IMG/VR virus record: IMGVR_UViG_3300045988_138358 | Length of the DNA stretch: 64,000 nucleotides | DNA from: a virus | Taxonomy: Duplodnaviria; Heunggongvirae; Uroviricota; Caudoviricetes | Strand: one strand, 5' to 3' | In this document: one piece after another, positions 1 to 64,000 of the stretch | Layout: each line of letters begins with the position of its first letter | Position numbering within the stretch: position 1 is the first letter of the stretch | Notes under the pieces: generated by a model | The model's input: only the letters and a program-made list of their open reading frames with translations | Told to the model about the DNA's origin: nothing | Databases searched by the model: none | Position numbers and translations under genes: made by a program

Positions 1-1487
1 GTACTCAACAGGGGGATCTTTTCACCGCTGGTACCGAGTTCTCTTAAACCAAGGTATTGGATAACAGCAAGAACGCTTGTTTTGGCCAGAATATCGCGAC
101 CGACTGACGTTAAGTCAGTCTGAGAAACAGTGTCTGTACCGGTAAAGTACGGCAATTTATTTGCGCCTGTCGCAAGACCAGCAAGCGCGGTTAAAGTTGC
201 ATCAAGTGGCTGTTTCCCTGCCAGCGCATTTGTCATTGTTGTCGCAAAGTTCGGGTCATTGCCCAGTGCTGCTGCAAGCTCATTCAGGGTATCAAGAGCT
301 TCTGGTGATGAACCAACCAATGCGGATATGGCAGCTCTTACATAAGCGGTCGTAGCAATCTGCGTGTTATTCGTACCCTGTGCAGCGGTAGGCGCAGTAG
401 GTATTCCCGTTAATGCAGGACTTGCCAAAGGCGCTTTGAGAGCTAGGACATTGTTGATAGTTGTGCTGAAATTCGGGTCGTTATTGATCGCAGCCGCTAT
501 TTCTTTCAGCGTATCCAGTGTGCCAGGTGCGCCGTTGATAAGTGCCGTTATAGCTGCCTTAACAAAGGCTGTATTTGCAATCTGCGTGCTATTTGTGCCT
601 TGTGAGGCCGTAGGTGCTGTCGGCGTACCTGTGAACGCCGGGCTTGCCAAAGGCGCTTTGAGAGCCAGGGAATTGTTGATAGTTGTGCTGAAATTCGGGT
701 CGTTATTGATCGCAGCCGCTATTTCTTTCAGCGTATCCAGTGTGCCAGGTGCGCCGTTGATAAGTGCCGTTATAGCTGCCTTAACAAAGGCCGCATTTGC
801 GATCTGTGTGTTGTTTGTACCGGGTTCAGGTGTCGGCGAAGTCGGCGTACCTGACAGATGTGGACTATCGAGCGGAGCTTTTGTATCAACCAAATCATGG
901 AGAGTTTTGACAGCCAGAGGTGTAGCCGCTTTTCTTTCTTCTGTACTGCTTATTTCATTAGAGAATTCGACACCAACAGCACGGTTAACCCGGTATTTAA
1001 GCACAATCATTTCTTTCGTCACAGCCGTTGCGCCGTTAGGCACGATAACTCGACATAATTCAATTTGATTCTGCCCAATAGTATTGTCCGTACGCGCGTA
1101 AATTCTTGCAGCACTGACAGAAGATGCGCTCTCTACCTGTGTCGTTTTTACACCATGTTCAAAATTGGCTTCCAGCACAATAATGTTGGTAGCCCCAGCC
1201 TTTACCGAGACAGTCACATCTTCTATTTGCTGAACGGATATCTGAACATTATTTACATCTACTGAAGCAGCCCCTTTACCTTCTGAGTTTTCAGAAGTTA
1301 TACGGACGCTCAACCCTGTGCCGGGAACTGGTTCAAATCCACAGTAAAAGCCCGGCAAAACAATATTTTTAAGTTTTCTGTTAAGAGCCGAACTACTATA
1401 GAGTTCGAAATATTGAACATCAGCAAGCAACGGCTGTGAGACACCAGAGGATAGTGTCATTATGTTGTTCGTTTTATCAGCACCCAT
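1..1487 (-). CDS. side tail fiber protein, N-terminal portion (gene runs off the window start)
   Basis: Manual minus-strand translation from ATG at 1487 (GAGGG 8 nt upstream): collagen-like fiber repeats (NTQIANTAFVKAAI, APLASPAFTGTPTAPTA) and a block KQPLDATLTALAGLA..GRDILAK..IQYLGL resembling lambda Stf/T4 gp37-type fibers as I recall them. Absent from ORF track because no stop lies inside the window. Confidence 0.65.
   Translation of the reverse strand, partial: MGADKTNNIMTLSSGVSQPLLADVQYFELYSSSALNRKLKNIVLPGFYCGFEPVPGTGLSVRITSENSEGKGAASVDVNNVQISVQQIEDVTVSVKAGATNIIVLEANFEHGVKTTQVESASSVSAARIYARTDNTIGQNQIELCRVIVPNGATAVTKEMIVLKYRVNRAVGVEFSNEISSTEERKAATPLAVKTLHDLVDTKAPLDSPHLSGTPTSPTPEPGTNNTQIANAAFVKAAITALINGAPGTLDTLKEIAAAINNDPNFSTTINNSLALKAPLASPAFTGTPTAPTASQGTNSTQIANTAFVKAAITALINGAPGTLDTLKEIAAAINNDPNFSTTINNVLALKAPLASPALTGIPTAPTAAQGTNNTQIATTAYVRAAISALVGSSPEALDTLNELAAALGNDPNFATTMTNALAGKQPLDATLTALAGLATGANKLPYFTGTDTVSQTDLTSVGRDILAKTSVLAVIQYLGLRELGTSGEKIPLLS
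397..840. repeat. tandem ~222-bp direct repeats inside the tail fiber gene (two near-identical copies plus a degenerate third upstream)
   Basis: Near-identical ~150-bp cores at ~421-570 and ~643-792 seen directly; coordinates approximate. Confidence 0.6.
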
Positions 1488-1489
1488 AA

Positions 1490-1936
1490 TCAACCCTCAA
1501 CTTGCTCGATTGTCATGAGAATACTGTAACGTTTACCTTTATAGAGGGTATCTTGCTGGGTGCAAAGCACACCAAAAGCCTGTTCCTCAGCATCAACAAG
1601 CACAAGCGTGTTAAAGTCGTAAGGCGTGTTATCCGGCATTCTTTCTTGAGGGAAGGCTGCGTTGATAGTGATAATCCCATCCACACTGGACAATATCAGA
1701 TCGGACGCAGCAAACTGTTGAGCGTTACTCAATTTAAAATCGAGTGGAATGTCCGCTATATTCCAGCCTCCTGCACCATTAGCAGTTACCAAACCAGATT
1801 TGCACCAATACGCCTTAGAGATAACAAAACGCGCACCTTTGCCGATCGCCGACTCAGCGCGGCGTGAATAATAGTAGGAAAGCAATTGCGCCTTATACAG
1901 GCGGTTACCATCTCTTGCCTTTAAATTTTCAGCCAT
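1490..1936 (-). CDS. hypothetical tail/baseplate-associated protein
   Basis: ORF track 148 aa; stop 2 nt before the tail fiber start, inside the baseplate gene run. Confidence 0.4.
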   Translation of the reverse strand: MAENLKARDGNRLYKAQLLSYYYSRRAESAIGKGARFVISKAYWCKSGLVTANGAGGWNIADIPLDFKLSNAQQFAASDLILSSVDGIITINAAFPQERMPDNTPYDFNTLVLVDAEEQAFGVLCTQQDTLYKGKRYSILMTIEQVEG

Positions 1937-2030
1937 ACGAACATAGCCCCTTCATAAGCAATGAACCAAAGGAAAGTATGCTCAGTTTGTGATTTCCGTT
2001 GTTCTTCCCCCAAATGCGGGGGAAGAATTA

Positions 2031-2876
2031 TTAAACAGGTTGAAGGTGATAATCCAAAGGCCACGCATCGAGTGGGGTTACATCAAGATGTAATTGCTTT
2101 TCTGCCGTTCTGTTCGGTATGGCGTTAAGAGAAATATTGTCTACCTGGCAGGAGGTATCATTACGGGATAGCATATCAGCCATACTCTCAGTAACATAAA
2201 CACCTTCAATTACCGAAACATCCGTAGACAAGCAATTTAGTATTTCAGCCACTTCAGGGAATACAGCACTAAGCCGAAACGAGACGCCATCAAAAACAAT
2301 ATGCAATGGCAACAAAGGGGCTATTACTGTTTCGAAGTCAGATAACAATTTCTGCACAGCGGCTTCTTTATCCTGCTCTCCATATGAGCGATATAGCTTG
2401 TTCTGATCAACAACGACCAGCCCCCTTGATGTCAGGAAGAACTCACCGAATTGAGCCTGTGCCGTAGGTATTTCTATTTCGGTCGCAAAATATGAACCAT
2501 AGGGGTGTTTTTCTATATTTACAGGTGCATACAGCGGTTCCCAACTAACAGGAATACAACCGAATTCACGCCAGAATGTCTGCTCAATAGGCAAGATAGT
2601 GCCTTTAAAGTGCACTTCATCTAAACGTTGCGCCAGCAGCATTGGCCTGCGGGCCTTATCTTTTTCAGTGATAACGAAAAAACGCCCGTATTCAGCAATG
2701 CGGGCATCCATATCCTCACTGTCCATAGTGAAGAAGGATTTTCTGTTACTTATTCTTGTTAATATTGGTTCTACTGCCTCATTCCAGACATCCTGTAAAG
2801 CGTCGATAAAGGCACTCCAGAGATGTGAATCCTGTTTTACTTTAGTTAATCGTTCCTTAAGCCAATTATCTTTCAT
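2031..2876 (-). CDS. hypothetical baseplate/tail-fiber-associated protein
   Basis: ORF track 281 aa; lies between the J-like gene and the fiber gene. Confidence 0.35.
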   Translation of the reverse strand: MKDNWLKERLTKVKQDSHLWSAFIDALQDVWNEAVEPILTRISNRKSFFTMDSEDMDARIAEYGRFFVITEKDKARRPMLLAQRLDEVHFKGTILPIEQTFWREFGCIPVSWEPLYAPVNIEKHPYGSYFATEIEIPTAQAQFGEFFLTSRGLVVVDQNKLYRSYGEQDKEAAVQKLLSDFETVIAPLLPLHIVFDGVSFRLSAVFPEVAEILNCLSTDVSVIEGVYVTESMADMLSRNDTSCQVDNISLNAIPNRTAEKQLHLDVTPLDAWPLDYHLQPV

Positions 2877-2886
2877 GCCAACCTCA

Positions 2887-4317
2887 TTACGGGTAAGAAA
2901 TGCTGAACGTTGAAGATTTCACGTCAAGATAAATGAAGTCATTAAAGTAAACAGCATCTTTCATATTTTGTATTGTTATGTCGTAAGACAGAAACATATC
3001 CAGAGACTCTATTACTCGCCAAATATCTTTGACTTTTACCTGCGCATAGCATTGCTGGGAATCATCATCACTCTGTAGCAATAAACTGAACGAGGACGAA
3101 TCACGCCCAAAATTATCTTCCAACGCGGCTTTAATGGCATTTTTAGCATCGTCTATCAGAACACTTTTACGTGCAATGCCAGTAAAATTTATCGTAAAAG
3201 GCTGTTCATTTGTATCTACATACTCGAACCGCTTGTTCAGTTCATTTGGAACATTCTCCAGGGCTTTAAGTATTTCTGACTTAAGTTGCTCCTGGCTTAC
3301 GCCCGGCTTATGTCCACAAAAGAAAATCTTATTGATGTTACGCACATCAAATCCTGTTATTTTTTCTTGTAACGCTTCACCCCACACGTTCAGCCATGAC
3401 GTACCGTGTACCACGTTCTGGATGAATTGACGGTAATCACCGCCCCATACGACTTGTTCATCATATGCAACATAATACTGTGCGCGATTTCGGGTTTCTT
3501 CTGTGGTTTCCATGCCACCGCCGCCAGTAATGATCGAATCGGTTTTAAACTCCAAAGACTCTATGTATTGGGCAATATTTCCAGCTGGTTCTAACTTTTG
3601 TCCTTCAGCCAAAGTATAGTCGCCAAGGCTAGCCATAACATCAATTCTAACCTGACAACCTGCTGGCGGCATCATACCCATAGATCCGTCACCAAATTTA
3701 ACGCCAAGTTGTTCCGTTGGCTTATATGCCAATGAATAGTGCTTACTTTTGTCTCTGGACATTCGAAATAATGGGTTGTAGATCCATTTTTCTTCTACAC
3801 CATTTGTAATAACATAAACATCAAGGCTAGAGACTTCTTTTGTTAATTCTCTGGAAAGCAACAACGTCAGGAATAGCGTTTCCTTTTCAATATCAAATGT
3901 AACGCTTACGGCTTCGTGCTGTTTGACTTCTACACCAGAAACAGTTTTTCCAGCAGGAACAACCACACTGTTAATAATTGCTAAAGGAGTTTGGTCGCTA
4001 GCAAGCAATTCTGCCCCGGCTGGTAACGTAATATCCCGATCAGTTTTATTGGTTATCGACGTTGTTCCGTATGAAGCACTAACAAATCGTCCTACGTAGC
4101 TACGGTCTTCAGCAACCGCCAAAATACTTGACCGGCGCGTAGCTGTTGAAATAAGCCCCTCAGTAAGACCACGACTTGCAAATGTACGAGCAATATAAAT
4201 AAGCTGTGCTCCGAACACAGCGTGCATCTGCACAAACTGACTGTTTACAAATCGTGACCACCATGTATTTTCATTTAGCTTGGCGTTAAATTTGTCCAGT
4301 AATTCTGTAATGGTCAC
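2887..4317 (-). CDS. baseplate J-like protein
   Basis: ORF track 476 aa; directly follows and overlaps the gpW/gp25-like gene, the usual W-J order; assignment by size and position only. Confidence 0.4.
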   Translation of the reverse strand: MTITELLDKFNAKLNENTWWSRFVNSQFVQMHAVFGAQLIYIARTFASRGLTEGLISTATRRSSILAVAEDRSYVGRFVSASYGTTSITNKTDRDITLPAGAELLASDQTPLAIINSVVVPAGKTVSGVEVKQHEAVSVTFDIEKETLFLTLLLSRELTKEVSSLDVYVITNGVEEKWIYNPLFRMSRDKSKHYSLAYKPTEQLGVKFGDGSMGMMPPAGCQVRIDVMASLGDYTLAEGQKLEPAGNIAQYIESLEFKTDSIITGGGGMETTEETRNRAQYYVAYDEQVVWGGDYRQFIQNVVHGTSWLNVWGEALQEKITGFDVRNINKIFFCGHKPGVSQEQLKSEILKALENVPNELNKRFEYVDTNEQPFTINFTGIARKSVLIDDAKNAIKAALEDNFGRDSSSFSLLLQSDDDSQQCYAQVKVKDIWRVIESLDMFLSYDITIQNMKDAVYFNDFIYLDVKSSTFSISYP

Positions 4318-4694
4318 GCGCCCACCCCGCTTGATTTCTGCATAACAATATCCATGCTTCCACCTTTCGCATAAAAACTAATTAATAAAGAATCTTCAGA
4401 AATGGATGTACAGCGAATCCCCTGCACATCTAAACCAGGTAGATCTTGTCGTAGTTTTGTCATCATTCTCCCTTCAATAGCCACTTCGACTATGTGCGAA
4501 GTTTCAGAGCCGAATGGTTCATGCTTAAATTCTTCCATTGGATTTCCCCAGGACGGTAACCCATAAACGCTTCCTTCCGGGGTTCGTAGCCACTCGTCAA
4601 GGCGAGCCATCCAGGCTGCTGTATTTCCCTCTGCAATAATGACACCGCTTTCGTTCGTTTGAAGTCTTGCGTCTATTTCGTAAAGCATCAGCAT
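4314..4694 (-). CDS. baseplate wedge protein, gpW/gp25-like
   Basis: ORF track 126 aa; LRTPEGS motif and size match the gpW/gp25 family as I recall it; overlaps neighbours on both sides. Confidence 0.5.
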   Translation of the reverse strand: MLMLYEIDARLQTNESGVIIAEGNTAAWMARLDEWLRTPEGSVYGLPSWGNPMEEFKHEPFGSETSHIVEVAIEGRMMTKLRQDLPGLDVQGIRCTSISEDSLLISFYAKGGSMDIVMQKSSGVGA

Positions 4695-7600
4695 TAATCC
4701 TCCAGCAGAGCATCCAGCGACGGGTCATTAATAGTTGTGCTCGCACGTGGTCGCGGCTGCGGCTGCGATGTTTTGACAACCTTATCTGGATCGCCTTTTG
4801 TATTATTTTTGTTCACATTCAGAAGGTCTTTCAGGATGGAACAGACGTTATCCAGCGCCTTCAACATAGCAGGATCGTTATTTGCAGTGTCAGTAGTTAA
4901 TGGTTGTCTTATTCCGCTTCGAGCAAGATCGGTTACAGTGGGAAGCTGTGGCGGCATAGCAAGAAAAGGTTCCTGCACGGCTGACGCAGTGCCAAATATG
5001 GCGTTATTTGCCTCAGTTGATATTCCTTTGATGCTATCGGCAGTTTGTTGAATGCCATTATTTAGCCAACCACCAGCACTTTTTGTAAGTGGGCTAATCG
5101 CCCTGGCGATTGTTGAATTCTGCCCTGTAGCCTGATAGACAAAATCATTTAATATGCCAGTGCCATCGATGCCACCAACAAGCTGTGAAACGTTATCACC
5201 AATTGCAGGTAATACAGCCGAACCAATGCGCTTTATGCCTGTTAATGACGAATCAAACAAAGAACCAAGAAATCCCTTATCTTCGCCGTCTATTACCTTA
5301 TTGCCATTGTCATAGACCGGAATCCCTTTTGAGTTTACAGGTGTTTTTTTATTCTCTGTTGGCTGTGCAGCGTCAGAGAGAAGATCGACCGAAGACATAT
5401 CGCGTTCAGGTGTCGGCCTTTTTTGTATAGCCTCCCTGATATCAGCTACCTGTGGTGCTTTTTTGAATCCAAAAGATTTTCCGGTTAAGCCGGATATTTT
5501 TTCAGTCAGAGCCTGATCCATTCCCTTCGCCTTTTCTGAAAGCGAAGATATAGAACCAAATGAAGTAGCCGACGCAAAATCCTTCACCAAGTCCAGACTT
5601 GTTCCAGCAAGACTGGTAGCCGCGCCGCCAAATAAATCACTTACTCCACTGATACCGCTTTCATTTATGGCGATTAACCGCTCAAGCAAACTCGATGGCG
5701 AGCCAGTATTAACATCAGCGTTCTCTGGAATAATCGGTTGTGGTCGGTTACCTGTTTTTTGTGGCTTTTTGGCTGCCTGGGCATGTTGTGCAACCTCAAT
5801 TGGCTTAGGTGTTGCTGTTGGGACTGCATTCAATACAGGTTGTGCCGGAGATGTACCATCAGCATATCTCACCTTGCGACCAACGCTATATTGCGAATCA
5901 CGAGCAATTAGCTGACCGCCATTCTCTTTCTGAATTTTATTAAGCCGCGCCAATGTTTCATCGGAGAAGCGCCCCTCCCAACGACCGGTATTTGCATTGA
6001 ACGCCCCAAGAGCATTCTTAATAAACTCATTATTAACCGCAGGGTTTCCGCCTTCTTTCGTCGCAATAGCACGAACTAATTGCGTCATAACCTCCGGGTT
6101 GCTGACATCTATTTTTTCATTAGGCGATACACCAAGATATTTACTGACGTTATCAATATATTGGTTAGTATTGTTCTCATTTGGCGGTGCCCATTTTGAA
6201 ATGATGCTGGATACTGTTTGCAGCTTCTGATACCCGGCGGCAGCACTTGTACCGTTGTAATAACTCGATACCTGGTTTGCCAATGCCCGAATCCCTTCTT
6301 CGGGCGTATTAAACCGCGCAAAACGCTGTTCGCCTTTCGCGTTCGGCGCTTCCAGTACCGCCCCCTCCTGATTTGCAAAAACCAGGTTCCCCAGGTTGTT
6401 ATTCCGGTAATTCCTGTTCTTGGCGTTGCTTCCGCCTATATTCAGATCAGCCGTTATTGTATTTTTTTCAGGCGCTTTAAATTCGTCTGGCGATTTGTAG
6501 CCGTGTTCACCCACGCCATCCTCACCACTGCGCCCGCCCTGTAGCTGTCGGGCCAGATCATTAATTGCGGCTACCGTTTGCTTGGTGCCATCTTCAACGG
6601 CTTTCTTAACCTGCGCAGTGCCTTCGCTGCTTGATGAGAACGATTCTTTTAGGCTGCTGAATACGTTTTTTGTCGTGTCTATAGAACTATTTATGCCACG
6701 AGCAATATCTCCAGTATCAAAATTCTGAAGTTTTTCACCAGCCCCCTCAAAGCCTAACGCAGAAATCCCTTTACCTATCAGGTTGGTTGCGCCAGAAACT
6801 AAGCCGCCCATATCAAGCACATTAGCTGTTGCGTAAGCCGATTTTTGCTGTCTGGACACAGCATCATCATCACTTAAGCCAAAAGCTGCCTTTTGCGCCT
6901 CTGTATCTGTGTAACCATCTATGGCGTCATATCCAGCCATTGCCAGCGAACCGATGATAGGGACCGCTCTTGCCGCTGTGGATGCTGCTGATTTAACACC
7001 TATTTTTGCTGCACTTTTGAGGGCTACAGATTCAGTTTTTTTCTTTGCAATGACTTCGCCGGTTTTAATGGTGGCATCTTCAGCCACAACACCAGCTGAC
7101 TTCACGGCCTTAGCAGTATTTTTTGTTTCCTTTGCAATCCCCTTTGATGTATCGCTGATAGTGCTTACATCTTTGGGTTTGCTGATCTTATTTTTAACTA
7201 CTTTTGCTGCTCCGACACCAGTGCCAGCCGCAGCGCTACCGGCAGCAACTTTTTCGCCAGCGGAGAGTGCTTTTTTCCCAAGATTGCGGCCTTTCCTTTT
7301 CGATTTGTTCCGTTTATTTTTTCCCGTCTGATCACCAATATTGATTTTATTTCTTCTGCTTGCTCGATTTTTCCAGAGATCACTTAAGCCGAACTTATTT
7401 CCAGAAGACACTGATTTCCGAAGCTTAACTATCTCGTCAGAAACATTTTCCAGACCATCAATTATTTTGTTGTCATTGGTCTGAAGGATTTTGGTTTGCT
7501 CTTCTACTGCTTGTGCGGATTTTGTCTCAACAGCGTTATTGAATGCTTTTGCAGATGTTGCTTTTTGAGAATTCACCGCCGCCGGATAAGTAATTACTGG

Positions 7601-8485
7601 TGATATCGCTTTCGAGGCTGATGTTTCTTTTTTCCCCTTTTCTACCAATTCTTTAAGAGATTCTGCTTTACCTGTGATCTCTTTAGTTATGTCGTACATG
7701 CCACGAGCCGCCATCCATAACGGCCCACCAGCACCGACACCAGCTGCATTTGTTAAAGACTCTTCACTGGAAGACTGATTGCCATCTACCCCCATAATGG
7801 AACCTAGCTTTCTGAGAAAGCCAGCGTGTAATTTTGCGTCGGCTTTACGTGCGTTCTGCAATTCTTTTTTTCTGGCTACATCCTCATTGCTTTTTTGGGA
7901 TACAAAACGTCCATTACTATCCCGCAGCGGGCCTTTTAGACTTTGGGGGGATTGTGGTTCAAGAGGGGCTGAATTAGCAGCTACCGGTATAAAACCGTCC
8001 GATTTTCGGATGGTCTGACGTGATTGCACGGAGCGAACACTTTCTTGTGTGTTCGTTGCAACGATAGAGCGGTCCACGGTTTGGTTTATCGGTGCCCTTT
8101 CCTTTTTAGCAGGGAGACGTTTTTTATATGGGTTAGTTTTGACATCTCTAACGCTATCAGATGTACTTTGCTCGTAGTCTTTACGCCTGCGTGATAGTCT
8201 GTTGCTAACTCTGCCTTGCCTTTCGTCCTGTTGCGTTATGGTGCTTGCCCCAGAAAGAATGGCGTCTTTTACCTCAGCAAGAGCTTTAAGTTCGTTTGTG
8301 CTCGCCCCCTGTATAGCGTCAATTATTGCGATACGGTCTTTATTCTCTTTCAAAATAACCTCTCTTTTGCCAGCGCGATCAACGTTTCCCGGCTTGAGCT
8401 TTGTATTTTTCTTCCAGGGCTTTTGACATATGGAGTGCTCGCCATTGCGGTAATTGTTCAACGTCGCTAACGGGCTGATATCCAT
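4694..8485 (-). CDS. tail tape-measure-like / large internal tail protein
   Basis: ORF track 1263 aa, Ala/Gly/Lys/Ser-rich low-complexity stretches, immediately upstream of the baseplate genes. Confidence 0.5.
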   Translation of the reverse strand: MDISPLATLNNYRNGEHSICQKPWKKNTKLKPGNVDRAGKREVILKENKDRIAIIDAIQGASTNELKALAEVKDAILSGASTITQQDERQGRVSNRLSRRRKDYEQSTSDSVRDVKTNPYKKRLPAKKERAPINQTVDRSIVATNTQESVRSVQSRQTIRKSDGFIPVAANSAPLEPQSPQSLKGPLRDSNGRFVSQKSNEDVARKKELQNARKADAKLHAGFLRKLGSIMGVDGNQSSSEESLTNAAGVGAGGPLWMAARGMYDITKEITGKAESLKELVEKGKKETSASKAISPVITYPAAVNSQKATSAKAFNNAVETKSAQAVEEQTKILQTNDNKIIDGLENVSDEIVKLRKSVSSGNKFGLSDLWKNRASRRNKINIGDQTGKNKRNKSKRKGRNLGKKALSAGEKVAAGSAAAGTGVGAAKVVKNKISKPKDVSTISDTSKGIAKETKNTAKAVKSAGVVAEDATIKTGEVIAKKKTESVALKSAAKIGVKSAASTAARAVPIIGSLAMAGYDAIDGYTDTEAQKAAFGLSDDDAVSRQQKSAYATANVLDMGGLVSGATNLIGKGISALGFEGAGEKLQNFDTGDIARGINSSIDTTKNVFSSLKESFSSSSEGTAQVKKAVEDGTKQTVAAINDLARQLQGGRSGEDGVGEHGYKSPDEFKAPEKNTITADLNIGGSNAKNRNYRNNNLGNLVFANQEGAVLEAPNAKGEQRFARFNTPEEGIRALANQVSSYYNGTSAAAGYQKLQTVSSIISKWAPPNENNTNQYIDNVSKYLGVSPNEKIDVSNPEVMTQLVRAIATKEGGNPAVNNEFIKNALGAFNANTGRWEGRFSDETLARLNKIQKENGGQLIARDSQYSVGRKVRYADGTSPAQPVLNAVPTATPKPIEVAQHAQAAKKPQKTGNRPQPIIPENADVNTGSPSSLLERLIAINESGISGVSDLFGGAATSLAGTSLDLVKDFASATSFGSISSLSEKAKGMDQALTEKISGLTGKSFGFKKAPQVADIREAIQKRPTPERDMSSVDLLSDAAQPTENKKTPVNSKGIPVYDNGNKVIDGEDKGFLGSLFDSSLTGIKRIGSAVLPAIGDNVSQLVGGIDGTGILNDFVYQATGQNSTIARAISPLTKSAGGWLNNGIQQTADSIKGISTEANNAIFGTASAVQEPFLAMPPQLPTVTDLARSGIRQPLTTDTANNDPAMLKALDNVCSILKDLLNVNKNNTKGDPDKVVKTSQPQPRPRASTTINDPSLDALLED

Positions 8486-8499
8486 ATAGAGTCAGGTTG

Positions 8500-9321
8500 T
8501 TAATAATGGTTAGCCATCCATTCAGATCTAATTGATGGGATAAACTCTCTATTGAGAAAGGGGACGTACAGTGTGGTTGTCACATCTGCACCCTCCTTAG
8601 CGTTTTTGCAATGTTGCGGAGGCAGGATCAGTCGGCTTGTGCCTCTCTCAATAGACATTTTCAGGCCGTGGCGTAGGTCTTTTTGCATAAGCTGTATGCG
8701 AGCCACAAGCGGAGTAAATTCGGTTTCAAGCGCCATGCTTTCAATGATGTCAAAGCGTCGGTTAGCGGCCTGCGTGAAGTCCTCCGGATCGTCTTCAAGC
8801 GCCGTGCATAAAGCGAGTTCAGCAATTCGCATCCGTGCCACGCCAGCACTGTATTCGGGGCTTTTCATATCAGTAAGTGACGCTCGCATTCGTTCAAGGA
8901 GTTCCGCGCCTTTCCCGGTTAATGGTTTAAGTATCCAGTCAGTTGGTACTCCATTTACTGGTACGTTGGTTTTCACGTAAGGAGGTACAGTGAGTATTTC
9001 TACTGTTTGGGCCAGGTCGCTCAGGTTAATATCTGCATGATGCGTATTACCGCAGTGACTGCACTCATAGGAGTAGGTCATTACTGCATCGGGGCGCGAA
9101 TTAACAAATATCCACCAAAGAGCAGTTCTGCGATCCTGAACTGTCCAGTTAGCACTGTCGTTAATTTCACCATCCTGCATAGAGTTAAGGTACTCTGTAG
9201 TAGTAGCCTCATCTTCTGCCGGGTTCAGGTCAGAATATTTCAGCGCATCCTTCACGGTAGGGGCGTGGAACTGAATTTCTGTCTCAGGACGGGAAGGCAA
9301 TGGGAATTTTGGAATGTTCAA
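8500..9321 (-). CDS. hypothetical protein with Cys/His cluster (YSYECSHCGNTHH)
   Basis: ORF track 273 aa; sits between the replicon and the tape-measure-like gene. Confidence 0.35.
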   Translation of the reverse strand: MNIPKFPLPSRPETEIQFHAPTVKDALKYSDLNPAEDEATTTEYLNSMQDGEINDSANWTVQDRRTALWWIFVNSRPDAVMTYSYECSHCGNTHHADINLSDLAQTVEILTVPPYVKTNVPVNGVPTDWILKPLTGKGAELLERMRASLTDMKSPEYSAGVARMRIAELALCTALEDDPEDFTQAANRRFDIIESMALETEFTPLVARIQLMQKDLRHGLKMSIERGTSRLILPPQHCKNAKEGADVTTTLYVPFLNREFIPSIRSEWMANHY

Positions 9322-9426
9322 TTATTCCTCCGAAAAGCAGGTATCTGTTCATTTTCCAGAGGATAGGGAGTGTGTGATTTGCGATGGGGACTGAATGAAG
9401 ATCTTTGCCGGTCGAGAAGCGATTAT

Positions 9427-9445
9427 TGAGGGTGATTTTTACACC
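9427..9445. repeat. iteron-like sequence, inverted orientation, upstream of the origin
   Basis: tgagggtgatttttacacc is the reverse complement of the iteron core. Confidence 0.45.
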
Positions 9446-9463
9446 TTAAGTGACGCTACTCAC

Positions 9464-9472
9464 ATATCCACA
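9464..9472. promoter_or_regulatory. DnaA box-like sequence (ATATCCACA)
   Basis: One mismatch to the TTATCCACA consensus; followed at 9473-9530 by an AT-rich stretch with CCTTTTT repeats, a plausible unwinding element. Confidence 0.45.
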
Positions 9473-9567
9473 GAGTATTTTTATAAACCTTTTTCCATTT
9501 TTAATCCTTTTTAGATCCTTTTTAGGCGTCGCTGGAGCCAGTAGTGGCGCGGGCTGTAGAGGAGGCT

Positions 9568-9686
9568 GGTGTAAGATTTGCCCTCAATTAAATACGATCG
9601 GTGTAAGATTTGCCCTCAAAAGGTGTAAGATTTGCCCTCAAAAGGTGTAGTAATTGCCCTCAAAGTGATGTAAAAATTGCCCTCAC
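9568..9686 (+). repeat. iteron array upstream of repA: five ~19-bp iterons (GGTGTAAGATTTGCCCTCA and variants), the last four on a 22-bp period
   Basis: Copies at 9568, 9600, 9622, 9644 and ~9667 seen directly. Confidence 0.85.
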
Positions 9687-9709
9687 CATTTGAAGGATCA
9701 CACAGGGTT

Positions 9710-10465
9710 ATGAACAGAGCGGAATTAACAGCAAAAGCCGTCAGCCTGATTGAGTCAGCGACACCTATTAGTCGTAGTTTGGCACAAGCCAATGAGATCA
9801 CGGAGGCTGCTTATCACCTGACTCGCGACCAAAAGCGACTGTTGTTTATTGTGGTGGGAAGACTTCGCTATGCTTCTAAGGATGGCGTTCTTGGTTCAGG
9901 TGCCTGTGAGTTGACGGTCAACGAATATGCAGAGATGTATAATTTGCCCTCTGCTGAAGCCAGCAAGGATATTCGTAAGGCCATTTCAGGGCTTAGCGAG
10001 AAGAAAGTTACGATATATAACCCTGATGAATCGACCGAATCAGAAGACAGTTATGAGTCTTATCCCTGGATGATTAAGGATGCCTATTCACCACGGCGCG
10101 GGACTTACATTATTCATCTTAATCCATATCTCATGCCGTTTTTTACTCTGCTTGATAAGAGATTCACAAGGCTGAATTTTACCGAAGTATCTCGCCTTAC
10201 AAATCCTTATTCTATGCGGCTTTATGAGTCCTTATGCCAGTACAGGAAGGATGATGGAAGCGGCTTTGCCATACTTGGCGTCGAATGGATGCGGGAGCGT
10301 TATGGGTTACCAAAAAGCTATCAGCGGTATGCCGAATTTAAGAGAAGTTTTTTAACGAAGGCTGTAGCAGAGATTGAAAAAAATACAAAAATGAAAATAG
10401 TCTTCTCAGAGGTGACGGAAGGCGGCAAAGTTACCAGGATAAAATTTACCTATCAGCAGTCTTAA
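9710..10465 (+). CDS. repA: iteron-binding replication initiator RepA (Rep_3-like)
   Basis: ORF track 9677-10465 begins at a TTG; the ATG at 9710 (MNRAELTAK..) is the likelier start. Flanked on both sides by iterons; sequence has the feel of RepA/RepE-family initiators. Confidence 0.75.
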   Translation: MNRAELTAKAVSLIESATPISRSLAQANEITEAAYHLTRDQKRLLFIVVGRLRYASKDGVLGSGACELTVNEYAEMYNLPSAEASKDIRKAISGLSEKKVTIYNPDESTESEDSYESYPWMIKDAYSPRRGTYIIHLNPYLMPFFTLLDKRFTRLNFTEVSRLTNPYSMRLYESLCQYRKDDGSGFAILGVEWMRERYGLPKSYQRYAEFKRSFLTKAVAEIEKNTKMKIVFSEVTEGGKVTRIKFTYQQS

Positions 10466-10794
10466 GGGCAATTTTTACACCCCTCTCAAGGTGTAGAATT
10501 TGCCCTTAACGATCGGCAATTGAGGGCAATTTTTACATCTTAATTGCATGTATCTTGTTATTAGCAAGTTGTGTTTTTATATAACGTATTGATATGTAAG
10601 GACTATGTAAAAATCGCCCTCAACCAATATCGTGCGTATCGTGCATTCTTATTGCGCTTTTTTATTATCATTCACTGTGTTAACTGATTGATATTATTGA
10701 AATGTGTAAAGAATGCCTTCATTACAGATGAATTGATGATGTAAAAAATGCCCTCAAAATTGCGCTACCTTCCCTACCCGCTATCGTTGAGGGC
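10465..10794. repeat. downstream iteron cluster in both orientations (copy-control-like locus)
   Basis: Iteron-like sites at ~10465-10481 (inverted), 10490-10508, 10521-10539 (inverted), 10604-10622, 10701-10721, 10738-10756 and a partial at 10786-10794. Confidence 0.7.
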
Positions 10795-10846
10795 GTGGGT
10801 GCTGACGGGAAATGAGCAACCCTCCAGCACACATAATTAAAGCTAT

Positions 10847-11554
10847 TCAGAATTTGATCACTCCACTCACAGCCCCCTTTAACGCACTTGTAGCCATGCC
10901 AGCGGCACCGTTGACCAAAGCAGAAACACCTGAGCCTGCGGATGTGTATTTCTGGAAAGTGATTGGGTATGACAAGAACTCTGACACCTGATCACGTGAG
11001 CGTGTGATTTCCCCAAGTTGCGTAGGAAATACGCGCATTTCTTCTTCCAGTTCTTTTCCGCCGTCCTGAGTCACCCGGTAGACACGGATTTTCATCAGAT
11101 ATTCAGGAGGAAGGTTTATTGTTCCATCAGGATTTGTTACACGAGAACGACGCTCTTTGAACCAGTCCATGATCTTGCCATCTTCGGTATCCCTCACGGT
11201 CATAGTGACCGGTCCGGCGCTAACATAGGTTGGCTTGCTGAATTCTACGCTGCCGATCACCTTGCTTTCTGTCTCAATGTTTCCACTGCTGTAGGTGATA
11301 TCCTTCACGAACATATCGAAGCCGTTCAGGCCATCCACTTCAACGGTCCACTGCCACCCCTGGGCGTAACGGATACGCATAGCGGCAGCAACAATATTTT
11401 TCCCGTAGGCAATATCGCTACTGTAATTCCCGCTTACCCCGCCGCCTGATATGGCTTTATCAAGAATGTCGCTAATGAGGTTGCTGGTGAATGATTTCGT
11501 GTTAAATGACAATGCGGTGGTCAACGTTCTACCAACGCTGCTGAAAATACTCAC
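10847..11554 (-). CDS. hypothetical virion protein
   Basis: ORF track 235 aa in the tail gene run. Confidence 0.35.
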   Translation of the reverse strand: MSIFSSVGRTLTTALSFNTKSFTSNLISDILDKAISGGGVSGNYSSDIAYGKNIVAAAMRIRYAQGWQWTVEVDGLNGFDMFVKDITYSSGNIETESKVIGSVEFSKPTYVSAGPVTMTVRDTEDGKIMDWFKERRSRVTNPDGTINLPPEYLMKIRVYRVTQDGGKELEEEMRVFPTQLGEITRSRDQVSEFLSYPITFQKYTSAGSGVSALVNGAAGMATSALKGAVSGVIKF

Positions 11555-11569
11555 TCTGCGCCTCCAGCG

Positions 11570-12121
11570 TTAAAAAATGGTAGCCCCCGGAATAATGGCC
11601 CGGTTTGAGGACATTTTTTCCTCAATCTCCTGCACGCGGGCATATAGCGTGGCTTCATCGGGCAGATCGGAGTAGTCAAATTTCCCGTCGATGGACGCTC
11701 TACGCTGCCGGGCGACATTTCTTACATTGATAAGCGCCTCCAGATATTCCTCCAGCATTCCAATGATTGCAGGAGGCACTTGCCATTCATCCAGCTCTCT
11801 GTCGCGTAGATTAACCAGATACAGCATTCGAAAAGGCCAGCGTTCTGAACCTGTTAGCTCTAATTCAATAAATCCGGATAATTCATCCGAATAGACCAAC
11901 AAGCCGTTGTTGTCGGTAACATGAACCAGAGAGAGATAATCTTCTGGCAACGGGATTGCAGTACCACCAGCTTTTTCAAGTTTTAACGTTTTCACTACCC
12001 CTGCCCTGTCCTGATACGTGGTCAGAGCTTTGATCAGGAATGCTTTCAACGTTTCTTCTTCACGCACAAGCAGCGGATTAAATCGCTCTTTAACGCTTTC
12101 TAATAATTCAATTGGTGTCAT
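11570..12121 (-). CDS. hypothetical virion protein
   Basis: ORF track 183 aa. Confidence 0.35.
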   Translation of the reverse strand: MTPIELLESVKERFNPLLVREEETLKAFLIKALTTYQDRAGVVKTLKLEKAGGTAIPLPEDYLSLVHVTDNNGLLVYSDELSGFIELELTGSERWPFRMLYLVNLRDRELDEWQVPPAIIGMLEEYLEALINVRNVARQRRASIDGKFDYSDLPDEATLYARVQEIEEKMSSNRAIIPGATIF

Positions 12122-12175
12122 TGTTGCCTACAACTCAATAACAAGGATGTTCCCGCCACAAGGGCGGGATAGGGA

Positions 12176-12667
12176 TTATTCCGCCCAGTTGTAAACAATG
12201 CGCAGGGAAGGTTTAACGACCGCCGTTACGTCTTCGGATGAGAAGTCCACGGCGTCGGAATACACTTTGCAATGAGAATATGTGCGGATCAGACCTTTAT
12301 GGTTACCGCTATTCGATTCAGCCGCCGCCTGTAAGGTAATTTCCAGATATTCTTTTCCGTATACCATCTGTTTTACAGCGGCGAGAACTGCGCCTTCGAT
12401 AGTTTCCGCGCATGTGACCTGAAATTCACCAGAGTTGCGTAATGGTCCGTGCTGGTTGAATTTCATGCCACCGGGGGCGTAATCCTCCACATCTTCACGT
12501 GTCATTTCTGGTAACTGAGCTGTACGAACTAGTACAGACAGATGTTCGTAACCCTTAATGGTCATCCAATATTCAGAACCAATAAGTTTTTCGCCTGCAG
12601 CCAGGTTTTTATTAAACCGGGATTTTAGAAAGGCCATATCGGCTTTTGTATTTGCAAAACCGGACAT
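12176..12667 (-). CDS. hypothetical protein (tail tube candidate by size only)
   Basis: ORF track 163 aa, downstream of the sheath gene. Confidence 0.3.
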   Translation of the reverse strand: MSGFANTKADMAFLKSRFNKNLAAGEKLIGSEYWMTIKGYEHLSVLVRTAQLPEMTREDVEDYAPGGMKFNQHGPLRNSGEFQVTCAETIEGAVLAAVKQMVYGKEYLEITLQAAAESNSGNHKGLIRTYSHCKVYSDAVDFSSEDVTAVVKPSLRIVYNWAE

Positions 12668-12675
12668 AAATACTC

Positions 12676-13266
12676 CTACACAAAAACAGATGAGATATTG
12701 CTACGGTTGATCGATGTGTTACCGCTGCATTGCAGGGTTACCGTGTTATGAGTGAAATAGCCTTCCGGTGTGCGCGGGGCGTCCAGTTGGTAACTCACGC
12801 TTTTGATAACAACGTCGGTAAGGGCTATGTTCCTACCTATGTTTAACGTTACTGTCTCCGGGCGACGACCGAATGGCGCTACATTGTTCAGTTCCGGCGA
12901 TTCCATCTTCAGCAATGCTGTAATGGCTGCGTTCACTTCAAGTTGCGCGTTCGTTGTCGCCATGAAATCAATTATCAGATTAAATTCAGGCGGTTGCTGA
13001 CCTTCCCAAACAAGCATTGAGTTGAAGAGGGTTTTTGTTGTTACGCCGGTTGCGGTCTGAAGCGTATCTGCAAGAGAGCCAGCCGCAGCGCTAATACCGC
13101 CAAGCAAACCTCCTACTGACTGGTTTTCAAATGGTGATTGCCACATTGATGACAGTTCTGCGGTAGATCCTTCACCGATATAACCGACGACCATATCCTC
13201 TGAAGAGAGGATATAAACCTTCATTAACGGACTTATTCCGTCAGGCATTATCGCGCCGCAAATCAA
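12676..13266 (-). CDS. hypothetical virion protein
   Basis: ORF track 196 aa. Confidence 0.3.
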   Translation of the reverse strand: MICGAIMPDGISPLMKVYILSSEDMVVGYIGEGSTAELSSMWQSPFENQSVGGLLGGISAAAGSLADTLQTATGVTTKTLFNSMLVWEGQQPPEFNLIIDFMATTNAQLEVNAAITALLKMESPELNNVAPFGRRPETVTLNIGRNIALTDVVIKSVSYQLDAPRTPEGYFTHNTVTLQCSGNTSINRSNISSVFV

Positions 13267-13315
13267 ACGCTATTTCTCCCAGGTAGAGGCCACCTTTGCA
13301 GGCGGCCTATGTCAC

Positions 13316-14056
13316 TTACAAACCGCGTTTTTTGCGAATGCGCATTGATTTTTTGCGGTTGATATTCGCTACGGATGTATGTGCTTTGCGGCGTGCTTTT
13401 TTCAGCGCCTGTTTTTGCAATGACGTCATGCGGCGAGGACGCGGGCGTTTACGGATGATGGTAACCTTGCCATCACGAACCACTTTTTTACGTACCGCTT
13501 CCAGCATTGCGCTATCACCACCAGCAACGGTGTAAATGGCAATAGCTGTTTCCATCATGTCGGTGTCGCTTTCGGAAAGAGCGTCATAAACACGTTCGGC
13601 AGCTGAGTCATCTTCATCGTCGATCATTTCGGTTACATCGTCCTGATCAGCGCCAAGCGCAACAGCTGCATCAGCAAGAGCTGCGAGAGCATCGTTATAA
13701 GCATCGATTTGCTCATCGGTGAAATCGGTGTCTTCATCGATATCAGCCAGGCCAGCCATAGTGATTGCTAATGCATCAAATGAGTCAGCCTCCGGATCAC
13801 CATCTTCAACCCAACCAGCAAGCATGGAAGCTGCCAGGCTGCGCATATCACCTTGTGCACGGGATTCAACCGCTTCCATCATCGCGGTTTCAATGTCGCC
13901 TTTGGGCTTTGGTTGAGTGTCCTTTCCTTTCTGTCCTGCGCTTTCCAGCATGGCGTTATCATTATTGTCCTGCGTGGATTTATCACCGCTTTCAAAGCAG
14001 CCAGAACCGAAAATCGCACGCATAAAAGGATCAGCAGTATAATTTTTCATATTCAA
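13316..14056 (-). CDS. acidic hypothetical protein
   Basis: ORF track 246 aa, strongly Asp/Glu-rich centre. Confidence 0.3.
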   Translation of the reverse strand: MNMKNYTADPFMRAIFGSGCFESGDKSTQDNNDNAMLESAGQKGKDTQPKPKGDIETAMMEAVESRAQGDMRSLAASMLAGWVEDGDPEADSFDALAITMAGLADIDEDTDFTDEQIDAYNDALAALADAAVALGADQDDVTEMIDDEDDSAAERVYDALSESDTDMMETAIAIYTVAGGDSAMLEAVRKKVVRDGKVTIIRKRPRPRRMTSLQKQALKKARRKAHTSVANINRKKSMRIRKKRGL

Positions 14057-14094
14057 ACCTCTCTCCCCCGCATCATTTAGCGGGGGGTTATAAA

Positions 14095-15753
14095 TCAGCG
14101 CATCAGAATTGGCTTACCGACGATTCGGCGAGCTGTACCGGTCGGACAAACAGACCAGGACACTTCCCACAGATCGATGTCCTTTTGGACAACCTGAACA
14201 ACATATGGATCTTCGCCCTGGGACTTGTCACGTGGAGTAACCAGCGCACCGGCTGCAACGTAACGGTCAAGCAATTCAGTCATTGCTTTCATTAGCGTTT
14301 CTTTGGTAATGCCATCCGGTTCGTGCTTAATCGCCTGAGCTACTTCATAGAAATCTCTGGCGATGGCGTTCATCAAGGAAGACACATGCTGGAATCGCAG
14401 ATAGTTGTTTTTGCTGTAAGTTGTTAAAGAGTCGTCAATGTAAACGGACCCGTCAGCAGCAACTGAAACTGGATTAATGCGCGCAAGAACGAACGCTTCA
14501 CGATCAACTGCACCGATATTTGGAATTCGGGCAATGTTCTGTCGATCAATAATCGCGCGTGATATACCTGCAGGTGCGTAATGCCAACCACCAACATCCG
14601 GTACCAGCGCCACTCCTTTTGCTTTCGCTACGAATGCGTCGCAGCTAATGCCATAGACGACATTCATTCCAGTGAAAGTATCTCGGCAGGAGAGCGGGAA
14701 GTAGTAACGGCTTGGTTGATGTGAGCCGCCAAAACTATGGCTTTTCGCTTCTGAAATAGCGTTTTCAGGTGTCTGGTTGCCCTTCAGGTCATAGAACATG
14801 TCTACGCGAACATCTTCAGCCAGCTTTTTGATTGCGGCTAAGGCGGATGCGTCATAACAACCCAGTGACAGCAATGCGGTGTAATTAACCTCTGAAGCTT
14901 CGAGAACCTTTAATGCTTCCAGATAGTCTTCAGTGTCAATTTCGGACAGATCTCCATCAGTACCACCTTCAAAAGCTACATCCTCAAAAATGAGTTGAGC
15001 AGCGGATGCTTCTGCATTATCTGCCAGTACGGCACCAATGCGAGTGGACTGGCTTTCAAGCAGTGTCGGAATCCATGCTGGTTGGCCCATGTCGTTAGTG
15101 CCTTCTGGATTGAAAGACACCTGGTGGCTTTCCAGCACCTCAATGGACCCATCGGTTTGTTTTTCTTTCAGCGTCAGCGTAAAGAGTTCGCTTTCTTCAT
15201 CATCGCGAGTTAGTGATAACGTGCGATTTTGAGATGCATCACCATCTTTGATGAAGAATAATGCCTTCTCTTCACCTTTAATCCTGGGCGTCTCTTTGGG
15301 TGTGAAGGACACTGATTGAGTCGTTGCAGTTGAAGCAACACCAACGCTTAATGTGTCACCTGGATTTACTGTGGTTTCAGTAGGTTCAACGGAAAGTTCT
15401 TTGCTCGCCTTTGCCGCTTTTGCTTTGCCCACAACGGAAACAGAAATACCCGGCACCTTCATGTCTTTAGCGCAAACTCGAACGACATATCCAGAGCCGC
15501 CTTTTACTGCACGCTCCACGTGGCGATATGGTTCAAATGCCGCACCCTGGCGAGGGTGAATCGGTGAACCTAATACGCTTTGATAAGTCGTATCGTCAAC
15601 TTTCAGTACCTTACCCGGTGCGCCACGACGCGATATTACAAGCCCAGCAAAGACGGATGCGCCACCGCTGGTATTGGTGAGGGTAGCGTCAGCATTTACT
15701 GACATTACAGCAACGCCAGCTGCCTGCCCTACCGAAAAACTAATCTTATTCAT
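14095..15753 (-). CDS. tail sheath protein (candidate)
   Basis: ORF track 552 aa; size and position next to the capsid and Ig-like genes; no motif verified. Confidence 0.45.
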   Translation of the reverse strand: MNKISFSVGQAAGVAVMSVNADATLTNTSGGASVFAGLVISRRGAPGKVLKVDDTTYQSVLGSPIHPRQGAAFEPYRHVERAVKGGSGYVVRVCAKDMKVPGISVSVVGKAKAAKASKELSVEPTETTVNPGDTLSVGVASTATTQSVSFTPKETPRIKGEEKALFFIKDGDASQNRTLSLTRDDEESELFTLTLKEKQTDGSIEVLESHQVSFNPEGTNDMGQPAWIPTLLESQSTRIGAVLADNAEASAAQLIFEDVAFEGGTDGDLSEIDTEDYLEALKVLEASEVNYTALLSLGCYDASALAAIKKLAEDVRVDMFYDLKGNQTPENAISEAKSHSFGGSHQPSRYYFPLSCRDTFTGMNVVYGISCDAFVAKAKGVALVPDVGGWHYAPAGISRAIIDRQNIARIPNIGAVDREAFVLARINPVSVAADGSVYIDDSLTTYSKNNYLRFQHVSSLMNAIARDFYEVAQAIKHEPDGITKETLMKAMTELLDRYVAAGALVTPRDKSQGEDPYVVQVVQKDIDLWEVSWSVCPTGTARRIVGKPILMR

Positions 15754-15820
15754 GCTGGTTCTTATCCTCTAAAGCGAGAGAACGAGGCAAGGCTACCCAC
15801 GGTTAATGGGCAGCCTCTGA

Positions 15821-16099
15821 TCAGGATTCGCTTACCGTGAAGTTGTCGCCTACGGTTACTTCTTTCGTAGTTGGTTCAACACTGACGGCGCTTACGCTTT
15901 TAGGTGCCTCCCTAACAGTGACTGTGCACTGTGCTGTTTTATTGCCGTCATTTGTTTTGATTGTCAGCACTGCCTGCCCGGCCTTAAGAGCGGTACATGT
16001 AGTGCCATCAACCTGGACAATTTCAGGGTGATCTGACTCAACAGTGAAAGATTTGTCTGTTGCGTCAGATGGCGTGATAGTTACTTGAATGTTTGCCAT
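15821..16099 (-). CDS. Ig-like (Big_2-like) domain protein
   Basis: ORF track 92 aa with beta-rich T/V/S pattern typical of bacterial Ig-like folds. Confidence 0.5.
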   Translation of the reverse strand: MANIQVTITPSDATDKSFTVESDHPEIVQVDGTTCTALKAGQAVLTIKTNDGNKTAQCTVTVREAPKSVSAVSVEPTTKEVTVGDNFTVSES

Positions 16100-16246
16100 T
16101 CTTTTCTCCTGAACGCCCCTTATTCAGGGGCGTGTTTTTGCCTTACTTCTGCTTTGTTTTTTTCTGTGCCTTTGAAGTGTTCGCGGCGATAGTTTCACCT
16201 TCATCTACGTCAAGTGACGTTGGTGATACCGACACGTTCGCCACCA

Positions 16247-17944
16247 TCACTTTTTTTCGTTAACCTTGCCTGTCAGCATGTCGATAGCACCTTCTTTGGC
16301 GCGAGTCAGACGCAGGCGGGTGAAGTAGTTTTCACCGTTGCGAGGATGTACTTCGTTGATGGCACTGCCCCAGAGGGTGGTACGGTTAACGAGAGACGGA
16401 TTGGTTTCGTGCACGTAAGGGATTGCTGGGACTGCATCACCAGCAATCAGACCGGCTTTACCGATGCCTTCGCCACGCCCATAGAAGAAGATGTCATCCA
16501 GCCCGAAGTCATATCCCTGTGCCTGGAATTGCTCACAGACAGGTTGCGGCACTTCGTAAATACGAATCGTGCCAAACAGGGTGCCGATGTACTGTACATA
16601 CGGCGACTGAACGTAACCTGGTGCGATCTGGAAGTGCTGTGGAGGCAGAGAGCGCAGGAAGTTCGCGGCGTCACCACCAGCAAAGCCGCCACGAATACCC
16701 GTTGTCAGGGTACGATTTGCCATTTCTTGAGACAGAGCGTTTACTACGTGACGCAGGAGGCCGACCCAGGACTCATAGTTTTGAGCTTCCGGCAGAGCCA
16801 CATCAAATTCACGACCATAAACGGTATGGAATACCAGGGTGCGCAGACGCATGATGTCGGTTTCATGGGAGATCCAGTTACGCATCGCGGAGAACTGAAG
16901 TGCCGCTAATTCAAGGCCGTGCTCACGGCTTAAATCGGATGCGGACATTACCGTGTGTTCGGAAGCAATTACGTACTGGGACGGACGAACTTCGTACTTA
17001 CGCATAGCCTGGTTGATCACAGGAATCAGGCTTGGATTGCGCTCGATGTTAATTTCGACCTGAACAGCAATTTCAGTACCTTCTGGCGGAGCCTGGGTAA
17101 ATGTAATGTCAATGACACCAGTGTCATAGGCAACTTTGGCAGTCGCTGAGAAAGCATTACCTTTGCTGTCTTTAGCATTGAAATAAAGGTTGCCATCGCC
17201 GTCGTCAACTTTGGACGGTTTGCGGTTGATCAGCAGTTTGTTATAACCAGCGCGAAGCGGGCAGGATTGTCCCTCAAAATTTTGGATGTCGAACTGGAAG
17301 GTTTTGGTGCTGCCATCCCCTTTAGTGGAAAGGGTATACAGGCGCTTCATTTGAGAATAAACACCAGCTGACTGCATATTCAGTTCGTCACCTTGTTTGA
17401 AGGTGCCGAATTTTGTGCCTGCTACGTTGACCAGTTCATAAATATTTGACTCGTCACGATCACAAGGAACAAAAGTACAGGCATCACTGGTAGCAGCGCC
17501 CAGAGAGGCAGGCAGTATTAGTGCAGCATATTGAGCAACTTTCATTACGCCGTCAGAGCTACGCATTGATTGCGCGACAGACTCAAACATTGCCTTACCC
17601 GTGCCTTCATGGGTATCACTGGCACATTCAGTCATCAGGCGTTCAAGAGCCATGTGTGCGTTCGCCAGGATGTCACTTGCCGGGTAATGACCATGTTGAC
17701 GTTTATACTCATGCAGAGACATAGCCCACCCACCAGTGATCTGACGAGCGACCTCTGGATTTACGCCTTCAAACATAGGCACTTTCTGGATTGCTTTATC
17801 CAGGTTTTCCATCATTACTGCCTGGTCAGCAATCATGTTGCCTGCTGCATCGGTGGTCGGATCGACGGTCATAGCCATGACGCTTGCCGCCCGATTCATA
17901 ATCTCGCGCTCGCGATCACGAGCTGGCTGAATGTTTTTATTCAC
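16247..17944 (-). CDS. major capsid protein (candidate)
   Basis: ORF track 565 aa; first gene of a minus-strand late operon upstream of the sheath; assignment by size and position. Confidence 0.4.
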   Translation of the reverse strand: MNKNIQPARDREREIMNRAASVMAMTVDPTTDAAGNMIADQAVMMENLDKAIQKVPMFEGVNPEVARQITGGWAMSLHEYKRQHGHYPASDILANAHMALERLMTECASDTHEGTGKAMFESVAQSMRSSDGVMKVAQYAALILPASLGAATSDACTFVPCDRDESNIYELVNVAGTKFGTFKQGDELNMQSAGVYSQMKRLYTLSTKGDGSTKTFQFDIQNFEGQSCPLRAGYNKLLINRKPSKVDDGDGNLYFNAKDSKGNAFSATAKVAYDTGVIDITFTQAPPEGTEIAVQVEINIERNPSLIPVINQAMRKYEVRPSQYVIASEHTVMSASDLSREHGLELAALQFSAMRNWISHETDIMRLRTLVFHTVYGREFDVALPEAQNYESWVGLLRHVVNALSQEMANRTLTTGIRGGFAGGDAANFLRSLPPQHFQIAPGYVQSPYVQYIGTLFGTIRIYEVPQPVCEQFQAQGYDFGLDDIFFYGRGEGIGKAGLIAGDAVPAIPYVHETNPSLVNRTTLWGSAINEVHPRNGENYFTRLRLTRAKEGAIDMLTGKVNEKK

Positions 17945-18056
17945 GGTTAAGCCCTAAATTCGGGCGCGGCGTGAAGGTTCTTTTGACGGGCTAACAATAC
18001 CTACTTTGTGATTTAGTCAATAGGTTTAGTAAAATAAAATCTATTAACACGCATGT

Positions 18057-18088
18057 TGTTATGTGATTTAATTTTAGTTTTCTAACAC
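18057..18088. promoter_or_regulatory. operator-like site (degenerate TGTTATG-N17-TCTAACAC) in the divergent region between the capsid gene and 18103
   Basis: Recurrent motif, see findings. Confidence 0.45.
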
Positions 18089-18102
18089 AAATCATTAGAG
18101 TT

Positions 18103-18495
18103 ATGGCGTATCGAATCTTTGTTTCGTATAAAAATGGCGCTAAGAGCCACTCTCTGAACACAACAAGTCGCTTTCTTGTTGAGGCGCAGTTGGCATCAAT
18201 TCTTGCCGAAAGTGAGATACTCTCGCTCGCTCAACGGATCGTTATCCAGTTTTCTGGTAGAGATATACTCAATGTCCCCGCCCTCACCCCGGCCTCCGAA
18301 GTTATGGAATCAATTAAATGGCCTGTATGCGGATGTCCTGCCAGGGTTGAAGAGCCGGTAACAGCAACGCTCTACATGCCGAAAGCAGTAAGAGATTGGC
18401 TTGCTATGGTTGGTAATGGGAAAGTCAGTGCTGGACTTCGCAAGTTAATTGAAATGGCAGATATTCCTGAGTTAAAAAACGCATGGCGACAATGA
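18103..18495 (+). CDS. hypothetical protein
   Basis: ORF track 130 aa; ATG confirmed at 18103. Confidence 0.4.
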   Translation: MAYRIFVSYKNGAKSHSLNTTSRFLVEAQLASILAESEILSLAQRIVIQFSGRDILNVPALTPASEVMESIKWPVCGCPARVEEPVTATLYMPKAVRDWLAMVGNGKVSAGLRKLIEMADIPELKNAWRQ

Positions 18496-18511
18496 GTAAA
18501 CAAGGGACAAA

Positions 18512-18970
18512 ATGAGCCACGTTAACCCATCAAAAACACAATATCGCTTAATGCTGGCGATCGCGTCAGCTATACCAACCAGCCTGAATCCCCCGGCAGG
18601 CTATCCCGCTGTTGTTGATGATTGTTTTCAGTATTACGGAGAAGACATCCTGAGCCAGTCCAAAGCGCTCAAGCAGTTATGTAAGGCAGGTATTCTTCAC
18701 TGTATCGGAGATCCGGACGATTTTGTTGTTATGCTGGCGGATCGTGACTCTTTTCTACTGTCCTGGAAAGCCGGTGCGCGCGAAGCACGTTTGGGGAATG
18801 GTATTGGTTACATAGACTATAGTGATTGTCCGCTGGCATTTGCTGGTGGATATATGCATTGGCATGAGCGAAATAGAGGCCGTCAGCGTCAGTATCGCTT
18901 GAGTGACTTTAACGTCTGTCACGGTTTCGAAGAAGCTGACAGCCAGGACATCTGGCTTCAGGAGCCTTGA
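18512..18970 (+). CDS. hypothetical protein
   Basis: ORF track 152 aa; 17 nt after the previous gene. Confidence 0.4.
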   Translation: MSHVNPSKTQYRLMLAIASAIPTSLNPPAGYPAVVDDCFQYYGEDILSQSKALKQLCKAGILHCIGDPDDFVVMLADRDSFLLSWKAGAREARLGNGIGYIDYSDCPLAFAGGYMHWHERNRGRQRQYRLSDFNVCHGFEEADSQDIWLQEP

Positions 18971-19290
18971 TCCCCCTTCCCTTCCCAAATCTCCCTGTTT
19001 CTTTGGTTATTCAGTGCGTTTCGTTGGTTGCATTCGTCGATCGTGCTGAATAACTGTTCAGCGTATGTCGGATACTTGTTTAACAGCACTGGCGTGTCCT
19101 CTGGCACTAAACAAGGGGAGTAATCAATCAGATTTGCCTGCGGCTTGCTGGTGGCTTCTACGGTAATTTTCACTGGCACGCTGGTTGATGGCTTTTGCCC
19201 GTTCCCGCTGCATCCTGATAACGTCATCAGGCACACGCACATCGTTAATCCCAGCACGGCGTAACGCATTTTCAAGGCGAGTGATTTCAT
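18958..19290 (-). CDS. o-spanin-like outer membrane lipoprotein (Rz1-like)
   Basis: ORF track 110 aa; signal peptide ending in lipobox LSGC; overlaps the 3' end of the i-spanin gene in another frame. Confidence 0.5.
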   Translation of the reverse strand: MKSLALKMRYAVLGLTMCVCLMTLSGCSGNGQKPSTSVPVKITVEATSKPQANLIDYSPCLVPEDTPVLLNKYPTYAEQLFSTIDECNQRNALNNQRNREIWEGKGDQGS

Positions 19291-19597
19291 TCTGGCTTTC
19301 CTCTCGTTGTTTGATTAGGTTGGCATTCAGTTCTGCTGTTTTGCGCTGGTACTCCTTTTCCAGTGCTTTAATTCTTTCGTTTTCGGTCAGCATGGCTGAG
19401 CGAGCGTTCTCACTTAACTGTAATGCGGTAGAAAGCGTGTTGTTCGTGCTTTCCAGTTGTGATTTTGAGTCTTCAAGCGATCGGACATACCTGATGTGTT
19501 CGATAACTGCCGTCGTTGTTCGGTAAATTCCAGAAATGGCTAAAAGCGCAATTACAATCAAAATTATCTTTTTCAAAACCATCCTCTCCAGGTTCAT
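19124..19597 (-). CDS. i-spanin-like protein (Rz-like)
   Basis: ORF track 157 aa; N-terminal transmembrane helix then long coiled coil. Confidence 0.55.
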   Translation of the reverse strand: MNLERMVLKKIILIVIALLAISGIYRTTTAVIEHIRYVRSLEDSKSQLESTNNTLSTALQLSENARSAMLTENERIKALEKEYQRKTAELNANLIKQREESQNEITRLENALRRAGINDVRVPDDVIRMQRERAKAINQRASENYRRSHQQAAGKSD

Positions 19598-19652
19598 TTT
19601 TGGTGTTAAACATGTACCAATTTACATCCCTTTGTGTGCCTAAGTGGTGTTT

Positions 19653-20459
19653 CTATGGTTCCTTTTTGGTGTTCTTTTGGAGCGCATCGATAACGCCTTG
19701 TGGCATGATTAAACTGATTGCCGGACTCATTACTGCATCATCCAGTAGAGAACCAGTTAACGTGATGGCGACAGCGTTCTCTAAACCTTTGGTTGCCTGA
19801 GTGGTTGACGTTTTAATGCGACCTGTAAGGGCTACGACATCCTCACTTGCTGAGTTAATTTCGGAGAGTAAAACTTCGGCGGCTGTCACTGCTGCCCGTA
19901 AAGCATCAATTTCATCCTGAGTAATGACTGGAGCCTGAGCGCCCCCAGCACCACCCTGTCCACCATTGCTTTCACCACCACCAGCACTTCCGGTAGCTTC
20001 AATTTTTGCGTTAATGGCGTTCATGGCGGTTTTCAGAGCATCAAGTTTTAGCGCCGTCAATGCGTCCGTTAGAGATTGCGGAATGGAAACATTCCCCATT
20101 CCCTCAACAAGGGCGAAAGCAGGTATGGGGGTCAGCTCGTTACCTTTTGCGTAGCATTCCCAGCCAATCTTCATCTGTAACAGCTCTGATGGTTTGGTGT
20201 ATGGGGAAAGAGAATCAGCCAGTAATGAAGACGCTTTGCTGGCCTCATTGAGCTGTTCGGAAAATCCAAGCAATTGAGTCGTCCAGGCCGACACTGAATC
20301 AGGATAGGTTTTATCAGGGTGAACCATTTCCTGTATTGCGCTCGCGAGTGACGAGGCTTTTGAAGAAGCCGCCCGGCTTATGGTTATTGATTCCGGTGTG
20401 GAGGCACCAGCACCAGACAGAATTTGGAAGGCTTTAACTTCACCTATTGAATCAAGCAT
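19653..20459 (-). CDS. hypothetical protein with Gly-rich linker
   Basis: ORF track 268 aa. Confidence 0.3.
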   Translation of the reverse strand: MLDSIGEVKAFQILSGAGASTPESITISRAASSKASSLASAIQEMVHPDKTYPDSVSAWTTQLLGFSEQLNEASKASSLLADSLSPYTKPSELLQMKIGWECYAKGNELTPIPAFALVEGMGNVSIPQSLTDALTALKLDALKTAMNAINAKIEATGSAGGGESNGGQGGAGGAQAPVITQDEIDALRAAVTAAEVLLSEINSASEDVVALTGRIKTSTTQATKGLENAVAITLTGSLLDDAVMSPAISLIMPQGVIDALQKNTKKEP

Positions 20460-20743
20460 TATGCGACCTGAAAAATATCCTCGCCGTTAGCGATAACAGA
20501 ACCACAAGAAAGCGGATCGCCTACGCAGACTACTCCCTTTCCACCTATTGAATACCATGCCCGTGTCGATACAGCCGATCCGGGATGTGCACTGTTGCCA
20601 TCTGTATGGCTGGGAAACATGGCACCATCCACAACAACTGGCTTACCGTTGACGGTGAACCAGGGAACGGTTTCAGCTACCAGTCGCGGCGGAAATCCTC
20701 CGTGACCGGAACAAAGTGTGTCGCTGGTGGCTATTGCGCTCAT
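20459..20743 (-). CDS. PAAR-like small Cys/His protein (tentative)
   Basis: ORF track 94 aa; GKPVVVDG and GDPLSCG patterns; ATG confirmed at 20743. Confidence 0.3.
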   Translation of the reverse strand: MSAIATSDTLCSGHGGFPPRLVAETVPWFTVNGKPVVVDGAMFPSHTDGNSAHPGSAVSTRAWYSIGGKGVVCVGDPLSCGSVIANGEDIFQVA

Positions 20744-20836
20744 TCTTCATCTCCTGGTTATTCGCCTATTGTCATCACTTTGTTATTTCGTCACTCAAAG
20801 AGAGAGTGAAATCACGGAACATTTACAATTCCCGTT

Positions 20837-20868
20837 TTGTTCTCAAATTGTTCTCAAATTGTTCTCAC
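20837..20868 (+). repeat. parC-like centromere: three tandem 11-bp repeats (TTGTTCTCAAA)
   Basis: Seen directly; further TTCTCAAA copies near 20903 and 20989; upstream of parM. Confidence 0.6.
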
Positions 20869-21020
20869 TTCTATCCAAGTGCCCGGCAGGCGATTAAAGA
20901 TATTCTCAAAACAACCTCAATTATGACTCTTATTTATCTCTAATTATGTGGATTTTCGATGCCTCCTCTTTTAAAATCATGATTTGATTCTCAAATGTGT
21001 CTCAGAAGTGGAGCAAGAAG

Positions 21021-21977
21021 ATGCGCATTTTTATCGACGATGGTTCAACAAATATCAAAATGCTGTGGGAACACGACGGGGAAACTCGCACGCACATCAG
21101 CCCTAACAGCTTTAAGCGCGGATGGTCAGCAACATTTGGTGCTGGCAAGCCATTTAACTATGTCATTGACGACGAAAAGTATTCGTATGATTTGATCTCG
21201 CCAGATGTTCTGCCGACGAATAACGTGGAATGGCAATACAGCCCGCTTAACGTCCTGGCTGTTCACCACGCCCTGCTGACAAGTGGCATTGAGCCGCAGG
21301 AAGTAGAAATTGTGGTTACGCTGCCACTGGCGGAGTTTTACGACGACGACGCGCAATACAATCTCGATAACATCGAGCGCAAGAAAGCCAGCCTTATGCG
21401 CCCCGTCACGCTGAATAAAGGCAATGTATTCACGATTAAGAAAGTTACGGTACGCCCGGAGTCTATTCCGGCAGGAATTGGCCTGTGCGACAATCTGACC
21501 CCTGCCCACTCTGTTCTTATCGTCGATTTGGGTGGAACTACCCTTGATGTTTCAATGGTCGCCGGGCAAATGACGGCAGTTTCCCGTGTTTTTGGCGATT
21601 CGAATCTTGGCGTCTCTCTGGTTACCAGGGAAGTAAGGCAAGCACTTGCCAGAGCCAATACCGAAACGTCAAATTACAATGTCGATCAGCTCATTATTAA
21701 CCGCCACGATGAAGATTATCTGAACGACAATATCAATGACCCATCAGCTATTGGTGATGTGAAAAAGGCCATTGCTGCAAGTATTGACCGTCTGCGTACC
21801 CGCGTTCTTGATGTGATTGGCGATTTTAAAGGATATACGCATGTCATGGTGATCGGTGGCGGCGCACCGCTGGTGGCTGATGCAATTCGCGAGCAAGTTA
21901 ATATTCGCGATGACCGTTTCTTCGTGGCGGATGACCCGCAACTTGCTCTTGTTCATGGCCTGAAAGCAATCGGTTAA
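21021..21977 (+). CDS. parM: actin-like partition ATPase ParM/StbA
   Basis: ORF track 20997-21977 starts at GTG; ATG at 21021 has GGAG upstream. N-terminus MRIFIDDGSTNIK..ISPNSFKR closely resembles R1 ParM as I recall it. Confidence 0.75.
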   Translation: MRIFIDDGSTNIKMLWEHDGETRTHISPNSFKRGWSATFGAGKPFNYVIDDEKYSYDLISPDVLPTNNVEWQYSPLNVLAVHHALLTSGIEPQEVEIVVTLPLAEFYDDDAQYNLDNIERKKASLMRPVTLNKGNVFTIKKVTVRPESIPAGIGLCDNLTPAHSVLIVDLGGTTLDVSMVAGQMTAVSRVFGDSNLGVSLVTREVRQALARANTETSNYNVDQLIINRHDEDYLNDNINDPSAIGDVKKAIAASIDRLRTRVLDVIGDFKGYTHVMVIGGGAPLVADAIREQVNIRDDRFFVADDPQLALVHGLKAIG

Positions 21978-21983
21978 CGAGGT

Positions 21984-22328
21984 ATGTCCATGTCTCAGGA
22001 ACGTAAGAAAGTGATGATTTATCTTCGCCCAGGGGCTTATGCCAATGAAAAGGCGGCGAGCGAGAAGATAAAAAAACATAGCGATATGGCAAGAACTGCA
22101 TTGTTGGCAGGGCTTGCGCTGGGAGAAGTCGATAGCAGGCTTCCTGGATTACTGGCTTCCCTGCTGACCGAAGACAATAACCCGGAGCAGATCCGAAAAA
22201 TGCTGGCATCCTTCCTGGAATTACCTGCTGCTGTTGAGGAGCACCCTGCCGCCATTGAGCCAGCGAAGGAGCAAGTTGTTGCCAAAAGCGTGTCGGCGCG
22301 TAATCTTGCTGATTCTCTACCTGATTGA
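21984..22328 (+). CDS. parR: partition adaptor ParR-like
   Basis: ORF track 114 aa, immediately downstream of parM. Confidence 0.55.
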   Translation: MSMSQERKKVMIYLRPGAYANEKAASEKIKKHSDMARTALLAGLALGEVDSRLPGLLASLLTEDNNPEQIRKMLASFLELPAAVEEHPAAIEPAKEQVVAKSVSARNLADSLPD

Positions 22329-22347
22329 TGGTCAAAACTCTATTTTA

Positions 22348-22372
22348 AGGCTGCAAATTGCAGCCTTTTTTG
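22348..22372 (+). terminator. intrinsic terminator after parR
   Basis: Hairpin AGGCTGCA..TGCAGCCT followed by a T-run. Confidence 0.6.
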
Positions 22373-22575
22373 TTCCTTTTTGGTGTTAAAATGGCATCAA
22401 AGCGACACCAAATGGGCGTCGTTAATGTACTGGTGCATACTTGGTGCTAATTTAGTGCTATTCAGGCGCAAAACGTGTACCAGTATCCATCGGATTTGAT
22501 GTTATACTTCCGGCATTAAGAATGGTGCTATTGCTGTACCGTTGATGTGTAAAAGTGGTGCCGTTTTAGTGTAAA
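22372..22575. repeat. dispersed GGTG(C/T)TA and GTACCAGT motifs upstream of parA
   Basis: About eight copies seen directly; candidate centromere/operator for the ParA-RHH pair. Confidence 0.45.
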
Positions 22576-22600
22576 AATAGAGCCAAAATAAAGCCGAGGT

Positions 22601-23248
22601 ATGGACATGATTATCCTGGTAGCAAGTCAAAAGGGAGGCTGTGGCAAGTCAACCACCAGCGTCAATATTTGTGCCGAGCTGGCCCGAAAAAACAAAGATG
22701 TCGTCTTGATTGATGCTGATAAGCAGGGAACGGCAGCTCGATGGGCGTCAGACCGTAATTCGTCCGAAGTGACACCAGTTATTCATTGCGTCCAGAAGTT
22801 TGGAAATATTCGAGAAACTCTGCTCGATCTTAACAATCGATATGAATACGTGGTTGTTGATACCGCAGGTCGTGATAGTAAAGAGATGCGCACAGGTATA
22901 ACGGCGGCGGATATTCTATTGGTTCCATTCAGGCCGTCTCAGCCAGATTTGGACACGCTGGCACACTTTGTTGAGGTGTTTGAAGAGGCTTTGGATCTGA
23001 TGCCTAATCCCAATATTAAGGCGTGCGCAGTCTTAACTATGGCCCCGTCAAATCCGGTTGTGAATGAAGCAAATGAGGCCAAAGAGTATCTGGCAGAATA
23101 TCCGCAACTGAAATTGCTGAAAACCATTATTCGCGATCGCAAGGTTTACCGCGACTGCATGGCTGAAGGAAAGGGTGTTGTTGAGATGGATAACGGTAAG
23201 GCGAAAGGTGAAATTCAGATGTTAGTTAAGGAGTTGCTAAGTGATTAA
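22601..23248 (+). CDS. parA: small ParA-family partition ATPase
   Basis: ORF track 215 aa; deviant Walker A KGGCGKST; ATG and SD confirmed. Confidence 0.75.
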   Translation: MDMIILVASQKGGCGKSTTSVNICAELARKNKDVVLIDADKQGTAARWASDRNSSEVTPVIHCVQKFGNIRETLLDLNNRYEYVVVDTAGRDSKEMRTGITAADILLVPFRPSQPDLDTLAHFVEVFEEALDLMPNPNIKACAVLTMAPSNPVVNEANEAKEYLAEYPQLKLLKTIIRDRKVYRDCMAEGKGVVEMDNGKAKGEIQMLVKELLSD

Positions 23249-23525
23249 ACGTCGAGAACCAGCTAAAGCGCCTAAGGCTACTGATCCGGAACTTGAGCGA
23301 AGAATTGAAGAGTTCGCCAGCAAAGCGGATTTAATCCCGGATGAAATTACAACGGGGAAGGTGCTTGATAAAGATGCGCCGCGCGACTTTAAATCCATAC
23401 GCGTGAGCTTTAATGAATATGAGTACGGGGTGCTCGATGCGTTAAGCAAAAAGCTTAACCGCAGCAAATTGAACCTGATTCGACATGCCATCCTCATGCT
23501 TGCTGAGTCAGAGGATGCTAAATGA
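23241..23525 (+). CDS. RHH DNA-binding partner (ParG-like)
   Basis: ORF track 94 aa; overlaps the parA stop. Confidence 0.45.
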   Translation: MIKRREPAKAPKATDPELERRIEEFASKADLIPDEITTGKVLDKDAPRDFKSIRVSFNEYEYGVLDALSKKLNRSKLNLIRHAILMLAESEDAK

Positions 23526-23644
23526 TACCGATTTGATGCCTTATTGGCGTCTATCGTGTACCAGTGCAATAATGTGTCAAAGTGGTGCCATAATGGTGTT
23601 AATATACAGCCATATTGATATCAAATTGACACTGTATCGGCATC

Positions 23645-23669
23645 AAAAAGCCCCAGGCGGGGCTTTTTC
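23645..23669. terminator. bidirectional intrinsic terminator between the parA-RHH pair and dam
   Basis: GC hairpin flanked by A-run and T-run. Confidence 0.6.
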
Positions 23670-24577
23670 TATTTGAGCGTTGCAATGATATCGTTAGCGA
23701 CTATTCGCGTGGATGCTTTGCATGACACGGACCGTCTGGCTGGCATGTGGTACAGCTTAAAACCGTTTCTTTCGTACAATTCGCGAATTTTTGGCGCGCC
23801 ACTGTTTGTTATTACTATCTTTGCACCGCGCTGGTGGGCCGCCACCAACAGTGATACAAGCCGTTTTTGTTCATCGAAAAGGAAGCTATTTCCTGAATAG
23901 CTGGTAAATCCCTCTGTATCTGGCAGCGGCTCATACGGCGGATCACAAAAAATCACATCGTCTTCACCAGCCGCCTCGATGACACCAGCAAAGTCACCTG
24001 ATACAAAGGAAGTGTTTTTGAGTACGTCATCAGCCAAAAATGCCTTCATCTCTGCATGTGGGAAGTAGGGCGCTTTGTATTTGCCATACCCCACGTTGAA
24101 CTCGCCATTTTGGTTGTACCGCGTTACGCCATTAAAACAGTGACGATTAAGGTACAAAAATGCGGCAGCATGATGTAGTTGGTCATACTTTCCTCTGTTA
24201 AATGCCTCACGCACTTCGAGGTAAGCGTCAGCGTTGTTGTAATTTTTGAAAAAACTATATGACAGCGTGACGAGCGAATGTCCTTCTCGCTGCAATGTCT
24301 GATAGAAGTTAATCAGGTCACCGTTAATATCATTAAGCAGGTTGTGGCGAAATCCTGCATTCGTAAATACGGAACCGCCACCAACGAATGGTTCTATTAA
24401 CCGCTTACCGTGTGGTAGATGCTCAAGCACTGTAGGCAATTCTGAGAATTTACCACCTACCCATTTGAATATCGGACGCTCATATTCATCCGGAGTCCGA
24501 ATGGTGCGCATATAGCTAATTTCAGCCATCGTATCCTGTTTTTCTATGGCTATGCTTGCTATAGATTTACTCATAGA
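23669..24577 (-). CDS. dam: DNA adenine methyltransferase (Dam family)
   Basis: ORF track 23669-24670; FKWVGGK and DPPY motifs; ATG at 24577 (MSKS..) has AAGGGGG upstream, the track N-terminal extension is probably not translated. Confidence 0.8.
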   Translation of the reverse strand, partial: SMSKSIASIAIEKQDTMAEISYMRTIRTPDEYERPIFKWVGGKFSELPTVLEHLPHGKRLIEPFVGGGSVFTNAGFRHNLLNDINGDLINFYQTLQREGHSLVTLSYSFFKNYNNADAYLEVREAFNRGKYDQLHHAAAFLYLNRHCFNGVTRYNQNGEFNVGYGKYKAPYFPHAEMKAFLADDVLKNTSFVSGDFAGVIEAAGEDDVIFCDPPYEPLPDTEGFTSYSGNSFLFDEQKRLVSLLVAAHQRGAKIVITNSGAPKIRELYERNGFKLYHMPARRSVSCKASTRIVANDIIATLK

Positions 24578-25319
24578 GCACCCCCTTATTCGCTTCGAAA
24601 ACTGCCTTTGCGAATCCATGTGGAGTAGCACTTCGAAAATTAGCCCTGTCAGGCCCTGGTGGCGCGGCATGGATTCTGTTATCTGGCTTGCCTAATGATT
24701 CGTCCATTAGGGCATCAGGCATGACAAAGCCCTGGCCGCTCCAGAGGCATGTTTTTTTTGTGTAGTTATCTTCCTGACAATATGCAGTGAAGAAGTAAGG
24801 GTGAAAGATGTGATCTGGCTTACGCCAGAATGTCGATATTTTGCTGACCGGATTTTCAATCATGTACGGACAACCGATCATCTTTGCAATGTCATAACAC
24901 TGCCAGACAACCTGCATTGCTTTGAACTGGAAAACCGGATCTTTATTAGCCTTGTCCGAAAACCAGCGCGCGCCGGAAACAGCCAGGTCAGTACACGGTG
25001 GGAACCCGGCCAGAAACACGATGCGCTGCAAATTCTTACGGAGAAAAGCGTATACTTCATCGCTATCGATGATCGCACTAATACGCGTCAGAACGGCACC
25101 TGATTGCATCCGCTCGTCACTGGTCGATAAGTGCTGTGGATCGACGATAGCGGCATCGACACCGTATTCCAGCCAGGGGGCAACCATTGCCCCCGTAAAA
25201 TCACAAAGACTCACAACAAGCTGTCGGTTATTATCGTTCTGCTTCACCGCCAATGGCCTCCACCAGCGCGTTAAACAGTGCAGATAATTCGCCCGTAAAG
25301 AGCACGAAATCAGCATCAA
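24567..25319 (-). CDS. C5-cytosine methyltransferase-like protein, short
   Basis: ORF track 250 aa; motif IV-like GFPPC and ENP; too short for a complete C5 enzyme; overlaps dam start. Confidence 0.4.
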
Positions 25320-26136
25320 ATCGTTGTGCTACATCCTCCCGGTCGATATCGTCGTTCTGGTCATAGAGATCATCACAGAATGTCAGGGCTTTGATACTCA
25401 TATCATCGTTGACTCTGAACGACGCACGGTCCATCCAGTTAATTGCAACGGTCGTAGCTACTTTCCCCGCCTCAATGTGAGACATAATCTCGTCGGACTG
25501 TAGATCAACTTTGTTGCAGCGAACGGCACCACCATTATCGAGCAGACCCTTTAATGTGGCGTCTTCACCTGCTGTAAATCCGGCAGGGAAGCCGCTTTTA
25601 AACCACTCGGTCATTGTAATTTCCAGCGGTTCGCGTGGTGTGAATGGAATGACAGGCAGGCTGCCGAGCGACTTTCGCAATAAAGCCAGCTGGTCCTCTG
25701 CCTTTTTGGCGCTGCTTGCCTCAACGAATACCAGATGGTTGCTGCGGTCGATCAGGATTTTGGCGAGTGATTTTCTCGTGAACGCGCGAGGCAAAAGTGA
25801 ATGCAGGACTTCATCTTTAAGACTGTCTCTTTCCGTTTTCTTCAGCTTGCGGGCTTGCTCTTCTTCGAGTTTCAGGACTTTTTTCTGCAACTCTTCCTTG
25901 AGCACCTGCGAGGGGAGAATTTTTTCTTCTCGCTTATGCTGTATTAGCAGAAAACCCTGGTATTCATGGGTGAGGTTGTCACCAAGAACAGGTGTCCAAC
26001 CGACTTTAGCTGTGTCCTGAGAACCGCAAGGAGTAAACACGAATTTGCTAAGAGCATCGGATACTTCTGCGGCACTCCAGTTAACTTCACGTGAAAGACG
26101 ATAGATGAAGATGTTTTTGAAAGCGACTGATCTCAT
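25231..26136 (-). CDS. rdgC: recombination-associated protein RdgC-like
   Basis: ORF track 301 aa; N-terminal pattern matches RdgC as I recall it. Confidence 0.6.
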
Positions 26137-26143
26137 GTTTCAC

Positions 26144-26185
26144 CAATTGTGTTAGAAAATTCTATTCAATTATCTAACACAATTG
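26144..26185. promoter_or_regulatory. operator-like perfect inverted repeat CAATTGTGTTAGA-N16-TCTAACACAATTG
   Basis: 13-bp perfect arms, 16-bp spacer, ends ~8 nt upstream of the rdgC start. Confidence 0.6.
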
Positions 26186-26195
26186 GATGTGTTTT

Positions 26196-26849
26196 CTATC
26201 CCTTCTTGAAATCAAAGTTGCTTGCGATGGCCTGGAAGGTGCCTCCAGCCTTGAAATCAATATTTTCGTCGGCTGTCACAGTAATGTTTTTGCCATTAAC
26301 GCTGATGTTATCGGCTGATTTGACGTTAACACTCCCTCCCGCATTCACTACTACATCAGCCGGACCAATGATGTATATCTGCCCTGATTCATTCATTCCA
26401 ATCCTTGAGCCTGCTGCCGTATTCGCTATTTCATATCCACCGCCAGCCGTTCGCACTTCGAGCACATTGTTGCGGTGAATCACGAAATCTTTTGTCGCCG
26501 AAAATTGCGGGCGGGGAGGCGCTCCGTCTACTTCTGGTGGCGTCCAGCCGCTACCATTGCCTGACGCCTCCGGCGCGACGTTTGGTACTCCTCCAGGCGC
26601 ATCCTGAGCTGCGCCAACTATCATTGGGCGTCTGGTATCAATTCGACCATTAACATCCAGATAAGGAAACTCTACCCATACCAGGTCGCCTTTTACTGTA
26701 GGTACAAACGCGTTACCTATGGGTAACAGGTATTCTGCCCAGGGTAGATCGTCATCAGGAACGCCATTCCAGTCTGGTAAAACACGGACCTGAGCACGCA
26801 TAAGCCCTGCCGGGTGCACAGTTCCAACAATTTGCGCTCTACGCTTCAT
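26196..26849 (-). CDS. baseplate central spike, gpV-like (tentative)
   Basis: ORF track 217 aa; beta-helix-like C-terminal repeats. Confidence 0.4.
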   Translation of the reverse strand: MKRRAQIVGTVHPAGLMRAQVRVLPDWNGVPDDDLPWAEYLLPIGNAFVPTVKGDLVWVEFPYLDVNGRIDTRRPMIVGAAQDAPGGVPNVAPEASGNGSGWTPPEVDGAPPRPQFSATKDFVIHRNNVLEVRTAGGGYEIANTAAGSRIGMNESGQIYIIGPADVVVNAGGSVNVKSADNISVNGKNITVTADENIDFKAGGTFQAIASNFDFKKG

Positions 26850-27826
26850 TTGTTCGGCACTCCTAATATCATTCGTGTTGTGTAGCCTACGCGGTCTTCA
26901 AAGTGCGCAACATTTTTTACTATCAGCTTGCGGGGCATTGATTCATCAATGCGGTTTTCCTGGTCATAGCGGTATACGATAATCTCTATTACCATTCCCG
27001 GTTTTATATCCGGATTGCCTGCGACTTCTATATCCATTTTGGGGACGAGAGACAGCTGCATATTGCGAAGAGTTTCCATATCAGAGTCGGATATATAACG
27101 CACTGGGAGTGAGCTATCGCCATATTCGACGTAGCCATCGGTCATGGAATACCCAACAAAACGATATTGATTCTTTGCTGTTGTCGCATGTTCCTGTTGG
27201 AGTAGGCGCATTTTGGACAAAGTGTATTCTGCTTTAGGGTTATTCCCCTCGTAGGTAAATGATGGCGTTTGCTTCATCAGATCAGCCAGGGTGTAAAAGT
27301 TAAATTCCCCACGGCATACCCAACATAATGCACCTTTGTCTCGCGCTATCTGCGAGAGCATTTTTGACGGTTTGTCACCGGCATTCAGATGATATGTAAC
27401 TGCGCGTTTTAGCACGCTGCTGGTAATTTTAAGCTTGCCGGAATATGCCTTGAATATAGCGTCTGGTGTTTTGTTGGTATGTAAATTTGTGCGCGGGGAG
27501 GGGATCTTAAACCTGCGCACGTCTTCACTGACAGCAATAACGGTAACAACATCACCAGCCAGCATTGCAGACGTAACAAAGAAGTCTGTTTTAAAAGTGC
27601 CTGCATTACCGTTTGGATCGCCCATTTCAGCCACCAGCGATGCACCGTATTTGGCTTTCCAGTCATCAATTACAGTGCCGGTAGCGTCATGAATTTCCAG
27701 TTTTAGCAAAGGGGCTTTGAGGCTGGTTTTTTCTACATATACTGCGGTAAAAATCCAGTCTCGTGGCACTTTGTTATCGTTAATGAGCACTGACTGTAGA
27801 AAATATTGTTGTAACTCCTGGGCCAC
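26846..27826 (-). CDS. hypothetical baseplate hub candidate
   Basis: ORF track 326 aa; overlaps the spike gene start. Confidence 0.3.
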   Translation of the reverse strand: MAQELQQYFLQSVLINDNKVPRDWIFTAVYVEKTSLKAPLLKLEIHDATGTVIDDWKAKYGASLVAEMGDPNGNAGTFKTDFFVTSAMLAGDVVTVIAVSEDVRRFKIPSPRTNLHTNKTPDAIFKAYSGKLKITSSVLKRAVTYHLNAGDKPSKMLSQIARDKGALCWVCRGEFNFYTLADLMKQTPSFTYEGNNPKAEYTLSKMRLLQQEHATTAKNQYRFVGYSMTDGYVEYGDSSLPVRYISDSDMETLRNMQLSLVPKMDIEVAGNPDIKPGMVIEIIVYRYDQENRIDESMPRKLIVKNVAHFEDRVGYTTRMILGVPNK

Positions 27827-27829
27827 TTA

Positions 27830-28597
27830 TCACCCCATAGATATCGAGGTTTCGGTAATAATACGTTTTGCGTCCAACTCCCATGCTGTGATCACGTCTG
27901 CAATCACACTTATCGGCGCTTGTGTGGCATAAATACGCTCTTCTCCAATTGGTGCCGAAACATCCGTAAATCCGACTTCTTTGGCATCCTGTATCGAGCA
28001 AATCAGCGGGACCGGGACACGAACAAGGTGAGTGGTTGCTTCAAATTGTGTACCTGTCATCAGGCGAAGCCGTGCGCCCAGCGAATTACACATCAGACTC
28101 ATGGTCGCTTTATCAGTTGCCATTAACGTAACGTCATACGTCAGAATGGCCTGGGTGTATTCCAGTTCTGCTAAAGGCATTCCGGTATCCGGTTCGCAAA
28201 AACTGGCTACTTTTTTGCGGTCAATCTGCTGATCATCGTTGATATAATTGATATCCATAGTGCGTGAGATATTGACCAGGGGGAGAGCATCCCGGTTAAT
28301 GTTCTGGTTTTCAGGTTTTCTCCCTTGCCCGGCATTTGCGCGACGAACTGCTTTAAGAAACTCGATCGCATTGTCGAAACGGGCCACATAGACACGCTCT
28401 GCTGGTGGACGATTCAGGAATGACGCAAAGCGTTTTTCTTCCGGCGCGGGGGCCACCAGTAAGATATCAGAAAAGATATTGCTGATTAGCGTAGCAAACG
28501 CGTTATCCACGTTTTCAAAGCCCGTGGTCTGGAATTTTCCTGTGCGTGAGGTTTGCCATTCACCTGTTCGCGCCAGGAGGGTTTTATTTGAAGTCAT
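27830..28597 (-). CDS. hypothetical protein
   Basis: ORF track 255 aa. Confidence 0.3.
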   Translation of the reverse strand: MTSNKTLLARTGEWQTSRTGKFQTTGFENVDNAFATLISNIFSDILLVAPAPEEKRFASFLNRPPAERVYVARFDNAIEFLKAVRRANAGQGRKPENQNINRDALPLVNISRTMDINYINDDQQIDRKKVASFCEPDTGMPLAELEYTQAILTYDVTLMATDKATMSLMCNSLGARLRLMTGTQFEATTHLVRVPVPLICSIQDAKEVGFTDVSAPIGEERIYATQAPISVIADVITAWELDAKRIITETSISMG

Positions 28598-29487
28598 TCG
28601 ATCACTCCGTTTTGAGTCGTATCAAAATTCCTGGCAGGTATGCAGTAGTAAAGCGAACCAACATGCTGTGTGCCGTAGCTAAAAATACGGTGCACGTACC
28701 ACCAGCGGCGGGCTACGCCGTTTACCATCTCTTCATTCCATTCAAGAATTGATCCGACGGGGACGTTATTTGCTGCAATACGCAGAATCAGAACATCATC
28801 GGTTAAGCCATCCTGCTCACCGTCTGCGTCAATCGCATGGAAAGAGTCACGCCCGTCCGGGTTATCCAGCACATAAACGATTTCAGGTTCCTGGTAAGTC
28901 AGTTCGCGCTGGTTGTTATCCAGTTCAGTGAATGACTCTTCTCCTGTTTCGTCGCTGACTACCCCATATGTGCCAACATCTGGTCGATATAAGAGAGCCT
29001 GAAACGCGTCTGGGCTGGATTCAATAATCAGCATCCAGTCTGCGCGGATTTGGTCGTTAAAGGCTTTATGCCCGTTATAGCGTGCTTTTAGCTGTGGAGT
29101 TGGTTCTCTGCCAGCCAGGGAAGGTGGAAGTATGGCTATATCTGATTCGGCAGCATCCGGAGTAAGGCCAGCGTTGCTATCAGCAAAATTATCATGGCTA
29201 TCAGCTTTGGCGGCGGGTTGCTCTTCCAGAATGCTGAATGAATCCGAACCGGTATTGCCATGTTCCGGCGCACCTCCTGCATTCGCTTCAATCGGCGCTG
29301 GCGTTTCTCTCTGCGTGCTGTCATGTTCTGACTCCTTACTTGCCAGGTTTGCATCGTCAGCAAACCATTCGTCAAAACGGCCCATAAGCATCCTCAAAGG
29401 TCGATCTGTCAGGTATCGAAAGGAAGATTTTCGGGAGATTGTGATTTTGGATGAAGGAGGGGGAATCCATAAAATGCACTTGCGCAC
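28594..29487 (-). CDS. hypothetical acidic protein
   Basis: ORF track 297 aa; true start may be the ATG near 29385 with GAGG upstream. Confidence 0.3.
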   Translation of the reverse strand: MRKCILWIPPPSSKITISRKSSFRYLTDRPLRMLMGRFDEWFADDANLASKESEHDSTQRETPAPIEANAGGAPEHGNTGSDSFSILEEQPAAKADSHDNFADSNAGLTPDAAESDIAILPPSLAGREPTPQLKARYNGHKAFNDQIRADWMLIIESSPDAFQALLYRPDVGTYGVVSDETGEESFTELDNNQRELTYQEPEIVYVLDNPDGRDSFHAIDADGEQDGLTDDVLILRIAANNVPVGSILEWNEEMVNGVARRWWYVHRIFSYGTQHVGSLYYCIPARNFDTTQNGVIE

Positions 29488-29547
29488 AGTGCAACAGTGC
29501 GCTATAGTTATGGCATTCGGTAATCATCACGGAGGATCAAATGACTA

Positions 29548-29850
29548 ATGACCAAAAAAATTAACATAAAGGATTTCAGGGATGCGTGGCTTGATGATTT
29601 TTTTGAATTTTCAACACCACATAGAAAGATACCTCCTGATATTCATATGACATTGTCACGGAAGTTGGACATTATCAATGCCGCAACTACCTGTAAGGAT
29701 TTAAGATCACCACCAGGTAATCGGTATGAGGAACTGTCAGGGAAGCTAAATGGCTATTCATCAGTAAGGGTGAATAAGCAATATAGGTTAATTTTTAAGT
29801 GGGTTAACGGAAAGGCCGAGGACTTGTATCTCGACCCTCACAAATACTAA
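29548..29850 (+). CDS. higB: HigB-type killer toxin
   Basis: ORF track 100 aa; C-terminus matches the HigB/killer-protein family pattern as I recall it; toxin-first order. Confidence 0.7.
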   Translation: MTKKINIKDFRDAWLDDFFEFSTPHRKIPPDIHMTLSRKLDIINAATTCKDLRSPPGNRYEELSGKLNGYSSVRVNKQYRLIFKWVNGKAEDLYLDPHKY

Positions 29851-29920
29851 AACAGATACCCGGTTACGGACCGGGTTCTGACCAGAGTCCACTTAATACG
29901 CACGCTAGTAAGGGCAAAAA

Positions 29921-30259
29921 ATGAAACAGGCAACCAGAAAACCGACGACCGTAGGTGATATCCTTCTGTACGAATACCTGGAGCCGTTAGAGCTGAAGAT
30001 CAACGAGTTAGCAGAAATACTTCATGTTCATCGTAACACCGTAAGTGCTCTTGTTAATAATAATCGTAAGCTAACGATGGATATGGCATATCGCCTGGCA
30101 AAAGCATTCGATACTTCTGTAGATTTTTGGATTAATCTTCAGACCGCAGTAGATCTGTGGGAAGTCGAAAATGATATGCGCGTTCAGGAAGAGTTAAGTC
30201 GTATCAATACTGCTGAAAAATTTATTTCTCAGCGGAACCTGAATAAAAAAGCAGCCTGA
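29921..30259 (+). CDS. higA: HigA-type HTH antitoxin
   Basis: ORF track 112 aa; XRE-type HTH. Confidence 0.7.
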   Translation: MKQATRKPTTVGDILLYEYLEPLELKINELAEILHVHRNTVSALVNNNRKLTMDMAYRLAKAFDTSVDFWINLQTAVDLWEVENDMRVQEELSRINTAEKFISQRNLNKKAA

Positions 30260-30276
30260 TATAGTAAAACACATAC

Positions 30277-30309
30277 AAAAAGCCCACTTAGCAAGTGGGC
30301 TTTCCTTTG
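30277..30309 (+). terminator. intrinsic terminator after higA
   Basis: Hairpin AGCCCACTT-agca-AGTGGGCT then a T-rich tract. Confidence 0.55.
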
Positions 30310-30315
30310 TAATTA

Positions 30316-30516
30316 ATGAACATTAAACCTATCCGTACAGAACAAGATTATGAGGCCGCACTGCGTGCGGTCGAACCGATGTTCGATAACGAACCGGAAA
30401 TGAATACTCCGGAAGGTGATTTCTTTGAGGTTATGAGTCTTCTCATTGAGGAGTACGAGAAGAAACATTACCCAATTCAGCCACCATCACCTGTTGAATC
30501 TTTTAACTATCCATAA
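30316..30516 (+). pseudogene. truncated antitoxin-like gene: N-terminal domain only, HTH domain missing
   Basis: ORF track 66 aa; the ORF stops where the AT-rich insert begins. Confidence 0.45.
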
Positions 30517-30537
30517 TAAAAGTAATCAGGATAAGCT

Positions 30538-31266
30538 ATGATGTCAGAAAAAGTTACAGATAATCCGTCTATAAATGAAACAGAACTAAAATCATTTTCT
30601 GAAATAATAAAAGATAAAATATTTAACAAGGTTTTTGCATATGTTGTCATTTCTTTTCTAATTTTTAACTGGAAGGATATTTTAATTATATTAAAGTCAA
30701 AGGACGACATCCTATATACATTATCTATTGTTTTTGTTGGTGGTAATGTCCCGTTCTTTGATAATTGGATTGTATCCCCGTGGGTTTATCACGTTGTAAT
30801 CCCATTTGTTTATGGAGTATTTGCATCTGTGTTAGCTCCTATTCTCACACTGAAGATATCTAAGCTAACAAGTAAATTATACACTGAAATAAGATATTTA
30901 GATGAAGCTGCTGATTATGATAAAAGAATAGAATTGCAAAGAAAGAAAACAAAGTTAAATCAAGCAACCAATGACGCTAAATATTCAAAACAAATCTTAG
31001 ATGAAAATGAAAATAAACTTAATGACCTAGCTAAGAAACAGCGAGAAATTTGCGGCGCGATAAAACTATTGCATACTGATGTTGGCAGTATTATTGAGCT
31101 ATATAAAAATAAGGGGGTTAGCATTGAATCTCCGCAAGATTTATGTGATTTTATAGTCGCTATAAAAAGCACATCATTCTATAATGATGACAAGCATTTT
31201 AATAAATTGGTGTCTGATATTTCCAGTTTGTTTGATAATACTGGAATTGATCTTTCAAAAAAATGA
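30538..31266 (+). CDS. AT-rich membrane protein with C-terminal coiled coil
   Basis: ORF track 242 aa; hydrophobic helices then Lys/Glu-rich coiled coil; GC content visibly lower than flanks. Confidence 0.5.
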   Translation: MMSEKVTDNPSINETELKSFSEIIKDKIFNKVFAYVVISFLIFNWKDILIILKSKDDILYTLSIVFVGGNVPFFDNWIVSPWVYHVVIPFVYGVFASVLAPILTLKISKLTSKLYTEIRYLDEAADYDKRIELQRKKTKLNQATNDAKYSKQILDENENKLNDLAKKQREICGAIKLLHTDVGSIIELYKNKGVSIESPQDLCDFIVAIKSTSFYNDDKHFNKLVSDISSLFDNTGIDLSKK

Positions 31267-31299
31267 AAGCCCAGCATAAACTACTAGGCTATGTGTGGT

Positions 31300-32493
31300 T
31301 TATGCTTTTTTCACGTACTCTATAAACATCTTCTCAGCCTGTTCTTGTGGCGTTCCAGCCATGACAAGCGCATCAATGAACGCCTGCTTCTTCAGTGCGA
31401 ACTGATCGGCAAGGCGTTGCTGAAGTTCCTTATTTTTCTGTTTCTCACGTTGCAAGGCCGCTTCTTTTGCAGCCGCCCGTTTTTTCTGTGCGTCTGACAA
31501 CTTTCTGGCCCTGGTCAATTGGTCACGTAGCTTGTCGATCTTGCCGTTGTCCTTTGCCAGTTTTGTACTTAAAGCTGCCTGGCGTTTCTGATAGAGCCTC
31601 CATTCGCGTTTGGCGGCTTCAACGTTCGTTTTACTGCTACGATTGCGATTAAACTCCTTCTCGTCTTCTTTTGAGAAGTGTTTAGTTGTACGGCGGCGAT
31701 CGTCACCAAATGCAATTTGCGTTGCAGCCTTTTGTAGCGCACGAGCAATACTCATTTGCCAACTGGCGGACTGTAACCGCGTCATTGAGTGGATCACGTG
31801 TTTACAGGCGACGCCTTGCAGCTTCGGGTTGCGAACTTTTGGATAGGCGTATTCTTTTGGCGGTGCCAGGGCAAAGTTACCCGCAGTGGCGATGTAACGA
31901 TACCAGTATTGATGACGACCACAGTCACAATCGAAAGACACTCGCCCGGCGCACAGTGATTTAGTGATTTTGAGAGCTGATTTATCGTCTTCTGCGATGT
32001 CATCAACCATCTGATCCCATTCTTCAAAGCGTATCCGGACGATATGGTGCTGGTGGACGGATATATCCGATGCTTCTACGCGGATATTAATCACATTGTG
32101 GCGAAGAGATACGGGGGTAGCTCTTTTGATACCAGATCCGTCATCCACGGCGTTATTTGCACGCTTAATATCGATTGCCTGGCTGGATGCCACCAGCTGG
32201 GCGTATGTGATGCCAGCCGTCTTGCTGTCATATTTTTCGCGCGTTTTACTCCGTAGCTTTTCGAAACCTTTCAGGTCGTCTCGCGTGAAGAACGTGCCGC
32301 CTTTTTTCTTCCCTAACTTGAGAATATCTTCGGCGGATTTGTTCCTCAGTCTACCTGGCGTCAGCGTCCGGTGAGCTTGTCGGCGCTTACGGGTTTGTTC
32401 TTTCCTGATAATCTCGAATAAACGCGTGAAGTCCTTAGAGGACAGGCCGTCAGTGATATAGCGCCCGTCCTGGTTTTTCAGGAAATCAGGCAT
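31300..32493 (-). CDS. hypothetical protein with SWIM-like CxC..CxH cluster and basic coiled-coil tail
   Basis: ORF track 397 aa. Confidence 0.4.
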   Translation of the reverse strand: MPDFLKNQDGRYITDGLSSKDFTRLFEIIRKEQTRKRRQAHRTLTPGRLRNKSAEDILKLGKKKGGTFFTRDDLKGFEKLRSKTREKYDSKTAGITYAQLVASSQAIDIKRANNAVDDGSGIKRATPVSLRHNVINIRVEASDISVHQHHIVRIRFEEWDQMVDDIAEDDKSALKITKSLCAGRVSFDCDCGRHQYWYRYIATAGNFALAPPKEYAYPKVRNPKLQGVACKHVIHSMTRLQSASWQMSIARALQKAATQIAFGDDRRRTTKHFSKEDEKEFNRNRSSKTNVEAAKREWRLYQKRQAALSTKLAKDNGKIDKLRDQLTRARKLSDAQKKRAAAKEAALQREKQKNKELQQRLADQFALKKQAFIDALVMAGTPQEQAEKMFIEYVKKA

Positions 32494-32815
32494 TTTCTAT
32501 CTCCGGTTCCGCGCTTGCGTAATCACGGATCTTGTTCCTCAGCCATGCCACATCAGGAAGAGTTAACGTGGTCCCTGCGGGCATTTCTTCCATTTCTGAC
32601 TCATGGCCCACCAGCACCCGGAATACCCAGCGCAAATCTGCATTGCCATACGCCCTGTAGGCTGCAAGGTCTGAACGATATACTTCATCAATCTTTATCG
32701 TGTACTGGAAATTATCAGAGTGATACTCCGATACCCGCTTAATCATTTCCTGGTGAAACAGCGCACGAAAAATATCGTCTTCAATGTACCTATCGTCGAG
32801 TCTGCTATAGCCCAT
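32486..32815 (-). CDS. hypothetical protein
   Basis: ORF track 109 aa; overlaps the downstream gene by 8 nt. Confidence 0.35.
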   Translation of the reverse strand: MGYSRLDDRYIEDDIFRALFHQEMIKRVSEYHSDNFQYTIKIDEVYRSDLAAYRAYGNADLRWVFRVLVGHESEMEEMPAGTTLTLPDVAWLRNKIRDYASAEPEIENA

Positions 32816-33008
32816 AACAAAGCCTCTCAGTCATAACCTGGGGGAAACTGTATGCAGGGTGTGAAATGCGAGAAACAGACAGGCCACCAGTTCAGGGGGA
32901 TGTGGTTCATAAATCCCCTCACTGGTGACAAGTGACTTTCATTAATCTTTATGCGGGGGCCAGCTTCATTTGCTGGCATTAGATTAAAAATTAAACGGAG
33001 TGAATAAC

Positions 33009-33143
33009 ATGGATGTTATCTTCGAATTATTAATGCTAATTGATCTGTTTATGAACGCTTCATTGACCACTCAAATACTGGCGTCAATATTTTTGTTACT
33101 CTTCTACCTGGTATTGAGGGAGTTAACAAAGCTACTAATGTGA
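33009..33143 (+). CDS. small hydrophobic protein, 44 aa
   Basis: Hand-found; ATG 33009 with GGAG ~10 nt upstream; stop abuts the stop of the convergent minus gene. Confidence 0.3.
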   Translation: MDVIFELLMLIDLFMNASLTTQILASIFLLLFYLVLRELTKLLM

Positions 33144-33797
33144 TCAAAGTATCACGGTATCTTCATCAACTTCTTTCCCAGTCAGTGTCTTTGACTGGGA
33201 GGTGCCTGCTTTAACTTTTTCATGCCCAATAATGGACAGGAACGAAGCGAGTATGCCTGTTTTTTGCTCTTTCTCGACTGTACCGGTCATCTGCTCTACG
33301 TAATCCGCACTGGCTACATTGTGGTATACGGTCGCGTAGCAACACAGGATCATCAAAATATGCTCCGGCCTGATATCCTGCCAGTTCACCCGGTAGACTT
33401 CTTCTCCGTTACCGTTGTATTCGGTGTCAACGATGGAGTCAGGGATTTCGAAAGCACCTTTGTTATTTTGCGGCAGGGATAATAGCTTCTGGAGTTTTAA
33501 CTCTCTGTATCTTTCCATCCCGACGATGATTGCTGCTCTGCCATCGGCATGACGGGTCTTGAGAGTCACCTGGCTTGCTCCGGTGCCAGCGGAGATCGTT
33601 GGCGTAATTTCGTCTACCAGTACCTTAAATTTGCTTTTCCGCAGGGCTGCTATAGCTGGAGGAATTTTTTGCTTTTGCTCCAATGCTGACGCGGGAAGGG
33701 GTTTTACTTCGTTAATAATGAGAGCACCGTCTTTCAGTATTGCAGTGAGCATTTGAGGCTTGCTGGTGGTCAGGCTGAATATTGCGATCTTTTCCAT
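33144..33797 (-). CDS. hypothetical protein
   Basis: ORF track 33144-33839 starts at GTG inside a terminator hairpin; ATG at 33797 with SD GGAGGAAGG is the likelier start. Confidence 0.4.
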   Translation of the reverse strand: MEKIAIFSLTTSKPQMLTAILKDGALIINEVKPLPASALEQKQKIPPAIAALRKSKFKVLVDEITPTISAGTGASQVTLKTRHADGRAAIIVGMERYRELKLQKLLSLPQNNKGAFEIPDSIVDTEYNGNGEEVYRVNWQDIRPEHILMILCCYATVYHNVASADYVEQMTGTVEKEQKTGILASFLSIIGHEKVKAGTSQSKTLTGKEVDEDTVIL

Positions 33798-33824
33798 TGT
33801 CCTTCCTCCACGGATGACGGATAC

Positions 33825-33849
33825 AAAAAAAGGCCGCACATGGCGGCCT
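33825..33849 (-). terminator. leader terminator/attenuator-like hairpin just upstream of the RBS of the 33797 gene
   Basis: Minus strand AGGCCGC-loop-GCGGCCT followed by six or seven U. Confidence 0.5.
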
Positions 33850-34065
33850 GCTTTGGCGTTATGACTCCCTACCGCGCTTCGGCTGAAAGTTAATCGTCAA
33901 AAGAACCTTCAACGGGAGCCGTTAGCGCGATGGATTATGTGCAGTTTGTGATTTCCAAAATAGTGTCAACCACTTTTGGTGGATTTTATTTTTTAACCGA
34001 AATTTGGCCTAAATCATGTTTATGTAGTTAATTGTTTTTATAACATAAAACTTCATTTTGTTTGC

Positions 34066-34689
34066 ATGAAGGATGGTGTAGTGAAGTTAAGGGCTTTAGG
34101 GGCCGCGCTCGCGGCTATGTTGGGATGCGTATCTGCTAATACTGCCAATGCAACTGCGTTACCTGCACAATTCAGGGCAGGGCAGCAGGTTATGAATAAC
34201 GCTGGTGGAGATCATTCACAAGCGGCCATTATGGACTTTTGCAAGAGGGAGGGCATTCCATTACGGCCTGTTGGAACTCAGTTTATTGGTAAAACTGACT
34301 TTTGCGTTTTTGCATATACAGCATATCTGACGGACAAAGCTATAACAAAAACAGGTTATTCAACCAAAGATACTCTTTCCAGATTAAGTCAGGGATGGCA
34401 GCAATTCGAAGTGTATCGCCAGCAAGGATTAGGTGAGTTATTGCAACCTCTTTTTATGCTTGCGTTGGTGCCAGAGGGGCAGCAATTTTTGGTTAAAAAG
34501 GGAATGCTTCGCCAAAGTGATATTGCCGGGTTCGATAGCATGATGGCTTATGAGCGCAAACTAACCGAGCAGCGAAATAAAAAACCATCTGCTTCATGTG
34601 TGCAAAGTAAAACAGCAGAATACAGTGCAGTAGCCGGGCCTTTAGCCAAACAAATGGCAGAGCAATGGTGTAAAAAATACGGGCAATAA
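34066..34689 (+). CDS. predicted secreted protein
   Basis: ORF track 207 aa; N-terminal signal peptide. Confidence 0.4.
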   Translation: MKDGVVKLRALGAALAAMLGCVSANTANATALPAQFRAGQQVMNNAGGDHSQAAIMDFCKREGIPLRPVGTQFIGKTDFCVFAYTAYLTDKAITKTGYSTKDTLSRLSQGWQQFEVYRQQGLGELLQPLFMLALVPEGQQFLVKKGMLRQSDIAGFDSMMAYERKLTEQRNKKPSASCVQSKTAEYSAVAGPLAKQMAEQWCKKYGQ

Positions 34690-34709
34690 GTTACGCAGCG
34701 GAGGCAGAA

Positions 34710-35102
34710 TTGAAAAGATTGGCTATTGCTTTACTGGCGTCTTTCCCTTTGATCGCGAGCGCCGGAAATTTACAAGTTAAGTGCGGTCGGTTTGATATAA
34801 AAATCTATCCAGATGCCATATTTCTGAATGGGAATAAGGTTGATAACGCACACCGAAAAACTGAATCTGACGTAATGAGCTATGTGTTCCAGGAGTATGC
34901 GGAGATGGGGGGAACTTACACGCTGTACTCGCTGGATGTTCCTTCTCGCGGTGATATGACATTATCCCATCAATGGCAGAACGCCGATGGCGAAGCTCTG
35001 CGCGAGGTTAAAACAGAAAAATGTGGCACTTTCCATTCTTTTAAAGGGAAAGCGCCAAATGTTAAATCTGTGCTTGAAAAACAGCGCGCAGGTGAGCTTT
35101 AA
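34710..35102 (+). CDS. predicted secreted protein
   Basis: ORF track 130 aa; signal peptide ending ASA. Confidence 0.4.
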   Translation: MKRLAIALLASFPLIASAGNLQVKCGRFDIKIYPDAIFLNGNKVDNAHRKTESDVMSYVFQEYAEMGGTYTLYSLDVPSRGDMTLSHQWQNADGEALREVKTEKCGTFHSFKGKAPNVKSVLEKQRAGEL

Positions 35103-35489
35103 ACACCTTTAACCACGGAGATGCCGTTCCCTGCACGATAGCGGCGGGGAACGGAATTCTCCATCAGGTCACGAATTACTCCCGCCTCATGTAGTTCCAC
35201 TGTTTCCCAGTATCTGTTTGTCACCAATTACGCCCCTTTCCGCCAGGGGAAGGTATGAACGAGCTTCTGCTTCGGTTGCAGCCATGACGCAGATATACAG
35301 GTGTTTTTGGCAGGAATAGAAACGCCAGATAAATTCAGAATGAGTTGGGGTGGGGATAGTAGCGATATTGGCAGCCTCCTTTGACTAAGTTAAGGAGCTA
35401 CCGCGTGAGGTTCCAATCCCGGCACCCGTTTTTCTAAGGTGCCGTAGAAATATACCCCACGATAAGGCCAGGGCGCAAAAGTCAGTATT

Positions 35490-35657
35490 TTATGCTTTGG
35501 CGGATTTCTTCCGGGCTTGCTTGCAGGCGTAGGCCATTGCTTTAGCTTTCACTTCATCCAGCTTCCCGGTGATCACTTCTTTTCCGAGAGTGACAAACCA
35601 GTCATAGCAACCGCCAGTGATGTTCTGGATTTGAAAGTTGAGGTAGCGAACGGTCAT
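35490..35657 (-). CDS. small basic protein, 55 aa
   Basis: Hand-found; ATG with GGGGG upstream; Lys-rich C-terminus. Confidence 0.25.
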   Translation of the reverse strand: MTVRYLNFQIQNITGGCYDWFVTLGKEVITGKLDEVKAKAMAYACKQARKKSAKA

Positions 35658-35978
35658 TTTGACACCCCCAGCGCGAGTAAAGAATGCAGATTATCGCGTG
35701 AGTGGCGGACAACGAGTGATGGGAAAAGACAGTAGCTGTTCATAGTGTAGTGACTCCTTGCTTTCGGAGCCGCCTTCGACTGTTCCACGGTCTGGTGGCG
35801 GCGCAATAAAGGCTGGAACACCGTGAGTCAACGGGGGCTTTTCAGCCACCTATATTGCACCGCCATAGGTATAGCGGCGGCAATAATACGAAAAACTAAA
35901 CAGTTTGTCTCAAAAAGTTGACCGGTGTGCCAATCGGTAGTGAATGTACATCGGAGAAATTTACAATTCAACTTAAAA

Positions 35979-35989
35979 TGTTAGAAAAC
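35979..35989. promoter_or_regulatory. operator-like half-site TGTTAGAAAAC overlapping the ref stop codon
   Basis: Recurrent motif. Confidence 0.35.
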
Positions 35990-36567
35990 TAATTTATCAA
36001 TTCAATCGCCATCTGATACAACGTCATTTCATCGGCATTGTGCCGCATGAAATCTGCTTTTCCGCCTATTTTTCCATCAGCATGAACAGGGACCAGCCAG
36101 GGATATTGTTCTCGGACCTCGGCTGGCGCTGCGTACTGGTGGTGCCATTTACACAAAGGGAGGACATATTTATGCGCGTTCTCTGCCGTTCTCCCGAAGA
36201 TATGGTGCAGGGATACCACTGGGCTATGTTGCCCGTGAATATGGCAGGCAATGCAGGGGAGAGTACCGATAGCGGTCTGTATCCGGCGTTCATCGGCTGT
36301 GAGTGATCTGCCCTTCAGGCCGCGTGACGTGCGTGTTTTTTTGGGCGGAGCGGATACCGCTTTATCTTTTCTCCGCTGTTCATATTGCTTTGCTTTTTCA
36401 ATTTTCTTTTGCCGATATTCAGGCGATGCGGCTTTTTCTCTCGCTCGCTGCTGCTGGCGTTGAGCTTGTTGAAGGCGCTTTGCCCTTTGTTCCTCTCGCC
36501 AGGCTGGGTCAGCCAATTTTTGCATGGCTTTTTGTCTCTGTTTCTCCCAATAACTCTGTTTCTGCAT
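35989..36567 (-). CDS. ref: Ref-like HNH endonuclease (P1 recombination enhancement function family, tentative)
   Basis: ORF track 192 aa; Lys/Arg/Gln-rich N-terminus plus C-terminal Cys/His nuclease-like core. Confidence 0.5.
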   Translation of the reverse strand: MQKQSYWEKQRQKAMQKLADPAWREEQRAKRLQQAQRQQQRAREKAASPEYRQKKIEKAKQYEQRRKDKAVSAPPKKTRTSRGLKGRSLTADERRIQTAIGTLPCIACHIHGQHSPVVSLHHIFGRTAENAHKYVLPLCKWHHQYAAPAEVREQYPWLVPVHADGKIGGKADFMRHNADEMTLYQMAIELIN

Positions 36568-36615
36568 GATGGCAGTCTCTTACTTTTCAACGATTTTTCT
36601 ATGATTGATCAAAAT

Positions 36616-36645
36616 TGTTAGATATTCAAAATTGATTTTCTAACA
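36616..36645. promoter_or_regulatory. operator-like inverted repeat TGTTAGA-N16-TCTAACA
   Basis: Between divergent ref and the 36688 operon. Confidence 0.55.
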
Positions 36646-36687
36646 CAAAATATTAATATCATTCCTGATAACTGTTTGGAGGACATG

Positions 36688-36840
36688 ATGCTTATAGCTT
36701 TAAGTGCGATCCACCAGCCATCTGTGAATGAAATTGGCCTGTTCTATGTGTTGTTTTTCGGGGCGTTGGCGCTACTTGAGCTTGGTATTGAGCTTTTCGC
36801 AGTGCTTATGTTTTGCGTCACGATTTTGGGGAAATTTTGA
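36688..36840 (+). CDS. small hydrophobic protein, ~50 aa
   Basis: Hand-found; GGAGG upstream; its stop overlaps the ATG of the next gene (TGATG). Confidence 0.3.
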   Translation: MLIALSAIHQPSVNEIGLFYVLFFGALALLELGIELFAVLMFCVTILGKF

Positions 36841-37463
36841 TGGTGAAACGTGTTTTGAAAATTTACATCGCGGGGCCGATGACTGGTTATCCAGATTACA
36901 ACCGTGCGGCGTTTAATGCGAAAGCGAGCGAGCTGATGGCTGAAGGGCATATCGTTCTGAATCCAGCTGTGTTACCTGGTGGCCTTTGTCAGAGTGAATA
37001 CATGGATATTTGCCTGGCAATGGTGCGTTCTGCTGATGCGATCTATCTGCTTAAGGGATGGGATGTGTCCGCAGGAGCACGTGCAGAACACGCTCTGGCT
37101 GAAAAACTGGGGTTGACGGTAATTTATGAAGCACCATCTGACACAGATTGCAGAATGGCAGCGCATCTTTACCGTGAACTGGTCGATGCGTTACGTGATG
37201 TTGCTATTGAATGTCACGGCACGGATCAGCTTCGCGCTCGCTTAAGCCAAACCCTTTCCAGTTACCTGTCTTTAGCTGAAGGATACAACCTCCGGCAGCG
37301 GAGAATGGTCAAATTAATCACGCGTTTATCTCAATCCCTGGCAAATGCCGAACCAACTAATCCGCTACCTAATGACGCAATGAATTATCTGAAGTCATGC
37401 GGCGTTGTTTCTGAAGATGCAGTTCGTTTTGTGGAGTTTATGTCTCAGAGGATGTCGGCGTGA
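36840..37463 (+). CDS. nucleoside 2-deoxyribosyltransferase-like (DUF4406-like) protein
   Basis: ORF track 36813-37463 starts at TTG; ATG at 36840 (MVKRVLKIYIAGPMTG) likelier. Confidence 0.5.
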   Translation: MVKRVLKIYIAGPMTGYPDYNRAAFNAKASELMAEGHIVLNPAVLPGGLCQSEYMDICLAMVRSADAIYLLKGWDVSAGARAEHALAEKLGLTVIYEAPSDTDCRMAAHLYRELVDALRDVAIECHGTDQLRARLSQTLSSYLSLAEGYNLRQRRMVKLITRLSQSLANAEPTNPLPNDAMNYLKSCGVVSEDAVRFVEFMSQRMSA

Positions 37464-37777
37464 GCTGGCGGGGATGGGGAAGGGCAGAAATCATGATACT
37501 CCGCCAGTGCGCCGGAACTATGACGGTAGAGAGTATTGGGAAGCTGATCGGTCGTACCGGTGATGCCGTCAGGACTAAAGCGCGAGAGCTGGGGATCAGA
37601 ATGATTCTGAAAGGTGACTTTCACCAGTCAGCCAAATATCGGCAGAGCGATATAGAGCTGGCGCGGCAGCTTCATCAGTGCGGTGTTCCCCGCCGTGAGA
37701 TCGCAGAAAAACTCGAAATGCCCCTGGGCATGATTAATCAGTACGTTTATTTCGAAAGGAGAGTGCATGAAGTCTGA
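37460..37777 (+). CDS. putative HTH DNA-binding protein
   Basis: ORF track 105 aa. Confidence 0.35.
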   Translation: MSWRGWGRAEIMILRQCAGTMTVESIGKLIGRTGDAVRTKARELGIRMILKGDFHQSAKYRQSDIELARQLHQCGVPRREIAEKLEMPLGMINQYVYFERRVHEV

Positions 37778-38468
37778 AGGTTTAACGCCAGAGCAACTGG
37801 CGGAGATCGAGCTTTACTATCCGTTACGTGAACGTTATTCACCGAAACCAGCGCCTAAATGCCCTGTTTGTGGCGAGGAAATGTCAATGCAGCGCATATC
37901 TGGATCACATGTTGTTTATGCCTGTTCCGGCATGGAGGATGACGGATGCTTCAAAACTGGACGAACTTATGCTGACGAGCATTACAAAAATTCGCGCATA
38001 TCAGTAGTTGATGGTAGCGATCCTGATGTGATTGAACTGCTTGACGAGAAAGTGGAGATGGCCCTAACGCTTGAGAAGCTGCGTGTTGAGCTGGAGGCCG
38101 CTAAAAAGTGTATTGCAGAGCTGGAAAGCAATAGCGGGGCGCTGGTGGCGGAATGCCAAAACAAAAAAGCAGCACTTGAGGCAATTCTTAGCCATCTCCC
38201 AATTAATCATCCAGATATAGACATCGCATGCGTAGCGAACATAGCTCATAACGAGTTAGGTGAAGCGAAAAGCACTATATCTGAGGCTTATCTTGTAGAA
38301 ATACAGGCTCAGGGATTGGAGGCATTCGCTTTGACGATGCGCGATACCGGAGATGATCCATTTTTTGATTCCGTTGCTTCTGCTTGCGCGGATGCGGCCG
38401 ACAGGTTCGCAGCCCTGCTTCGTAAAGGACAATCCTGCCTGCGCCCGAACTTTGAAGGGGAAAGATGA
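37767..38468 (+). CDS. Ea22-like mosaic paralog
   Basis: ORF track 233 aa; shares the LRVELEA coiled-coil module with three downstream paralogs. Confidence 0.45.
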
Positions 38469-38791
38469 TGACCACATCTCATTCTGCAATTACCCAGGAA
38501 AAAGCCTTCCACATACTCGAACGATTAGAAACGCTCGCTACGGAGGAGAAGATATCCCCGGAGATGCTGGTCGAGTGCAGCCGTGTGATATTGCGTCGCA
38601 AGAACGACATCGCGCGGCTGACATCTGGCGCACCATCCGTATCAGCCAGTCCAACGCTTTATTGCAGCTTCTGCAACAAATCCCAGCACACCGTTAAAAA
38701 GTTAATTGCCGGGGACAACGCTTTCATCTGCAACGAGTGCGTGAAAGATTGCAACAACATTATCCAGGAAGAGCAAAGGGAATCAGCATGA
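38465..38791 (+). CDS. protein with C-terminal ClpX-type zinc-binding domain
   Basis: ORF track 108 aa; [39 protein letters not shown] is near-identical in pattern to the N-terminal zinc finger of E. coli ClpX as I recall it; no AAA+ module follows. Confidence 0.6.
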
Positions 38792-39504
38792 AATTTTCCA
38801 AATTTTCTGAGTTGGTGAATCGTATTTTGTCCGACAACCACAGCCATCGTCGCGATATGGATGTAACGATCGTTGTTCATTCGCCTGGTCGCATCGGTTC
38901 AACACCATCAGTTGAGGTTCAGTCAATTCAGGTGGGTTTTGATTGGGATGCCGGGAAAGTGCTGATTTTCCCAGCACAGCCACTGACCACGCTAACACCA
39001 GAACAGATTACTGATATCACGGATAGTGTGCGCAAAGGTCAGTCTTGGCACGCATATCAGGAATACAAGAAGCATAAAGAGCAGTTGGAAAAATTGTCGA
39101 TTGAACTGGATGCTGCAAGACGGCGCATTACAGAACTGGAGAGCGAACGCGCGGTGCTGGCGGCGGAGAATGCGGAGCTGAAGTCTGTGCACCCTCAACC
39201 ATTCGGAGCTGAGATGATGAAGGCTCTTGATGCGTATGAGAAGCATCAGGATGAAGTGCCAGAGACTGGAATGCTCAATGCATTTTTCATCTTGCGCGAC
39301 AGTATCTGTGTTGACACCCCAGCCACCGATGCTTTCCTGGCTGAAGTACGGGCGCAGGGGGTAGAGATGTACGCAGATAACCTCGACAACGGAGCAGACG
39401 ACGCAGAACGAGGTGGTTTTGATTATGCCGTTAAGTTTCTACGCAGTGAAGCGTCTAGTGTACGTTTGTTCGCCGACCAGCTTCGCAAAGGAGGCAGCCA
39501 GTGA
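38788..39504 (+). CDS. Ea22-like mosaic paralog
   Basis: ORF track 38737-39504; ATG at 38788 with AAGGGAA upstream. Confidence 0.45.
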
Positions 39505-39794
39505 ATATCGACACGACAATAACGATCGATACGCTCCTAAATACCGGTCTGGCACTTCTCGGTTGGCTTTACATCATGTCCCGTACATGGCGATGGCTGG
39601 GTTCCATTTTCCTGAAACAGTGGAAAAAACGGCGCAAACAGGAACTACGCCAGAAGGCATTAGAAGCGTTCTATGACGCATTTGAACTTGGCAGCATTGA
39701 ACCAGGCACAACAGCGAGGATAGCGACAAAAGGTGACCTGATGATCGTGATGTTCCGACAGGAGAAAGCAAATGGCAGCAAAGCGAATGACTAA
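39501..39794 (+). CDS. small membrane protein
   Basis: ORF track 97 aa; one hydrophobic helix. Confidence 0.35.
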   Translation: MNIDTTITIDTLLNTGLALLGWLYIMSRTWRWLGSIFLKQWKKRRKQELRQKALEAFYDAFELGSIEPGTTARIATKGDLMIVMFRQEKANGSKAND

Positions 39795-39999
39795 TCGCGA
39801 ACTTGTTGATGCCGCGATTGAACTTGCTGGCGATTTTTATTCCATGATGGGTTACGAGCATCGACCTGGTTTTAAGTATTGGGAGTCACCGCATCCGCAA
39901 GAACAACAGGTGTTTGAAATGGCCTGCCGCGCTTTTGAAGTTATTCGCGGTTCTGATGTGATGGACGCGGTTGCTGATTTGGAGGATGTTGCAGAATGA
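39772..39999 (+). CDS. hypothetical protein
   Basis: ORF track 75 aa. Confidence 0.3.
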
Positions 40000-40679
40000 T
40001 CACCGTTAACGACCAGGCGTTATATAGCCGTATTGATGGTTCAGGATACAGAAACATATGGGTTGTTGGTGATTTGCACGGTTGCTACACCCTGCTTATG
40101 AATGAACTCCATCGTGTGGATTTTGACCCGGCGCAGGATTTACTGATATCAGTCGGCGACCTTATCGATCGCGGCACTGAAAATGTCGAATGCCTGGAGT
40201 TATTGCAAATGCCCTGGTTCCGGGCTGTCATGGGTAACCATGAGCGGTTGATGATCGATGCGTTAAGCCCAGCTGGAAACGTGAATAACTGGCTAATGAA
40301 TGGCGGTCAGTGGTTCTTTATGCTGGATAGTGATAAGGAAGTTTTAGCCAGGGCGCTGGTGGAGCTGGTAAGGCAATTGCCTCATATCATTGAGCTGAAC
40401 ACCGGGCAGGAGACTATTGTCATTGCTCATGCTGACTATCCGGATAGAGAGTATCAGTTCGGTAAGGCTGTGCCGCTTTTCAATGTCATCTGGTCGCGCG
40501 ACCGTGTTAGTGATTCGATAGATGGCATCGGTGAAGAAATTACAGGTGCAGATCGATTTATCTTCGGACACACCCCGGCTAAAAGCCCAAAAGCATTCTG
40601 GAACCAGCATTATATCGATACTGGTGCTGTATTTTGCGGAAACCTGACGCTAATGCAGGTGAAGGGAGGGCAATCGTAA
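39996..40679 (+). CDS. serine/threonine protein phosphatase (lambda-type metallophosphoesterase)
   Basis: ORF track 227 aa; GDLHGC, GDLIDRG and GNHE motifs. Confidence 0.8.
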
Positions 40680-40711
40680 GCCGGGTTACATCGTTTACGC
40701 GCTCAAAAGTG

Positions 40712-40741
40712 TGTTAGATTGTTGATTTTAATTTTCTAACA
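40712..40741. promoter_or_regulatory. operator-like inverted repeat TGTTAGA-N16-TCTAACA
   Basis: About 40 nt upstream of the 40784 gene. Confidence 0.55.
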
Positions 40742-40783
40742 TATTATTTTACCGCTCGGAACAAAACAGAGTCGGTATGCATT

Positions 40784-41779
40784 ATGAGTGCAATAATCAC
40801 CCCATATGTCGTAAATGAAACTGGTGTGGCTGTCTTTCCTGTAGATAAGCCCACCAGCAATTACATCGGCGCAGGCCGCCGTTTTCTTATCTCCCCATTG
40901 CCGCGCGAACAGGCTGAAAACACCCCTGATGGCGTCGTGGACCTGAATTATTCCCTGGTTGCCAACCAGTCACTGACACCCTTTTTTCAAAGTGAGCGCG
41001 TATTTAATGCGTTAGGTGGCGAGGATTCTATCGTTCACTGGGTTAGCACCAACATTCACGATTGCCAGGCGCATGATAAGCGCGATTGTAGCCACCAGCT
41101 AACCACTCACTTCTATAACGGTTCTGCCGTTCGCCTGTGCTGGAAGCATGATGCGGAATACATGATGAAGGGGTACAGCAAGCTGGACGACCAGTTATCC
41201 CTGAATCGCGCCAACTGGGTTATGAACTGGGCTGCGAGCGAGTTAAAACTACCGCCAGAACGCGATCTGAGCATGGTTGAACTCACTTTTTGGGCCATTC
41301 GCCGGAATCTGAAAGATGAGCTGCCAGATGAAGCCGGGCGCATTGCATTTTGTCAGCCAAAAACTGAAATCCCTACCGGTACGCTGAAAGAATCAGATAT
41401 CACCTGGGAGCGCAGTACGCGCGAGCTGGTGGACATAACCGCAGAGCAGATCGTCAACCTGTCTGTAGATGAGGATTCTGGCCTCCTATATATGCGCCGT
41501 CCAAAAACCTTACTCGGAAAAAGCCCGGCTTATCTCCGCTTTGTGGTTTCTCGTCCGTGCATCGGATGCGGTGGCAAAGTTAACCACCCGTTCATGTACC
41601 GCGCCCGCTCGTTAAACGAACACGACCGCTGGGCTGTTCCTCTTTGCGATGACTGCGCCAGAAGCGCAGAAAACGATGTCCGGGCATGGGAAAAAGCACA
41701 TGGCATACGCCTTTACGTAGCCGCTAACCAGCTTTTTGACTTCGCCATCGAGCGCGGAGTGATCACGTTCAATAACTGA
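40784..41779 (+). CDS. DUF968-like prophage protein with C-terminal Cys cluster (tentative)
   Basis: ORF track 331 aa. Confidence 0.4.
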   Translation: MSAIITPYVVNETGVAVFPVDKPTSNYIGAGRRFLISPLPREQAENTPDGVVDLNYSLVANQSLTPFFQSERVFNALGGEDSIVHWVSTNIHDCQAHDKRDCSHQLTTHFYNGSAVRLCWKHDAEYMMKGYSKLDDQLSLNRANWVMNWAASELKLPPERDLSMVELTFWAIRRNLKDELPDEAGRIAFCQPKTEIPTGTLKESDITWERSTRELVDITAEQIVNLSVDEDSGLLYMRRPKTLLGKSPAYLRFVVSRPCIGCGGKVNHPFMYRARSLNEHDRWAVPLCDDCARSAENDVRAWEKAHGIRLYVAANQLFDFAIERGVITFNN

Positions 41780-41792
41780 TGGGAACAATGCA

Positions 41793-42092
41793 ATGAGTCA
41801 AGGTAATGGTGACGGAGCTGCAAAGTGCAGAATCTCCACTTGTTTGATTAATGACAAAAAAATAGAACCGTGCGCGGCGTTGGCACAATCTCTGGAGCAG
41901 GATGCTGAATACACGACGCGGAAAGGTCTGCTGAAATACAAAATCTATAACCATGAATTAATTCATTCACAAGACCTGATCATGCTGCGATCAGGCGAGT
42001 TTTCTAAATCGCCGATTCGAATTTCATTTTGCCCGTTCTGTGGTGAAAGTCTGAAAACGCGGGAAGCGGAGGCAACCAGTGAGCAAAATTAA
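41793..42092 (+). CDS. small zinc-ribbon-like protein
   Basis: ORF track 99 aa; CPFCG motif. Confidence 0.3.
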   Translation: MSQGNGDGAAKCRISTCLINDKKIEPCAALAQSLEQDAEYTTRKGLLKYKIYNHELIHSQDLIMLRSGEFSKSPIRISFCPFCGESLKTREAEATSEQN

Positions 42093-42696
42093 CTATCAAG
42101 AACTGCGCGAGGCGGCGGAACAGGCAACGCAAGATGAATGGGTAGCATATATTTTGCCGGGTCATAACGGCATTTATCCTGCGCGCACATCTGAGGGTAG
42201 GCATTGCGGATACTTTATTGACTGGCCTGGCATTGATGGACAAAGGAATGCTGGTGCTAATGCCCGTTATATCGCTGCTATCCCACCAAAAGTTGCGTTG
42301 TCACTACTGGATGAAATTAAACGTCAGGAGGACTCAAATATTGATGCTATGTGCCGTATTGCAGAGCTTGAAACTAATATCGCGGCGCTGGTGGCAGAGA
42401 ACGCCGGACTGAAACACGCAATGGCCGTAACTCTTGAGCATGTGTCGGTAACGGATGCAGGGCAGGCCGGAGTTGCTGCGATGATTATTAATGATGCCCT
42501 GCACCACAGCGAAACGCCAGCTACCGACGCTTTCATGGCGGAAGTGCGGGCGCAGGGGGTGGATATGGCTCGTAACGCGATGATTGATTTTGTTGATGGT
42601 GAAGTTGGGCCAAACAAGAACGTTCCGGGTCTGATTAGAGGCGCAGAGATATGCGTAAGTATTGCTGAACAGCTTCGCAAAGGAGGCAACCAGTGA
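42079..42696 (+). CDS. Ea22-like mosaic paralog
   Basis: ORF track 205 aa; N-terminal INYQELREAAE and C-terminal ATDAFMAEVRAQG..QLRKGGNQ modules shared with paralogs. Confidence 0.45.
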   Translation: MSKINYQELREAAEQATQDEWVAYILPGHNGIYPARTSEGRHCGYFIDWPGIDGQRNAGANARYIAAIPPKVALSLLDEIKRQEDSNIDAMCRIAELETNIAALVAENAGLKHAMAVTLEHVSVTDAGQAGVAAMIINDALHHSETPATDAFMAEVRAQGVDMARNAMIDFVDGEVGPNKNVPGLIRGAEICVSIAEQLRKGGNQ

Positions 42697-43178
42697 GCGA
42701 AATTAATTACCAGGCACTGCGTGAGGCGGCGGAACGTGCAACTCCAGCAATGGAACGCCTGTTAATGTTGCCAGCTGATGATGATTTGTTAAGTGAACAG
42801 GAACTTAAAGATTACGGTGTGGATATTGATGCGCTCAACGCCTTCAAATTTCTGATCGGACCAGAAACCGTGCTGGCGCTGCTGGATGAACGGGAAAGAA
42901 ACCAGCAATACATAAAACGCCGCGATCAGGAGAACGAGGATATTGCGCTAACGGTAGGGAAGCTGCGCGTTGAGCTTGAGGCAGAAAAACAGCGGGCAAA
43001 GGATCTGTTTATGGAAAATGCTCGGCTTAAGTCAGGTATAGCCGGTCTGATACACCTCGGTATTCGATATGCGGATGTTGAGGTCATGAAAATTGCTGGA
43101 GATGCCCAGCTTTCTACCCCATGCACTGACAGCATCATAAACAGCATTGCAACAGGCATTCGCATCGAAGGAGAGTGA
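42693..43178 (+). CDS. Ea22-like mosaic paralog
   Basis: ORF track 161 aa. Confidence 0.4.
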   Translation: MSEINYQALREAAERATPAMERLLMLPADDDLLSEQELKDYGVDIDALNAFKFLIGPETVLALLDERERNQQYIKRRDQENEDIALTVGKLRVELEAEKQRAKDLFMENARLKSGIAGLIHLGIRYADVEVMKIAGDAQLSTPCTDSIINSIATGIRIEGE

Positions 43179-43179
43179 C

Positions 43180-43953
43180 ATGACCACTTTAACCGACAAA
43201 GAACTGATTAAAGAAATCAAAGAGCGCATAGGCAGCTTGGACGTTCGAGACAATATTGAGCGCCGTGCTTATGAAATTGCACTGGCATCGATGGAAGCAG
43301 ATCCAGTTGCTTATATTTTCAAACATCCGGCCGGGAAATTATTCTGGGCTTTAACGGATGAAAGCAATAAAGAGCAAGCGGACGTTATTCCTGTTTATGC
43401 CGCCCCTCCAGTACCAGTAGTACCTGCTGCATTACCTGAGAACGACGATGATGACGGGCATGACATTGATTATCTTGAGCCATCTGAAGTTTACTCGCTT
43501 GGGCGAACAGCTGGCTGGAACGCCTGCCGTGCTGCCATGCTTCATGGTGCCGAACCTGTAAGCCAAACTTACAAGTTGCCTCCCCTGTCATCCAACGAAG
43601 TAAACGACGCGGCATGGAAATTACGCAACATGCTTACTGAACACGGTCCTCTTAATGGGCGTCAGTTCAACAATCTGAAAGGTTGCTTCTATGAGGCATT
43701 AAAGGTCGCAATGCGCAACTATCCGGTAACTCCGGATGGTTGGATAAGCTGTAGTGAGCGAATGCCGGATACCAAAACAGCCGTTCTTGTTGCCAAGGAG
43801 TTTGATAGGAAAGGTGACTGGCGAATGAAATGGGCGACTTACATCCCGGGGCATCCTGACGCTAATGATGGGTGGATCATTCCTGGGGCGTCGTGGAAAC
43901 CGTCACACTGGATGCCGCTACCAGAACCGCCGCAGGAGGTTAACCGTGGCTAA
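43180..43953 (+). CDS. DUF551-like protein (tentative)
   Basis: ORF track 43147-43953; ATG at 43180 has GGAG upstream. Confidence 0.4.
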   Translation: MTTLTDKELIKEIKERIGSLDVRDNIERRAYEIALASMEADPVAYIFKHPAGKLFWALTDESNKEQADVIPVYAAPPVPVVPAALPENDDDDGHDIDYLEPSEVYSLGRTAGWNACRAAMLHGAEPVSQTYKLPPLSSNEVNDAAWKLRNMLTEHGPLNGRQFNNLKGCFYEALKVAMRNYPVTPDGWISCSERMPDTKTAVLVAKEFDRKGDWRMKWATYIPGHPDANDGWIIPGASWKPSHWMPLPEPPQEVNRG

Positions 43954-44227
43954 CCTTCAACTGGCAGTTAACGGTGAATATTTCGACCAGATGAAGTCTG
44001 GAGAGAAAACGGAAGAGTATCGCTTGTGTAATGACTACTGGAATAAGCGAATTCTGTTCCGCGAGTATGACCGCCTGATTATCACAAAGGGATATCCGAA
44101 GCGCGATGATTCCAGCCGCAGAATAGACGTCCCGTATGACGGATATGAAATCAAGACAATCACGCATCCCCACTTCGGCGATAAACCGGTAAAGGTTTAC
44201 GCGATAAAGGTAAATATCAATGGCTAA
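43946..44227 (+). CDS. small ASCH-like protein (tentative)
   Basis: Inferred GTG start at 43946 after GGAGG; ORF track lists a different N-terminus from 43865. Confidence 0.25.
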   Translation: MANLQLAVNGEYFDQMKSGEKTEEYRLCNDYWNKRILFREYDRLIITKGYPKRDDSSRRIDVPYDGYEIKTITHPHFGDKPVKVYAIKVNING

Positions 44228-44624
44228 ATTTCAAAGAAATATTATTTTTCTGGCAATGTTATCTGCCTGTCATTTATCTCATGCATCGGTTATTGCTGCG
44301 GGAGCTGCGGCAACCGCTGTAATTAGCGCCTCATCCGCCAGCGAGCATGAGCAACGTACTGCAATCAATGCATCTGCCAATACCACCACGGTATCAGTAA
44401 CACAAGAAAAGCCGAATATCGGCTTTGTTACTTGTGGCAAGCGATATGGTGAAATGGTTGGCTCTCTTGGTTGCGTAATGTGGCAAGACGACGACCGAAC
44501 AGAAATTCCGTGGAACTCATGGCCTGGCTACATTCTTGGTAAGAAGCTGCCCACCAGCTATGAAGTAAATGCTATTTCGTTCGACCAATATAACAGTGTT
44601 GCAACGGTCTATTTCTCTTATTAA
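44220..44624 (+). CDS. predicted secreted protein
   Basis: ORF track 134 aa; signal peptide. Confidence 0.35.
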   Translation: MAKFQRNIIFLAMLSACHLSHASVIAAGAAATAVISASSASEHEQRTAINASANTTTVSVTQEKPNIGFVTCGKRYGEMVGSLGCVMWQDDDRTEIPWNSWPGYILGKKLPTSYEVNAISFDQYNSVATVYFSY

Positions 44625-44636
44625 CACGGAGTAATT

Positions 44637-44930
44637 ATGTGGCGCGGTAATAATCATGGTGGAAGCCAGATGATACTTACCGAATATCAGCTCGACCACA
44701 AAACCAATAAATCACGCTCAGTATATTTGCTTCGGCACAATAGCCGCGTAAGGAATACCGTGCTGGAGCAAAATCTGACCGTTGAAATGGATAATTCGGG
44801 GAACTTCAAGCCAACAATTTCGCTTGATGATTTTCCGCGTGGTTTAAGCGAAAGAGAAGCCATGCTGAAATTAGCAGAATGGCTTCAGAGGTTAAGTATT
44901 GTTATTGAAGATAACTGGAGTCAACCATAA
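44637..44930 (+). CDS. hypothetical protein
   Basis: ORF track 97 aa. Confidence 0.3.
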   Translation: MWRGNNHGGSQMILTEYQLDHKTNKSRSVYLLRHNSRVRNTVLEQNLTVEMDNSGNFKPTISLDDFPRGLSEREAMLKLAEWLQRLSIVIEDNWSQP

Positions 44931-45106
44931 TGAAAAACAGAAAGAAATTTTGGATTACTTTTTTGTTTGTATGCCTTTGCGGTTTATTTATTTTATTAGC
45001 TGGTGGTGTTAAATGGGGTACGGTGGGGTGTGGTTTTTGGAGCGGGGTTACTCTTTTCGCAGCCTGGCTTATCGCCAACTTTGAGTCAGGCGGAGGGTAT
45101 TGGTAA
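44930..45106 (+). CDS. small membrane protein, 58 aa
   Basis: Hand-found; ATG overlaps the previous stop (TAATG). Confidence 0.3.
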   Translation: MKNRKKFWITFLFVCLCGLFILLAGGVKWGTVGCGFWSGVTLFAAWLIANFESGGGYW

Positions 45107-45185
45107 GTGGTCTTATTCCCCACTTCATAACGGATATCACGCTCGTGATAACGGATATTCCAATTTTGATAACGGATAAGGCCAA

Positions 45186-45395
45186 ATGAAGCATTTTTTA
45201 AGGTTGGCATTTGTTCTGGCGCTATTTGATCCTCCGGCTGCAATGGCTGGAGAACAGCAACATTGCACAAAAGAGAATGAACCCCCTTTCATCGTTATTC
45301 AATGCGATGACGGAACGGTGACTGTGGTTAATGTAAGAAATGACCGTGTAGCTGTTTGCCGTAAAGGCGAACCATGCAAGGAAATAAAACTATGA
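45186..45395 (+). CDS. small secreted protein
   Basis: ORF track 69 aa; signal peptide. Confidence 0.3.
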   Translation: MKHFLRLAFVLALFDPPAAMAGEQQHCTKENEPPFIVIQCDDGTVTVVNVRNDRVAVCRKGEPCKEIKL

Positions 45396-46150
45396 CAAGA
45401 ATCACTAAAGAGCGTATTTCAGATATTATTTCCCGTATCGAAATGTATGGTCACGGTGCTGGATATACGGCAGATGAAGTATTGGCACTTGCCCAAATGG
45501 CTTTGGCGGCTTGCAAAGATGATAAAAAAATGAAGCTTATCGACTTGTTAGTGAAGGAGCTGCCTAAGTGCGGCGGGTGGCCTGATGGTATGATCGATTG
45601 TCGCCTGCTCAGTGCCAATTTAATGGCGCCATGCGCGACTTTTGCTTTTGGCTCAGACCACAAAAAAGACACGTTCTTTGGGCGCAATTTTTGTTGTGAG
45701 ATTGAGCTTCCAATTGGTGACCTTGATAGCGATGAATACCTGTCAGTTGTCACTCGCGAACAATACGAATCAGCTCTCATAGCGTCGCAGAAAGTCGAGT
45801 TCAATGGTGATGAACTTGAAAGTAAGACTTACAGGTTGGATTTTGGGCAATGGCTGGAACAGCAACGCGGGAAAATCGATGTGGACTGTGGTTGTGTGTC
45901 CACTGAAACATTCATGCACTGGCTGCGGGTAGCTTACGAGGCTGGCAACCATCCGGATTTTCCGGATAGTTCCCAACAATCGCCCAAGAAAAGCGTAAAA
46001 ACCACTCTGGAAAGAGGCTATCTTGAGGCCGCATTAAAGATTAAGCCTGGCCATACGCTAGGCGTCATTGATGCCATGTTGGTTCATGAAATGGCGAAGG
46101 CTTTATTGCCGCTGGTGGCTGATAAAATTCCGAATAAAGCCGATATCTGA
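45374..46150 (+). CDS. hypothetical protein
   Basis: ORF track 258 aa. Confidence 0.3.
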   Translation: MQGNKTMTRITKERISDIISRIEMYGHGAGYTADEVLALAQMALAACKDDKKMKLIDLLVKELPKCGGWPDGMIDCRLLSANLMAPCATFAFGSDHKKDTFFGRNFCCEIELPIGDLDSDEYLSVVTREQYESALIASQKVEFNGDELESKTYRLDFGQWLEQQRGKIDVDCGCVSTETFMHWLRVAYEAGNHPDFPDSSQQSPKKSVKTTLERGYLEAALKIKPGHTLGVIDAMLVHEMAKALLPLVADKIPNKADI

Positions 46151-46189
46151 TCACCATGCTAAAATCCCCTCAATTCACAGAGGGGATTT

Positions 46190-46462
46190 TTGTATATGTT
46201 GCATAGAGTTTTATGGAAAAGCGTTATTGTCGGCGCGATACTGGCTATATCTGGGTGTGCAATGGTGCAATACAACGACGGTGAAAAGGTAAGCATACAG
46301 TCAGATGGTTGGTATGGCCTGGATAGCCTGCAAAAAACCGCAGATAAAGCCTGTCAGCAATATGGGAAGTCTAAAGCAGTATATCAGCATAGCGCGAACG
46401 CTAACCCTCATCTAGCGCCCGGTTCTGGTGTTCAGAATACCATCTGGAAATGTGAGCCTTAA
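46190..46462 (+). CDS. predicted lipoprotein
   Basis: ORF track 90 aa; lipobox ISGC. Confidence 0.4.
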
Positions 46463-46464
46463 AT

Positions 46465-46716
46465 ATGAGCGACTGGAATATTGCAGCTAAAAGTCAGGAA
46501 GAACGGGATAAGGTTAACGTTGATCTGGCTGCCAGCGGTGTGGCGTACAAAGAGCGATTGAACATACCTGTCATAGCTGAACAGGTAGCCCGCGAGCAAC
46601 CAGAGAATCTGCGCACCTATTTCATGGAACGGCTACGGCACTACCGGCAGTTAAGCCTCCAGTTGCCAAAAGGGAGCGATCCGGTGTATCAGAACGAGGA
46701 TGCACCAAAAAAATAG
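46465..46716 (+). CDS. hypothetical protein
   Basis: ORF track 83 aa. Confidence 0.3.
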
Positions 46717-46801
46717 CGGCAAGATGGGGGAGAAATGTGATTAGCCCCCAGCGTGGCGCGCCTACAAACCCAGCTTTCACAAACTATGCCTTTTCAATGT
46801 A

Positions 46802-46821
46802 TACTGTATGAATAAACAGTA
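46802..46821 (+). promoter_or_regulatory. LexA box (TACTGTATGAATAAACAGTA)
   Basis: CTGT-N8-ACAG palindrome ending 19 nt upstream of the humD ATG. Confidence 0.75.
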
Positions 46822-46839
46822 TCATTAAGGTAAAACGCT

Positions 46840-47229
46840 ATGGGCTTCCCTTCTCCTGCGGCGGATTATGCAGAGAGCCGCATTTCTCTTGATCAGCAAC
46901 TAATCAGACATCCTTCCGCGACCTACTTCATGCGGGCGGCAGACAGCCATCACCGTGAGGGAATATTGCAAGGTGCTTTGCTGGTGGTTGATTCCTCACT
47001 TACTCCGGTTGATGGTTCACTGCTTATATGCGCTATGGAGGGTGAATATCGCATAAAGAGATACAGGAAGTATCCGCGCCAGCACCTGGAGGATTTAAGC
47101 ACCGGGAAGAAAGAGGCGTTACCAGTAGATGACGATGGATACACGGGCAGTAATGCTGTTTTTGGTGTGATCACTCATGTCATCAATGATGCCCGAAGTG
47201 GGGAGTTTGATTATAGACCTGTGATTTAA
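46840..47229 (+). CDS. humD: HumD-like, pre-truncated UmuD' homolog
   Basis: ORF track 129 aa; begins MGFPSPAADY, i.e. at the position of the UmuD self-cleavage site as I recall it. Confidence 0.65.
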   Translation: MGFPSPAADYAESRISLDQQLIRHPSATYFMRAADSHHREGILQGALLVVDSSLTPVDGSLLICAMEGEYRIKRYRKYPRQHLEDLSTGKKEALPVDDDGYTGSNAVFGVITHVINDARSGEFDYRPVI

Positions 47230-47239
47230 GGCGCATAAA

Positions 47240-47270
47240 GAAGCCCGCCAGACCAGGCGGGCTTTTTGTT
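47240..47270. terminator. intrinsic terminator between humD and the convergent minus operon
   Basis: Hairpin AGCCCGCC-loop-GGCGGGCT followed by TTTTGTT. Confidence 0.65.
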
Positions 47271-47274
47271 GATA

Positions 47275-48369
47275 TCATTCAATGATTTTTTCGGCTGTCA
47301 GCCAGCTAATTTCGTGCCTGTCTTTCGGCGGTTTTAGCATGTGAGCATATTCAGCGACATGCTCCCACGGAATTGTTTTTGCCCACTCAACGATAGCATT
47401 GTGATCTGCAGTGAAGAGTGGAATAGTGTGCGATTTCAACCATTCTAATGTCGTGACGCCATGTTTTTTGGCGTGGTGCTGCGCATGATGCCGGGCTATC
47501 ACTCGTAATGGCATTGTCCATTCACTACCATCAGGCATCGAAAAGCGCATTGTCTTCGGCATATCTGATTCAAGAACAGCCTCCCTAATACCAGGGAACT
47601 CACCAAGAATCATACGACGATAGTCATCACTATTTCGCCCGCCATACCTTTCGGCAAAATGATCAAGATATTCTTGGGTAATAAATGGTGAATCCTCCGC
47701 ACTCAGCTTAATGGCTTTATATACACCACTCGGATTATCTTCAGCTAAAGCACGTCCATGATGTGAATCATAAAAAAAGCCTATTTCCTCTGGTGACGGA
47801 ATTGAAGTGAGCAATATGCGTGAATCACCACTAGTCATGCTTGCCCACACAATGCTGTATGCCCGATCGCTGATATGTGCGGAATCCACAATAATGAATA
47901 AAAGATGGTCGGCGTAGTGACCTGCAATGCTATCTTCATAGTTAAGGCGGTAGTTACAAAAGCACATTCCCCAAAATTCATTGAACATCAGACCGCTATC
48001 ACCGACCTTAAAATACTCAATGATAAAAGGTTGTTTTTTCAGCAATGCCTCCCAACATTGCCACACATATGCAACAATTCCTCTTTTGCAAACATTTGAT
48101 TTTGGATAAACAATTACTGTCCGGGAATCAGGATACATAATCGTATAAAGGGTACTAATAACAGCAAGCACTTGCGGTCGTCCGATCCCATACGGAGTGG
48201 TGACAGTAGCTTTTGCATTATTGGGCTGTATAGCTTCAACAATTTGTTGTTGCTGGTGGCTTAAATCAATATCAAACAATTCTTTTGCTGCCAGTACCCA
48301 ATTGTCTTTATATTTCTCCACCAGCGACAGCCAGCGCGGATCTTTATAAATATTGCTCTTAGTCGCCAT
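47275..48369 (-). CDS. terminase large-subunit ATPase-domain paralog with degenerate Walker A and B, no nuclease domain
   Basis: ORF track 47275-48660; likelier start ATG 48369. Aligns by eye with the PacB-like protein at 53517-55025, but GHGTGKS is PYGIGRP and LDEAS is VDSAH. Confidence 0.6.
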   Translation of the reverse strand: MATKSNIYKDPRWLSLVEKYKDNWVLAAKELFDIDLSHQQQQIVEAIQPNNAKATVTTPYGIGRPQVLAVISTLYTIMYPDSRTVIVYPKSNVCKRGIVAYVWQCWEALLKKQPFIIEYFKVGDSGLMFNEFWGMCFCNYRLNYEDSIAGHYADHLLFIIVDSAHISDRAYSIVWASMTSGDSRILLTSIPSPEEIGFFYDSHHGRALAEDNPSGVYKAIKLSAEDSPFITQEYLDHFAERYGGRNSDDYRRMILGEFPGIREAVLESDMPKTMRFSMPDGSEWTMPLRVIARHHAQHHAKKHGVTTLEWLKSHTIPLFTADHNAIVEWAKTIPWEHVAEYAHMLKPPKDRHEISWLTAEKIIE

Positions 48370-49126
48370 CTGCCACTTCCTTAACTTCTTCTTTGGCCTG
48401 TTCTGCAATCGCCGCACGGCATTTCGCCCTGGCCGTAGCGATTGCTTCAGCACGCACATCATCAGGAATCGTTGACGTGATATACATATCCAGTTCTTCG
48501 GCGCGGAACACTGTTTGGTCCAGATATTCGCGTAGCATCCAGGTAAATTCGAAATCACACGCGATAATCTCTGCGCTACCTTCTGCACCATTTGGGAAAT
48601 GAATAAAAGCCTGTTTAGCCAAACCGATAACACGACATGCGGTTGCCAAAACAGCGGCAACCAGGTTTACATTTTCACACGCTACGGGCTGATTAACGCC
48701 GGAGATTACTCCATTTAACTGTCGGTTATATGGAAGGTAGTTTGAGATGCGTTCTACGCGCCATGTGCCAGTCAGGCTGCCATTCTTAAAGATAATTGGT
48801 GTAACGGATAGCCCAAGCTCGCGTATAAGTCGTTGCGCTATAGCAGGATCATTAAACATGTCTAATGCTACACATTCGAAAGACTGTGCAAGGGTAAACA
48901 GTTCTTCCAGAGAGTAGTCTTTGCCCCTGGCGGTGATGTAACGATGAACGCCGCTTTCTGCATCACTCCATATAGCTACGCCATGCTCTTCATTCAGCTC
49001 TTCATTAAAGCCGAGATACGTCATGATAGTACGTTCAATCGTGTCAAACGGCAGTGACATGTCGGCGTTAACAGCCACCAGCAGGCCATTACGCAAGCGG
49101 TATTGAATTGCTTTAGTATTTTCCAC
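48359..49126 (-). CDS. hypothetical protein
   Basis: ORF track 255 aa; overlaps the downstream gene start. Confidence 0.35.
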   Translation of the reverse strand: MENTKAIQYRLRNGLLVAVNADMSLPFDTIERTIMTYLGFNEELNEEHGVAIWSDAESGVHRYITARGKDYSLEELFTLAQSFECVALDMFNDPAIAQRLIRELGLSVTPIIFKNGSLTGTWRVERISNYLPYNRQLNGVISGVNQPVACENVNLVAAVLATACRVIGLAKQAFIHFPNGAEGSAEIIACDFEFTWMLREYLDQTVFRAEELDMYITSTIPDDVRAEAIATARAKCRAAIAEQAKEEVKEVADGD

Positions 49127-49132
49127 GTTAAA

Positions 49133-49597
49133 TCACTCCACTACAAACCAGTCACATGCCAGTAAGTCGCCTACAGAAGGCGCCCACGGAACAACTACAC
49201 CTTGTGCATTTTTTAAGGCGAAATAAGCACCATACGGAACGAGATCGCCGGGGAAATATCCCTTAATGGCTTCCATTCGTGCCGGGTACTGTCCTTCAGG
49301 AACCAGCCAGCAGAATTGGTTTTCGCCGTTCCACCCGCGCCGGGCAACTTTCTTGCCATCCTTCAGCCACATCAGCGCGTCAGAAAAGTCGGCTGCTTCA
49401 AGGTCGATTTCTTCTTGCTGGGTGGTGATGCCACCAGCAGAAATAGTTACGCTCCCGGTAAGATTAATCATCACGCCGTTGTCATCCGTAATGATGACCG
49501 TGGTTCCATTTTTGGAGGCGTCGTTAACCAGGCCATAGCGTTCCTCAGATGATTTGGGAAGGAACTTAAAAAGCTCTTTCGTTGCCATGTTATTCAT
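49133..49597 (-). CDS. fusion protein with C-terminal DUF2829-like (Tad2-like) domain
   Basis: ORF track 154 aa; C-terminal ~90 aa (ALMWLKDGKKVARRGWNG .. VVPWAPSVGDLLACDWFVVE) match the DUF2829 hallmark pattern as I recall it. Confidence 0.55.
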   Translation of the reverse strand: MNNMATKELFKFLPKSSEERYGLVNDASKNGTTVIITDDNGVMINLTGSVTISAGGITTQQEEIDLEAADFSDALMWLKDGKKVARRGWNGENQFCWLVPEGQYPARMEAIKGYFPGDLVPYGAYFALKNAQGVVVPWAPSVGDLLACDWFVVE

Positions 49598-49611
49598 AGT
49601 CTTTTCTCTGC

Positions 49612-50106
49612 TTATAACTTTTCGTACTGAAGCGGTGAACGCTTAATTTCAAAGTGGCCTTCCGATGTGCTACCAAAGCCACCAGCGCCTCGCTCTGTTT
49701 CATCGAGTTCATCAACTTCTACCAGCGATACCGGTTCAACACGCTCAAAAATGCCTTGCATGACCGCCATTCCTGGCTTGAGGCAAACGCCTTCACCACC
49801 GGGATCTGTAATCAGTTTTGCCATGATTTCACCGCGATAATCGGAGTCGATAATTCCTACGCAGTTAGCCAGGCGAGTATGTTTTTTGCAGCCCAATCCG
49901 GAACGCGGATAGAGTTTCAGACACCAGCCGGGCGGGATCTCCATAGCCAGTCCGGTGTACACCCACCAGCTTGAGGAAATTGCACCATTGCTATCGACAC
50001 ATGGTTTTATTTCAACAGCCTCAAAATCCATCGCCGCCGATCCGGAGGTGGCATAAGCTGGAAGTTTTGCTGCCGGATGTAGGCGTTTCACTTTTACGTA
50101 AATCAT
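49612..50106 (-). CDS. dut: dUTPase (trimeric dUTP pyrophosphatase family)
   Basis: ORF track 164 aa; motifs SAAMDF, GIIDSDYRGE and RGAGGFGSTS. Confidence 0.8.
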   Translation of the reverse strand: MIYVKVKRLHPAAKLPAYATSGSAAMDFEAVEIKPCVDSNGAISSSWWVYTGLAMEIPPGWCLKLYPRSGLGCKKHTRLANCVGIIDSDYRGEIMAKLITDPGGEGVCLKPGMAVMQGIFERVEPVSLVEVDELDETERGAGGFGSTSEGHFEIKRSPLQYEKL

Positions 50107-50579
50107 TGTTTTTTAGCTCTCTGCGTGAATGTGTAAACCCGACGTTTGATATGTGGAACGGTAGGAACAGGAAGACAGGAACTTTCAATAACTCCTTGCT
50201 CCTCCAGCGATCGCACCGCCCGCAAGAACTGCGACGTGTCGCCGCCAAACTGGCGGGCATAGGTGCTGCCGTTATGAAGTATTTGAGCTATTACCCGAGC
50301 TTTTGTCTGGCTGTCACGATATGCGAATAGCCGCACGGCCTCTTCTGGCGCAATCGCTAACTGATAGCCTTTCCCGGCACGGTGTCGAATGAATCCATGC
50401 GCCAGTAGGTTTTTGAGTTCGTTACGAGTGCGAACAGATCCGTAACCCAGGAAGTGTGGATTGATAACGACTGGCTTAAACCATTCCGTAGGTGCTTTAG
50501 CTAATAGAGCTAACAGCTTCCCGGATAATTCTGGATAGGAAGACGGGTAACAATTCAGAGATGGGTAATAAGTTTTCAC
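50103..50579 (-). CDS. hypothetical protein
   Basis: ORF track 158 aa. Confidence 0.3.
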   Translation of the reverse strand: MKTYYPSLNCYPSSYPELSGKLLALLAKAPTEWFKPVVINPHFLGYGSVRTRNELKNLLAHGFIRHRAGKGYQLAIAPEEAVRLFAYRDSQTKARVIAQILHNGSTYARQFGGDTSQFLRAVRSLEEQGVIESSCLPVPTVPHIKRRVYTFTQRAKKQ

Positions 50580-50920
50580 CGACGCCCCCTTGCAGGATAT
50601 CGACCGGCATTAGTATCCGGTGCAATAAAGCCGGTAGTGGGGCGAGTGAAAGCGAGATTAATCTTCTCGACCATAGTGCGATAATTTTCCTGATAGTGGG
50701 CCAGGAGTTTTTCGGCGGCAATGATGGTTACTTTCCGGACGTAGCTTTCTGCTTCCTCCAGATTTCGCCAGTTTTTTTCGAGGGTAAACACAGGGACGGC
50801 CTCAAGCCCGGTCATGATGCCGAACACAACGACAGCATGACTGTTCTTAACACCAGCGGCGAAGGTTACGGTGTAACCATCCACCTTGAAGCGTCTTGAT
50901 TCCGTGATTTGACTCTGCAA
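50576..50920 (-). CDS. hypothetical protein, first gene of the operon
   Basis: ORF track 114 aa; TTG start preceded by GGAGG. Confidence 0.3.
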   Translation of the reverse strand: MQSQITESRRFKVDGYTVTFAAGVKNSHAVVVFGIMTGLEAVPVFTLEKNWRNLEEAESYVRKVTIIAAEKLLAHYQENYRTMVEKINLAFTRPTTGFIAPDTNAGRYPARGRR

Positions 50921-50977
50921 AGCACCCTCCTAAATAGGCGAGGGTACTTTACAGCAAAGACGTTAATCTAAAAAGAT

Positions 50978-50987
50978 GTGTTAGAAA
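50978..50987. promoter_or_regulatory. operator-like half-site GTGTTAGAAA upstream of the 50920 operon
   Basis: Recurrent motif. Confidence 0.4.
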
Positions 50988-50993
50988 TTTAAT

Positions 50994-52022
50994 TTACGAA
51001 TCCATCAGGCGGCTATTAGCCCCCACAGACACGCCGCCACGGCGAAGATACCGCATAAGTGTTTCCGGTTTCTTCCAGGTTCCTTCCTGCATGATCTCCA
51101 CCATAGACACCTGCTTTTCAGCCATATCAATAGCGGCCCCGACGCGTGCACTATGCCCGGTCCACGTCCGGTATCTTCCTTTGTTTGGCGTAGCATCTCT
51201 TTTATTCAGCAACACCCAGGCGTCGCTGAATATTTTCTCCATTGCAGGTGCAGTAAGGGGCGTTGTCGTGATCCTGGCCTTATTGCTACGGTGTATCGGC
51301 GGGAACAGCACTGCGTCAGGATGTTCGCGAAGCCCGGAAACATCCAGCCAGTCATTCAGCACAGCGGTAGTGCGACGGGAAAGCACCTTATCAAGCCCGG
51401 CGGCGGTCGTTATTGTCTTCGTGTGTGAAATATGTAGCGTGACAGTGTCACCTGTTTGGTCCAGATCTCCTACACGAATACGCGAGATTTCCGACATACG
51501 CATCAGCGTATTGTATGCAACAAAGAGAAAAGCCCGGTTGCGCAGGTCCACCAGCCGTTCTGACCTGGACAACAGGACGTCGAGCAGTTTCAGATCGTCC
51601 CACCGCAGCGGTATAGCCTGGCCTGTTCGTTCGCCTTTTTCAGTTGCCGCTTCGCGCCGGATGCGCCGCATAGCCAGAGAAACACTTTTATCATCCGAAA
51701 GTGGCGGAAGGCCACAATGCGAAAGCAGCATGTTCAGCATGGCGTAGTGCTTATCAATGGTGGTCGAAGCCAGATCGGCATCATGCAGCTGAAGAAAATA
51801 CTCGCGGGCCATTTCTGGTGAGATCGGAAACCAGGCAAGCTGGCGAGCGTGACACCAGCGCGCCCAGGAATGAAACACCAAACGGAGGTCGCGCAGAGTA
51901 TTCGGCGCATAAGCTCCCTGGTCATTCATGAACCGCATAAAGTTTTCTGCGGCTTCCTGGTACTCTTTGCCAATGTTGCGCAGAAAACCACCGGAACTGC
52001 CAGAGATAATTAATTCACTCAT
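50994..52022 (-). CDS. cre: Cre-like tyrosine site-specific recombinase
   Basis: ORF track 342 aa; C-terminus WTGHSARVGAAIDMA..EIMQEGTW..MRYL matches P1 Cre (WSGHSARVGAARDMA..EIMQAGGW..MNYI) as I recall it, catalytic His/Arg/Trp/Tyr in place. Confidence 0.85.
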   Translation of the reverse strand: MSELIISGSSGGFLRNIGKEYQEAAENFMRFMNDQGAYAPNTLRDLRLVFHSWARWCHARQLAWFPISPEMAREYFLQLHDADLASTTIDKHYAMLNMLLSHCGLPPLSDDKSVSLAMRRIRREAATEKGERTGQAIPLRWDDLKLLDVLLSRSERLVDLRNRAFLFVAYNTLMRMSEISRIRVGDLDQTGDTVTLHISHTKTITTAAGLDKVLSRRTTAVLNDWLDVSGLREHPDAVLFPPIHRSNKARITTTPLTAPAMEKIFSDAWVLLNKRDATPNKGRYRTWTGHSARVGAAIDMAEKQVSMVEIMQEGTWKKPETLMRYLRRGGVSVGANSRLMDS

Positions 52023-52173
52023 GAAACTATTTAACCTCTATATACAGATGACGCTACGCGAAAAATATAAAAATGACAGGGTAGCTATAAGTTAATTTTC
52101 AAGATTCAAGCCTTTGATTCGATGCACGTATTTTCAGTGATGTCAATACTGATCATCTACCCATGATTATAGC

Positions 52174-52207
52174 CTAACTTTAAATAATGCCAATTATCTA
52201 AAGTTAG
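52174..52207. other. lox-like site: 13-bp inverted repeats around an 8-bp spacer (CTAACTTTAAATA-ATGCCAAT-TATCTAAAGTTAG)
   Basis: Seen directly; arms match 12 of 13; same 13-8-13 layout as loxP; ~150 bp upstream of cre. Confidence 0.6.
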
Positions 52208-52379
52208 AAATTTAGGAATTTTTTTCCTTTCCGCGCAGATGGGCAATGCATTGCTGGTGTGGGCTTTAAGTTATGCCTGGCAGTTTTTAAGCAGAATTTT
52301 CTAAATTGGATGATAAAAAAATGCATCTTGATCCTTTACTCACCCTGTTATTCGGCATAGATTTGTCATAGTAATTTTA

Positions 52380-52390
52380 TGTTAGAAAAC
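52380..52390. promoter_or_regulatory. operator-like half-site TGTTAGAAAAC just upstream of the 52408 gene RBS
   Basis: Recurrent motif. Confidence 0.4.
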
Positions 52391-52407
52391 TAAATCGAGT
52401 AGGAATA

Positions 52408-53445
52408 ATGAGTAAGAAGTCGATCGAGAAAGAGTACAAACGGTTCCTGCAAACCGCTGAACGGTGGAAAGAGCTGGTGGTCGCAAACTCTGTTTTCCAT
52501 GATACCAGTTATTCCGGCGAGGAATTCCGCCATGTTGCACTAACACATGATCAGAATGTGCTAGAAGAAGCTGAAAAGTGCCTCACAGAATGGAAAGCCT
52601 TTGTTGACTTGTGCCGTAACGCTGACGGCAAAGCGTCTAACATTGTTGAGTCTGTATATTCTCCGATCCCATTCATTATCGAGGACACAAATCAAAGCAC
52701 GCATATTGTTGTGCAAAGCGCGACCACCACCCGCTCATTTACGCGCGAAAATCTGCTCAAAAAATATGATGCAATTATAAAGAAAAGCCTGAAAAACAAG
52801 ATATTTTCGCAGATTGTTGGTGCACTTGAAGAAGAGCGCCGTTTTTTCGCATCAGAACCTGAAGGGGAAGTTTACCGGGCGCGCAAAGATGGATACACAG
52901 ATGTAGTGCTTACAACAAACATTGAAGGCAGCAATGCTCTGTCACGATTCAGGGTAGGCGCACACGGAGCCTTAGTGTTCGCAAAACTTCCGAACACCAC
53001 AGTGCCCGTTGTTAATAATGTCGGCGAACGTCGCAGCATTACTATTTATTCTGGGGTTGAGTCGATACCTTGCGGCCTGCTTGGTGACTTTAGTCTCTAT
53101 CGCGTTCGCGATCTGGAGAAACACCAACCAAGCTATGTTGCGAAGTCATACATCTTGCGAAACATCGACATCCGCAATGAGAGCTTAAAGAACAAATCAG
53201 CCAAAATGCTTGAGGAAGCCGATCCGGCTATTCGCCATATCATTGAGCGTAAAATACAGACAGCACGCGAAGCGATGGCGAGACTGAATAAAATGGATCT
53301 GGAGTTGTTAGACGTAATGATGACATCCGGAGATGACCTGACAGGCATAAAACTGACAGACGCGCGGAAAAGATACGGTAAAACCATAGAAGAACGTTAC
53401 GGGTTCACTTTCTCCCAAACACAGCACGCCGCTAAACTCTGGTAA
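52408..53445 (+). CDS. hypothetical protein
   Basis: ORF track 345 aa; AT-rich upstream region; between lox-cre and the terminase genes. Confidence 0.4.
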   Translation: MSKKSIEKEYKRFLQTAERWKELVVANSVFHDTSYSGEEFRHVALTHDQNVLEEAEKCLTEWKAFVDLCRNADGKASNIVESVYSPIPFIIEDTNQSTHIVVQSATTTRSFTRENLLKKYDAIIKKSLKNKIFSQIVGALEEERRFFASEPEGEVYRARKDGYTDVVLTTNIEGSNALSRFRVGAHGALVFAKLPNTTVPVVNNVGERRSITIYSGVESIPCGLLGDFSLYRVRDLEKHQPSYVAKSYILRNIDIRNESLKNKSAKMLEEADPAIRHIIERKIQTAREAMARLNKMDLELLDVMMTSGDDLTGIKLTDARKRYGKTIEERYGFTFSQTQHAAKLW

Positions 53446-53516
53446 TCACAAGCCCCGCATTGCCGGGGCTTTATCCGGTGCGCCGTAAAACCCCGTCCTT
53501 CAGGGCGTGGAGGATG

Positions 53517-55025
53517 TCAAATATCCAGATCTGGCATTTCTACATCTGCAAGAACCTGATCGCGGAAGGTAGCCATTTCAGCGCCGATATCTTCATTAGC
53601 AGGAACATAGTCCACCAGCATTGTAAAGCAGTAGGTATCCCATCGGTCAGGTGATTTGATGTTCAGCTTTTGCCGCATGTGCTCCTTGCGCATCATCGCC
53701 ATCTTCCCTTCTTCATTAAGTAAAAAGGGGATTTTTGACGCTTGCTCTGCCGTTTTAGGGTCGCTGTCTATTCGCATACGACCTGACTTTATGGCATCAC
53801 GAGCCATAATATTTGCGTAGGCACGCTGGTTAACAAAACGCTCCTTGTCTTTGTTCGAAAACATGGGTTTCCCCCACCGAATCCGTACCGGATTAGCCCC
53901 ACGGCGCACCAGCTGCGCACAGGTATCTGAACCAAAACCGTCTGCGTCAACCGCGATTGTAATATTCGGGTATTTATCCGGCGTGCATTCGTTGTATATA
54001 AAGTCAGCAAAAGCCAGCGGGTCCATAGTCCCTGGCATTTCCATTACCTTAAAGTTAACAACACGCCGCTTTTCCCGGTGACCAGACACTTTACAGATAT
54101 TAAGAACTGACTTGTCTCGCCCGTTACCAACGTCAGCAGTAGCCACCCATCCCCAGTTTTTCTCCAACAACACCTTGCGCCGCGCAGCGCGATCGCATTC
54201 ATCACGACCAAGCAAATAGCCGTTAATCTCCCGAGGAAACTGACCAAGAACCTTGACCATGTACTCAATAGAATCGCGCCCGCCATATTCTAGGAGTTTC
54301 TGCCTGATGAATTGTGGTGTGACGAACGGTGATTCTTCTGAGTTAAGAACAATTGCTGTCCAGATCCCTTTCGGGTTGTCTGGGGTTTTAGCTTGAGAAT
54401 GGTGCGAATCGTAGAAATAACCACTTGGCCTTGTTGGCTGGGATAGCATCAACATTCGGTTATCTTCTTCAGTCAGAGCGCCAGTCATTACGCCGATCGC
54501 TTTATCAGATATACCTGATGCTTCATCCAGAATTAGAAGCAAATGTGCCGCGTGCTCCCCCGCCAGAGCTTCTTCGTTACCGAGTCGATAGCCTTTGCAG
54601 AGAACTTCCCAGATCCCCTTTCGAGAGCGTTCATAAAACATGGTGTCAGACAGGACAAAATAGGTCTGTAACCACCCATGACGCTTAACGGCATTCGCCC
54701 AATACTGTTTAACGTATTTGAATACACCTGTCTTAACCTGACCTATTTTGTTAGCAACAATGATGACACGGGCATCGGGGAACAGAATCAAATAAATCAG
54801 CAACAACATAGCCGTTAGCGACGATTTCCCTGTACCGTGACCAGAGGTAACAGTGGTTCTGCTCCCTTTTTGCTGTACGGACTGGATAATCTCCTGCTGC
54901 TGGTGGGAGGGAAACATCCCGAATATATCAACAACAGCCTGGGTAAAGTTGTAGCGGTATTTGATTACCATATCGCGCCAGCGTGGATCGCTGGTGACGC
55001 ATTTAATCTTGCGCCCACCAGCCAT
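53517..55025 (-). CDS. terminase large subunit (PacB-like)
   Basis: ORF track 502 aa; intact Walker A SGHGTGKS and Walker B ILDEAS; start overlaps upstream stop (TAATG). Confidence 0.8.
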   Translation of the reverse strand: MAGGRKIKCVTSDPRWRDMVIKYRYNFTQAVVDIFGMFPSHQQQEIIQSVQQKGSRTTVTSGHGTGKSSLTAMLLLIYLILFPDARVIIVANKIGQVKTGVFKYVKQYWANAVKRHGWLQTYFVLSDTMFYERSRKGIWEVLCKGYRLGNEEALAGEHAAHLLLILDEASGISDKAIGVMTGALTEEDNRMLMLSQPTRPSGYFYDSHHSQAKTPDNPKGIWTAIVLNSEESPFVTPQFIRQKLLEYGGRDSIEYMVKVLGQFPREINGYLLGRDECDRAARRKVLLEKNWGWVATADVGNGRDKSVLNICKVSGHREKRRVVNFKVMEMPGTMDPLAFADFIYNECTPDKYPNITIAVDADGFGSDTCAQLVRRGANPVRIRWGKPMFSNKDKERFVNQRAYANIMARDAIKSGRMRIDSDPKTAEQASKIPFLLNEEGKMAMMRKEHMRQKLNIKSPDRWDTYCFTMLVDYVPANEDIGAEMATFRDQVLADVEMPDLDI

Positions 55026-56389
55026 TAGTCATCCTCCGGCGGTTCTATCGCAATATCATCATCTCCGGCGTCATACCCTGCATCTGATGCATCATAATCA
55101 CCGTAAATTTCAGCCGTTGCCGAAGGGTCAATGTCCAACTCTTCATCGTTGGCCTCGAATTCCCCAGCCTTACGCTCGCCATTGTGGTCGTAATCTCCGC
55201 ACCCCAGATCTTCAACAATGGTTGCCACATCCGCCCGGCGCTCTGCCAGCCATTGCGGATGGTTAGCCTGAAGCGATGCAAACTCCTTCGCTTCTTTGTC
55301 CAGCTGTTCATCATCAACATCATTGATGTCAGAAACTGGAGGTTCGAGAAGAGTGATAGCTTTCGCCGCGCGCGCCGCGAGGATAGCCGGGACACTGACA
55401 CCCTGACGCTCGATGTATTCAGCAACACCGATATCGTCCAGCTCCTCGCGCTCACGCATACGTATAGCGGCGGCGATAACTCTGGCTGCGCGTGCGTCAG
55501 CGCCAATGCGATATTCAATCTCTTTGCCACGCTGTTCGGCCTGTAGGCGTGCTAATTCGAGTTTTTCTCTGGCCTCGGCCTCTCTGAATGCTTGCTGGCG
55601 AGCACCCTGACGAAGTTTTTCATCACCCTGTCGCAGCTTTTGTTCGGACTGATATATCGCTGCCAACCTACTGATAAAATCGTTCATGTAGTAGGCCGCG
55701 TCACTGATTAGACCGAGAAGTCGCTGCCCAGGGTGCATTCCTTCTGGCTGTTCATCACCCAGGGCGTCTATCTCCGCCTGTAGGCGTTCGGCCTCCTGAT
55801 CAACAATGCTTTGGTACTGAAGTGCGCGTTCTTGCGCCATTTGAATTGCTAACCGCAGGTGCTCTTCTGCGCCGTTCTTCATCATGTCGCGAGCCACACT
55901 CGTAGTGGGCAACGTGGCACGCTGCACAGCACCGCCAGGGATCATTGCTGAAGATCCCTCGATTTTTGAGGCGCATTTATCTTCGGTGGGGATCATTTTC
56001 GCCATTTTTTCGCGCAATGATCTCCTGACAGATTCTTTTATCTCATTGTTATTATTTGCATTATTTTCATGATCCGAAGTTTTCTTTCTCGGCATACTTC
56101 GGAAAGAACCTGTGCCCTGCGAATTGTCAATTTCTGTAAATTTTGTTGTTTCTGTACCCTCTTCTGGTCTTTTTTTTGCTCTTCCTGCCCGTTTTTTTTG
56201 AGGTGATTTGGTGCTTTTTTTTGTAGTCTTCACCTGCGACCGCACCTCATTTTTTTTCATATTGAGATGCTTTCTGGCGGTATTGAAGCTAAGGTCGTGT
56301 TGCTCGCAGTATTCCTTTACGGTGATCCCTTTTTCTTCACGCAACGCTATAAATTTGGCGCGGTGCTCTTCCCAATTAACCAGACTCAT
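55025..56389 (-). CDS. terminase small subunit-like (PacA-like) protein
   Basis: ORF track 454 aa; N-terminal HTH-like segment, acidic C-terminus, coupled to the large subunit gene. Confidence 0.5.
   Translation of the reverse strand: MSLVNWEEHRAKFIALREEKGITVKEYCEQHDLSFNTARKHLNMKKNEVRSQVKTTKKSTKSPQKKRAGRAKKRPEEGTETTKFTEIDNSQGTGSFRSMPRKKTSDHENNANNNNEIKESVRRSLREKMAKMIPTEDKCASKIEGSSAMIPGGAVQRATLPTTSVARDMMKNGAEEHLRLAIQMAQERALQYQSIVDQEAERLQAEIDALGDEQPEGMHPGQRLLGLISDAAYYMNDFISRLAAIYQSEQKLRQGDEKLRQGARQQAFREAEAREKLELARLQAEQRGKEIEYRIGADARAARVIAAAIRMREREELDDIGVAEYIERQGVSVPAILAARAAKAITLLEPPVSDINDVDDEQLDKEAKEFASLQANHPQWLAERRADVATIVEDLGCGDYDHNGERKAGEFEANDEELDIDPSATAEIYGDYDASDAGYDAGDDDIAIEPPEDD
55940..56075. 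other. GATC hexamer cluster inside the PacA-like gene (candidate pac site)
   Basis: Five GATC within ~135 bp as GGATCA, AGATCC, GGATCA, TGATCT, TGATCC. Confidence 0.35.
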
Positions 56390-56778
56390 AAAGCAACACC
56401 ACGCTTTTTAACGGCGGCATTCCACAGCTTATTCGCCATGTCCACCAGCTCTCGTTGCTCTTTTCGCGCCTGTTCGACTGATTTCCTGCTACAGTTTTTA
56501 ACCAGTAAGCTACCGTATTCAGGGGTGCGCCCGCGCACCTTGAACTGATATCCGTTCAGGCCATGCAACCAGTATTTCCGTGGGTAAACACGATCATCAA
56601 GCTCACAAATAGCTCGGCTTGACCGCACAAAATGCCGAATGATGTTGGTTACACTTACTCGTGAAACATGAAGGTGAGGATATTTTTCTTTAGCTAGAGT
56701 GGTGATTTCGGTGACTGTCAGATAGCAGTCAGCCCTAATCATGATATCCGCAATTTCTGCGCTGCTGATATGCTCCAT
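56386..56778 (-). CDS. hypothetical protein
   Basis: ORF track 130 aa; overlaps the PacA-like start; operator-like site upstream. Confidence 0.3.
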   Translation of the reverse strand: MEHISSAEIADIMIRADCYLTVTEITTLAKEKYPHLHVSRVSVTNIIRHFVRSSRAICELDDRVYPRKYWLHGLNGYQFKVRGRTPEYGSLLVKNCSRKSVEQARKEQRELVDMANKLWNAAVKKRGVAL

Positions 56779-56856
56779 TAATCCCCCAGGCAGGAAATGA
56801 CCGAGGGGATGATAATGAGAATGTTATTTCTGTATAGACTGGCAAAAAGTTGGTTA

Positions 56857-56886
56857 TATTAGAAAATTAATTCCATTCATCTAACA
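56857..56886. promoter_or_regulatory. operator-like inverted repeat TATTAGA-N16-TCTAACA
   Basis: Between the 56887 gene stop and the 56778 gene start. Confidence 0.5.
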
Positions 56887-57279
56887 CTACCAGCGAGATA
56901 AGCGAACGACGTGTTTTACCTTAGCGATCCACTTACCACGTGAGTTATTAATTACGGCCTGCGCCACCTTTAAGCTGACTTCAAAATCAGCCTTACGACC
57001 ATCAGAATCCACCAGCGTTGCACCGTCTATTTCCGGCAGGCTTAAATAATCCTGTTCTACCTCTAATGGCATTGACGGCTCTCTGAATGGTGTCAATTGC
57101 CGAGCTTTCCAGATAAAGCGAACTCTCAATCCCCTATAAGCCATTACCATGTAGCCTGTTATCGTGCTCTTATGGCCTGCATCAGTACGCGCAGCATTAC
57201 ACGATACAATCTTACAGGTGACGATATTCCACTCCACGTTGGAGACTTCGTGAATGCTTAATTTTGTTGTCTCGTACAT
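56887..57279 (-). CDS. hypothetical protein
   Basis: ORF track 130 aa. Confidence 0.3.
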   Translation of the reverse strand: MYETTKLSIHEVSNVEWNIVTCKIVSCNAARTDAGHKSTITGYMVMAYRGLRVRFIWKARQLTPFREPSMPLEVEQDYLSLPEIDGATLVDSDGRKADFEVSLKVAQAVINNSRGKWIAKVKHVVRLSRW

Positions 57280-57854
57280 CAGAATGCCTCCCAGTCAGTT
57301 GCGATAATATCCACGCCAGTTGCGAACCAGTCTGTCTGCGCCTGTAAATCCCCATTCATCATTACCAGGCGAGGCATAACCATCACATCGCACCCTTCCA
57401 CAATATCGAATGCCTCTTCCGGCAAGAATTCGAAGAGCTTTTCTTTGCTGCCAATGCTGCCACGGAACATCGATAAATAGCTCCCTTTAGGCCATGATGC
57501 CCGGCGGGCATCCAGCCCCTTCATCATCCAGAACATGGCGGCAGAAAAATTGATGTTCTTTTTGGCGATGAAAACATTATTGGCTTCTGTTTGCTTCAGA
57601 AACTTAATTAGCCTTGCCATCGACTCGGATAACGCTACGTATGGCTCATGATTGGCTGCGGACACGCTCACACCATGTAATCCAACACTGACTACCGTCA
57701 TATCGCCGCTTTGAGCGGTTTCAATGTTGACACCTTTGCGAACTAACGAGGCATAAAGTTCCTCTCGCTTTTGTGTCCAGCGTTCCCGCTGACCGATGAA
57801 GTCACTCAATATGAGGTCTGCTTCTGCATACGCGTTATCGTTCGCCGTTAACAT
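57279..57854 (-). CDS. fusion protein with C-terminal DUF2829-like (Tad2-like) domain, more divergent
   Basis: ORF track 191 aa; C-terminal half (AAMFWMMKGLDARRASWPKG .. PRLVMMNGDLQAQTDWFATGVDIIATDWEAF) follows the same pattern. Confidence 0.4.
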   Translation of the reverse strand: MLTANDNAYAEADLILSDFIGQRERWTQKREELYASLVRKGVNIETAQSGDMTVVSVGLHGVSVSAANHEPYVALSESMARLIKFLKQTEANNVFIAKKNINFSAAMFWMMKGLDARRASWPKGSYLSMFRGSIGSKEKLFEFLPEEAFDIVEGCDVMVMPRLVMMNGDLQAQTDWFATGVDIIATDWEAF

Positions 57855-57974
57855 AACGTCTCCTTTTTACACGCGCGACCATCCCTCGGTTAAACCGATA
57901 GAGATGTCGAAACTTCGTATTAATTAAGGGTTACAGCCTGAGCGGCTATATGATGAATTGAAAGGAGTTGTGGC

Positions 57975-57989
57975 GGTGGTGCCTCCACC
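57975..57989. ncRNA. short hairpin GGTGG-TGCCT-CCACC
   Basis: One of three hairpins with identical loop and covarying stems. Confidence 0.3.
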
Positions 57990-58307
57990 TGCCAGGTTAG
58001 CCACTCCTGGCGACGTCACTTATCAGAACGTAGTGAATGAAAATGGCTTCGTCACGAGCGCATAGCCGCAATTACCACAACGGAAACGGCGCTCACGCTA
58101 ATTAAACGCCTTTTCCTGTTGTGCGCCGTACTCTTCCGGCTGTCACACCGAATCGCCAGGGTGGTGAGTCCTCGGTCCGACGATATGAACGGGGCTTGCA
58201 CATTCCGGCTACCTGGTTTGTTGCCTGAGCTAGGGGAAAAGGTAACCCCTTTAACGTCACCAGACCGCTAACGACGCATGTGCCATACGCCGTGTTACAA
58301 CCAAATA

Positions 58308-58383
58308 TGGTGGCCCCTACCGGACTTGAACCGGTGACCGTGCGATTATGAGTCGCCAGCTCTAACCACTGAGCTAAAGGGCC
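58308..58383 (-). tRNA. tRNA with CAU anticodon (Ile2 lysidine-type or Met)
   Basis: Hand-folded cloverleaf, 7-bp acceptor stem, T-loop TTCAAGT, CCA encoded; close to E. coli ileX as I recall it. Confidence 0.75.
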
Positions 58384-58392
58384 AGATTACTG

Positions 58393-58521
58393 TTAATTCC
58401 GCTTACGCTTTTTGCCAGAACCGCGTAAGGCTTTTGCCGCTTGCTCGATCCCATATGCAACCACCAGCAGAAATAAAAATGTCCAACCAGGGTTCTTATC
58501 GGCAAAGGCCCAAAAATCCAT
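58393..58521 (-). CDS. small hydrophobic protein, 42 aa
   Basis: Hand-found; one hydrophobic helix and basic tail; ends 10 nt before the CAU tRNA. Confidence 0.25.
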   Translation of the reverse strand: MDFWAFADKNPGWTFLFLLVVAYGIEQAAKALRGSGKKRKRN

Positions 58522-58572
58522 CACTTGCAGCTACCTTTTAAGACAAAACGCCATTGCTGTTAGATTGCGGTG

Positions 58573-58587
58573 CCTGGTGCCTCCAGG
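58573..58587. ncRNA. short hairpin CCTGG-TGCCT-CCAGG
   Basis: Second of three hairpins with identical loop and covarying stems. Confidence 0.3.
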
Positions 58588-58795
58588 TGACGTTAACCAG
58601 TTAACAATTAACGCCGGGATGTTTGATTTAACCACTAAGGAGGATTGTTTTAACTGTTCCGCGTGCGCTTAGCCGCATTCACCGCAATGGTAAGAGCACT
58701 TGGCTGGCTGGGCGGCGATGACGCCTGTACGCATTTGGTGATCCGGTTCTGCTTCCGGCATTCGCTTAATTAGCCAAATACTCTTAACGTTGCGC

Positions 58796-58882
58796 TGGCG
58801 GAGAGTAATGGAATCGAACCATCATCGCTTGCGCAATGGGACGGTTTTCAAGACCGCTTGAGCACCATGCTCCCTACTCTCC
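58796..58882 (-). tRNA. tRNA-Ser-like (UGA anticodon, long variable arm), divergent
   Basis: Hand-folded: 7-bp acceptor stem, anticodon loop CTTGAAA, long variable arm, T-loop TTCGATT, discriminator G, CCA encoded; D-arm unusual. Confidence 0.55.
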
Positions 58883-59028
58883 GGCCGTTGTGGTGGCCGG
58901 TACTGAATCTCCGGCATACGGTGCAGCCAATTAGGACTACGGACGATCACCGCTCGCGAAAGGGAAGATTTGCGGCCGCATTTCCCTAACATCCAAGAAA
59001 GCTATCGCATCAGTCTGCGAATCCACCA

Positions 59029-59118
59029 CAACGTTGAGAACACTGGTTGTCACGCTGCAACGCAACATTTATTCGTAGATTGGGATATGACCCCGTTACG
59101 TCAGTGTTCTCAACGTTG
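59029..59118. ncRNA. long hairpin: perfect 17-bp inverted repeats around a 56-nt interior
   Basis: Arms at 59029-59045 and 59102-59118 are exact reverse complements. Confidence 0.4.
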
Positions 59119-59265
59119 TAGTACCGGTTACGGTTCCGGCCAGGCCTCTTCCTCAACGGGGTATTCTCCATACGGACTACCGTTTATTGGTCGTTCCTGC
59201 GGTTTATGTTGTGAAGCCAGATGCTTATCTTCTGGTTGCTTCAAAGAGCTGCACTTCATCACAAC

Positions 59266-59339
59266 GGTAAGGGTACTTCGTAGGGATTCGAACCCTCTGC
59301 CAAGCACGGCGATCTCCGACGTCGCAAAATACCCTTACC
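59266..59339 (-). ncRNA. tRNA-like element: 10-bp closing stem around a canonical T-arm, no canonical cloverleaf
   Basis: Closing stem GGTAAGGGTA/TACCCTTACC with internal T-arm-like hairpin; I could not fold it as a standard tRNA. Confidence 0.35.
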
Positions 59340-59347
59340 TGTTGTGT

Positions 59348-59423
59348 TGGTGCCGATTAACGGACTCGAACCGCTGACATCCTGCTTACAAGGCAGGCGC
59401 TCTACCAACTGAGCTAAACCGGC
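59348..59423 (-). tRNA. tRNA-Thr (UGU)
   Basis: Hand-folded cloverleaf; anticodon loop CTTGTAA; T-loop TTCGAGT; CCA encoded. Confidence 0.75.
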
Positions 59424-59425
59424 AT

Positions 59426-59502
59426 TGGCGATGGTGGGTGGATTCGAACCACCGACCGACAGCTTAGAAGGCTGCTGCTCTATCCTACTGAGCTACACCA
59501 TC
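59426..59502 (-). tRNA. tRNA-Arg (UCU)
   Basis: Hand-folded cloverleaf; perfect 7-bp acceptor stem; anticodon loop CTTCTAA; 2 nt from tRNA-Thr. Confidence 0.75.
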
Positions 59503-60005
59503 ACTTGCCGGTTACGTCTCCGGCGAGGGCTTCCACCTCCGTATGCTTTTCGGCGCACCGCGCCCTGGCTGCAATTCGGTAACAGGGGATGCACAACCCT
59601 GGCTTCCAGCGTGATTAGCGCCTTCAGCATGACGGGATATACCCGTAACCAACAAACTTTCCCATATACCATCAAACAATGGCTGTTACGCGGGAGGGAC
59701 GTAACAGGTAAGGGCGCTGACCAGAAAGACCTGACCCTTCTCATTCATCTGGTTAATCACACCAGCGCCCTTGCCTGTTATGCCTCCCCGTTCCCTAATA
59801 CACAGACGGGGACACTCTGCGGTCGATTTTTTGACGGGGGACGACTCATACCCCGTGGCGTCTGGCTTCTTAGGCCGCTACCATCATCAGATCATCGTTT
59901 GCATTTACTTTAATGGTCGGTTTCTAAACCGCCGCAAAGCCGCTAACCATGACGAAAACCCTAAAAAAGCCCACCCGAAGATGGGCAAATACGCTACATC
60001 TCACA

Positions 60006-60084
60006 CAAGAAAGAAGCCGACTGCCTGAGCTGGATTCACTTTCAAATGCCCGCAGAAAGGGAACACAAGTCGGCTTCTTTCTTG
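60006..60084. ncRNA. long hairpin: perfect 17-bp inverted repeats around a 45-nt interior
   Basis: Arms at 60006-60022 and 60068-60084. Confidence 0.4.
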
Positions 60085-60212
60085 ATGCGGCACTCTCTCC
60101 GCCCGTCACCGCTCTGTCTCGGTTGTCGCGTTTGCCACGCCAGCCATAACGAGGTTTAAAGTCTTTGCACGTTTCCATCACTCGACTGCCGTCTGTGGCT
60201 GTTCGTTGCAGC

Positions 60213-60227
60213 GGGGGTGCCTCCCCC
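60213..60227. ncRNA. short hairpin GGGGG-TGCCT-CCCCC
   Basis: Third of three hairpins with identical loop and covarying stems. Confidence 0.3.
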
Positions 60228-60300
60228 TGGGGATATCCCCGGCCTTACCCCATTCTTTCAAGACACAATGCAAGGCCGCATCCGCATAGGTGCATTACCG

Positions 60301-60367
60301 CAACATTAAGGAGACTTAGGGCAAAAGGTAATCGCCACAAAAAAATCCCTATGCCTCCTTAATGTTG
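60301..60367. ncRNA. long hairpin: 13-bp perfect inverted repeats, 41-nt interior with nested TAGGG/CCCTA pairing
   Basis: Seen directly. Confidence 0.35.
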
Positions 60368-60375
60368 AGGATGTG

Positions 60376-60434
60376 CATTGATGATGATTCGATGCGGCGA
60401 GTCCCGTTACTCTCTGCCGGACCATCATCAATGA
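60376..60434. ncRNA. hairpin: 11-bp perfect inverted repeats (CATTGATGATG / CATCATCAATG), 37-nt interior
   Basis: Seen directly. Confidence 0.35.
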
Positions 60435-60576
60435 ACATCTTAAAAAGACCTTCCGTGGCTCAACATGTCTTGTCGTTTACTCCGTAAAGTGCTCTCTCTG
60501 AAACCACTTTACGCACTAAACCTGCTGAACTTTGGCTTGCTCGGTGCCAAAGCGAATCCCTGTATGCATGTAATTT

Positions 60577-60584
60577 TCTAACAC
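60577..60584. promoter_or_regulatory. operator-like half-site TCTAACAC in the tRNA island
   Basis: Recurrent motif. Confidence 0.35.
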
Positions 60585-60709
60585 TTTAATTTGTTATTTG
60601 CTGGTGGGCGAACAACAACCAATAAGTGACTATCAAGCCCAGCAAGCGAAATGTGGCAACGCTCCACCAGCAAGGAAAATTCTAAGTTAAGTTACTCTCA
60701 CAATCAATA

Positions 60710-60740
60710 TGTTCGTTTGGTGAAATTAGATTTCTAACAC
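60710..60740. promoter_or_regulatory. operator-like degenerate palindrome (TGTTCGT-N16-TCTAACAC) at the 3' end of the 60742 gene
   Basis: Recurrent motif. Confidence 0.4.
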
Positions 60741-60741
60741 A

Positions 60742-61950
60742 TTATTTCCCATAAAGATCTTCTACGCCCCCATTCTTCTTGTCCCATTCGTTAGCCCACA
60801 CCCGGCAGGCATCAATAATTTCTTGACGACGGTCGCCCTGCATAAAGGGGATGCTTTCATGAAAACTACTTGGGATACAGGCCACGCTGAATACGGTATC
60901 AAACGCAGTCTGTTTGATAGCTTCCAACGTCTCTGGGCGCATTTTCAATTCATCGATCGGCGCATCCTTAGAGTCCATAATCCGGCGATGCAGGCGCGGG
61001 AAATCAGTCTCCAGGTACGCCATAATTTTATCTGCCAGGCATTCGTCTATATCGGTATTCCAGTCCGTTTCGAAGCCGGGCAGGCGATAGTAAAGCGGCG
61101 TTCCCCATACTGATGGGATCACATCCATCGTCAGCAGGCGGTTGGTTCTAATTTGTTGATGGTAATTAGCCGTCAACAGAGCTTCACCACGCTGACCAGT
61201 CTCCGCAACCAGACCATGCGGGTACTCATGGATATAGGCAATAGCATCCACCCCGTCATACATGAGCGGGAATGTCTCTGGCCTTTGTCCCATACCACAA
61301 GCGCGGTTCAGATCATGACCAAGCTGTGAGCACTCTCGTTTCAGCGTTTCAATAATGTTCTGCGCTGCTGCTAACTTTTTACGCAGTGTGACGCCTTCGC
61401 CTTGATACTTAATGCATTGCTGATTCAGCTCTGTTAAACGCTCTTTTAGTTCCCGACGCTCTCTTTTCAGCGCACGGTTATCCTTCTCCGCAACATCCAG
61501 TCGTTTTGACAGACTGGCTGGATAGTCTTTTTTGTAACGACTCAAATCGGCTTCTGCGGATTTGCGCAGTGTGTTTGCCTGTTCAAGACGCGCTTCCAGA
61601 TTGCCGATCTCACTACGCATATTCGCGGCAAATTGATTAACAGCATTGCCAAGACTTTCAACTGTCGCTGATACGCCTGTGACTTGTGAAAAACGGATCA
61701 AGCCATCATTAACGGCTTGTTGATATTCCTCAAACTGATCCACCAGCTTGTTGTAATCAACCGTCCCTTCCTCAAGTAGCTGGTTGATCTCCGCGACCAG
61801 GTTATCAGTAGTGGCAATGACGCTCTCATGTAGCCGTCTAGACAGGTCATCCCCCGGATTCCGCTTTTGAATAAGGGCGATCTGTGTCCGCAGCGTTTCA
61901 ATCGCGGCTGAGATGATTTCCAGATTAGAAGTATCAGTTTGTTGACTCAT
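60742..61950 (-). CDS. hypothetical protein, N-terminal coiled coil plus C-terminal globular domain
   Basis: ORF track 60742-61962; the second ATG at 61950 has a better RBS. Confidence 0.4.
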   Translation of the reverse strand: MSQQTDTSNLEIISAAIETLRTQIALIQKRNPGDDLSRRLHESVIATTDNLVAEINQLLEEGTVDYNKLVDQFEEYQQAVNDGLIRFSQVTGVSATVESLGNAVNQFAANMRSEIGNLEARLEQANTLRKSAEADLSRYKKDYPASLSKRLDVAEKDNRALKRERRELKERLTELNQQCIKYQGEGVTLRKKLAAAQNIIETLKRECSQLGHDLNRACGMGQRPETFPLMYDGVDAIAYIHEYPHGLVAETGQRGEALLTANYHQQIRTNRLLTMDVIPSVWGTPLYYRLPGFETDWNTDIDECLADKIMAYLETDFPRLHRRIMDSKDAPIDELKMRPETLEAIKQTAFDTVFSVACIPSSFHESIPFMQGDRRQEIIDACRVWANEWDKKNGGVEDLYGK

Positions 61951-61982
61951 TGCAGTTCCCATTGTTTTTGCAAAATTAGTTT

Positions 61983-61990
61983 TCTAACAT
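61983..61990. promoter_or_regulatory. operator-like half-site TCTAACAT ~25 nt upstream of the 61962/61950 gene
   Basis: Recurrent motif. Confidence 0.4.
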
Positions 61991-62064
61991 ATTTTATTAG
62001 TATGAGAACAAGATCGAAAGATGTGATAAACAAAAAACCCGCTAATCGGCGGGTTTTTGAGCGG

Positions 62065-62379
62065 TTATTGTGTCATTGCCTGGTAGATAAAATACACGAT
62101 GCATACCGGTACGATAGCCCATTGCAGCAATGAAAGCAGCCTCATGGCTGTCATTGGAGTAACTCCGTCTACGTATTCCTTCTCTGACATTTTCCCTAAC
62201 CAACTAACCGACAAAAGGGTCGAGTTCTCCCCCATTTCCAGCTCCCTGAGGGCTTCCCGGATTAAAGGCGCTGTTACCACCTTGCGGGCAGTGTTGAGCG
62301 TAATGCTCCGCGTCCTCCCGGCGTCATCGGCAAACGCCAGGTTCACATGATATTTTTTGCTCAATGTACAAACTCCCAA
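62065..62379 (-). CDS. hypothetical protein with C-terminal transmembrane helix
   Basis: ORF track 104 aa. Confidence 0.3.
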   Translation of the reverse strand: MGVCTLSKKYHVNLAFADDAGRTRSITLNTARKVVTAPLIREALRELEMGENSTLLSVSWLGKMSEKEYVDGVTPMTAMRLLSLLQWAIVPVCIVYFIYQAMTQ

Positions 62380-62561
62380 TCATCAGCGCCTGTACTTTCC
62401 GGGGTAATGTGAACCTTATCACCAGTGACAATATTCCGAGCCTCTATTGTTCCATTGCTGTGTTTCAACAACTCAACACACAATGGTTGCTGCCAGGAAC
62501 GACGGCGAGCAACAACGTTAGCACCAGCAGGGATAAGTTCAGCCACGTTAAGTAAACGCAA
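62361..62561 (-). CDS. hypothetical protein
   Basis: ORF track 66 aa. Confidence 0.3.
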   Translation of the reverse strand: MRLLNVAELIPAGANVVARRRSWQQPLCVELLKHSNGTIEARNIVTGDKVHITPESTGADDWEFVH

Positions 62562-62575
62562 AACGATTTCTCCGT

Positions 62576-63067
62576 TTAATCAAGACAAACATATTCCGTG
62601 ATAGCTTTTATGGCTTCAGCGGCACTGCGCGCCTCAAAGCAGTAGTAACCTGCTTCGGTGAGGCGAGTCATCCAGACGAGTTGTTCGGGAGTCAGGCGAT
62701 TTCTCCCATGTTTCATCTCAATGCGCATTCCGTGGTATCCCCCACAAGCAAGGTCTATAGAAAGATCGGGATATCCCTTCTTTTGGCCCTCTGCCACCAT
62801 TTTTATTGCCGTCCTTATGCCTCGCAGACCGCCGTTTGGAGTGGCGTGTGTATGCTCATACACATAGCGCATATTGCGATACAACCAATCCAGGACGCGT
62901 ACCTGCTCGTAATGCTCATGGTTCCTTTTGATTAGATCTGGGTTTTTCTCCAGTTCTCTGAGAGCTGCGGCATGTGGTGATGTTTCAGAATATTCACTGC
63001 GACGCCTTCTTTTTCTCGCTATTTTTCTAACACACCCATTGATAGTAAATAAGCGAAATAATAACAA
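62576..63067 (-). CDS. VRR-NUC domain nuclease (start uncertain)
   Basis: ORF track 163 aa from a TTG; C-terminal ~100 aa show a VRR-NUC-like pattern (TPNGG, GYPDLSI, IEMKHGRNRLTPEQ); an operator-like site lies inside the annotated N-terminus. Confidence 0.45.
   Translation of the reverse strand: MLLFRLFTINGCVRKIARKRRRRSEYSETSPHAAALRELEKNPDLIKRNHEHYEQVRVLDWLYRNMRYVYEHTHATPNGGLRGIRTAIKMVAEGQKKGYPDLSIDLACGGYHGMRIEMKHGRNRLTPEQLVWMTRLTEAGYYCFEARSAAEAIKAITEYVCLD
63026..63033. promoter_or_regulatory. operator-like half-site TCTAACAC
   Basis: Recurrent motif. Confidence 0.35.
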
Positions 63068-63206
63068 CTGCGTTAGATTTGTAAAACAAGAGAGATACTA
63101 CTCAAGGCTGGGCTATATGCAACAGGTCGGATTTGCTTTTAGAGTAAAAAGTGACCTTAATCAACAAGGAGGGTAAATCGCATGGCATTTACCCAACTTG
63201 TTATTT

Positions 63207-63467
63207 TTAAAGGTTTATTTTATCCGGTTCGGATATTTCTGTGATTGTCTTGTCGATTGCGATCAACCACCCTTCATAGGTTAAATCATCAACAAGCTCT
63301 ACCAGTTTGTCTTCTGTATGAGGGAAGTATACCCAGCTCCAGCTCGCTGGGTTTTCTGCTTTTCGCAGCGTAAAAACCTTCTTGTAACGGTGAAACTCAA
63401 GGACATACCCCTTCGATATGGAATATTCCTTTAGGTCTTCGACCGTAAACCTACGATTCTTTCGCAT
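63207..63467 (-). CDS. hypothetical protein
   Basis: ORF track 86 aa. Confidence 0.3.
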   Translation of the reverse strand: MRKNRRFTVEDLKEYSISKGYVLEFHRYKKVFTLRKAENPASWSWVYFPHTEDKLVELVDDLTYEGWLIAIDKTITEISEPDKINL

Positions 63468-63469
63468 GG

Positions 63470-63904
63470 CTACCCCATGATTCGATATTTCTCTATTGAC
63501 TCGTCGTAACTTGTGTACACGTATGGCTCTGTATCATCAGCATAAGGTGCGACTTCCAGAGCATGAACGGGATTGTATACCGCGTCATTTTCCAGGCGAT
63601 CGCTCGAATACAGATGCCCAGCCAAAACCGTAAGCGCCGGGCGACTCATTTTGTAGATCTCTGCCACATCACTATCTACAACTTGTCCAAATGATATGTC
63701 GCCGCGCTCCAGCAATATCGTTTTGAGCGCGGGCCACCACGGACCATAAAGGTGATAAAGCTGTGGATTTTTCTTCAGTCTTTCTACCATGCCATCAAGA
63801 TAAACTGTCAGGTATTCTTCTTCACTCCTGCCATTGAGTGCCTGCGGCAAGATTTCCTCAAGGTAGGATTCCGTCGGTTTTACAGTGTCAATTAGTGTCG
63901 TCAT
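63470..63904 (-). CDS. hypothetical protein
   Basis: ORF track 144 aa. Confidence 0.3.
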   Translation of the reverse strand: MTTLIDTVKPTESYLEEILPQALNGRSEEEYLTVYLDGMVERLKKNPQLYHLYGPWWPALKTILLERGDISFGQVVDSDVAEIYKMSRPALTVLAGHLYSSDRLENDAVYNPVHALEVAPYADDTEPYVYTSYDESIEKYRIMG

Positions 63905-64000
63905 TCAAATTCGGCCCCGGTTGGGGCCGCTCCTTATCTGTTAGGCCGCATCGGCGATTATTTTACGCAGTTCATCTACCGAGTAACGCGTAGATACCAT

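Follow-up and report, generated by a model that had tools for sequence, protein, structure and literature searches.

A catalytically degenerate terminase paralog with a hypervariable ATPase-like domain and an IsaA partner in P1/D6-type phage-plasmids

Results

Genes and regulatory sites of the operon

The window analysed in this study, a stretch of DNA of 64,000 nucleotides, was found to belong to a D6-like phage-plasmid (P1/D6-type) of E. coli. The list of open reading frames contains, as an earlier sequence-only reading had stated, six close-packed genes on the minus strand at 47275-50920. The first two encode proteins of unknown function: a 114-residue homolog of D6 orf117 (50576..50920, minus strand; phrog_1968, 4e-48, and the D6 annotation) and a 158-residue homolog of D6 orf116 (50103..50579, minus strand; phrog_6669, 2e-97), the latter without a match in Pfam, PDB or PADLOC searches. 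They are followed by a trimeric dUTPase of 164 residues (49612..50106, minus strand), which scored 51 bits against Pfam PF00692 (1.3e-13; cut-off 22) and 118 against the NCBIfam equivalog NF001862 (cut-off 103). The fourth gene encodes a Tad2-like (DUF2829) protein of 154 residues with a 65-residue N-terminal extension (49133..49597, minus strand; Pfam PF11195, 2e-22, 79.9 bits against a cut-off of 25), which also matches the solved Tad2 structures 9eib (2.5e-20) and 8v3e (3.2e-20). AcrIIA7-type proteins belong to this family as well. The fifth is an IsaA-like protein of 255 residues with an acidic C-terminal tail (48359..49126, minus strand; phrog_2326, 4e-134), 47% identical to P1 IsaA, and the sixth is the terminase paralog described below.

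None of the six proteins matches any PADLOC model (E<=0.01), and the 114- and 158-residue proteins, IsaA, the paralog and its C-terminal domain gave nothing but weak noise (for example DUF5076, E 0.011) in Pfam, NCBIfam, PADLOC and PDB sequence searches. The functional large terminase PacB, which served as comparator, is encoded at 53517..55025 (minus strand; 502 residues, phrog_2, 2e-40). It has intact GHGTGKS and LILDEAS motifs and is 56% identical to P1 PacB. Its small-subunit-type partner in the pacase, PacA (454 residues), lies at 55025..56389 on the same strand (phrog_1711, 5e-178, 'terminase').

Both ends of the operon carry the sites that the sequence-only reading had placed there. The hairpin at its end, AAAAAGCCCGCCTGGTCTGGCGGGCTTCTTT (~47240..47266, minus strand), is an intrinsic terminator between the convergent paralog and humD genes. 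At its head, directly after the dre stop codon, the operator-like site AATTAAATTTCTAACAC (50978..50994, minus strand) belongs to an over-represented family of repeated motifs: AATTAnnTTTCTAACAY occurs seven times in the window against 0.18 expected, and the core TTTTCTAACAY 16 times against 3.1 expected. A further copy immediately precedes lpa, at the place of the Olpa operator in P1. The window contains no match to the consensus of the P1 C1 operator, the repeated motif of D6-like elements being a different one. A scan found no promoter between dre and the first gene of the operon.

A terminase fold without its catalytic residues

The paralog (47275..48369, minus strand; phrog_5902, 1.2e-164) has 364 residues and comprises a non-catalytic ATPase-like domain (residues 1-260; 47590..48369, minus strand) and a small C-terminal domain. 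Its start was assigned to the ATG at 48369, which has an AAGGA Shine-Dalgarno sequence and is also the start called by PGAP in relatives, in preference to a 461-residue reading frame beginning with TTG, which is an over-extension. Across the ATPase domain it aligns with PacB, as proposed earlier, at 37% identity over 258 residues (BLASTP, E 5e-62), far beyond chance similarity. Homology to PacB covers residues 8-260 at 33-38% identity, equally far from P1 and D6-type PacB, and the paralogs form one clade apart from both. The two proteins have in common an N-terminal segment of ~50 residues as well as the motifs FYDSHH and GEFP.

Structure prediction agreed with this assignment to the terminase-type ASCE ATPase domains. 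The AF2 model has a pLDDT >85 over residues 1-260, and its top Foldseek matches in the PDB are all TerL ATPase domains (6z6d, 4znl, 2o0j and 4idh; E 3e-8 to 1e-6). A match to the terminase chain of 8dgc, in which Avs3 is bound to terminase, reflects the shared fold only.

The catalytic motifs are degenerate. The P-loop reads PYGIGRP where PacB has GHGTGKS, exactly as the sequence-only reading had it. That reading was also right that Walker B has degenerated, but its residues were one column off: LILDEAS pairs with IIVDSAH, which replaces the aspartate by valine and the catalytic glutamate by aspartate. In the pairwise alignment, neither the Walker A lysine nor the Walker B aspartate is intact. 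Over five alleles of the paralog, the column of the Walker A lysine holds R, Q, H or E, as opposed to GHGTGKS in PacB of both the window and P1, while the Walker B aspartate column holds V/T/A/M/I and the glutamate column D/E/E/D/N. The alignment with PacB stops at residue 260; the RNase-H-like nuclease domain of functional TerL/PacB is missing, as previously noted, and unrelated sequence takes its place. A genuine terminase paralog deprived of catalytic residues and nuclease coexists with intact PacA and PacB in the same element, as the sequence-only reading had claimed.

Residual NTPase activity through a non-canonical P-loop was considered, as was membership of another ATPase family. Three alleles (P0004, P0005 and P0006) have a lysine one position later (GIGQKT, GIGHKS), and the upstream glutamine of the Q-motif is invariant. 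However, with GIGRPQ in the allele of the window and GIGETS in that of the P1 type, the lysine position and its neighbours have no conserved basic residue, and all alleles have a hydrophobic residue or threonine in the Walker B aspartate column. No profile match placed the protein in an unrelated ATPase family, its best sequence and fold matches being terminases only. We regard an active enzyme as scarcely credible.

IsaA is the constant partner of the paralog in two genomic contexts

The sequence-only reading took the association with a dUTPase and a Tad2-like protein as a clue to function. This association did not hold outside D6-like elements: phage D6 has dut, the Tad2-like gene and isaA but not the paralog, whereas P1-like elements have the order ssb-isaA-paralog with neither dut nor a Tad2-like gene. 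The constant upstream neighbour is IsaA, whose stop overlaps the start of the paralog by 11 nt in the window, with stop/start overlaps also in L009, L011 and L015. The coupling of IsaA and paralog is thus found in two unrelated genomic contexts, and the conserved, translationally coupled partner is IsaA rather than the dUTPase or the Tad2-like protein. IsaA was also considered as a paralog of PacA; this was rejected, hence there is no second terminase pair. In P1, IsaA is non-essential.

The paralog copies of P1-like elements sit exactly in the isaA-IS1-isaB variable region (RD-2) of P1, downstream of an IsaA-family gene as in the window. Reference P1 differs in that IS1 and an unrelated isaB hold this place; P1 IsaB was rejected as a remnant of the paralog. 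The locus is a recognised hypervariable accessory region of P1-like phage-plasmids (PMC9603915, PMC6906374). The literature searched describes no dead, second or decoy terminase, in agreement with the sequence-only reading, and searches on the region itself yielded only papers that call it variable. Neighbours of counter-defence type occur in both contexts, namely the Tad2-like gene in the window and ddrB/darA in P1-like elements. In D6-like elements a distance of only 5 kb separates the paralog from pacAB; in P1-like elements the two are far apart. P1 Ossb lies upstream of ssb-isaA-paralog in L011, so that the paralog is downstream of repressor-operator sites in both contexts. This suggests early lytic expression, which we infer from the operator positions only.

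A hypervariable cassette under purifying selection

The ATPase-like domain, as the earlier reading had overlooked, is a hypervariable cassette. Comparison with another D6-like plasmid delimited this allelic segment to 47642..48409 (minus strand), comprising the last ~15 codons of IsaA and most of the ATPase-like domain. DNA identity is 44-72% within it, as against 94-100% in IsaA and 90-97% in the C-terminal domain. At the protein level, the ATPase-like domain is 51-54% identical between plasmids whose PacB is 92-99% identical; where it is 53-54% identical, PacB is 98-99% and PacA 95-97% identical. Five alleles, with identities down to 43%, keep the same architecture.

The loss of catalytic motifs and the inconsistent annotation of the gene ('terminase large subunit' or 'hypothetical protein') could be taken to indicate a functionless, decaying duplicate or a mis-called reading frame. 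Against this, dN/dS is 0.04-0.10 in both domains, the constant architecture is kept in all five alleles, and the paralog is full-length and intact in 163 of the 749 PacB-bearing PLSDB plasmids (~1/5), a recurrence among related phage-plasmids that the sequence-only reading had proposed to survey. The start is coupled and has a good Shine-Dalgarno sequence. On dN/dS and prevalence we rejected a decaying pseudogene; both domains are under purifying selection, and it is very improbable that the gene is functionless or mis-called.

A dead paralog could also regulate the pacase of its own element, by binding PacA, PacB or pac early and delaying or limiting pac cleavage, or by shielding the cut end until heads are ready. 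The N-terminus binds the small subunit in other terminases, and the N-terminal ~50 residues, FYDSHH and GEFP are kept as in PacB; probable early expression and the proximity to pacAB in D6-like elements would also fit. Nevertheless, its N-domain is only 51-54% identical between plasmids with PacA and PacB 95-99% identical, D6 and reference P1 package normally without it, it is far from pacAB in P1-like elements, and about four-fifths of PacB-bearing plasmids do not have it. We consider this role unlikely. Dominant-negative inhibition of the element's own packaging is likewise weakened by the divergence of the N-domain and by the normal packaging of D6 and P1.

A widespread C-terminal domain

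The sequence that replaces the nuclease has relatives of its own, a point that the earlier reading had also missed. This domain of ~100 residues (47278..47589, minus strand) belongs to a family of small early phage proteins that is widespread and unannotated. It matches the C-terminal part of phrog_17928 (4.7e-13), and phmmer retrieved 196 representatives at E<1e-3, seven of them at E<1e-10. The paralog fits the family profile MPDGSxWxVPVxVIARNRAxxYA...EDTxPLF...DWAxNNMNWxDV...GWxNG, with invariant A, T/F and W columns (alignments A3 and A4). The domain has no match of solved fold, and no Pfam, PADLOC or structural match assigns a function to it or to IsaA. It defines a large family (>350 clusters) that is still without a Pfam entry.

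Free-standing homologs occur in early accessory gene clusters, such as cIII-Erf-SSB-... of a lambdoid prophage, and one copy lies 3' of Erf-HNH-SSB in a prophage. In Xanthomonas phage CP2 the domain is fused to a 511-residue protein encoded directly 5' of the Erf, exonuclease and SSB genes, and a further protein combines it with DUF1351. These neighbours, together with the position of the isaA-paralog pair after ssb in P1-like elements, are compatible with a DNA-metabolism factor, in which the terminase fold would bind DNA or DNA ends and, with the C-terminal domain and IsaA, work alongside SSB and recombination functions. However, the evidence is from gene neighbourhood only, other free-standing copies lie amid unrelated small genes, and such a role leaves the allelic hypervariability of the ATPase-like domain unexplained; it seems rather improbable.

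The hypervariable cassette does resemble a specificity determinant, and the gene is an accessory one, present in some elements only and located in a region known to vary. These properties would suit a factor of exclusion or defence carried by the prophage, whose terminase-like domain would sense or titrate the packaging proteins of phages or satellites that enter the cell, with specificities that differ between alleles. In contrast, the upstream operator-like sites suggest repression in the lysogen, no PADLOC model matches, and many lytic-cycle clusters include the C-terminal domain as a free-standing early protein of harmless appearance, which is unlike a toxic effector. We therefore hold such a factor to be quite unlikely.

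A protein of Klebsiella michiganensis (P0026) shows the swapped order, the small domain followed by a paralog-like N-terminus with GSGTGTTT. This single gene is truncated by foreign DNA of high GC content and has no relatives in a word-indexed search; it was rejected as a swapped architecture and lends weak 'Rosetta-stone' support.

Discussion

We are confident that the paralog is a pseudo-enzyme that arose by an ancient duplication of PacB, that it kept the terminase ATPase fold but neither the lysine of Walker A, nor the aspartate of Walker B, nor the nuclease, and that it is translationally coupled to IsaA in operons with repressor-operator sites at their head. As part of this identity, it is very probably incapable of ATP hydrolysis, of pac cleavage and of driving the packaging reaction. 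It shares with PacB of P1, P7 and D6 a homologous ATPase fold, the N-terminal segment, the FYDSHH and GEFP motifs and the phage-plasmid group. It differs in the lost residues and nuclease, in its unrelated C-terminal domain and separate clade, and in being dispensable, variably present and located in an early accessory operon instead of the lpa-pacA-pacB unit.

Expression of the paralog probably follows soon after induction or infection, and the protein would act by binding only, its terminase-shaped domain serving as a surface for recognition or mimicry. Several old, individually conserved alleles may be shuffled among otherwise near-identical plasmids, with the invariant C-terminal domain and IsaA possibly supplying a common output. 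As the variable domain does not track its own PacA and PacB and the gene is dispensable for packaging, the partner probably comes from outside the element. It could be a terminase-recognising host factor, in which case the paralog would be a decoy or blocker in counter-defence, or else the machinery with which competing P1-type elements or satellites package their DNA. We tentatively infer a terminase mimic that acts by binding only and is used in conflicts, be it for counter-defence or in competition between elements, a function that is plausible though short of probable. The interference or anti-defence role suggested by the sequence-only reading thus stays the best interpretation, but not on the basis of the dUTPase and Tad2-like neighbours.

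Satellites encode small accessory proteins that redirect packaging by acting on terminase through binding rather than catalysis, including SaPI Ppi, PICI Rpp and satellite TerS homologs. By analogy, binding without catalysis is one possible mode for the paralog. These redirectors, however, target or mimic the small subunit and are satellite-encoded, whereas the paralog mimics the ATPase domain of the large subunit and is encoded by a phage-plasmid. With anti-defence decoys and sponges such as Tad2 and Ocr it shares the character of an early, non-enzymatic, variably present accessory gene, located in a hotspot with a Tad2-like gene. To our knowledge, no anti-defence protein has a terminase fold, and the EVADES survey includes none among its entries.

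Avs3, in the 2022 work of Gao et al., is said to recognise features of the terminase catalytic site. These features are gone from the paralog, and mere binding might switch such a sensor on instead of blocking it. Its equal distance from P1 and D6-type PacB implies that no particular present-day terminase is mimicked, and old alleles swapped by recombination could arise without an arms race. That the paralog is the first packaging motor to have become a pseudo-enzyme weapon, an early, hypervariable mimic acting with IsaA and the C-terminal domain to block terminase-sensing immunity or the packaging of rival P1-type elements or satellites, is possible but doubtful.

Phage-plasmids of the P1/D6 type, P1 itself being a model phage, commonly carry resistance genes in E. 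coli and Salmonella. If our interpretation is true, a conserved, catalytically dead terminase whose recognition domain is hypervariable and can be swapped would represent a new kind of accessory factor, and an entry point to how phages cope with terminase-sensing immunity and to packaging competition between co-resident elements. IsaA gains a consistent partner and thereby a handle on a P1 gene that has been without a function since the genome was annotated. About one-fifth of these PLSDB plasmids carry the paralog, under the label 'hypothetical protein' or under the incorrect one 'terminase large subunit', and its gene is unsuitable as a terminase marker for phage typing or phylogeny. The latter label is the one given in MH422554, while other records use 'hypothetical protein'.

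Identity of the terminase-like gene

The analysis revealed a conserved and selected pseudo-ATPase that derives from a terminase and has no nuclease. This paralog is fused to a widespread small early-protein domain, is coupled to IsaA, and carries an allelically hypervariable domain of the recognition type. Escherichia phage D6 is 96% identical to the window over the shared parts, and several E. coli plasmids of ~92 kb are 100% identical to the region, as is the D6-like plasmid NZ_CP134379. The gene neighbourhood follows the P1 map in its D6 form, with lpa (56386-56778; PF25716), pacA (55025-56389), pacB (53517-55025), a 345-aa repressor (52408-53445), whose homologs in relatives have a precomputed match to PF27008 (Phage_P7_repressor_C1), and the Cre-like recombinase gene dre (50994-52022), followed by a six-gene minus-strand operon, a terminator and the convergent humD. 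Profile matches recovered all six operon genes described by the sequence-only reading: two proteins of unknown function (phrog_1968 and phrog_6669), a dUTPase above the Pfam and NCBIfam cut-offs, a Tad2-like protein (49133-49597, minus strand; Pfam 2e-22, solved Tad2 structures 2.5e-20), an IsaA homolog (48359-49126, minus strand; phrog_2326) and, last, the terminase paralog (47275-48369, minus strand).

The paralog starts at an ATG at 48369, preceded by AAGGA and overlapping the IsaA stop by 11 nt, and its product is 364 aa long; PGAP places the start identically in related plasmids. A mechanical ORF list includes a 461-aa TTG-initiated ORF (47275-48660, minus strand) that overlaps IsaA in another frame, and the same over-extension seems to underlie one protein cluster (P0002, 438 aa), which is named 'Terminase large subunit'.

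The terminase assignment made from sequence alone agrees both with the alignment to PacB (258 residues, 37% identity, E 5e-62, BLASTP) and with the fold: residues 1-260 of the AlphaFold2 model have a pLDDT >85, and the PDB structures that match the model best are all ATPase domains of large terminases (HK97, P74-26, T4 gp17, Sf6 and D6E). The reported loss of Walker A was recovered as well, with PYGIGRP where PacB has GHGTGKS, and the nuclease domain is indeed absent. Walker B is degenerate as claimed, but the column had been shifted by one: the aspartate is replaced by valine and the catalytic glutamate by aspartate. The paralog is homologous to the terminase family, yet lacks three of its four defining features.

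Degeneracy and selection

A large protein database contains five diverged paralog clusters (99, 66, 64, 64 and 52% identity to the window), the biggest with 851 member sequences. In the alignment, every paralog allele has R, Q, H or E in place of the Walker A lysine and V, T, A, M or I in place of the Walker B aspartate; GKS and DE are intact in the window PacB, P1 PacB and one distant genuine terminase. A conserved scaffold with varying residues at catalytic positions is the pattern expected of a pseudo-enzyme, and residual activity in a protein with such replacements is highly improbable. The paralogs form a single clade, separate from the clade of P1 and D6-type PacB. Against relatives 96-99% identical in DNA, the dN/dS of the paralog is 0.04-0.10 and low in both domains. 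The paralog is under strong purifying selection; that it is a decaying gene can be given hardly any weight.

A PacB-family match occurs in 749 PLSDB plasmids; in 163 of these, a match spans at least 80% of the paralog, a coverage within reach of full-length copies alone, since PacB covers ~70%; IsaA occurs in 465 plasmids. About a fifth of related plasmids have the paralog.

A hypervariable cassette

When the window was compared by segment with another D6-like plasmid, DNA identity was 98% from dre to dut, 94-100% in IsaA and 90-97% in the paralog C-terminal domain, and 44-72% in the ATPase-like domain and last IsaA codons (48409-47642). Three plasmids whose proteins are nearly those of the window (PacB 98-99%, PacA 95-97%, Dre 99% identical) have a paralog N-terminal domain only 53-54% identical and a C-terminal domain 89-97% identical. 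Given this divergence in a near-identical backbone, the ATPase-like domain therefore represents a set of old alleles. Each allele is conserved, and exchange takes place among near-identical backbones, without co-variation with the resident terminase, IsaA or anything else nearby. Such a pattern is typical of specificity determinants and argues against a tight, co-evolving contact of the paralog with its own PacA/PacB. The paralog could regulate the pacase of its own element; this is unlikely, however, as the N-domain alleles do not track resident PacA/PacB.

The acidic C-terminal tail of IsaA (within 48359-48460, minus strand) belongs to the variable cassette and overlaps the paralog start; it reads EEVKEVADGD in the window and is longer, EEQSDEVAADVEAEVAEDADADA, in other alleles. 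The Tad2-like gene at 49133-49597, adjoining the conserved IsaA, is a second variable gene: it encodes 154 aa in the window vs 220-233 aa in relatives (L019-L022), and is 71-81% identical in backbones elsewhere 95-99% identical. Another DUF2829 gene (57279-57854, minus strand; 191 aa, Pfam 1.5e-09) is located two genes upstream of lpa, a position that it keeps in related plasmids; this gives the element two Tad2-family genes.

Conserved neighbours

D6-like plasmids have the arrangement dre-114aa-158aa-dut-Tad2-like-isaA-paralog, after which convergent doc-phd-humD usually comes next. Phage D6 has everything through isaA and no paralog. P1-like elements have ssb-isaA-paralog-hxr-ddrB, without dut or the Tad2-like gene, and reference P1 has IS1 and an unrelated isaB at the paralog's place. 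Across both contexts, IsaA is thus the only constant partner, and the overlap of its stop with the paralog start is always present. The pairing with a dUTPase and a Tad2-like protein, on which the sequence-only reading had built, is a feature of one lineage and is missing from P1-like paralog loci. The locus in P1 has been recognised as one of several hypervariable parts of P1-like phage-plasmids (PMC9603915, PMC6906374), and a CRISPRi screen scored isaA as non-essential (PMC10695390).

Between humD and the paralog (47230-47275), the window has a terminator alone and most relatives (L015 and L019 compared) have phd-doc; in D6, the corresponding interval holds orf109 and pdcA besides phd-doc.

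The C-terminal domain family

With residues 256-364 as query, an exhaustive HMMER search returned 196 cluster representatives at E<1e-3, mostly free-standing proteins of 90-130 aa, and a follow-up profile search returned 351 clusters. The family has the signature MPDGSxWxVPV, IARNRA, EDTxPLF, DWAxNNMNWxDV and GWxNG and corresponds to the C-terminus of phrog_17928; Pfam has no model for it, and none of its members is named. The free-standing genes sit within runs of small early genes: a lambdoid prophage has one downstream of cIII-Erf-HNH-SSB, and the P1-like Cronobacter phage JK004 has another amid small genes. A DUF1351 protein (P0149) also ends in the domain, as does the 511-aa ORF36 of Xanthomonas phage CP2 (L006 2771-4306), which is directly followed by the genes for Erf, an exonuclease and SSB. 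That the paralog works alongside SSB and recombination functions, which recur in these neighbourhoods, is rather improbable.

A lone 246-aa gene of Klebsiella michiganensis (L027 8001-8741) has the reverse order, with the small domain preceding a terminase N-terminus that resembles the paralog's and carries GSGTGTTT. High-GC foreign DNA truncates the gene, which lies near AbiH and a RecA-dependent nuclease gene.

Regulation and possible role

A 17-mer at 50978-50994 directly follows the dre stop, and its family has 7 matches in the window vs 0.18 expected. The 11-mer core TTTTCTAACAY of the repeated motif (AATTAnn)TTTTCTAACAY has 16 matches vs 3.1 expected (e.g. 18078, 26149, 35978, 36636, 40732, 52379, 56856, 60574, 60730, 61980 and 63023). 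One copy just upstream of lpa occupies the exact position of the C1 operator Olpa in P1, and the D6-type 345-aa C1 repressor probably uses the motif as its set of operators. No match to the P1 operator consensus occurs within the window, and a scan from dre to the first operon gene gave no good promoter. Upstream of ssb-isaA-paralog, a P1-like carrier has the P1 operator Ossb with one mismatch. Operator-type sites in both contexts thus suggest that the paralog operon would be repressed in the lysogen and expressed early in lytic growth. An exclusion function exerted from the prophage, where the operon would be silent, has only a small chance of being correct.

We tentatively favour a paralog that would act in the early lytic phase by binding a partner other than the packaging proteins of its own element, and may take part in host-phage or element-element conflict. 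A decoy role against Avs is attractive, with a caveat on recognition: Gao et al. in 2022 reportedly found that Avs3 reads catalytic-site features, of a kind that the paralog lacks. No description of an inactive, second or decoy terminase turned up in the literature searched, and an anti-defence survey listed no protein with a terminase fold. Database records label the paralog 'hypothetical protein' or give it the misleading name 'terminase large subunit'.

What the first reader, a model, noticed from the sequence alone, without database searches (positions are those of the whole stretch)
49133..49597. Tad2-like (DUF2829-like) domain fused to an unknown N-terminal domain
The C-terminal ~90 residues (FSDALMWLKDGKKVARRGWNG ... 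VVPWAPSVGDLLACDWFVVE) follow the hallmark pattern I recall for DUF2829, the family of the Thoeris anti-defense protein Tad2 that sequesters cyclic signalling nucleotides. Here the domain carries a ~65-aa N-terminal extension. A resident phage-plasmid encoding a signal sponge would alter the host's defense landscape.
Basis: partly seen in the sequence, partly recalled or inferred. Interest (0 to 1): 0.75.

Follow-up and report, generated by a model that had tools for sequence, protein, structure and literature searches.

The report
Shortened Tad2 signal-sponge gene, phage-plasmid
This gene on a D6-like phage-plasmid of E. coli encodes a complete Tad2-type "sponge" domain, the kind phages use to soak up bacterial alarm molecules, but its N-terminal "extra domain" is only what an internal deletion left of a longer protein, and Tad2 genes in these plasmids have already been reported.

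Summary
Window 49133-49597 (minus strand) is a 154-aa ORF. Residues 70-153 match Pfam PF11195 (Tad2-like/DUF2829) at E=2e-22. The AlphaFold model hits only Tad2 crystal structures, and the closest is ModTad2 bound to His-ADPR (45-48% identity). The core pocket residues are kept: GWNG loop, W138, S141, D144.

The "unknown N-terminal domain" is not a domain. The window comes from a D6-like, P1-related phage-plasmid (pEC7-3). Most relatives encode 216-233-aa proteins with three parts: a small OB-fold domain related to the phage L decoration protein Dec, a beta-rich linker, and Tad2. This allele has a 213-bp in-frame deletion that removes the OB domain. It keeps 15 N-terminal residues, the linker and the whole Tad2 domain. 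Phage D6 carries an independent 237-bp in-frame deletion. Both short alleles are widespread (at least 115 and at least 1000 contigs), so they are probably functional, although PGAP flags this copy as a pseudogene.

The most likely function is a tetrameric sponge for TIR-derived ADPR signals (anti-Thoeris). Which ligand it binds cannot be told from sequence.

The family is annotated in RefSeq, and a 2025 preprint reports Tad2 in 93% of D6-like phage-plasmids. This is a new, untested member of a known kind, of modest interest.

The parts
49133..49597 (-). 154-aa ORF: an in-frame-deleted allele of the P1/D6 phage-plasmid Tad2-family gene (D6 orf114 homolog)
   Evidence: ORF list. The exact protein is found on at least 115 contigs / 246 blocks of public assemblies, always in the same D6-like context. 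PGAP marks this copy in pEC7-3 as a pseudogene 'missing N-terminus'.
49136..49402 (-). Complete Tad2-like (PF11195) domain, aa 66-154
   Evidence: Pfam E=2e-22. End-to-end alignment to ModTad2. AF2 pLDDT about 90-97. Foldseek top 24 PDB hits are all Tad2, best 9eib at E=1.8e-9. Five synonymous versus one nonsynonymous difference against D6.
49325..49336 (-). GWNG loop (G88 W89 N90 G91), equivalent to the ligand-contacting W25/N26 of SPO1 Tad2 and W21/N22/G23 of HgmTad2
   Evidence: Alignments. Residue roles are taken from 10.1101/2023.05.01.538930 and 10.1101/2023.11.15.567273. W89 is invariant in 60 homologs.
49166..49186 (-). W138-A-P-S141-V-G143-D144 pocket segment. W, S and D are conserved (SPO1 W73, S76, D79). 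G143 replaces SPO1 T78, HgmTad2 T92 and ModTad2 Ser. A139 is this allele's only amino-acid difference from D6, SJ46, Ro157c2YLVW and pMTY12355_3.
   Evidence: W138 and D144 are invariant in alignment A2.
49403..49546 (-). Beta-rich linker (aa 18-65: EERYGLVNDASKNGTTVIITDDNGVMINLTGSVTISAGGITTQQEEIDL). It is retained from the full-length protein and corresponds in position to the C-terminal spike region of Dec.
   Evidence: AF2 predicts four short strands at pLDDT about 63. The profile of N-domain plus linker aligns to Dec residues 53-121 at E=7.4e-6. The linker alone does not retrieve Dec.
49547..49597 (-). Native start codon, first 15 codons (MNNMATKELFKFLPK) and the deletion joint (codons 16-17, 'SS'). 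Relative to full-length alleles, 213 bp (71 codons) are missing here.
   Evidence: DNA alignment with pMTY12355_3 and D6. The joint lies at a short AAA(T) microhomology. D6 has a different 237-bp in-frame deletion at an AAAAA microhomology.
49612..50106 (-). dUTPase gene immediately upstream, 14-nt gap
   Evidence: Pfam PF00692 E=1.3e-13 and phrog_135.
48359..49126 (-). IsaA-like gene (phrog_2326, function unknown), 6 nt downstream. It travels with the Tad2 domain as one module in both D6-like and P1-like elements.
   Evidence: The megablast match to SJ46/Ro157c2YLVW covers window 49086-49456 at about 96% identity. No Pfam or PDB match.
47275..48369 (-). 364-aa ORF (phrog_5902, function unknown), last gene of the apparent operon. 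The upstream part of the listed ORF overlaps the isaA-like gene.
50103..50920 (-). Two small ORFs (D6 orf116/orf117 homologs, function unknown) between the recombinase gene and dut. Their ends overlap by 4 nt.
50994..52022 (-). Cre-like tyrosine recombinase (D6 'dre'), first gene of the same-strand gene string
52166..52193 (-). Sigma-70 promoter-like site (TTGGCA-16-TATAAT, 11 of 12) upstream of the recombinase gene. Candidate promoter for the 7-gene string.
   Evidence: consensus scan only; 3 sites found against 9.5 expected in shuffles.
47243..47258 (-). Terminator-like hairpin directly after the last gene of the string
   Evidence: consensus scan only.

Best explanation
The ORF is a shortened but intact allele of the Tad2-family gene carried by most P1/D6-type phage-plasmids. 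[quoted passage not shown] It left the native start codon, a beta-rich linker and a complete Tad2 domain.

By homology, the Tad2 domain should assemble into a homotetramer. Its inter-subunit pockets would be built from the GWNG loop (W89, N90) and the W138/S141/D144 segment. These pockets would bind and sequester a TIR-produced ADP-ribose-derived alarm molecule (3'cADPR/gcADPR, His-ADPR or N7-cADPR), so the Thoeris effector is never activated. This would protect the phage-plasmid when it infects, or is induced in, a Thoeris-carrying Enterobacteriaceae host.

Shown here: domain identity, fold, completeness, conservation of core pocket residues, the deletion, operon context and wide distribution. 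Inferred: tetramerisation, ligand binding, the anti-Thoeris phenotype and the timing of expression. The ligand cannot be assigned. The nearest characterised relative is ModTad2 (His-ADPR, and cUMP in a second pocket), but four specificity positions differ from both ModTad2 and SPO1 Tad2.
For: - Pocket. W89/N90/G91, W138, S141 and D144 align with SPO1 W25/N26, W73, S76, D79 and with HgmTad2 W21/N22/G23, W87, S90, D93. W89, W138 and D144 are invariant across 60 homologs.
- A stand-alone domain of ~88 aa is sufficient in characterised members.
- Open, maintained gene. The native ATG and upstream sequence are identical to those of full-length alleles. The exact protein occurs on at least 115 contigs, and the independently deleted D6-type allele on at least 1000. 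The Tad2 domain shows 5 synonymous to 1 nonsynonymous changes against D6.
- Context. The gene sits in a tight same-strand gene string with a promoter-like and a terminator-like site.
- Literature. Tad2/AcrIIA7 was detected in 93% of D6-like and 56% of P1-like phage-plasmids.
Against: - No experiment exists for this protein or any P1/D6 homolog.
- PGAP annotates this copy as an incomplete pseudogene.
- Specificity positions differ from characterised members: SPO1 T65/D67/H71/T78 correspond to N130/Q132/V136/G143, and ModTad2 has T/D/A/S at those positions.
- The effect of the 69-aa N-terminal remnant on tetramerisation is unknown.
- The few synonymous changes may predate the deletion, so they do not prove selection on the shortened form.
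- Tad2-family members vary widely in targets: CBASS, Pycsar, and Thoeris types I, II and IV.
Confidence: 0.7

Rival explanations
1. The gene is a decaying, non-functional remnant (pseudogene). Deletion of the N-terminal domain inactivated the protein, and the ORF persists only because the deletion happened to be in frame.
For: PGAP flags it 'incomplete; missing N-terminus'. The locus is deletion-prone. Known rearrangements include the D6 237-bp deletion, P0082 with a deletion into the Tad2 domain, the dUTPase-Tad2 fusion P0027, absence from P1 and a split copy in RCS47. The N-terminal remnant is predicted with low confidence.
Against: The Tad2 domain is complete and is the part that suffices for function in SPO1 Tad2 and ModTad2. 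The start codon and upstream region are intact. The identical allele is on at least 115 contigs and the D6-type short allele on at least 1000, more than any single full-length variant listed in that cluster. There is no frameshift or stop, and substitutions run 5 synonymous to 1 nonsynonymous.
Confidence: 0.12
2. It is a functional sponge, but its main target is not a Thoeris signal. It would instead bind a Pycsar cyclic mononucleotide (cUMP/cCMP, as in MoTad2's second pocket) or a CBASS cyclic dinucleotide, using the pocket formed by the insertion between beta2 and beta5.
For: The closest characterised relative, MoTad2, binds cUMP/cCMP at the dimer interface formed by this insertion. The window's insertion (VPEGQYPARMEAIKGYFPGDLVPYGAY) resembles MoTad2's (VPGGVYKSQTDVIKNTFGEEVKYRPY) in length and pattern. 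This insertion is the most variable part among P1/D6 alleles, as expected for a specificity element. Tad2 homologs inhibit CBASS and Pycsar as well as Thoeris.
Against: The HgmTad2 cGG/cGAMP contact residues are not conserved. R31 corresponds to V99, K46/S47 and N85 fall in segments absent here, and only F70 is kept as an aromatic (Y122). The MoTad2 cUMP-contact residues are not given in the text I could read, so that pocket could not be checked. The canonical ADPR-type pocket is conserved, so Thoeris-signal binding remains the simplest expectation.
Confidence: 0.15
3. The N-terminal ~65 residues are a functional module in their own right, which is the spirit of the first reader's view. The retained beta-rich segment could be an oligomerisation 'spike' like the C-terminal tail of Dec, changing the valency or localisation of the sponge.
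For: Both independent deletions (window and D6) remove the OB domain but keep the same linker from 'KNGTTVIIT' onward. The profile of N-domain plus linker aligns through Dec residues 90-121, the region that forms the trimeric spike. The linker is conserved in two sequence types across P1/D6 alleles.
Against: The linker alone gives no significant match to Dec or any PDB entry and no Pfam hit. AF2 confidence is low. The linker evolves fast, with pN 0.28 against pS 0.41 between types. A trimeric spike does not fit simply with a Tad2 tetramer. Some relatives (P0106, P0048, P0091) lack this segment.
Confidence: 0.1
4. It is an AcrIIA7-type anti-CRISPR that inhibits Cas9.
For: The DUF2829 protein AcrIIA7 (HgmTad2) was originally reported as a type II-A anti-CRISPR. 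It matches at E=1.7e-10, and detection tools label the family 'Tad2 AcrIIA7'.
Against: Li et al. could not reproduce Cas9 inhibition by HgmTad2 or its homologs, in vitro or in vivo. Yirmiya et al. argue that the family is anti-Thoeris. From general knowledge, E. coli and Salmonella do not carry type II-A Cas9 systems.
Confidence: 0.02

Closest known systems
ModTad2 / MoTad2 (Myroides odoratus prophage Tad2; PDB 9EIB with His-ADPR, 8V3E apo)
   Different: ModTad2 is a stand-alone 88-aa protein, whereas the window protein has a 69-aa N-terminal remnant. The pocket-lining positions differ (ModTad2 T/D/A/S against N130/Q132/V136/G143). Binding of His-ADPR or cUMP is untested here.
SPO1 Tad2 (gp34.65; PDB 8SME/8SMF/8SMG), founding member
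   Same: Same domain, with the same tetramer-forming alpha1 and the same core contacts (W25, N26, W73, S76, D79 correspond to W89, N90, W138, S141, D144).
   Different: Only about 32-35% identity. The insertion is shorter and different; in SPO1, F44 stacking occludes the second pocket. T78, H71, D67 and T65 are not conserved. SPO1 Tad2 belongs to a lytic Bacillus phage, not a plasmid prophage.
HgmTad2 / AcrIIA7 (PDB 8KBI-8KBM, 8WJC)
   Different: The cyclic-dinucleotide pocket residues (R31, K46/S47, N85) are absent or replaced, so pM cGG binding is not expected. T92 corresponds to G143.
Full-length P1/D6 phage-plasmid homologs (SJ46 J46_0048, vB_EcoM-Ro157c2YLVW gp12, pMTY12355_3 WP_311042694; 216-233 aa) and D6 orf114 (146 aa)
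   Same: The Tad2 domain is identical or nearly so (0-1 amino-acid difference), the downstream isaA-like gene is the same, and D6-like elements share the same operon.
   Different: Full-length forms carry an extra ~80-aa OB-fold domain. D6 lost it through a different deletion (237 bp against 213 bp). In P1-like elements the gene lies between ssb and isaA, next to the dar/ddr anti-restriction operon, rather than downstream of dut.
Phage L decoration protein Dec (PDB 6E3C)
   Different: The window allele has lost the OB domain. The linker similarity is not significant on its own. There is no evidence that any of these proteins binds capsids.

Membership tests
Tad2 / DUF2829 (Pfam PF11195) signal-sponge family | Sequence match to the PF11195 profile above the gathering threshold, covering the whole domain | tested here: met
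   79.9 bits against a cut-off of 25, E=2e-22, profile positions 2-73 of 73. End-to-end alignment to ModTad2.
Tad2 / DUF2829 (Pfam PF11195) signal-sponge family | [quoted passage not shown] | tested here: met
   [not shown]
Tad2 / DUF2829 (Pfam PF11195) signal-sponge family | Conserved ligand-pocket core: Trp-Asn of the GWNG loop, the second Trp, and Ser and Asp of the WxxSxxD segment | tested here: met
   W89, N90, G91, W138, S141 and D144 align with SPO1 W25/N26/W73/S76/D79 and HgmTad2 W21/N22/G23/W87/S90/D93. W89, W138 and D144 are invariant in 60 homologs.
Tad2 / DUF2829 (Pfam PF11195) signal-sponge family | Homotetramer (dimer of V-shaped dimers) that creates inter-subunit pockets | not testable with these tools
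   Only monomer prediction is available. Multimer modelling or SEC-MALS is needed.
Tad2 / DUF2829 (Pfam PF11195) signal-sponge family | High-affinity binding of an immune signalling nucleotide, and inhibition of the cognate defence system | not testable with these tools
   No experimental data exist for this protein or any P1/D6 homolog. The literature gives only a computational detection.
ModTad2 clade (type II Thoeris / His-ADPR binders) | Closest characterised relative is ModTad2, with a shared insertion architecture | tested here: met
   76 bits to ModTad2, against 44 (HgmTad2) and 38 (SPO1). The insertion is the same length with only a 1-residue gap.
ModTad2 clade (type II Thoeris / His-ADPR binders) | Conservation of the residues that contact His-ADPR (and cUMP in the second pocket) | tested here: inconclusive
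   The contact residues are not listed in any text I could read. At pocket-lining positions known from SPO1, the window differs from ModTad2 at 4 of 4 variable sites.
HgmTad2-type cyclic-dinucleotide (cGG/cGAMP) binding Tad2 | CDN-pocket residues R31, K46/S47, F70 and N85 | tested here: not met
   R31 corresponds to V99. K46/S47 and N85 lie in HgmTad2 segments that are gaps in the window protein. F70 corresponds to Y122.
Dec-like OB-fold decoration protein (phage L Dec) | OB-fold domain (Dec residues 12-89) | tested here: not met
   It is present in full-length relatives but deleted from the window allele. Only its last ~7 residues (EERYGLV) remain.
AcrIIA7 anti-CRISPR | Inhibition of type II-A Cas9 | not testable with these tools
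   The activity itself is disputed. No such target is expected in the hosts (general knowledge).

The most novel reading that the evidence does not exclude
The ancestral P1/D6 protein would be a composite: a Dec-like OB-fold plus spike module fused to a Tad2 sponge. On this reading, the repeated independent in-frame loss of only the OB domain is adaptive rather than decay. Those losses are this allele (on at least 115 contigs) and the D6 allele (on at least 1000 contigs). For example, the loss could free the sponge from a tether or partner, or remove a part that a host system senses. The retained spike-like linker would multimerise the sponge. A related possibility is that the altered pocket lining (N130, Q132, V136, G143) binds a signal not yet assigned to any Tad2.
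Probability: 0.1. Interest if true: 0.6.

Novelty: new member of a known kind. Interest (0 to 1): 0.3.

Why it matters
D6- and P1-like phage-plasmids are common in E. coli, Shigella and Salmonella, including clinically important lineages. A resident element that expresses a signal sponge could disarm its host's Thoeris-type (or Pycsar/CBASS) immunity. That would help the element itself and might also help unrelated phages that superinfect the host. Showing which signal this widespread allele binds, and whether it is made in the lysogen, would turn a database annotation into a testable piece of host-phage ecology.

The deletion series at this locus is also a ready-made natural experiment on what the accessory OB-fold domain adds to a Tad2 sponge. 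The series runs from the full-length form, through two independent OB-less forms and a dUTPase fusion, to complete absence in P1. As it stands, however, the core claim (a Tad2 homolog on a phage-plasmid) is already annotated and already reported in survey form.

Tried and rejected
- Identifying the N-terminal 65-69 residues. Pfam gave only noise (EFP OB E=0.098). PHROGs gave only unknown-function families. AF2 confidence was low. I rejected the idea of an independent domain once the alignment to full-length alleles showed a deletion joint.\n- Uniqueness of the deletion allele. I first inferred it was unique, because only 1 of 65 matching genomes among 5,426 complete E. coli genomes has it in one piece. 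The exact-sequence look-up corrected this: at least 115 contigs / 246 blocks carry it.\n- Linker-only profile against PDB, to test the link to the Dec spike. No significant hit. The linker-Dec correspondence is therefore reported as positional only.\n- P1 C1-operator consensus (ATTGCTCTAATAAATTT, up to 3 mismatches). Zero hits in the window. A different dispersed 17-bp motif was found instead.\n- Ligand-contact residues of ModTad2 (His-ADPR, cUMP) and the sequences and phenotypes of the 18 Tad2 homologs tested by Hadary et al. The Nature paper is not held, no supplements are held, and the methods and legends list no residues. A residue-level specificity call was not possible.\n- Function of the neighbours (isaA-like, 364-aa ORF, orf116/117). 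No Pfam or PDB matches, and only unknown-function PHROGs plus a weak terminase-like stretch.\n- AcrIIA7 anti-CRISPR reading. Rejected on the literature.\n- HgmTad2-type cGG binding. Rejected on residues.
Full report
**1. The observation**

Window 49133-49597 holds a 154-aa ORF on the minus strand, running from ATG to TGA.
- Pfam PF11195 (Tad2-like, formerly DUF2829) matches residues 70-153 over essentially the whole profile (positions 2-73 of 73). The score is 79.9 bits against a gathering threshold of 25, E=2e-22.
- A sequence search of the PDB returns seven distinct sequences at E<=0.001, all Tad2/AcrIIA7 entries. They include ModTad2 (9EIB 2.5e-20, 8V3E 3.2e-20), HgmTad2/AcrIIA7 (8KBI, 1.7e-10), SPO1 Tad2 (8SME, 1.2e-8) and SptTad2 (8WJD, 3.4e-8).
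- The alignment to ModTad2 is end to end (query 66-154 against chain 2-89 of 89), so the domain is complete.
- An AlphaFold2 model built on 60 homologs has pLDDT of about 90 or more across residues 70-154.
- All 24 Foldseek matches in the PDB at E<=1e-3 are Tad2 structures. The best is ModTad2 bound to His-ADPR, at E=1.8e-9 and 45% identity.

**2. Where the window comes from**

- The region is 96.6% identical to Escherichia phage D6, a P1-related plasmid prophage.
- It is 96-98% identical to more than 100 non-mobilizable ~90-kb plasmids of E. coli, Salmonella and Shigella.
- A 131-bp probe across the 5' part of the gene matches pEC7-3 of E. coli EC-07 (NZ_JCCJTA010000004.1) at 100% in one piece.
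- The gene order on the minus strand is: cre-like recombinase ('dre'), two small ORFs, dUTPase, this gene, an isaA-like gene, then a 364-aa ORF. The gaps are 14 and 6 nt, or the genes overlap by 4-11 nt.
- A strong sigma-70-like site (TTGGCA-16-TATAAT) lies upstream of the recombinase gene. A terminator-like hairpin follows the last ORF. Both are consensus matches only.

**3. The N-terminal 'domain' is a deletion scar**

Nearly all close homologs are 216-233 aa long. Their sequences share the window's first 15 residues (MNNMATKELFKFLPK). They then carry about 71 extra residues before rejoining at ...EERYGLVNDASKNGTTVIIT....
- A DNA alignment with plasmid pMTY12355_3 shows a clean 213-bp (71-codon) in-frame gap in the window. 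The gap sits at a short AAA(T) microhomology, and it creates the two junction codons 'SS'.
- Phage D6 has a different 237-bp in-frame gap at an AAAAA microhomology, giving a 146-aa protein.
- PGAP annotates the pEC7-3 copy as a pseudogene, 'incomplete; missing N-terminus'.
- Among 5,426 complete E. coli genomes, only pEC7-3 has the window's junction in one piece. An exact-sequence look-up corrects the impression of rarity. The identical 154-aa protein is on at least 115 contigs (246 blocks of the assembly collection) from Salmonella and E. coli, always in the same D6-like context. The D6-type 146-aa allele is on at least 1000 contigs.

**4. What was deleted**

- An AlphaFold2 model of the full-length relative P0001 has a confident small beta-rich domain at residues ~11-95 (pLDDT ~87-94). 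It also has a low-confidence beta-rich linker (97-135) and the Tad2 domain.
- Independently, a sequence profile of the N-domain finds Dec at E=2.2e-4, with a shared ...P.(V/I)GGYL....G.L.Y....AFE..Y motif.
- A profile that also includes the linker finds Dec at E=7.4e-6. That alignment runs into Dec residues 90-121, the region that forms Dec's trimeric spike.
- The linker alone retrieves nothing significant. I therefore treat the OB-fold relationship as supported, and the linker-spike relationship as positional only.
- The N-domain has no Pfam family but is recognised by PHROGs. phrog_872 is the two-domain OB+Tad2 family, and phrog_11049 and others cover the N-domain.
- BFVD shows many phage Tad2-like proteins of 150-290 aa, so extended Tad2 proteins are common.

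The window allele keeps only the last ~7 residues of the OB domain plus the linker. In its own model, residues 1-30 have pLDDT below 50 and residues 31-60 about 63.

**5. Is the shortened gene likely to work?**

- The part that suffices for function in SPO1 Tad2 (89 aa) and ModTad2 (88 aa) is intact.
- The residues that contact ligand in the solved complexes are conserved. W89/N90/G91 correspond to SPO1 W25/N26 and HgmTad2 W21/N22/G23. W138 corresponds to W73/W87, S141 to S76/S90, and D144 to D79/D93 (alignments; residue roles).
- W89, W138 and D144 are invariant in 60 homologs.
- The 88-residue domain is identical in D6, SJ46, Ro157c2YLVW and pMTY12355_3 despite 0-2 synonymous differences among them. 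The window differs from these by 3-5 synonymous changes and one replacement, V139A.
- With that count, a synonymous share this high has a probability of about 0.003 under neutrality (my calculation from S=60, N=204). These changes may, however, predate the deletion.
- The start codon and upstream sequence are unchanged.
- Two independently shortened alleles have spread widely.

I therefore favour a functional sponge (about 0.7) over a dead remnant (about 0.12).

**6. Mechanism and ligand**

By homology, the domain should form a homotetramer with two inter-subunit pockets. The pockets would enclose a TIR-derived ADP-ribose signal and keep it from the Thoeris effector (mechanism). Specificity cannot be read off.
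- The family as a whole inhibits CBASS, Pycsar and Thoeris types I, II and IV.
- The nearest characterised relative, ModTad2, binds His-ADPR in the canonical pocket and cUMP/cCMP in a second pocket formed by the beta2-beta5 insertion.
- The window's insertion resembles ModTad2's in length and pattern.
- At the pocket-lining positions known from SPO1 (T65, D67, H71, T78), the window has N130, Q132, V136 and G143, where ModTad2 has T, D, A and S.
- The HgmTad2 cyclic-dinucleotide contacts are not conserved. R31 corresponds to V99. K46/S47 and N85 fall in segments missing here. F70 corresponds to Y122. cGG/cGAMP binding of that type is therefore unlikely.
- The ModTad2 contact residues were not available in any text I could read.

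**7. Expression**

- In P1-like elements (SJ46, Ro157c2YLVW) the homolog lies between ssb and isaA, beside the hxr-ddrB-ddrA-darA anti-restriction operon. In P1, the ssb promoter carries a C1 operator.
- In this D6-like element the gene follows the cre-like recombinase and dut.
- The P1 operator consensus is absent from the window.
- A different 17-bp motif, ATGTTAGAAAACTAAAT, occurs 8 times against 0.15 expected. One copy lies just upstream of the C1-repressor-like gene at 52408. It is plausibly the D6-type operator.
- None of the 8 copies lies between 47243 and 52300. This is weak evidence that the recombinase-to-tad2 string is not directly repressor-controlled and could be expressed in the lysogen, as P1 cre is (general knowledge).
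- A precedent exists. [quoted passage not shown]

**8. Comparison with what is known, and novelty**

- RefSeq annotates the family as 'DUF2829 domain-containing protein', and UniRef as 'Thoeris anti-defense Tad2 family protein'.
- No functional test of any P1/D6 homolog was found.
- This analysis adds four points. The window's N-terminal extension is a deletion remnant. The lost part is a Dec-like OB-fold. Independent OB-less alleles are the common state in D6-like elements. The ligand-pocket lining differs from all characterised members.
- I rate it a new, untested member of a known kind, with modest interest (0.3).

**9. Other variation at the locus**

- P1 itself lacks the gene. Its annotated IsaA begins with the same upstream leader peptide and then continues directly into the isaA-like sequence.
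- In RCS47 the gene is split by an insertion.
- P0027 is a dUTPase-Tad2 fusion made by a deletion at a GAGG microhomology, and P0082 has a deletion into the Tad2 domain.
- Some relatives carry a C-terminal crAss001_48 domain.
- Among P1/D6 alleles, the beta2-beta5 insertion and even the GWNG loop vary. EWKG occurs in P0042 and P0072. This looks like diversification of the binding sites.
- The Tad2 domain plus the start of isaA is ~96% identical between D6-like and P1-like elements, while the upstream linker has diverged (pS 0.41, pN 0.28). The module therefore appears to be exchanged by recombination.

Noticed in passing
window 18072-18088(-), 35978-35994(+), 40726-40742(-), 52379-52395(+), 56856-56872(+), 60568-60584(-), 60724-60740(-), 61974-61990(-): A dispersed 17-bp motif, ATGTTAGAAAACTAAAT (up to 3 mismatches), occurs 8 times against 0.15 expected by chance. 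One copy sits directly upstream of the C1-repressor-like gene (52408-53445). It is probably the D6-type C1 operator. The P1 operator consensus gives no hit in the window.
   Followed up: partly
L006 (phage P1 NC_005856) 7570-8532; L002 (SJ46) 4048-4893: Phage P1 itself lacks the Tad2 gene. Its annotated IsaA starts with the same 56-aa leader that SJ46's annotation puts in front of its Tad2 fusion, then runs straight into the isaA-like sequence. The real start of the SJ46 protein is probably the internal MNNMTTKE (225 aa). In RCS47 the gene is split in two by an insertion.
   Followed up: partly
[not shown]
   Followed up: partly
P0027 (241 aa; 15 member sequences, 4 contigs up to 88.6 kb): This is a dUTPase-Tad2 fusion protein. 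It was created by a deletion joining dut (…ETERGAGG) to the linker (…SAGGITTQQ) of the Tad2 gene. It shows again that this locus is prone to microhomology deletions that stay in frame.
   Followed up: no
P0042, P0072, P0029, P0036 (216-218 aa) and P0007, P0011 (233 aa): P1/D6 Tad2 alleles differ in the ligand-binding parts. One group has EWKG instead of GWNG, together with a short, different beta2-beta5 insertion and PSVDD/PSVAD. Another group has a longer insertion (DKQGASRLTPIKHAANGDLEINFDSPLAPYGAH). This suggests diversification, or loss, of binding specificity within one element family.
   Followed up: no
window 49086-49456 vs L002 (SJ46) and L003 (Ro157c2YLVW): The Tad2 domain plus the first codons of the isaA-like gene are ~96% identical between D6-like and P1-like elements. 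The sequence on either side is not alignable by megablast, and the linker just upstream has diverged strongly. This is the signature of a recombining tad2-isaA module.
   Followed up: partly
P0037, P0039, P0045, P0054, P0105: Close relatives of the Tad2 domain (up to 83% identity) occur with a C-terminal crAss001_48-related domain (PF21825) instead of an N-terminal OB domain.
   Followed up: no
window 48359-49126(-) and 47275-48369(-): The two genes downstream in the same operon have no Pfam or PDB sequence match. They are the IsaA-like gene (phrog_2326) and a 364-aa ORF (phrog_5902, with a weak terminase-large-subunit-like stretch). Their constant linkage to the sponge gene makes them candidates for further anti-defence functions.
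   Followed up: partly

Follow-up and report, generated by a model that had tools for sequence, protein, structure and literature searches.

The 64,000-nucleotide stretch of viral DNA analysed here (the window) carries a recombinase gene with a palindrome upstream of it. This raises the question of whether the two form a Cre/lox system of new specificity, as an earlier note on this DNA had proposed, or a system that is already known.

Identity of the recombinase

The gene in question is the following:

50994..52022, minus strand: dre gene, encoding the Dre tyrosine recombinase of 342 aa plus stop (evidence: ORF, D6 identity, Cre alignment, Pfam)

The translated protein was found to be 100% identical (342/342 aa) to Dre of phage D6 (AAV84949, translated from AY753669). 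A search against solved Cre structures matched Cre residues 21-340 with Dre residues 22-341 at E=5e-69, and alignment with P1 Cre revealed 42% identity over the full length. The gene product is, as the earlier note had stated, a Cre homologue; the minus strand on which the gene lies had been left unstated there. The Pfam profile Phage_integrase scored 62.6 bits on Dre (cutoff 27.1), and the N-terminal SAM-like domain reached 21.6 bits, slightly under its cutoff of 22.3.

The catalytic His, Arg, Trp and Tyr that had been said to be kept from P1 Cre do align with it (H290, R175/R293, W316 and Y325). The invariant columns of the Dre-P1 Cre alignment comprised R175, K202, H290, R293, W316 and Y325, and this Arg-Lys-His-Arg-Trp-Tyr set of Dre matched the Cre catalytic positions 173/201/289/292/315/324. 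The active-site residue numbers published for Dre are those found in the window protein (PMC4777119). Judged by its catalytic residues and full-length homology, the window recombinase belongs to the Cre-like group (Cre/Dre/Panto).

Identity of the upstream site

The palindrome can be framed in two ways, and it contains one substitution relative to the site of D6:

52174..52207, palindrome: 34-bp lox-type frame, CTAACTTTAAATA-ATGCCAAT-TATCTAAAGTTAG
52175..52206, no strand: 32-bp rox site, TAACTTTAAATAAT-GCCA-ATTATCTAAAGTTA (31/32 positions of canonical rox; aligned with the misc_recomb feature of AY753669)
52198..52198, plus strand: naturally occurring T->C change, c1-proximal arm of rox (alignment with D6 rox; 9/33 Dre loci)

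The 13-8-13 palindrome that had been reported about 150 bp upstream of the gene was located at 52174..52207, its distance from the dre ATG being 151 bp. In the 13-8-13 reading the arms are complementary at 12 of 13 positions, and a repeat search of the window resolved it into a 4-nt centre and two 15-nt arms that are 93% complementary. In the literature, rox is a 14-4-14 site with two 14-bp inverted repeats and a 4-bp asymmetric spacer (PMC4777119, PMC12331466). Chuang et al. assigned ATGCCAAT to rox positions 1-8 through alignment with the loxP spacer and argued that rox is probably cleaved at the loxP-equivalent positions (PMC4777119). Given this alignment, the 13-8-13 reading corresponds to the loxP-aligned view of rox. 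The description of the site as having the loxP architecture but a different sequence is borne out, 21 of 34 positions being common to the site and loxP.

The window site matches the misc_recomb feature of AY753669 that is annotated as 'region of crossover (rox) site for Dre recombinase'. The annotated D6 rox reads TAACTTTAAATAAT-GCCA-ATTATTTAAAGTTA, and the window is identical to it base for base except for the T->C change at 52198; no difference lies in the spacer or the dre-proximal arm, and 13 of 14 positions agree in the c1-proximal arm. Outside the 32 bp, position 52207 is G in the window versus T in D6, whereby the palindrome grows to 15 nt per arm. Allowing up to 3 mismatches, a search with the 32-bp rox returned exactly one match in the window and 0 in 100 window shuffles. 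D6 likewise carries one copy, and no extra rox half-sites were found in a search of D6 and the window.

According to PMC4777119, Dre came to light in phage D6, as a homologue of Cre that is specific for another site, and Dre/rox was described in 2004 by Sauer & McDermott, who are cited there. Dre recombines canonical rox efficiently in E. coli and in mammalian cells, and no recombination is obtained with loxP (PMC4957104, PMC12331466). The checks suggested in the earlier note are thus on record for canonical rox. In genome engineering, Dre/rox is a standard tool, free of cross-reaction with Cre/loxP (PMC4777119, PMC4957104, PMC12331466). Karimova et al. had already spotted Dre and rox in E. 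coli draft genomes via a Cre homologue and a nearby palindrome, the same route as in the earlier note (PMC4957104).

The proposed new Cre/lox specificity falls away, the protein being D6 Dre and the site being the annotated rox with one base changed. As for the suggested value as an orthogonal recombination tool, Dre/rox is indeed orthogonal to Cre/loxP, but it has been known for more than 20 years, and in work with mice, zebrafish, cell lines and bacteria it serves as an established second recombinase system beside Cre/loxP. The discovery value of the locus is small, and the check removes a false 'new specificity' lead.

Genomic context: a D6-like plasmid prophage

The gene on the far side of rox from dre is the prophage repressor gene:

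52408..53445, plus strand, transcribed away from rox: c1 prophage repressor gene (ORF; product 90% identical to D6 C1)

Megablast of 50900..52400 against annotated phages gave Escherichia phage D6 as the sole match, and the D6 features under this match were 'dre: tyrosine recombinase' and the rox crossover site for Dre. The immC gene order pacA-pacB-c1-rox-dre-orf2-orf3-dut of the window is that of AY753669, and pacA-pacB-c1-rox-dre is also present in MF356679. As in D6 (AY753669, MF356679), rox lies between dre and c1, 152 bp upstream of dre when the 32-bp site is considered. Collinearity with D6 was found for 56,523 of the 64,000 bases (88% of the window) at 87-97% identity, the matched part of D6 beginning at 36.4 kb, passing the genome end at 91,159 and the origin (rox itself), and stopping at 12.3 kb.

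Among the genes that the element shares with D6 are those for plasmid replication and partition. The 1.5-kb locus was found in 120 PLSDB plasmids, 117 of which are typed as non-mobilizable, the listed records being about 78-96 kb in size. Among 5,426 complete E. coli genomes, 101 carry it, at 103 places, all of them on ~90-kb plasmids; chromosomal copies among these 5,426 genomes numbered 0. These counts bear directly on the possibility that the recombinase is a prophage integrase for a chromosomal attachment site and the palindrome the attP core, a reading in keeping with the generic 'Phage integrase family', which is all that Pfam gives, and with the RefSeq label 'tyrosine-type recombinase/integrase'. 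All 103 places being on plasmids, the element bearing D6 plasmid replication and partition genes, and the protein being Dre, for which a simple 32-bp site is the substrate (PMC4777119, PMC4957104), this possibility is vanishingly small, and a chromosomal phage integrase was rejected. From the D6 identity, the collinearity and the plasmid-only location it follows that the window comes from an E. coli plasmid prophage of the D6 type.

The defining features of Dre/rox that can be read in silico, namely protein identity, site sequence (31/32) and genomic position, were all found in the window. With Dre 100% identical and the site agreeing with rox at 31 of 32 bases in the same position, the system is one that is already known. 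We hold it to be highly probable that Dre/rox, as a site-specific recombination system, is what this locus of a D6-like plasmid prophage encodes, the in-phage roles explained in the following section being its likely function. No observation spoke against this identification. The locus departs from textbook Dre/rox at a single base of one arm, where it carries a common natural variant.

Proposed mechanism and comparison with P1 Cre/loxP

By analogy with Cre, and in line with published experiments on Dre, each inverted-repeat arm of rox would be bound by one Dre monomer, and synapsis would bring together two rox sites and four Dre monomers. Tyr325 would make staggered cleavages in the central region, with strand exchange proceeding via a Holliday junction, and the recombination would need no accessory factors. 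Given a single rox per genome, Dre would resolve plasmid-prophage dimers to monomers ahead of partition. It would further circularise terminally redundant infecting DNA, as Cre/loxP also does in P1.

P1 Cre/loxP is the multimer resolution system of a plasmid prophage (PMC10999674), and we infer the two in-phage roles of Dre/rox, dimer resolution and cyclisation, by transfer from P1. The plasmid-dimer-resolution role that the earlier note put forward is the one to be expected here. This transfer fits the presence of one rox per genome with no extra half-sites in D6 and the window, the exclusively plasmid-borne state of the element, and the pacAB-c1-site-recombinase synteny, which is shared with P1 together with the spacer orientation.

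Both systems are found in plasmid prophages, with one palindromic site that precedes the recombinase gene and adjoins c1 and pacAB. In both, the recombinase gene is divergent from c1 and the 'CAT' end of the spacer is directed toward the recombinase gene; at the protein level, all catalytic residues are common to the two enzymes. The asymmetric core has 8 bp in loxP versus 4 bp in rox, and the arms of loxP depart from those of rox and pox at half-site positions 8-10 and 25-27 (PMC4957104). The site-ATG distance is 151 bp here versus 418 bp in P1, measured from the end of the lox arm at base 17 to the start of cre at base 436 of the P1 record, and in P1 the cra gene and three cre promoters are situated between lox and cre.

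A recurrent natural allele of rox

The substituted base, 52198, counts as position 24 when the 32-bp rox is numbered and as position 25 in the 34-bp lox-type frame. Written out, the C-allele rox site is TAACTTTAAATAATGCCAATTATCTAAAGTTA, with ATTATCTAAAGTTA as c1-proximal half-site versus ATTATTTAAAGTTA in canonical rox, and C25 breaks the symmetry between the rox arms. Cre residues 43, 259 and 263, at which Dre and Panto depart from Cre, lie close to positions 8-10 and 25-27 (PMC4957104).

The frequency of the allele was determined in a set of 33 loci on viral contigs, gathered via the Dre protein and not via the site, in which the relative is at least 70% identical and the upstream region intact. 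A rox-type site was present 151-153 bp upstream of the ATG in all 33 loci. It was canonical in 21 and equal to the C allele of the window in nine, and three had an altered centre (spacers GCTA and CCCC, plus ...AAC-TCCA..., which also bears the arm C). The nine C-allele loci all encode a full-length Dre, 89-100% identical to that of the window. The C is confined to the same, c1-proximal arm in all loci, and no enzyme change is coupled to it: Dre proteins identical to that of D6 were found beside the T allele as well as beside the C allele. We conclude that the C allele is a recurrent natural variant and not a private error.

It could be held that the rox of the window is crippled, the T->C change weakening Dre binding to one arm of a system that is decaying or poor. 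The change does fall within the 25-27 triplet near the Cre/Dre specificity residues (PMC4957104), it brings the arm symmetry down to 12/13, and a full-text literature search for the C-allele sequence on both strands found no paper and hence no published test. However, nine of the 33 independent viral contigs share the allele, each with a full-length Dre; this amounts to a frequency of ~27% over diverged backgrounds and is unexpected for a deleterious allele. The remainder of the site does not vary, nor does its distance from dre, and the dre ORF is intact, with a protein identical to functional Dre. A crippled site is judged unlikely on these grounds. That the allele is common, sits in the same arm and comes with no enzyme change argues for a tolerated allele, and the C-allele rox would, as far as can be inferred from these comparisons, still be a good Dre substrate.

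The pox site of Panto was considered as an argument that Dre tolerates a change at position 25 and was dropped, as the pox primer sequences give T at this position (the supplementary figure, machine-read, gives A).

Wild D6-like plasmid prophages hold at least two common rox alleles and rare spacer variants (GCTA, CCCC, ...AAC-TCCA...), and such natural rox variants could be cheap candidates for additional rox sites. The variants with centres CCCC, GCTA and ...AAC-TCCA... are found in loci L057, L067 and L071 (IMG/VR 2579778873_000001, 2908543018_000007 and 3300009011_000012), where the adjoining Dre relatives show 99%, 89% and 70% identity, respectively. These three are candidate natural rox sites incompatible with canonical rox.

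A putative promoter overlapping rox

The dre side of rox overlaps a promoter-like sequence:

52166..52193, minus strand: putative dre sigma-70 promoter, TTGGCA-16 nt-TATAAT (11/12 consensus match)

The -35 hexamer TTGGCA (52188..52193) is inside the rox core and the -10 hexamer TATAAT (52166..52171) is just beyond the dre-proximal arm, so that this arm sits between the two. It is the only promoter match of at least 11/12 in the 64-kb window; when the intergenic region was shuffled, a match of at least 11/12 arose in 47 of 2000 shuffles. TATAAT was unchanged in all 33 related loci despite varying flanks, including the locus with the 70%-identity homologue. The TTGGCA-16-TATAAT element looks like the dre promoter, and the overlap suggests that rox carries promoter activity in bacteria. 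With a Dre-bound arm between -35 and -10, it is plausible that Dre on the dre-proximal arm autoregulates dre. If the promoter overlap is real, rox placed in constructs brings along a strong outward-reading bacterial -35 element.

This near-consensus promoter, directed toward dre and overlapping rox in the way described, could also be taken to favour a reading in which the palindrome is mainly a transcriptional control element (operator/promoter) for dre and c1 and recombination is secondary. Such a reading is very improbable in view of the experimentally established role of rox as the Dre crossover site (AY753669 annotation; PMC4957104, PMC4777119); regulation would supplement the crossover function and not supplant it.

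Hypervariability on the c1 side of rox

Between rox and c1, the sequence varies markedly among the related loci:

52207..52340, approximate limits, no strand: hypervariable segment from rox to the conserved c1 leader, ~140 bp (pairwise identity)

The mean pairwise identity was 55-72% in this c1-side segment, the dre side reaching 88-95%. Among the loci, the segment falls into discrete alleles, ~50% identical to one another, with a sharp edge at rox, and the dre-side haplotypes were found to be reassorted relative to the alleles of the c1-side segment. The rox C allele was present in 9 of 10 loci with the segment allele of the window versus 0 of 20 loci with the two other common alleles. Compared with D6, the window carries another allele of the segment in its c1-side flank, and protein identity across rox drops from 100% for Dre to 90% for C1. 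The pattern fits an exchange of immunity-side modules, which may take place at or near rox between D6-like phages; alternatively, homologous recombination within the conserved dre side could produce it.

In a more far-reaching reading, rox would combine the dre promoter with Dre autorepression, C25 would alter the affinity of the c1-proximal arm and thereby make recombination or regulation asymmetric, and rox would be the exchange point for c1-side immunity. We regard this combination as speculative and rather doubtful.

Related recombinases and sites

Panto/pox of Pantoea sp. aB comprises a Cre-family enzyme that is ~52% identical to Dre (PMC4957104), whereas the window protein is Dre itself. 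A single position distinguishes the pox arms, GAAACTTTAAATA, from those of rox (PMC4957104), and rox and pox are each recombined by both Dre and Panto (PMC4957104). The spacer of pox is ATAAGTCT versus ATGCCAAT in rox, on account of which co-integration between rox and pox is not seen (PMC4957104).

A further Cre-family recombinase, 55-56% identical to Dre and 52% to Panto, was encountered in loci L073 and L074 (IMG/VR 3300013827_000026 and 3300025735_000294). Its site, located at L073:1317-1350 and L074:1317-1350, is the perfect 14-6-14 palindrome ATAACTTTATATAATGTCAGTTATATAAAGTTAT, 150 bp upstream of the recombinase ATG. The arms differ from those of rox at lox-frame positions 10 and 25, the base at position 25 being that of loxP; at the remaining arm positions where loxP and rox differ, they have the bases of rox. 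This recombinase may add an uncharacterised third enzyme to the Dre/Panto group.

When rox arms with any spacer were searched for in a contig set holding one genome per species, a single locus was obtained; the set evidently lacks a D6-like plasmid. The hit, L035:6375-6418 on the chromosome of an uncultured Clostridia MAG (OZ007016.1), is a 44-bp A/T-rich palindrome with 20-nt arms, in which both 14-bp rox arms are exact, the spacer is TAAT and the flanks are A6 and T6. No Dre homologue was found by tblastn (E<=1e-10) in the 8-kb L035 locus. The palindrome was rejected as a rox site; it is probably a chance occurrence or a terminator-like hairpin.

Stretches of the window absent from D6

Four stretches of the window, 34124..35246, 38774..39490, 43310..46007 and 46126..46743, gave no blastn match to phage D6 (E<=1e-20) and are predicted to be accessory or replaced modules of the D6-like element. 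An ORF at 47275..48660 (minus strand) likewise falls in a stretch absent from D6 (gap 47222..48385). Over 258 aa, its product shows 37% identity with the N-terminal half, the ATPase, of the window's own PacB terminase, and its C-terminus is unrelated. Inspection by eye revealed degenerate Walker A-like (GIGRPQ versus GTGKSS) and Walker B-like (IVDSAH versus ILDEAS) motifs, and the ORF may encode an inactive terminase paralogue.

Follow-up and report, generated by a model that had tools for sequence, protein, structure and literature searches.

The five GATC sites that lie close together in the pacA gene of the phage-plasmid sequence analysed here are probably copies of a 9-bp recognition element, the D6 counterpart of the P1 TGATCA/G hexamers, and would form the pacB-proximal arm (HEX3 side) of a pac site. 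The DNA analysed (hereafter the window) is a single stretch of 64,000 nucleotides, and positions are given in window numbering unless gene numbering (pacA nt) is indicated. As judged from the sequence, the case for the cluster being more than a chance grouping rests on its location and conservation, not on its density. Binding by PacA, dependence on methylation, the position of the cut, and the direction of packaging are predicted by analogy.

Gene and genomic context

The source element is a D6-like phage-plasmid of the P1 family, and its pacA gene was 94% identical to that of phage D6 at the nucleotide level. The gene (55025..56389, minus strand) is a 1365-nt ORF coding for 454 aa. PacA is the subunit of the P1-type pacase that recognises DNA, and its gene holds the candidate pac site. 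Used as a query, the protein matched 141 plasmid records, was 100% identical over 427 aligned residues to the pacA product of E. coli plasmid pLD93-1-90kb, and shared 21% aa identity with P1 PacA in a pairwise comparison (E 2e-9); no family was matched in a Pfam search. The upstream neighbour of pacA was lpa (PF25716, E 1.4e-56) and the downstream neighbour was pacB (53517..55025, minus strand), coding for the large terminase, the nuclease-ATPase subunit. The PacB product was 56% identical to P1 PacB at the amino acid level (488 residues) and matched Terminase_6N with an E value of 1.5e-4 and 21.9 bits, just under the 22-bit cut-off of Pfam. The order lpa-pacA-pacB-c1-lox/rox is common to the family of this element (D6) and P1. 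As in a P1-type pac region, cognate PacA and PacB are encoded at the site itself, judging by their identities to the P1 proteins and the shared lpa-pacA-pacB-c1 synteny.

Four A7-A8 homopolymer runs were seen in the lysine-rich linker coding region of the gene (56170-56260, pacA nt ~130-220). In several public D6-like plasmids, pacA was split by length changes of 1-5 nt somewhere in the gene (lengths 1364 and 1360; tblastn matches in 2-3 pieces), which could be sequencing errors or real slippage. Two genes upstream of pacA, a 191-aa ORF (57279-57854, minus strand) carried a Tad2-like (Thoeris anti-defence 2) domain (PF11195, E 1.5e-9), and its homologues are named 'MW1434 family type I TA system toxin' in RefSeq.

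Position and density of the GATC sites

An earlier note on this DNA had described five GATC hexamers within ~135 bp in the N-terminal third of a PacA-like gene, and the description proved accurate. The sites were found at 55940, 55953, 55991, 56019, and 56071, i.e., five within 135 bp, which in gene numbering are pacA nt 447, 434, 396, 368, and 316 (codons 106-150). The cluster occupies nt 314-453 of 1365, where the first third of the gene comes to an end. The gene-strand hexamers around the five sites are GGATCA, AGATCA, TGATCC, GGATCT, and TGATCC, and the spacings between the elements are 52, 28, 38, and 13 bp.

The interval 55940-56071 was the tightest cluster of three, four, and five GATC sites in the 64-kb window. 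An equally tight five-site cluster was obtained in 33/300 third-order Markov simulations and in 962/5000 uniform placements over 64 kb, and the cluster was therefore not significant in the window-wide density test (p 0.11-0.19). Density was dropped as evidence because a comparable cluster appears in 11-19% of random 64-kb sequences. Across the window, GATC was not enriched (218 observed vs 238 expected). The second-tightest cluster (61606-61879, five sites in 273 bp) was placed in a pmgS-like gene by offset from the D6 map.

The repeated 9-bp element

The GATC sites belong to the 9-mer GGGATCATT (reverse complement AATGATCCC), which has the core GGATCA. The copies are designated a to e in the direction of the gene. 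Element e (55938..55946, plus strand; GATC at 55940) is an exact GGGATCATT and is read on the gene strand as AATGATCCC within the codons A-M-I-P. Element d (55950..55958, minus strand; GATC at 55953) has the sequence GGGATCTTC, matches the 9-mer at 7/9 positions, and is GGGATCATT in relatives; d and e form an inverted pair with a 3-bp spacer. Element c (55989..55997, plus strand; GATC at 55991) is the other exact copy, read as AATGATCCC on the gene strand within K-M-I-P. Element b (56016..56024, minus strand; GATC at 56019) is GAGATCATT, an 8/9 match, and makes an inverted pair with c, the GATC centres being 28 bp apart. This spacing recurs in three of the four alignable deeper lineages (L053/L131, L127, and L128). 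Element a (56068..56076, minus strand; GATC at 56071) is CGGATCATG, a 7/9 match, and covers the codons S-D-H. In relatives, both inverted pairs (b/c and d/e) have perfect arms of 9-10 bp, as read from an alignment. A terminator-like hairpin overlapping element c was also returned by a scan of 55700-56900; it lies on the antisense strand and was not considered meaningful.

Two exact copies of the 9-mer were counted in the 64-kb window and two in the 91-kb D6 genome, in both cases within this cluster only. When up to one mismatch was allowed, the neighbourhood contained only the two exact copies (e and c) and one copy with a single mismatch (b). The same 9-mer is translated in three ways: as G-D-H in the left arm of locus L053, as G-S-F/L, and, from the other strand, as M-I-P. 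Protein constraint does not readily account for one sequence that encodes three different peptides and is used in either orientation.

Conservation of the sites

D6-type pacA genes were gathered from plasmids, IMG/VR, and metagenomes, and all were collinear. All five GATC sites were present in 39 of the 41 D6-subclade sequences (26/28 unique sequences and 13/13 further metagenome loci), and the two exceptions were single GATC-to-GACC changes. The sites lie in a hypervariable part of the gene: between the three main lineages, PacA codons 51-160 share 38-40% identity at the protein and ~60% at the DNA level, and the rest of the protein 84-87%. Within gene nt 151-480, only 32-40 of the 327 tetramer positions were invariant, and all five GATC sites were among them (hypergeometric p for 5/5 invariant GATC tetramers 7e-6 to 2e-5). 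Third-codon positions inside the GATCs were invariant in 7/7 cases vs 34% of the other third positions.

The comparison was extended to an alignment of pacA from eight lineages (PacA identity from 100% down to 41%; 400 nt compared), in which just six invariant runs of at least 4 nt were found: TTACA at gene nt 251-255, TGACA at 261-265, AACA at 340-343, GATCAT at 368-373, GATCC at 396-400, and GATC at 447-450. Three of the five sites (nt 368, 396, and 447) are ancient, since they are invariant across the eight lineages; the other two (nt 316 and 434) are confined to the D6 subclade. Element e was found in 41/41 D6-subclade sequences, and its GATC was retained in all eight lineages down to 41% aa identity. 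Element c kept GATCC in the eight lineages, with a single loss in L037 (GACC), and element b kept GATCAT, with a single loss in L026, while the amino acids encoded there changed from RRSL to KGSF or RGSF. At the D6-subclade-specific element d, the amino acids vary (EGSS, KGSL, or QRSS) and the GATC is kept. Element a is invariant in the D6 subclade and absent from the deeper lineages. Taken from these alignments, the cluster is under selection at the DNA level and very probably a functional DNA element; part of the conservation, e.g., that of the repeated M-I-P, could be at the protein level.

Deeper relatives, island, and possible distal element

Deeper lineages, with PacA identities of 67, 55, 54, 47, 41, and 34%, were collected by protein search, contig look-ups, and IMG/VR locus L053. 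These relatives (K. variicola, E. kobei, and JGI and Logan contigs) have a left arm, an island, and a right arm. The left arm consists of 2-3 GGGATC elements at approximately nt 157-215, the island is located at approximately nt 255-280, and the right arm has 3-5 elements at approximately nt 370-476. In the subclade of the window, the left arm is absent from the ancestral position, where the alignment has deletions. Because the deeper relatives are two-armed and this subclade is without the left arm, the cluster would correspond to the right arm, and the site would have to act one-armed or together with a distant element, which is a point against the pac reading.

The conserved island (56123..56145, minus strand; CAAAATTTACAGAAATTGACAAT, of the form TTACA-N5-TGACA) is situated between the arms in the deeper lineages and is a candidate for the centre or the cut region. 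Its TTACA and TGACA are invariant in the eight lineages down to 41% PacA identity, with third codon positions kept and amino acids varying. The centre of the site is likely to be this island, which lies outside the interval 55940-56075 proposed in the earlier note. That the cluster is the pac site was upheld in part: it lies in the same linker as the mapped P1 pac, bears the marks of DNA-level selection, and is accompanied by a Dam-family gene, but it makes up only one arm, and the likely centre is elsewhere. In most lineages, the reverse complement of the island contains TTGTCAGT, the 8-mer cut in P1 pac (L003 3804-3811). This match is in the opposite orientation relative to P1, is 7/8 in the window, has a shuffle p of ~0.05, and is not common to the Citrobacter or Leclercia lineages; it was set aside as evidence and kept as a lead only.

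A possible distal element, GGGATCACC (56321..56329, minus strand; gene nt 61-69), was found upstream in the gene over the codons G-I-T. These amino acids are kept as protein in many lineages, and only the D6 subclade uses GGG ATC ACN, which creates GGGATCACC. The sequence is invariant in the D6 subclade, and other lineages encode G-I-T without GATC. The pattern is suggestive, and GGGATCACC could be a recruited distal left element.

Contig ends

Public IMG/VR, genome, and metagenome contigs were inspected for a recurrent break in pacA that would mark a physical DNA end, and none was found. One isolate-derived contig, L035 (IMGVR_UViG_2537562191_000021), starts at pacA nt 320, directly past the first GATC; this anecdotal case could reflect either an accident of assembly or a true DNA terminus. 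Pile-ups of partial proteins in the protein database were rejected as an end marker, the shorter entries being alternative start calls or short contigs and thus uninformative.

Methylation

The window encodes a Dam-family N6-adenine DNA methyltransferase (23669..24670, minus strand; PF02086, E 1.2e-55). The product matched E. coli Dam (2g1p) with an E value of 1.6e-58 and DpnM (2dpm) with 1e-43, and its homologue in D6 bears the annotation 'similar to P1 gene dmt'. By homology, the element thus has its own Dam-type enzyme, for which GATC specificity is predicted. The gene overlaps a second ORF of 250 aa without a Pfam match (the two spanning 23669-25319, minus strand), and the homologous neighbour in D6 is annotated as a second DNA methyltransferase. 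In P1 pac, the Dam site is part of the hexamers; binding takes place at the hemimethylated site, and cleavage is promoted when methylation proceeds further (PMC10028697). By analogy, a D6-type pac site would probably be Dam-sensitive.

The elements might also be the recognition site of the pacase with cleavage not controlled by methylation, GATC then being a core inherited from a P1-like ancestor. We regard this as unlikely. Conservation extends beyond GATC (GGGATCAT[T]), so that, taken alone, it does not point to Dam. With distances of 13, 28, 38, and 52 bp between them, the elements also do not resemble the tight arrays of P1 (7-15 bp) or Pantoea (12 bp). The invariant core is, however, exactly GATC in all lineages examined, whereas the flanks drift (A/G before and A/C/T after it), which fits methylation sensing without proving it. 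The Dam-family gene is also kept both in this element and in D6, and cleavage of P1 pac was reported to depend on adenine methylation (PMC10028697).

Regulation or coding constraint as possible alternatives

Less likely still is a regulatory role at the DNA level apart from packaging, i.e., a SeqA- or Dam-sensitive site for pacA/pacB expression or for replication timing, or the site of another regulator. DNA-level conservation indicates a function and not which one, and the inverted pairs would suit a dimeric regulator. Nevertheless, a promoter scan of 55700-56900 gave no promoter-like (sigma-70-like) site within the cluster, the position matches that of the mapped P1 pac in a homologous gene, and the two arms of the deeper relatives copy the architecture of P1 pac. 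The 9-mer is, moreover, found nowhere else in the D6 genome, which would be unusual for a set of operators.

It is very improbable that the cluster has no DNA-level function and is a chance concentration held in place by coding constraint on D-H, G-S, and M-I-P: the window-wide density (p just 0.11-0.19) and the conservation of M-I-P and D-H as amino acids in the D6 subclade would agree with this, but no synonymous position within the GATCs varies, compared with 66% of the other third positions, amino acids beside the GATCs are exchanged with the GATC staying (RRSL/KGSF/RGSF; EGSS/KGSL/QRSS), the same 9-mer is translated in three ways and from either strand, and the GATCs are still there at 41% protein identity, where the rest of the stretch can hardly be aligned.

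Proposed function

As the pacB-proximal arm of a pac site, the cluster would operate as follows, by analogy with P1. PacA together with PacB would bind the elements after adenine methylation by either the host Dam or the Dam-family enzyme of the element, and the bound DNA would be bent or looped. PacB would then cut nearby, most likely at the TTACA-N5-TGACA island (56123-56145), 50-70 bp upstream in the gene, or alternatively in the AT-rich stretch that separates the first two elements, and headful packaging would run towards pacB, c1, and rox. Un- or hemimethylated copies would be left uncut, which would confine cleavage to late infection.

A more specific history is offered tentatively and may well not hold. 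The D6 subclade could have rebuilt a P1-type pac site, with TGATCA/G replaced by GGGATCATT along with a strongly diverged PacA, the left arm lost, and new elements acquired at nt 316 and 434 and, by a choice among synonymous codons, at nt 61-69 in the part of the gene that encodes the conserved N-terminus. Such a site would act one-armed or by looping over ~390 bp, and the methylation-gated packaging specificities of D6-type and P1-type phage-plasmids would be orthogonal to each other.

Novelty and implications

No description of a D6-type pac site was found in the literature searched, the reach of which did not include the D6 genome paper (Gilcrease and Casjens 2018), where a different pac location may be reported. 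In the D6 records of GenBank and RefSeq, no pac site is annotated. A pac site in pacA is expected of a P1 relative, and the general picture is unchanged in this respect; the repeat unit and the layout differ from those of P1, and the cluster appears to make up a single arm.

D6-like phage-plasmids are frequently found in E. coli, Salmonella, and Shigella, and transduction by them and by P1-like elements spreads resistance genes. If the proposal is true, a defined D6-type pac element of ~200 bp would allow D6-based phagemid and transduction tools orthogonal to those of P1, and would help to predict where generalized transduction starts. The P1, Pantoea-type, K. variicola-type, and D6-type sites would likewise make up a natural series for the co-evolution of a terminase subunit with a methylation-gated site, in which the DNA site is embedded within the coding sequence of its own recognition subunit.

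Comparison with known pac sites

A pac site within or beside the small terminase gene, combined with headful packaging, is a feature of P22 (gene 3), Sf6, and the SPP1 region as well. The pac sites of P22, Sf6, and SPP1 do not consist of GATC arrays, and the small terminases of these phages have no relationship to PacA. To our knowledge, none of these three sites is under methylation control.

P1 pac (161-162 bp inside pacA) is composed of seven TGATCA/G hexamers (4+3), an IHF site, and central staggered cuts, according to the P1 annotation and the literature (PMC10028697). In P1 gene numbering, HEX4 is at nt 195-234, the IHF site at 256-268, the cuts at 276-285, and HEX3 at 325-353. As in P1, the candidate site lies inside the linker-coding 5' part of pacA, after the conserved N-terminal domain (nt 314-453 of 1365 here, hexamers at nt 195-353 of 1194 in P1). 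Multiple GATC-centred repeats, a homologous pacase, the same gene order, and an own Dam-family methylase are also shared. The protein alignment pairs the S-D-H codons of element a with S-D-D-H of P1 HEX3 and places the island no more than a few codons away from the position of the P1 cuts.

The likeness ends at the repeat unit and its arrangement. None of the five sites is a TGATCA or TGATCG (0/5), the GATC core alone being common and the consensus unit being GGGATCATT. Unlike the tight 4+3 arrays of P1 around a ~90-bp centre, the five copies are dispersed, partly as inverted pairs, and the largest GATC-free gap within the cluster is 48 bp. The island is unlike the P1 centre, save for the 7-8 nt that match the P1 cut sequence in inverted orientation. 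The IHF consensus WATCAANNNNTTR had no match with up to one mismatch in 55900-56160, and the annotated P1 IHF site itself, as we read it, fits this consensus poorly. Between elements a and b, the stretch TAACAATGAGATA (56039..56051, minus strand) is identical to the P1 IHF site AAACAAAGAGTTA at 10/13 positions, and its AACA is invariant in the eight lineages; this resemblance was seen by eye, was not significant by hand estimate, and is off the IHF consensus, and TAACAATGAGATA is a weak lead only to an IHF-site counterpart. The organisation of P1 pac, which the cluster had been said to echo, is not reproduced in this form: the 4+3 layout around a ~90-bp centre is missing, and the repeated 9-mer is different and partly inverted.

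Repeats centred on GATC were likewise seen in the hypervariable pacA linker of other P1-like phage-plasmids (Pantoea, Leclercia, Citrobacter, and E. kobei, besides the K. variicola and E. kobei elements of the D6 superclade), in the form of TGATC arrays in Pantoea, Leclercia, Citrobacter, and an E. kobei lineage outside that superclade, and neither annotation nor experimental mapping of the pacA GATC arrays of these relatives was found. In Pantoea agglomerans plasmid pPA-MXU-90, seven TGATCA hexamers were observed at pacA nt 154-242 (L009 1654-1742), the first six with an exact 12-bp period. The array encodes a D-H-rich peptide, two more hexamers follow ~125 bp downstream, and the whole resembles an unannotated pac site of the P1 type, laid out as 7+2. 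Closer to the window, the D6-superclade relatives (K. variicola and E. kobei) have the same GGGATC(A/T)T element, sites homologous to nt 368, 396, and 447, and the island. The elements of both groups are two-armed (e.g., 7+2 with 12-bp periodicity in Pantoea, 2+4 around the island in K. variicola), whereas the subclade of the window has lost the left arm and gained sites at nt 316 and 434 and GGGATCACC at nt 61-69 via synonymous codons.
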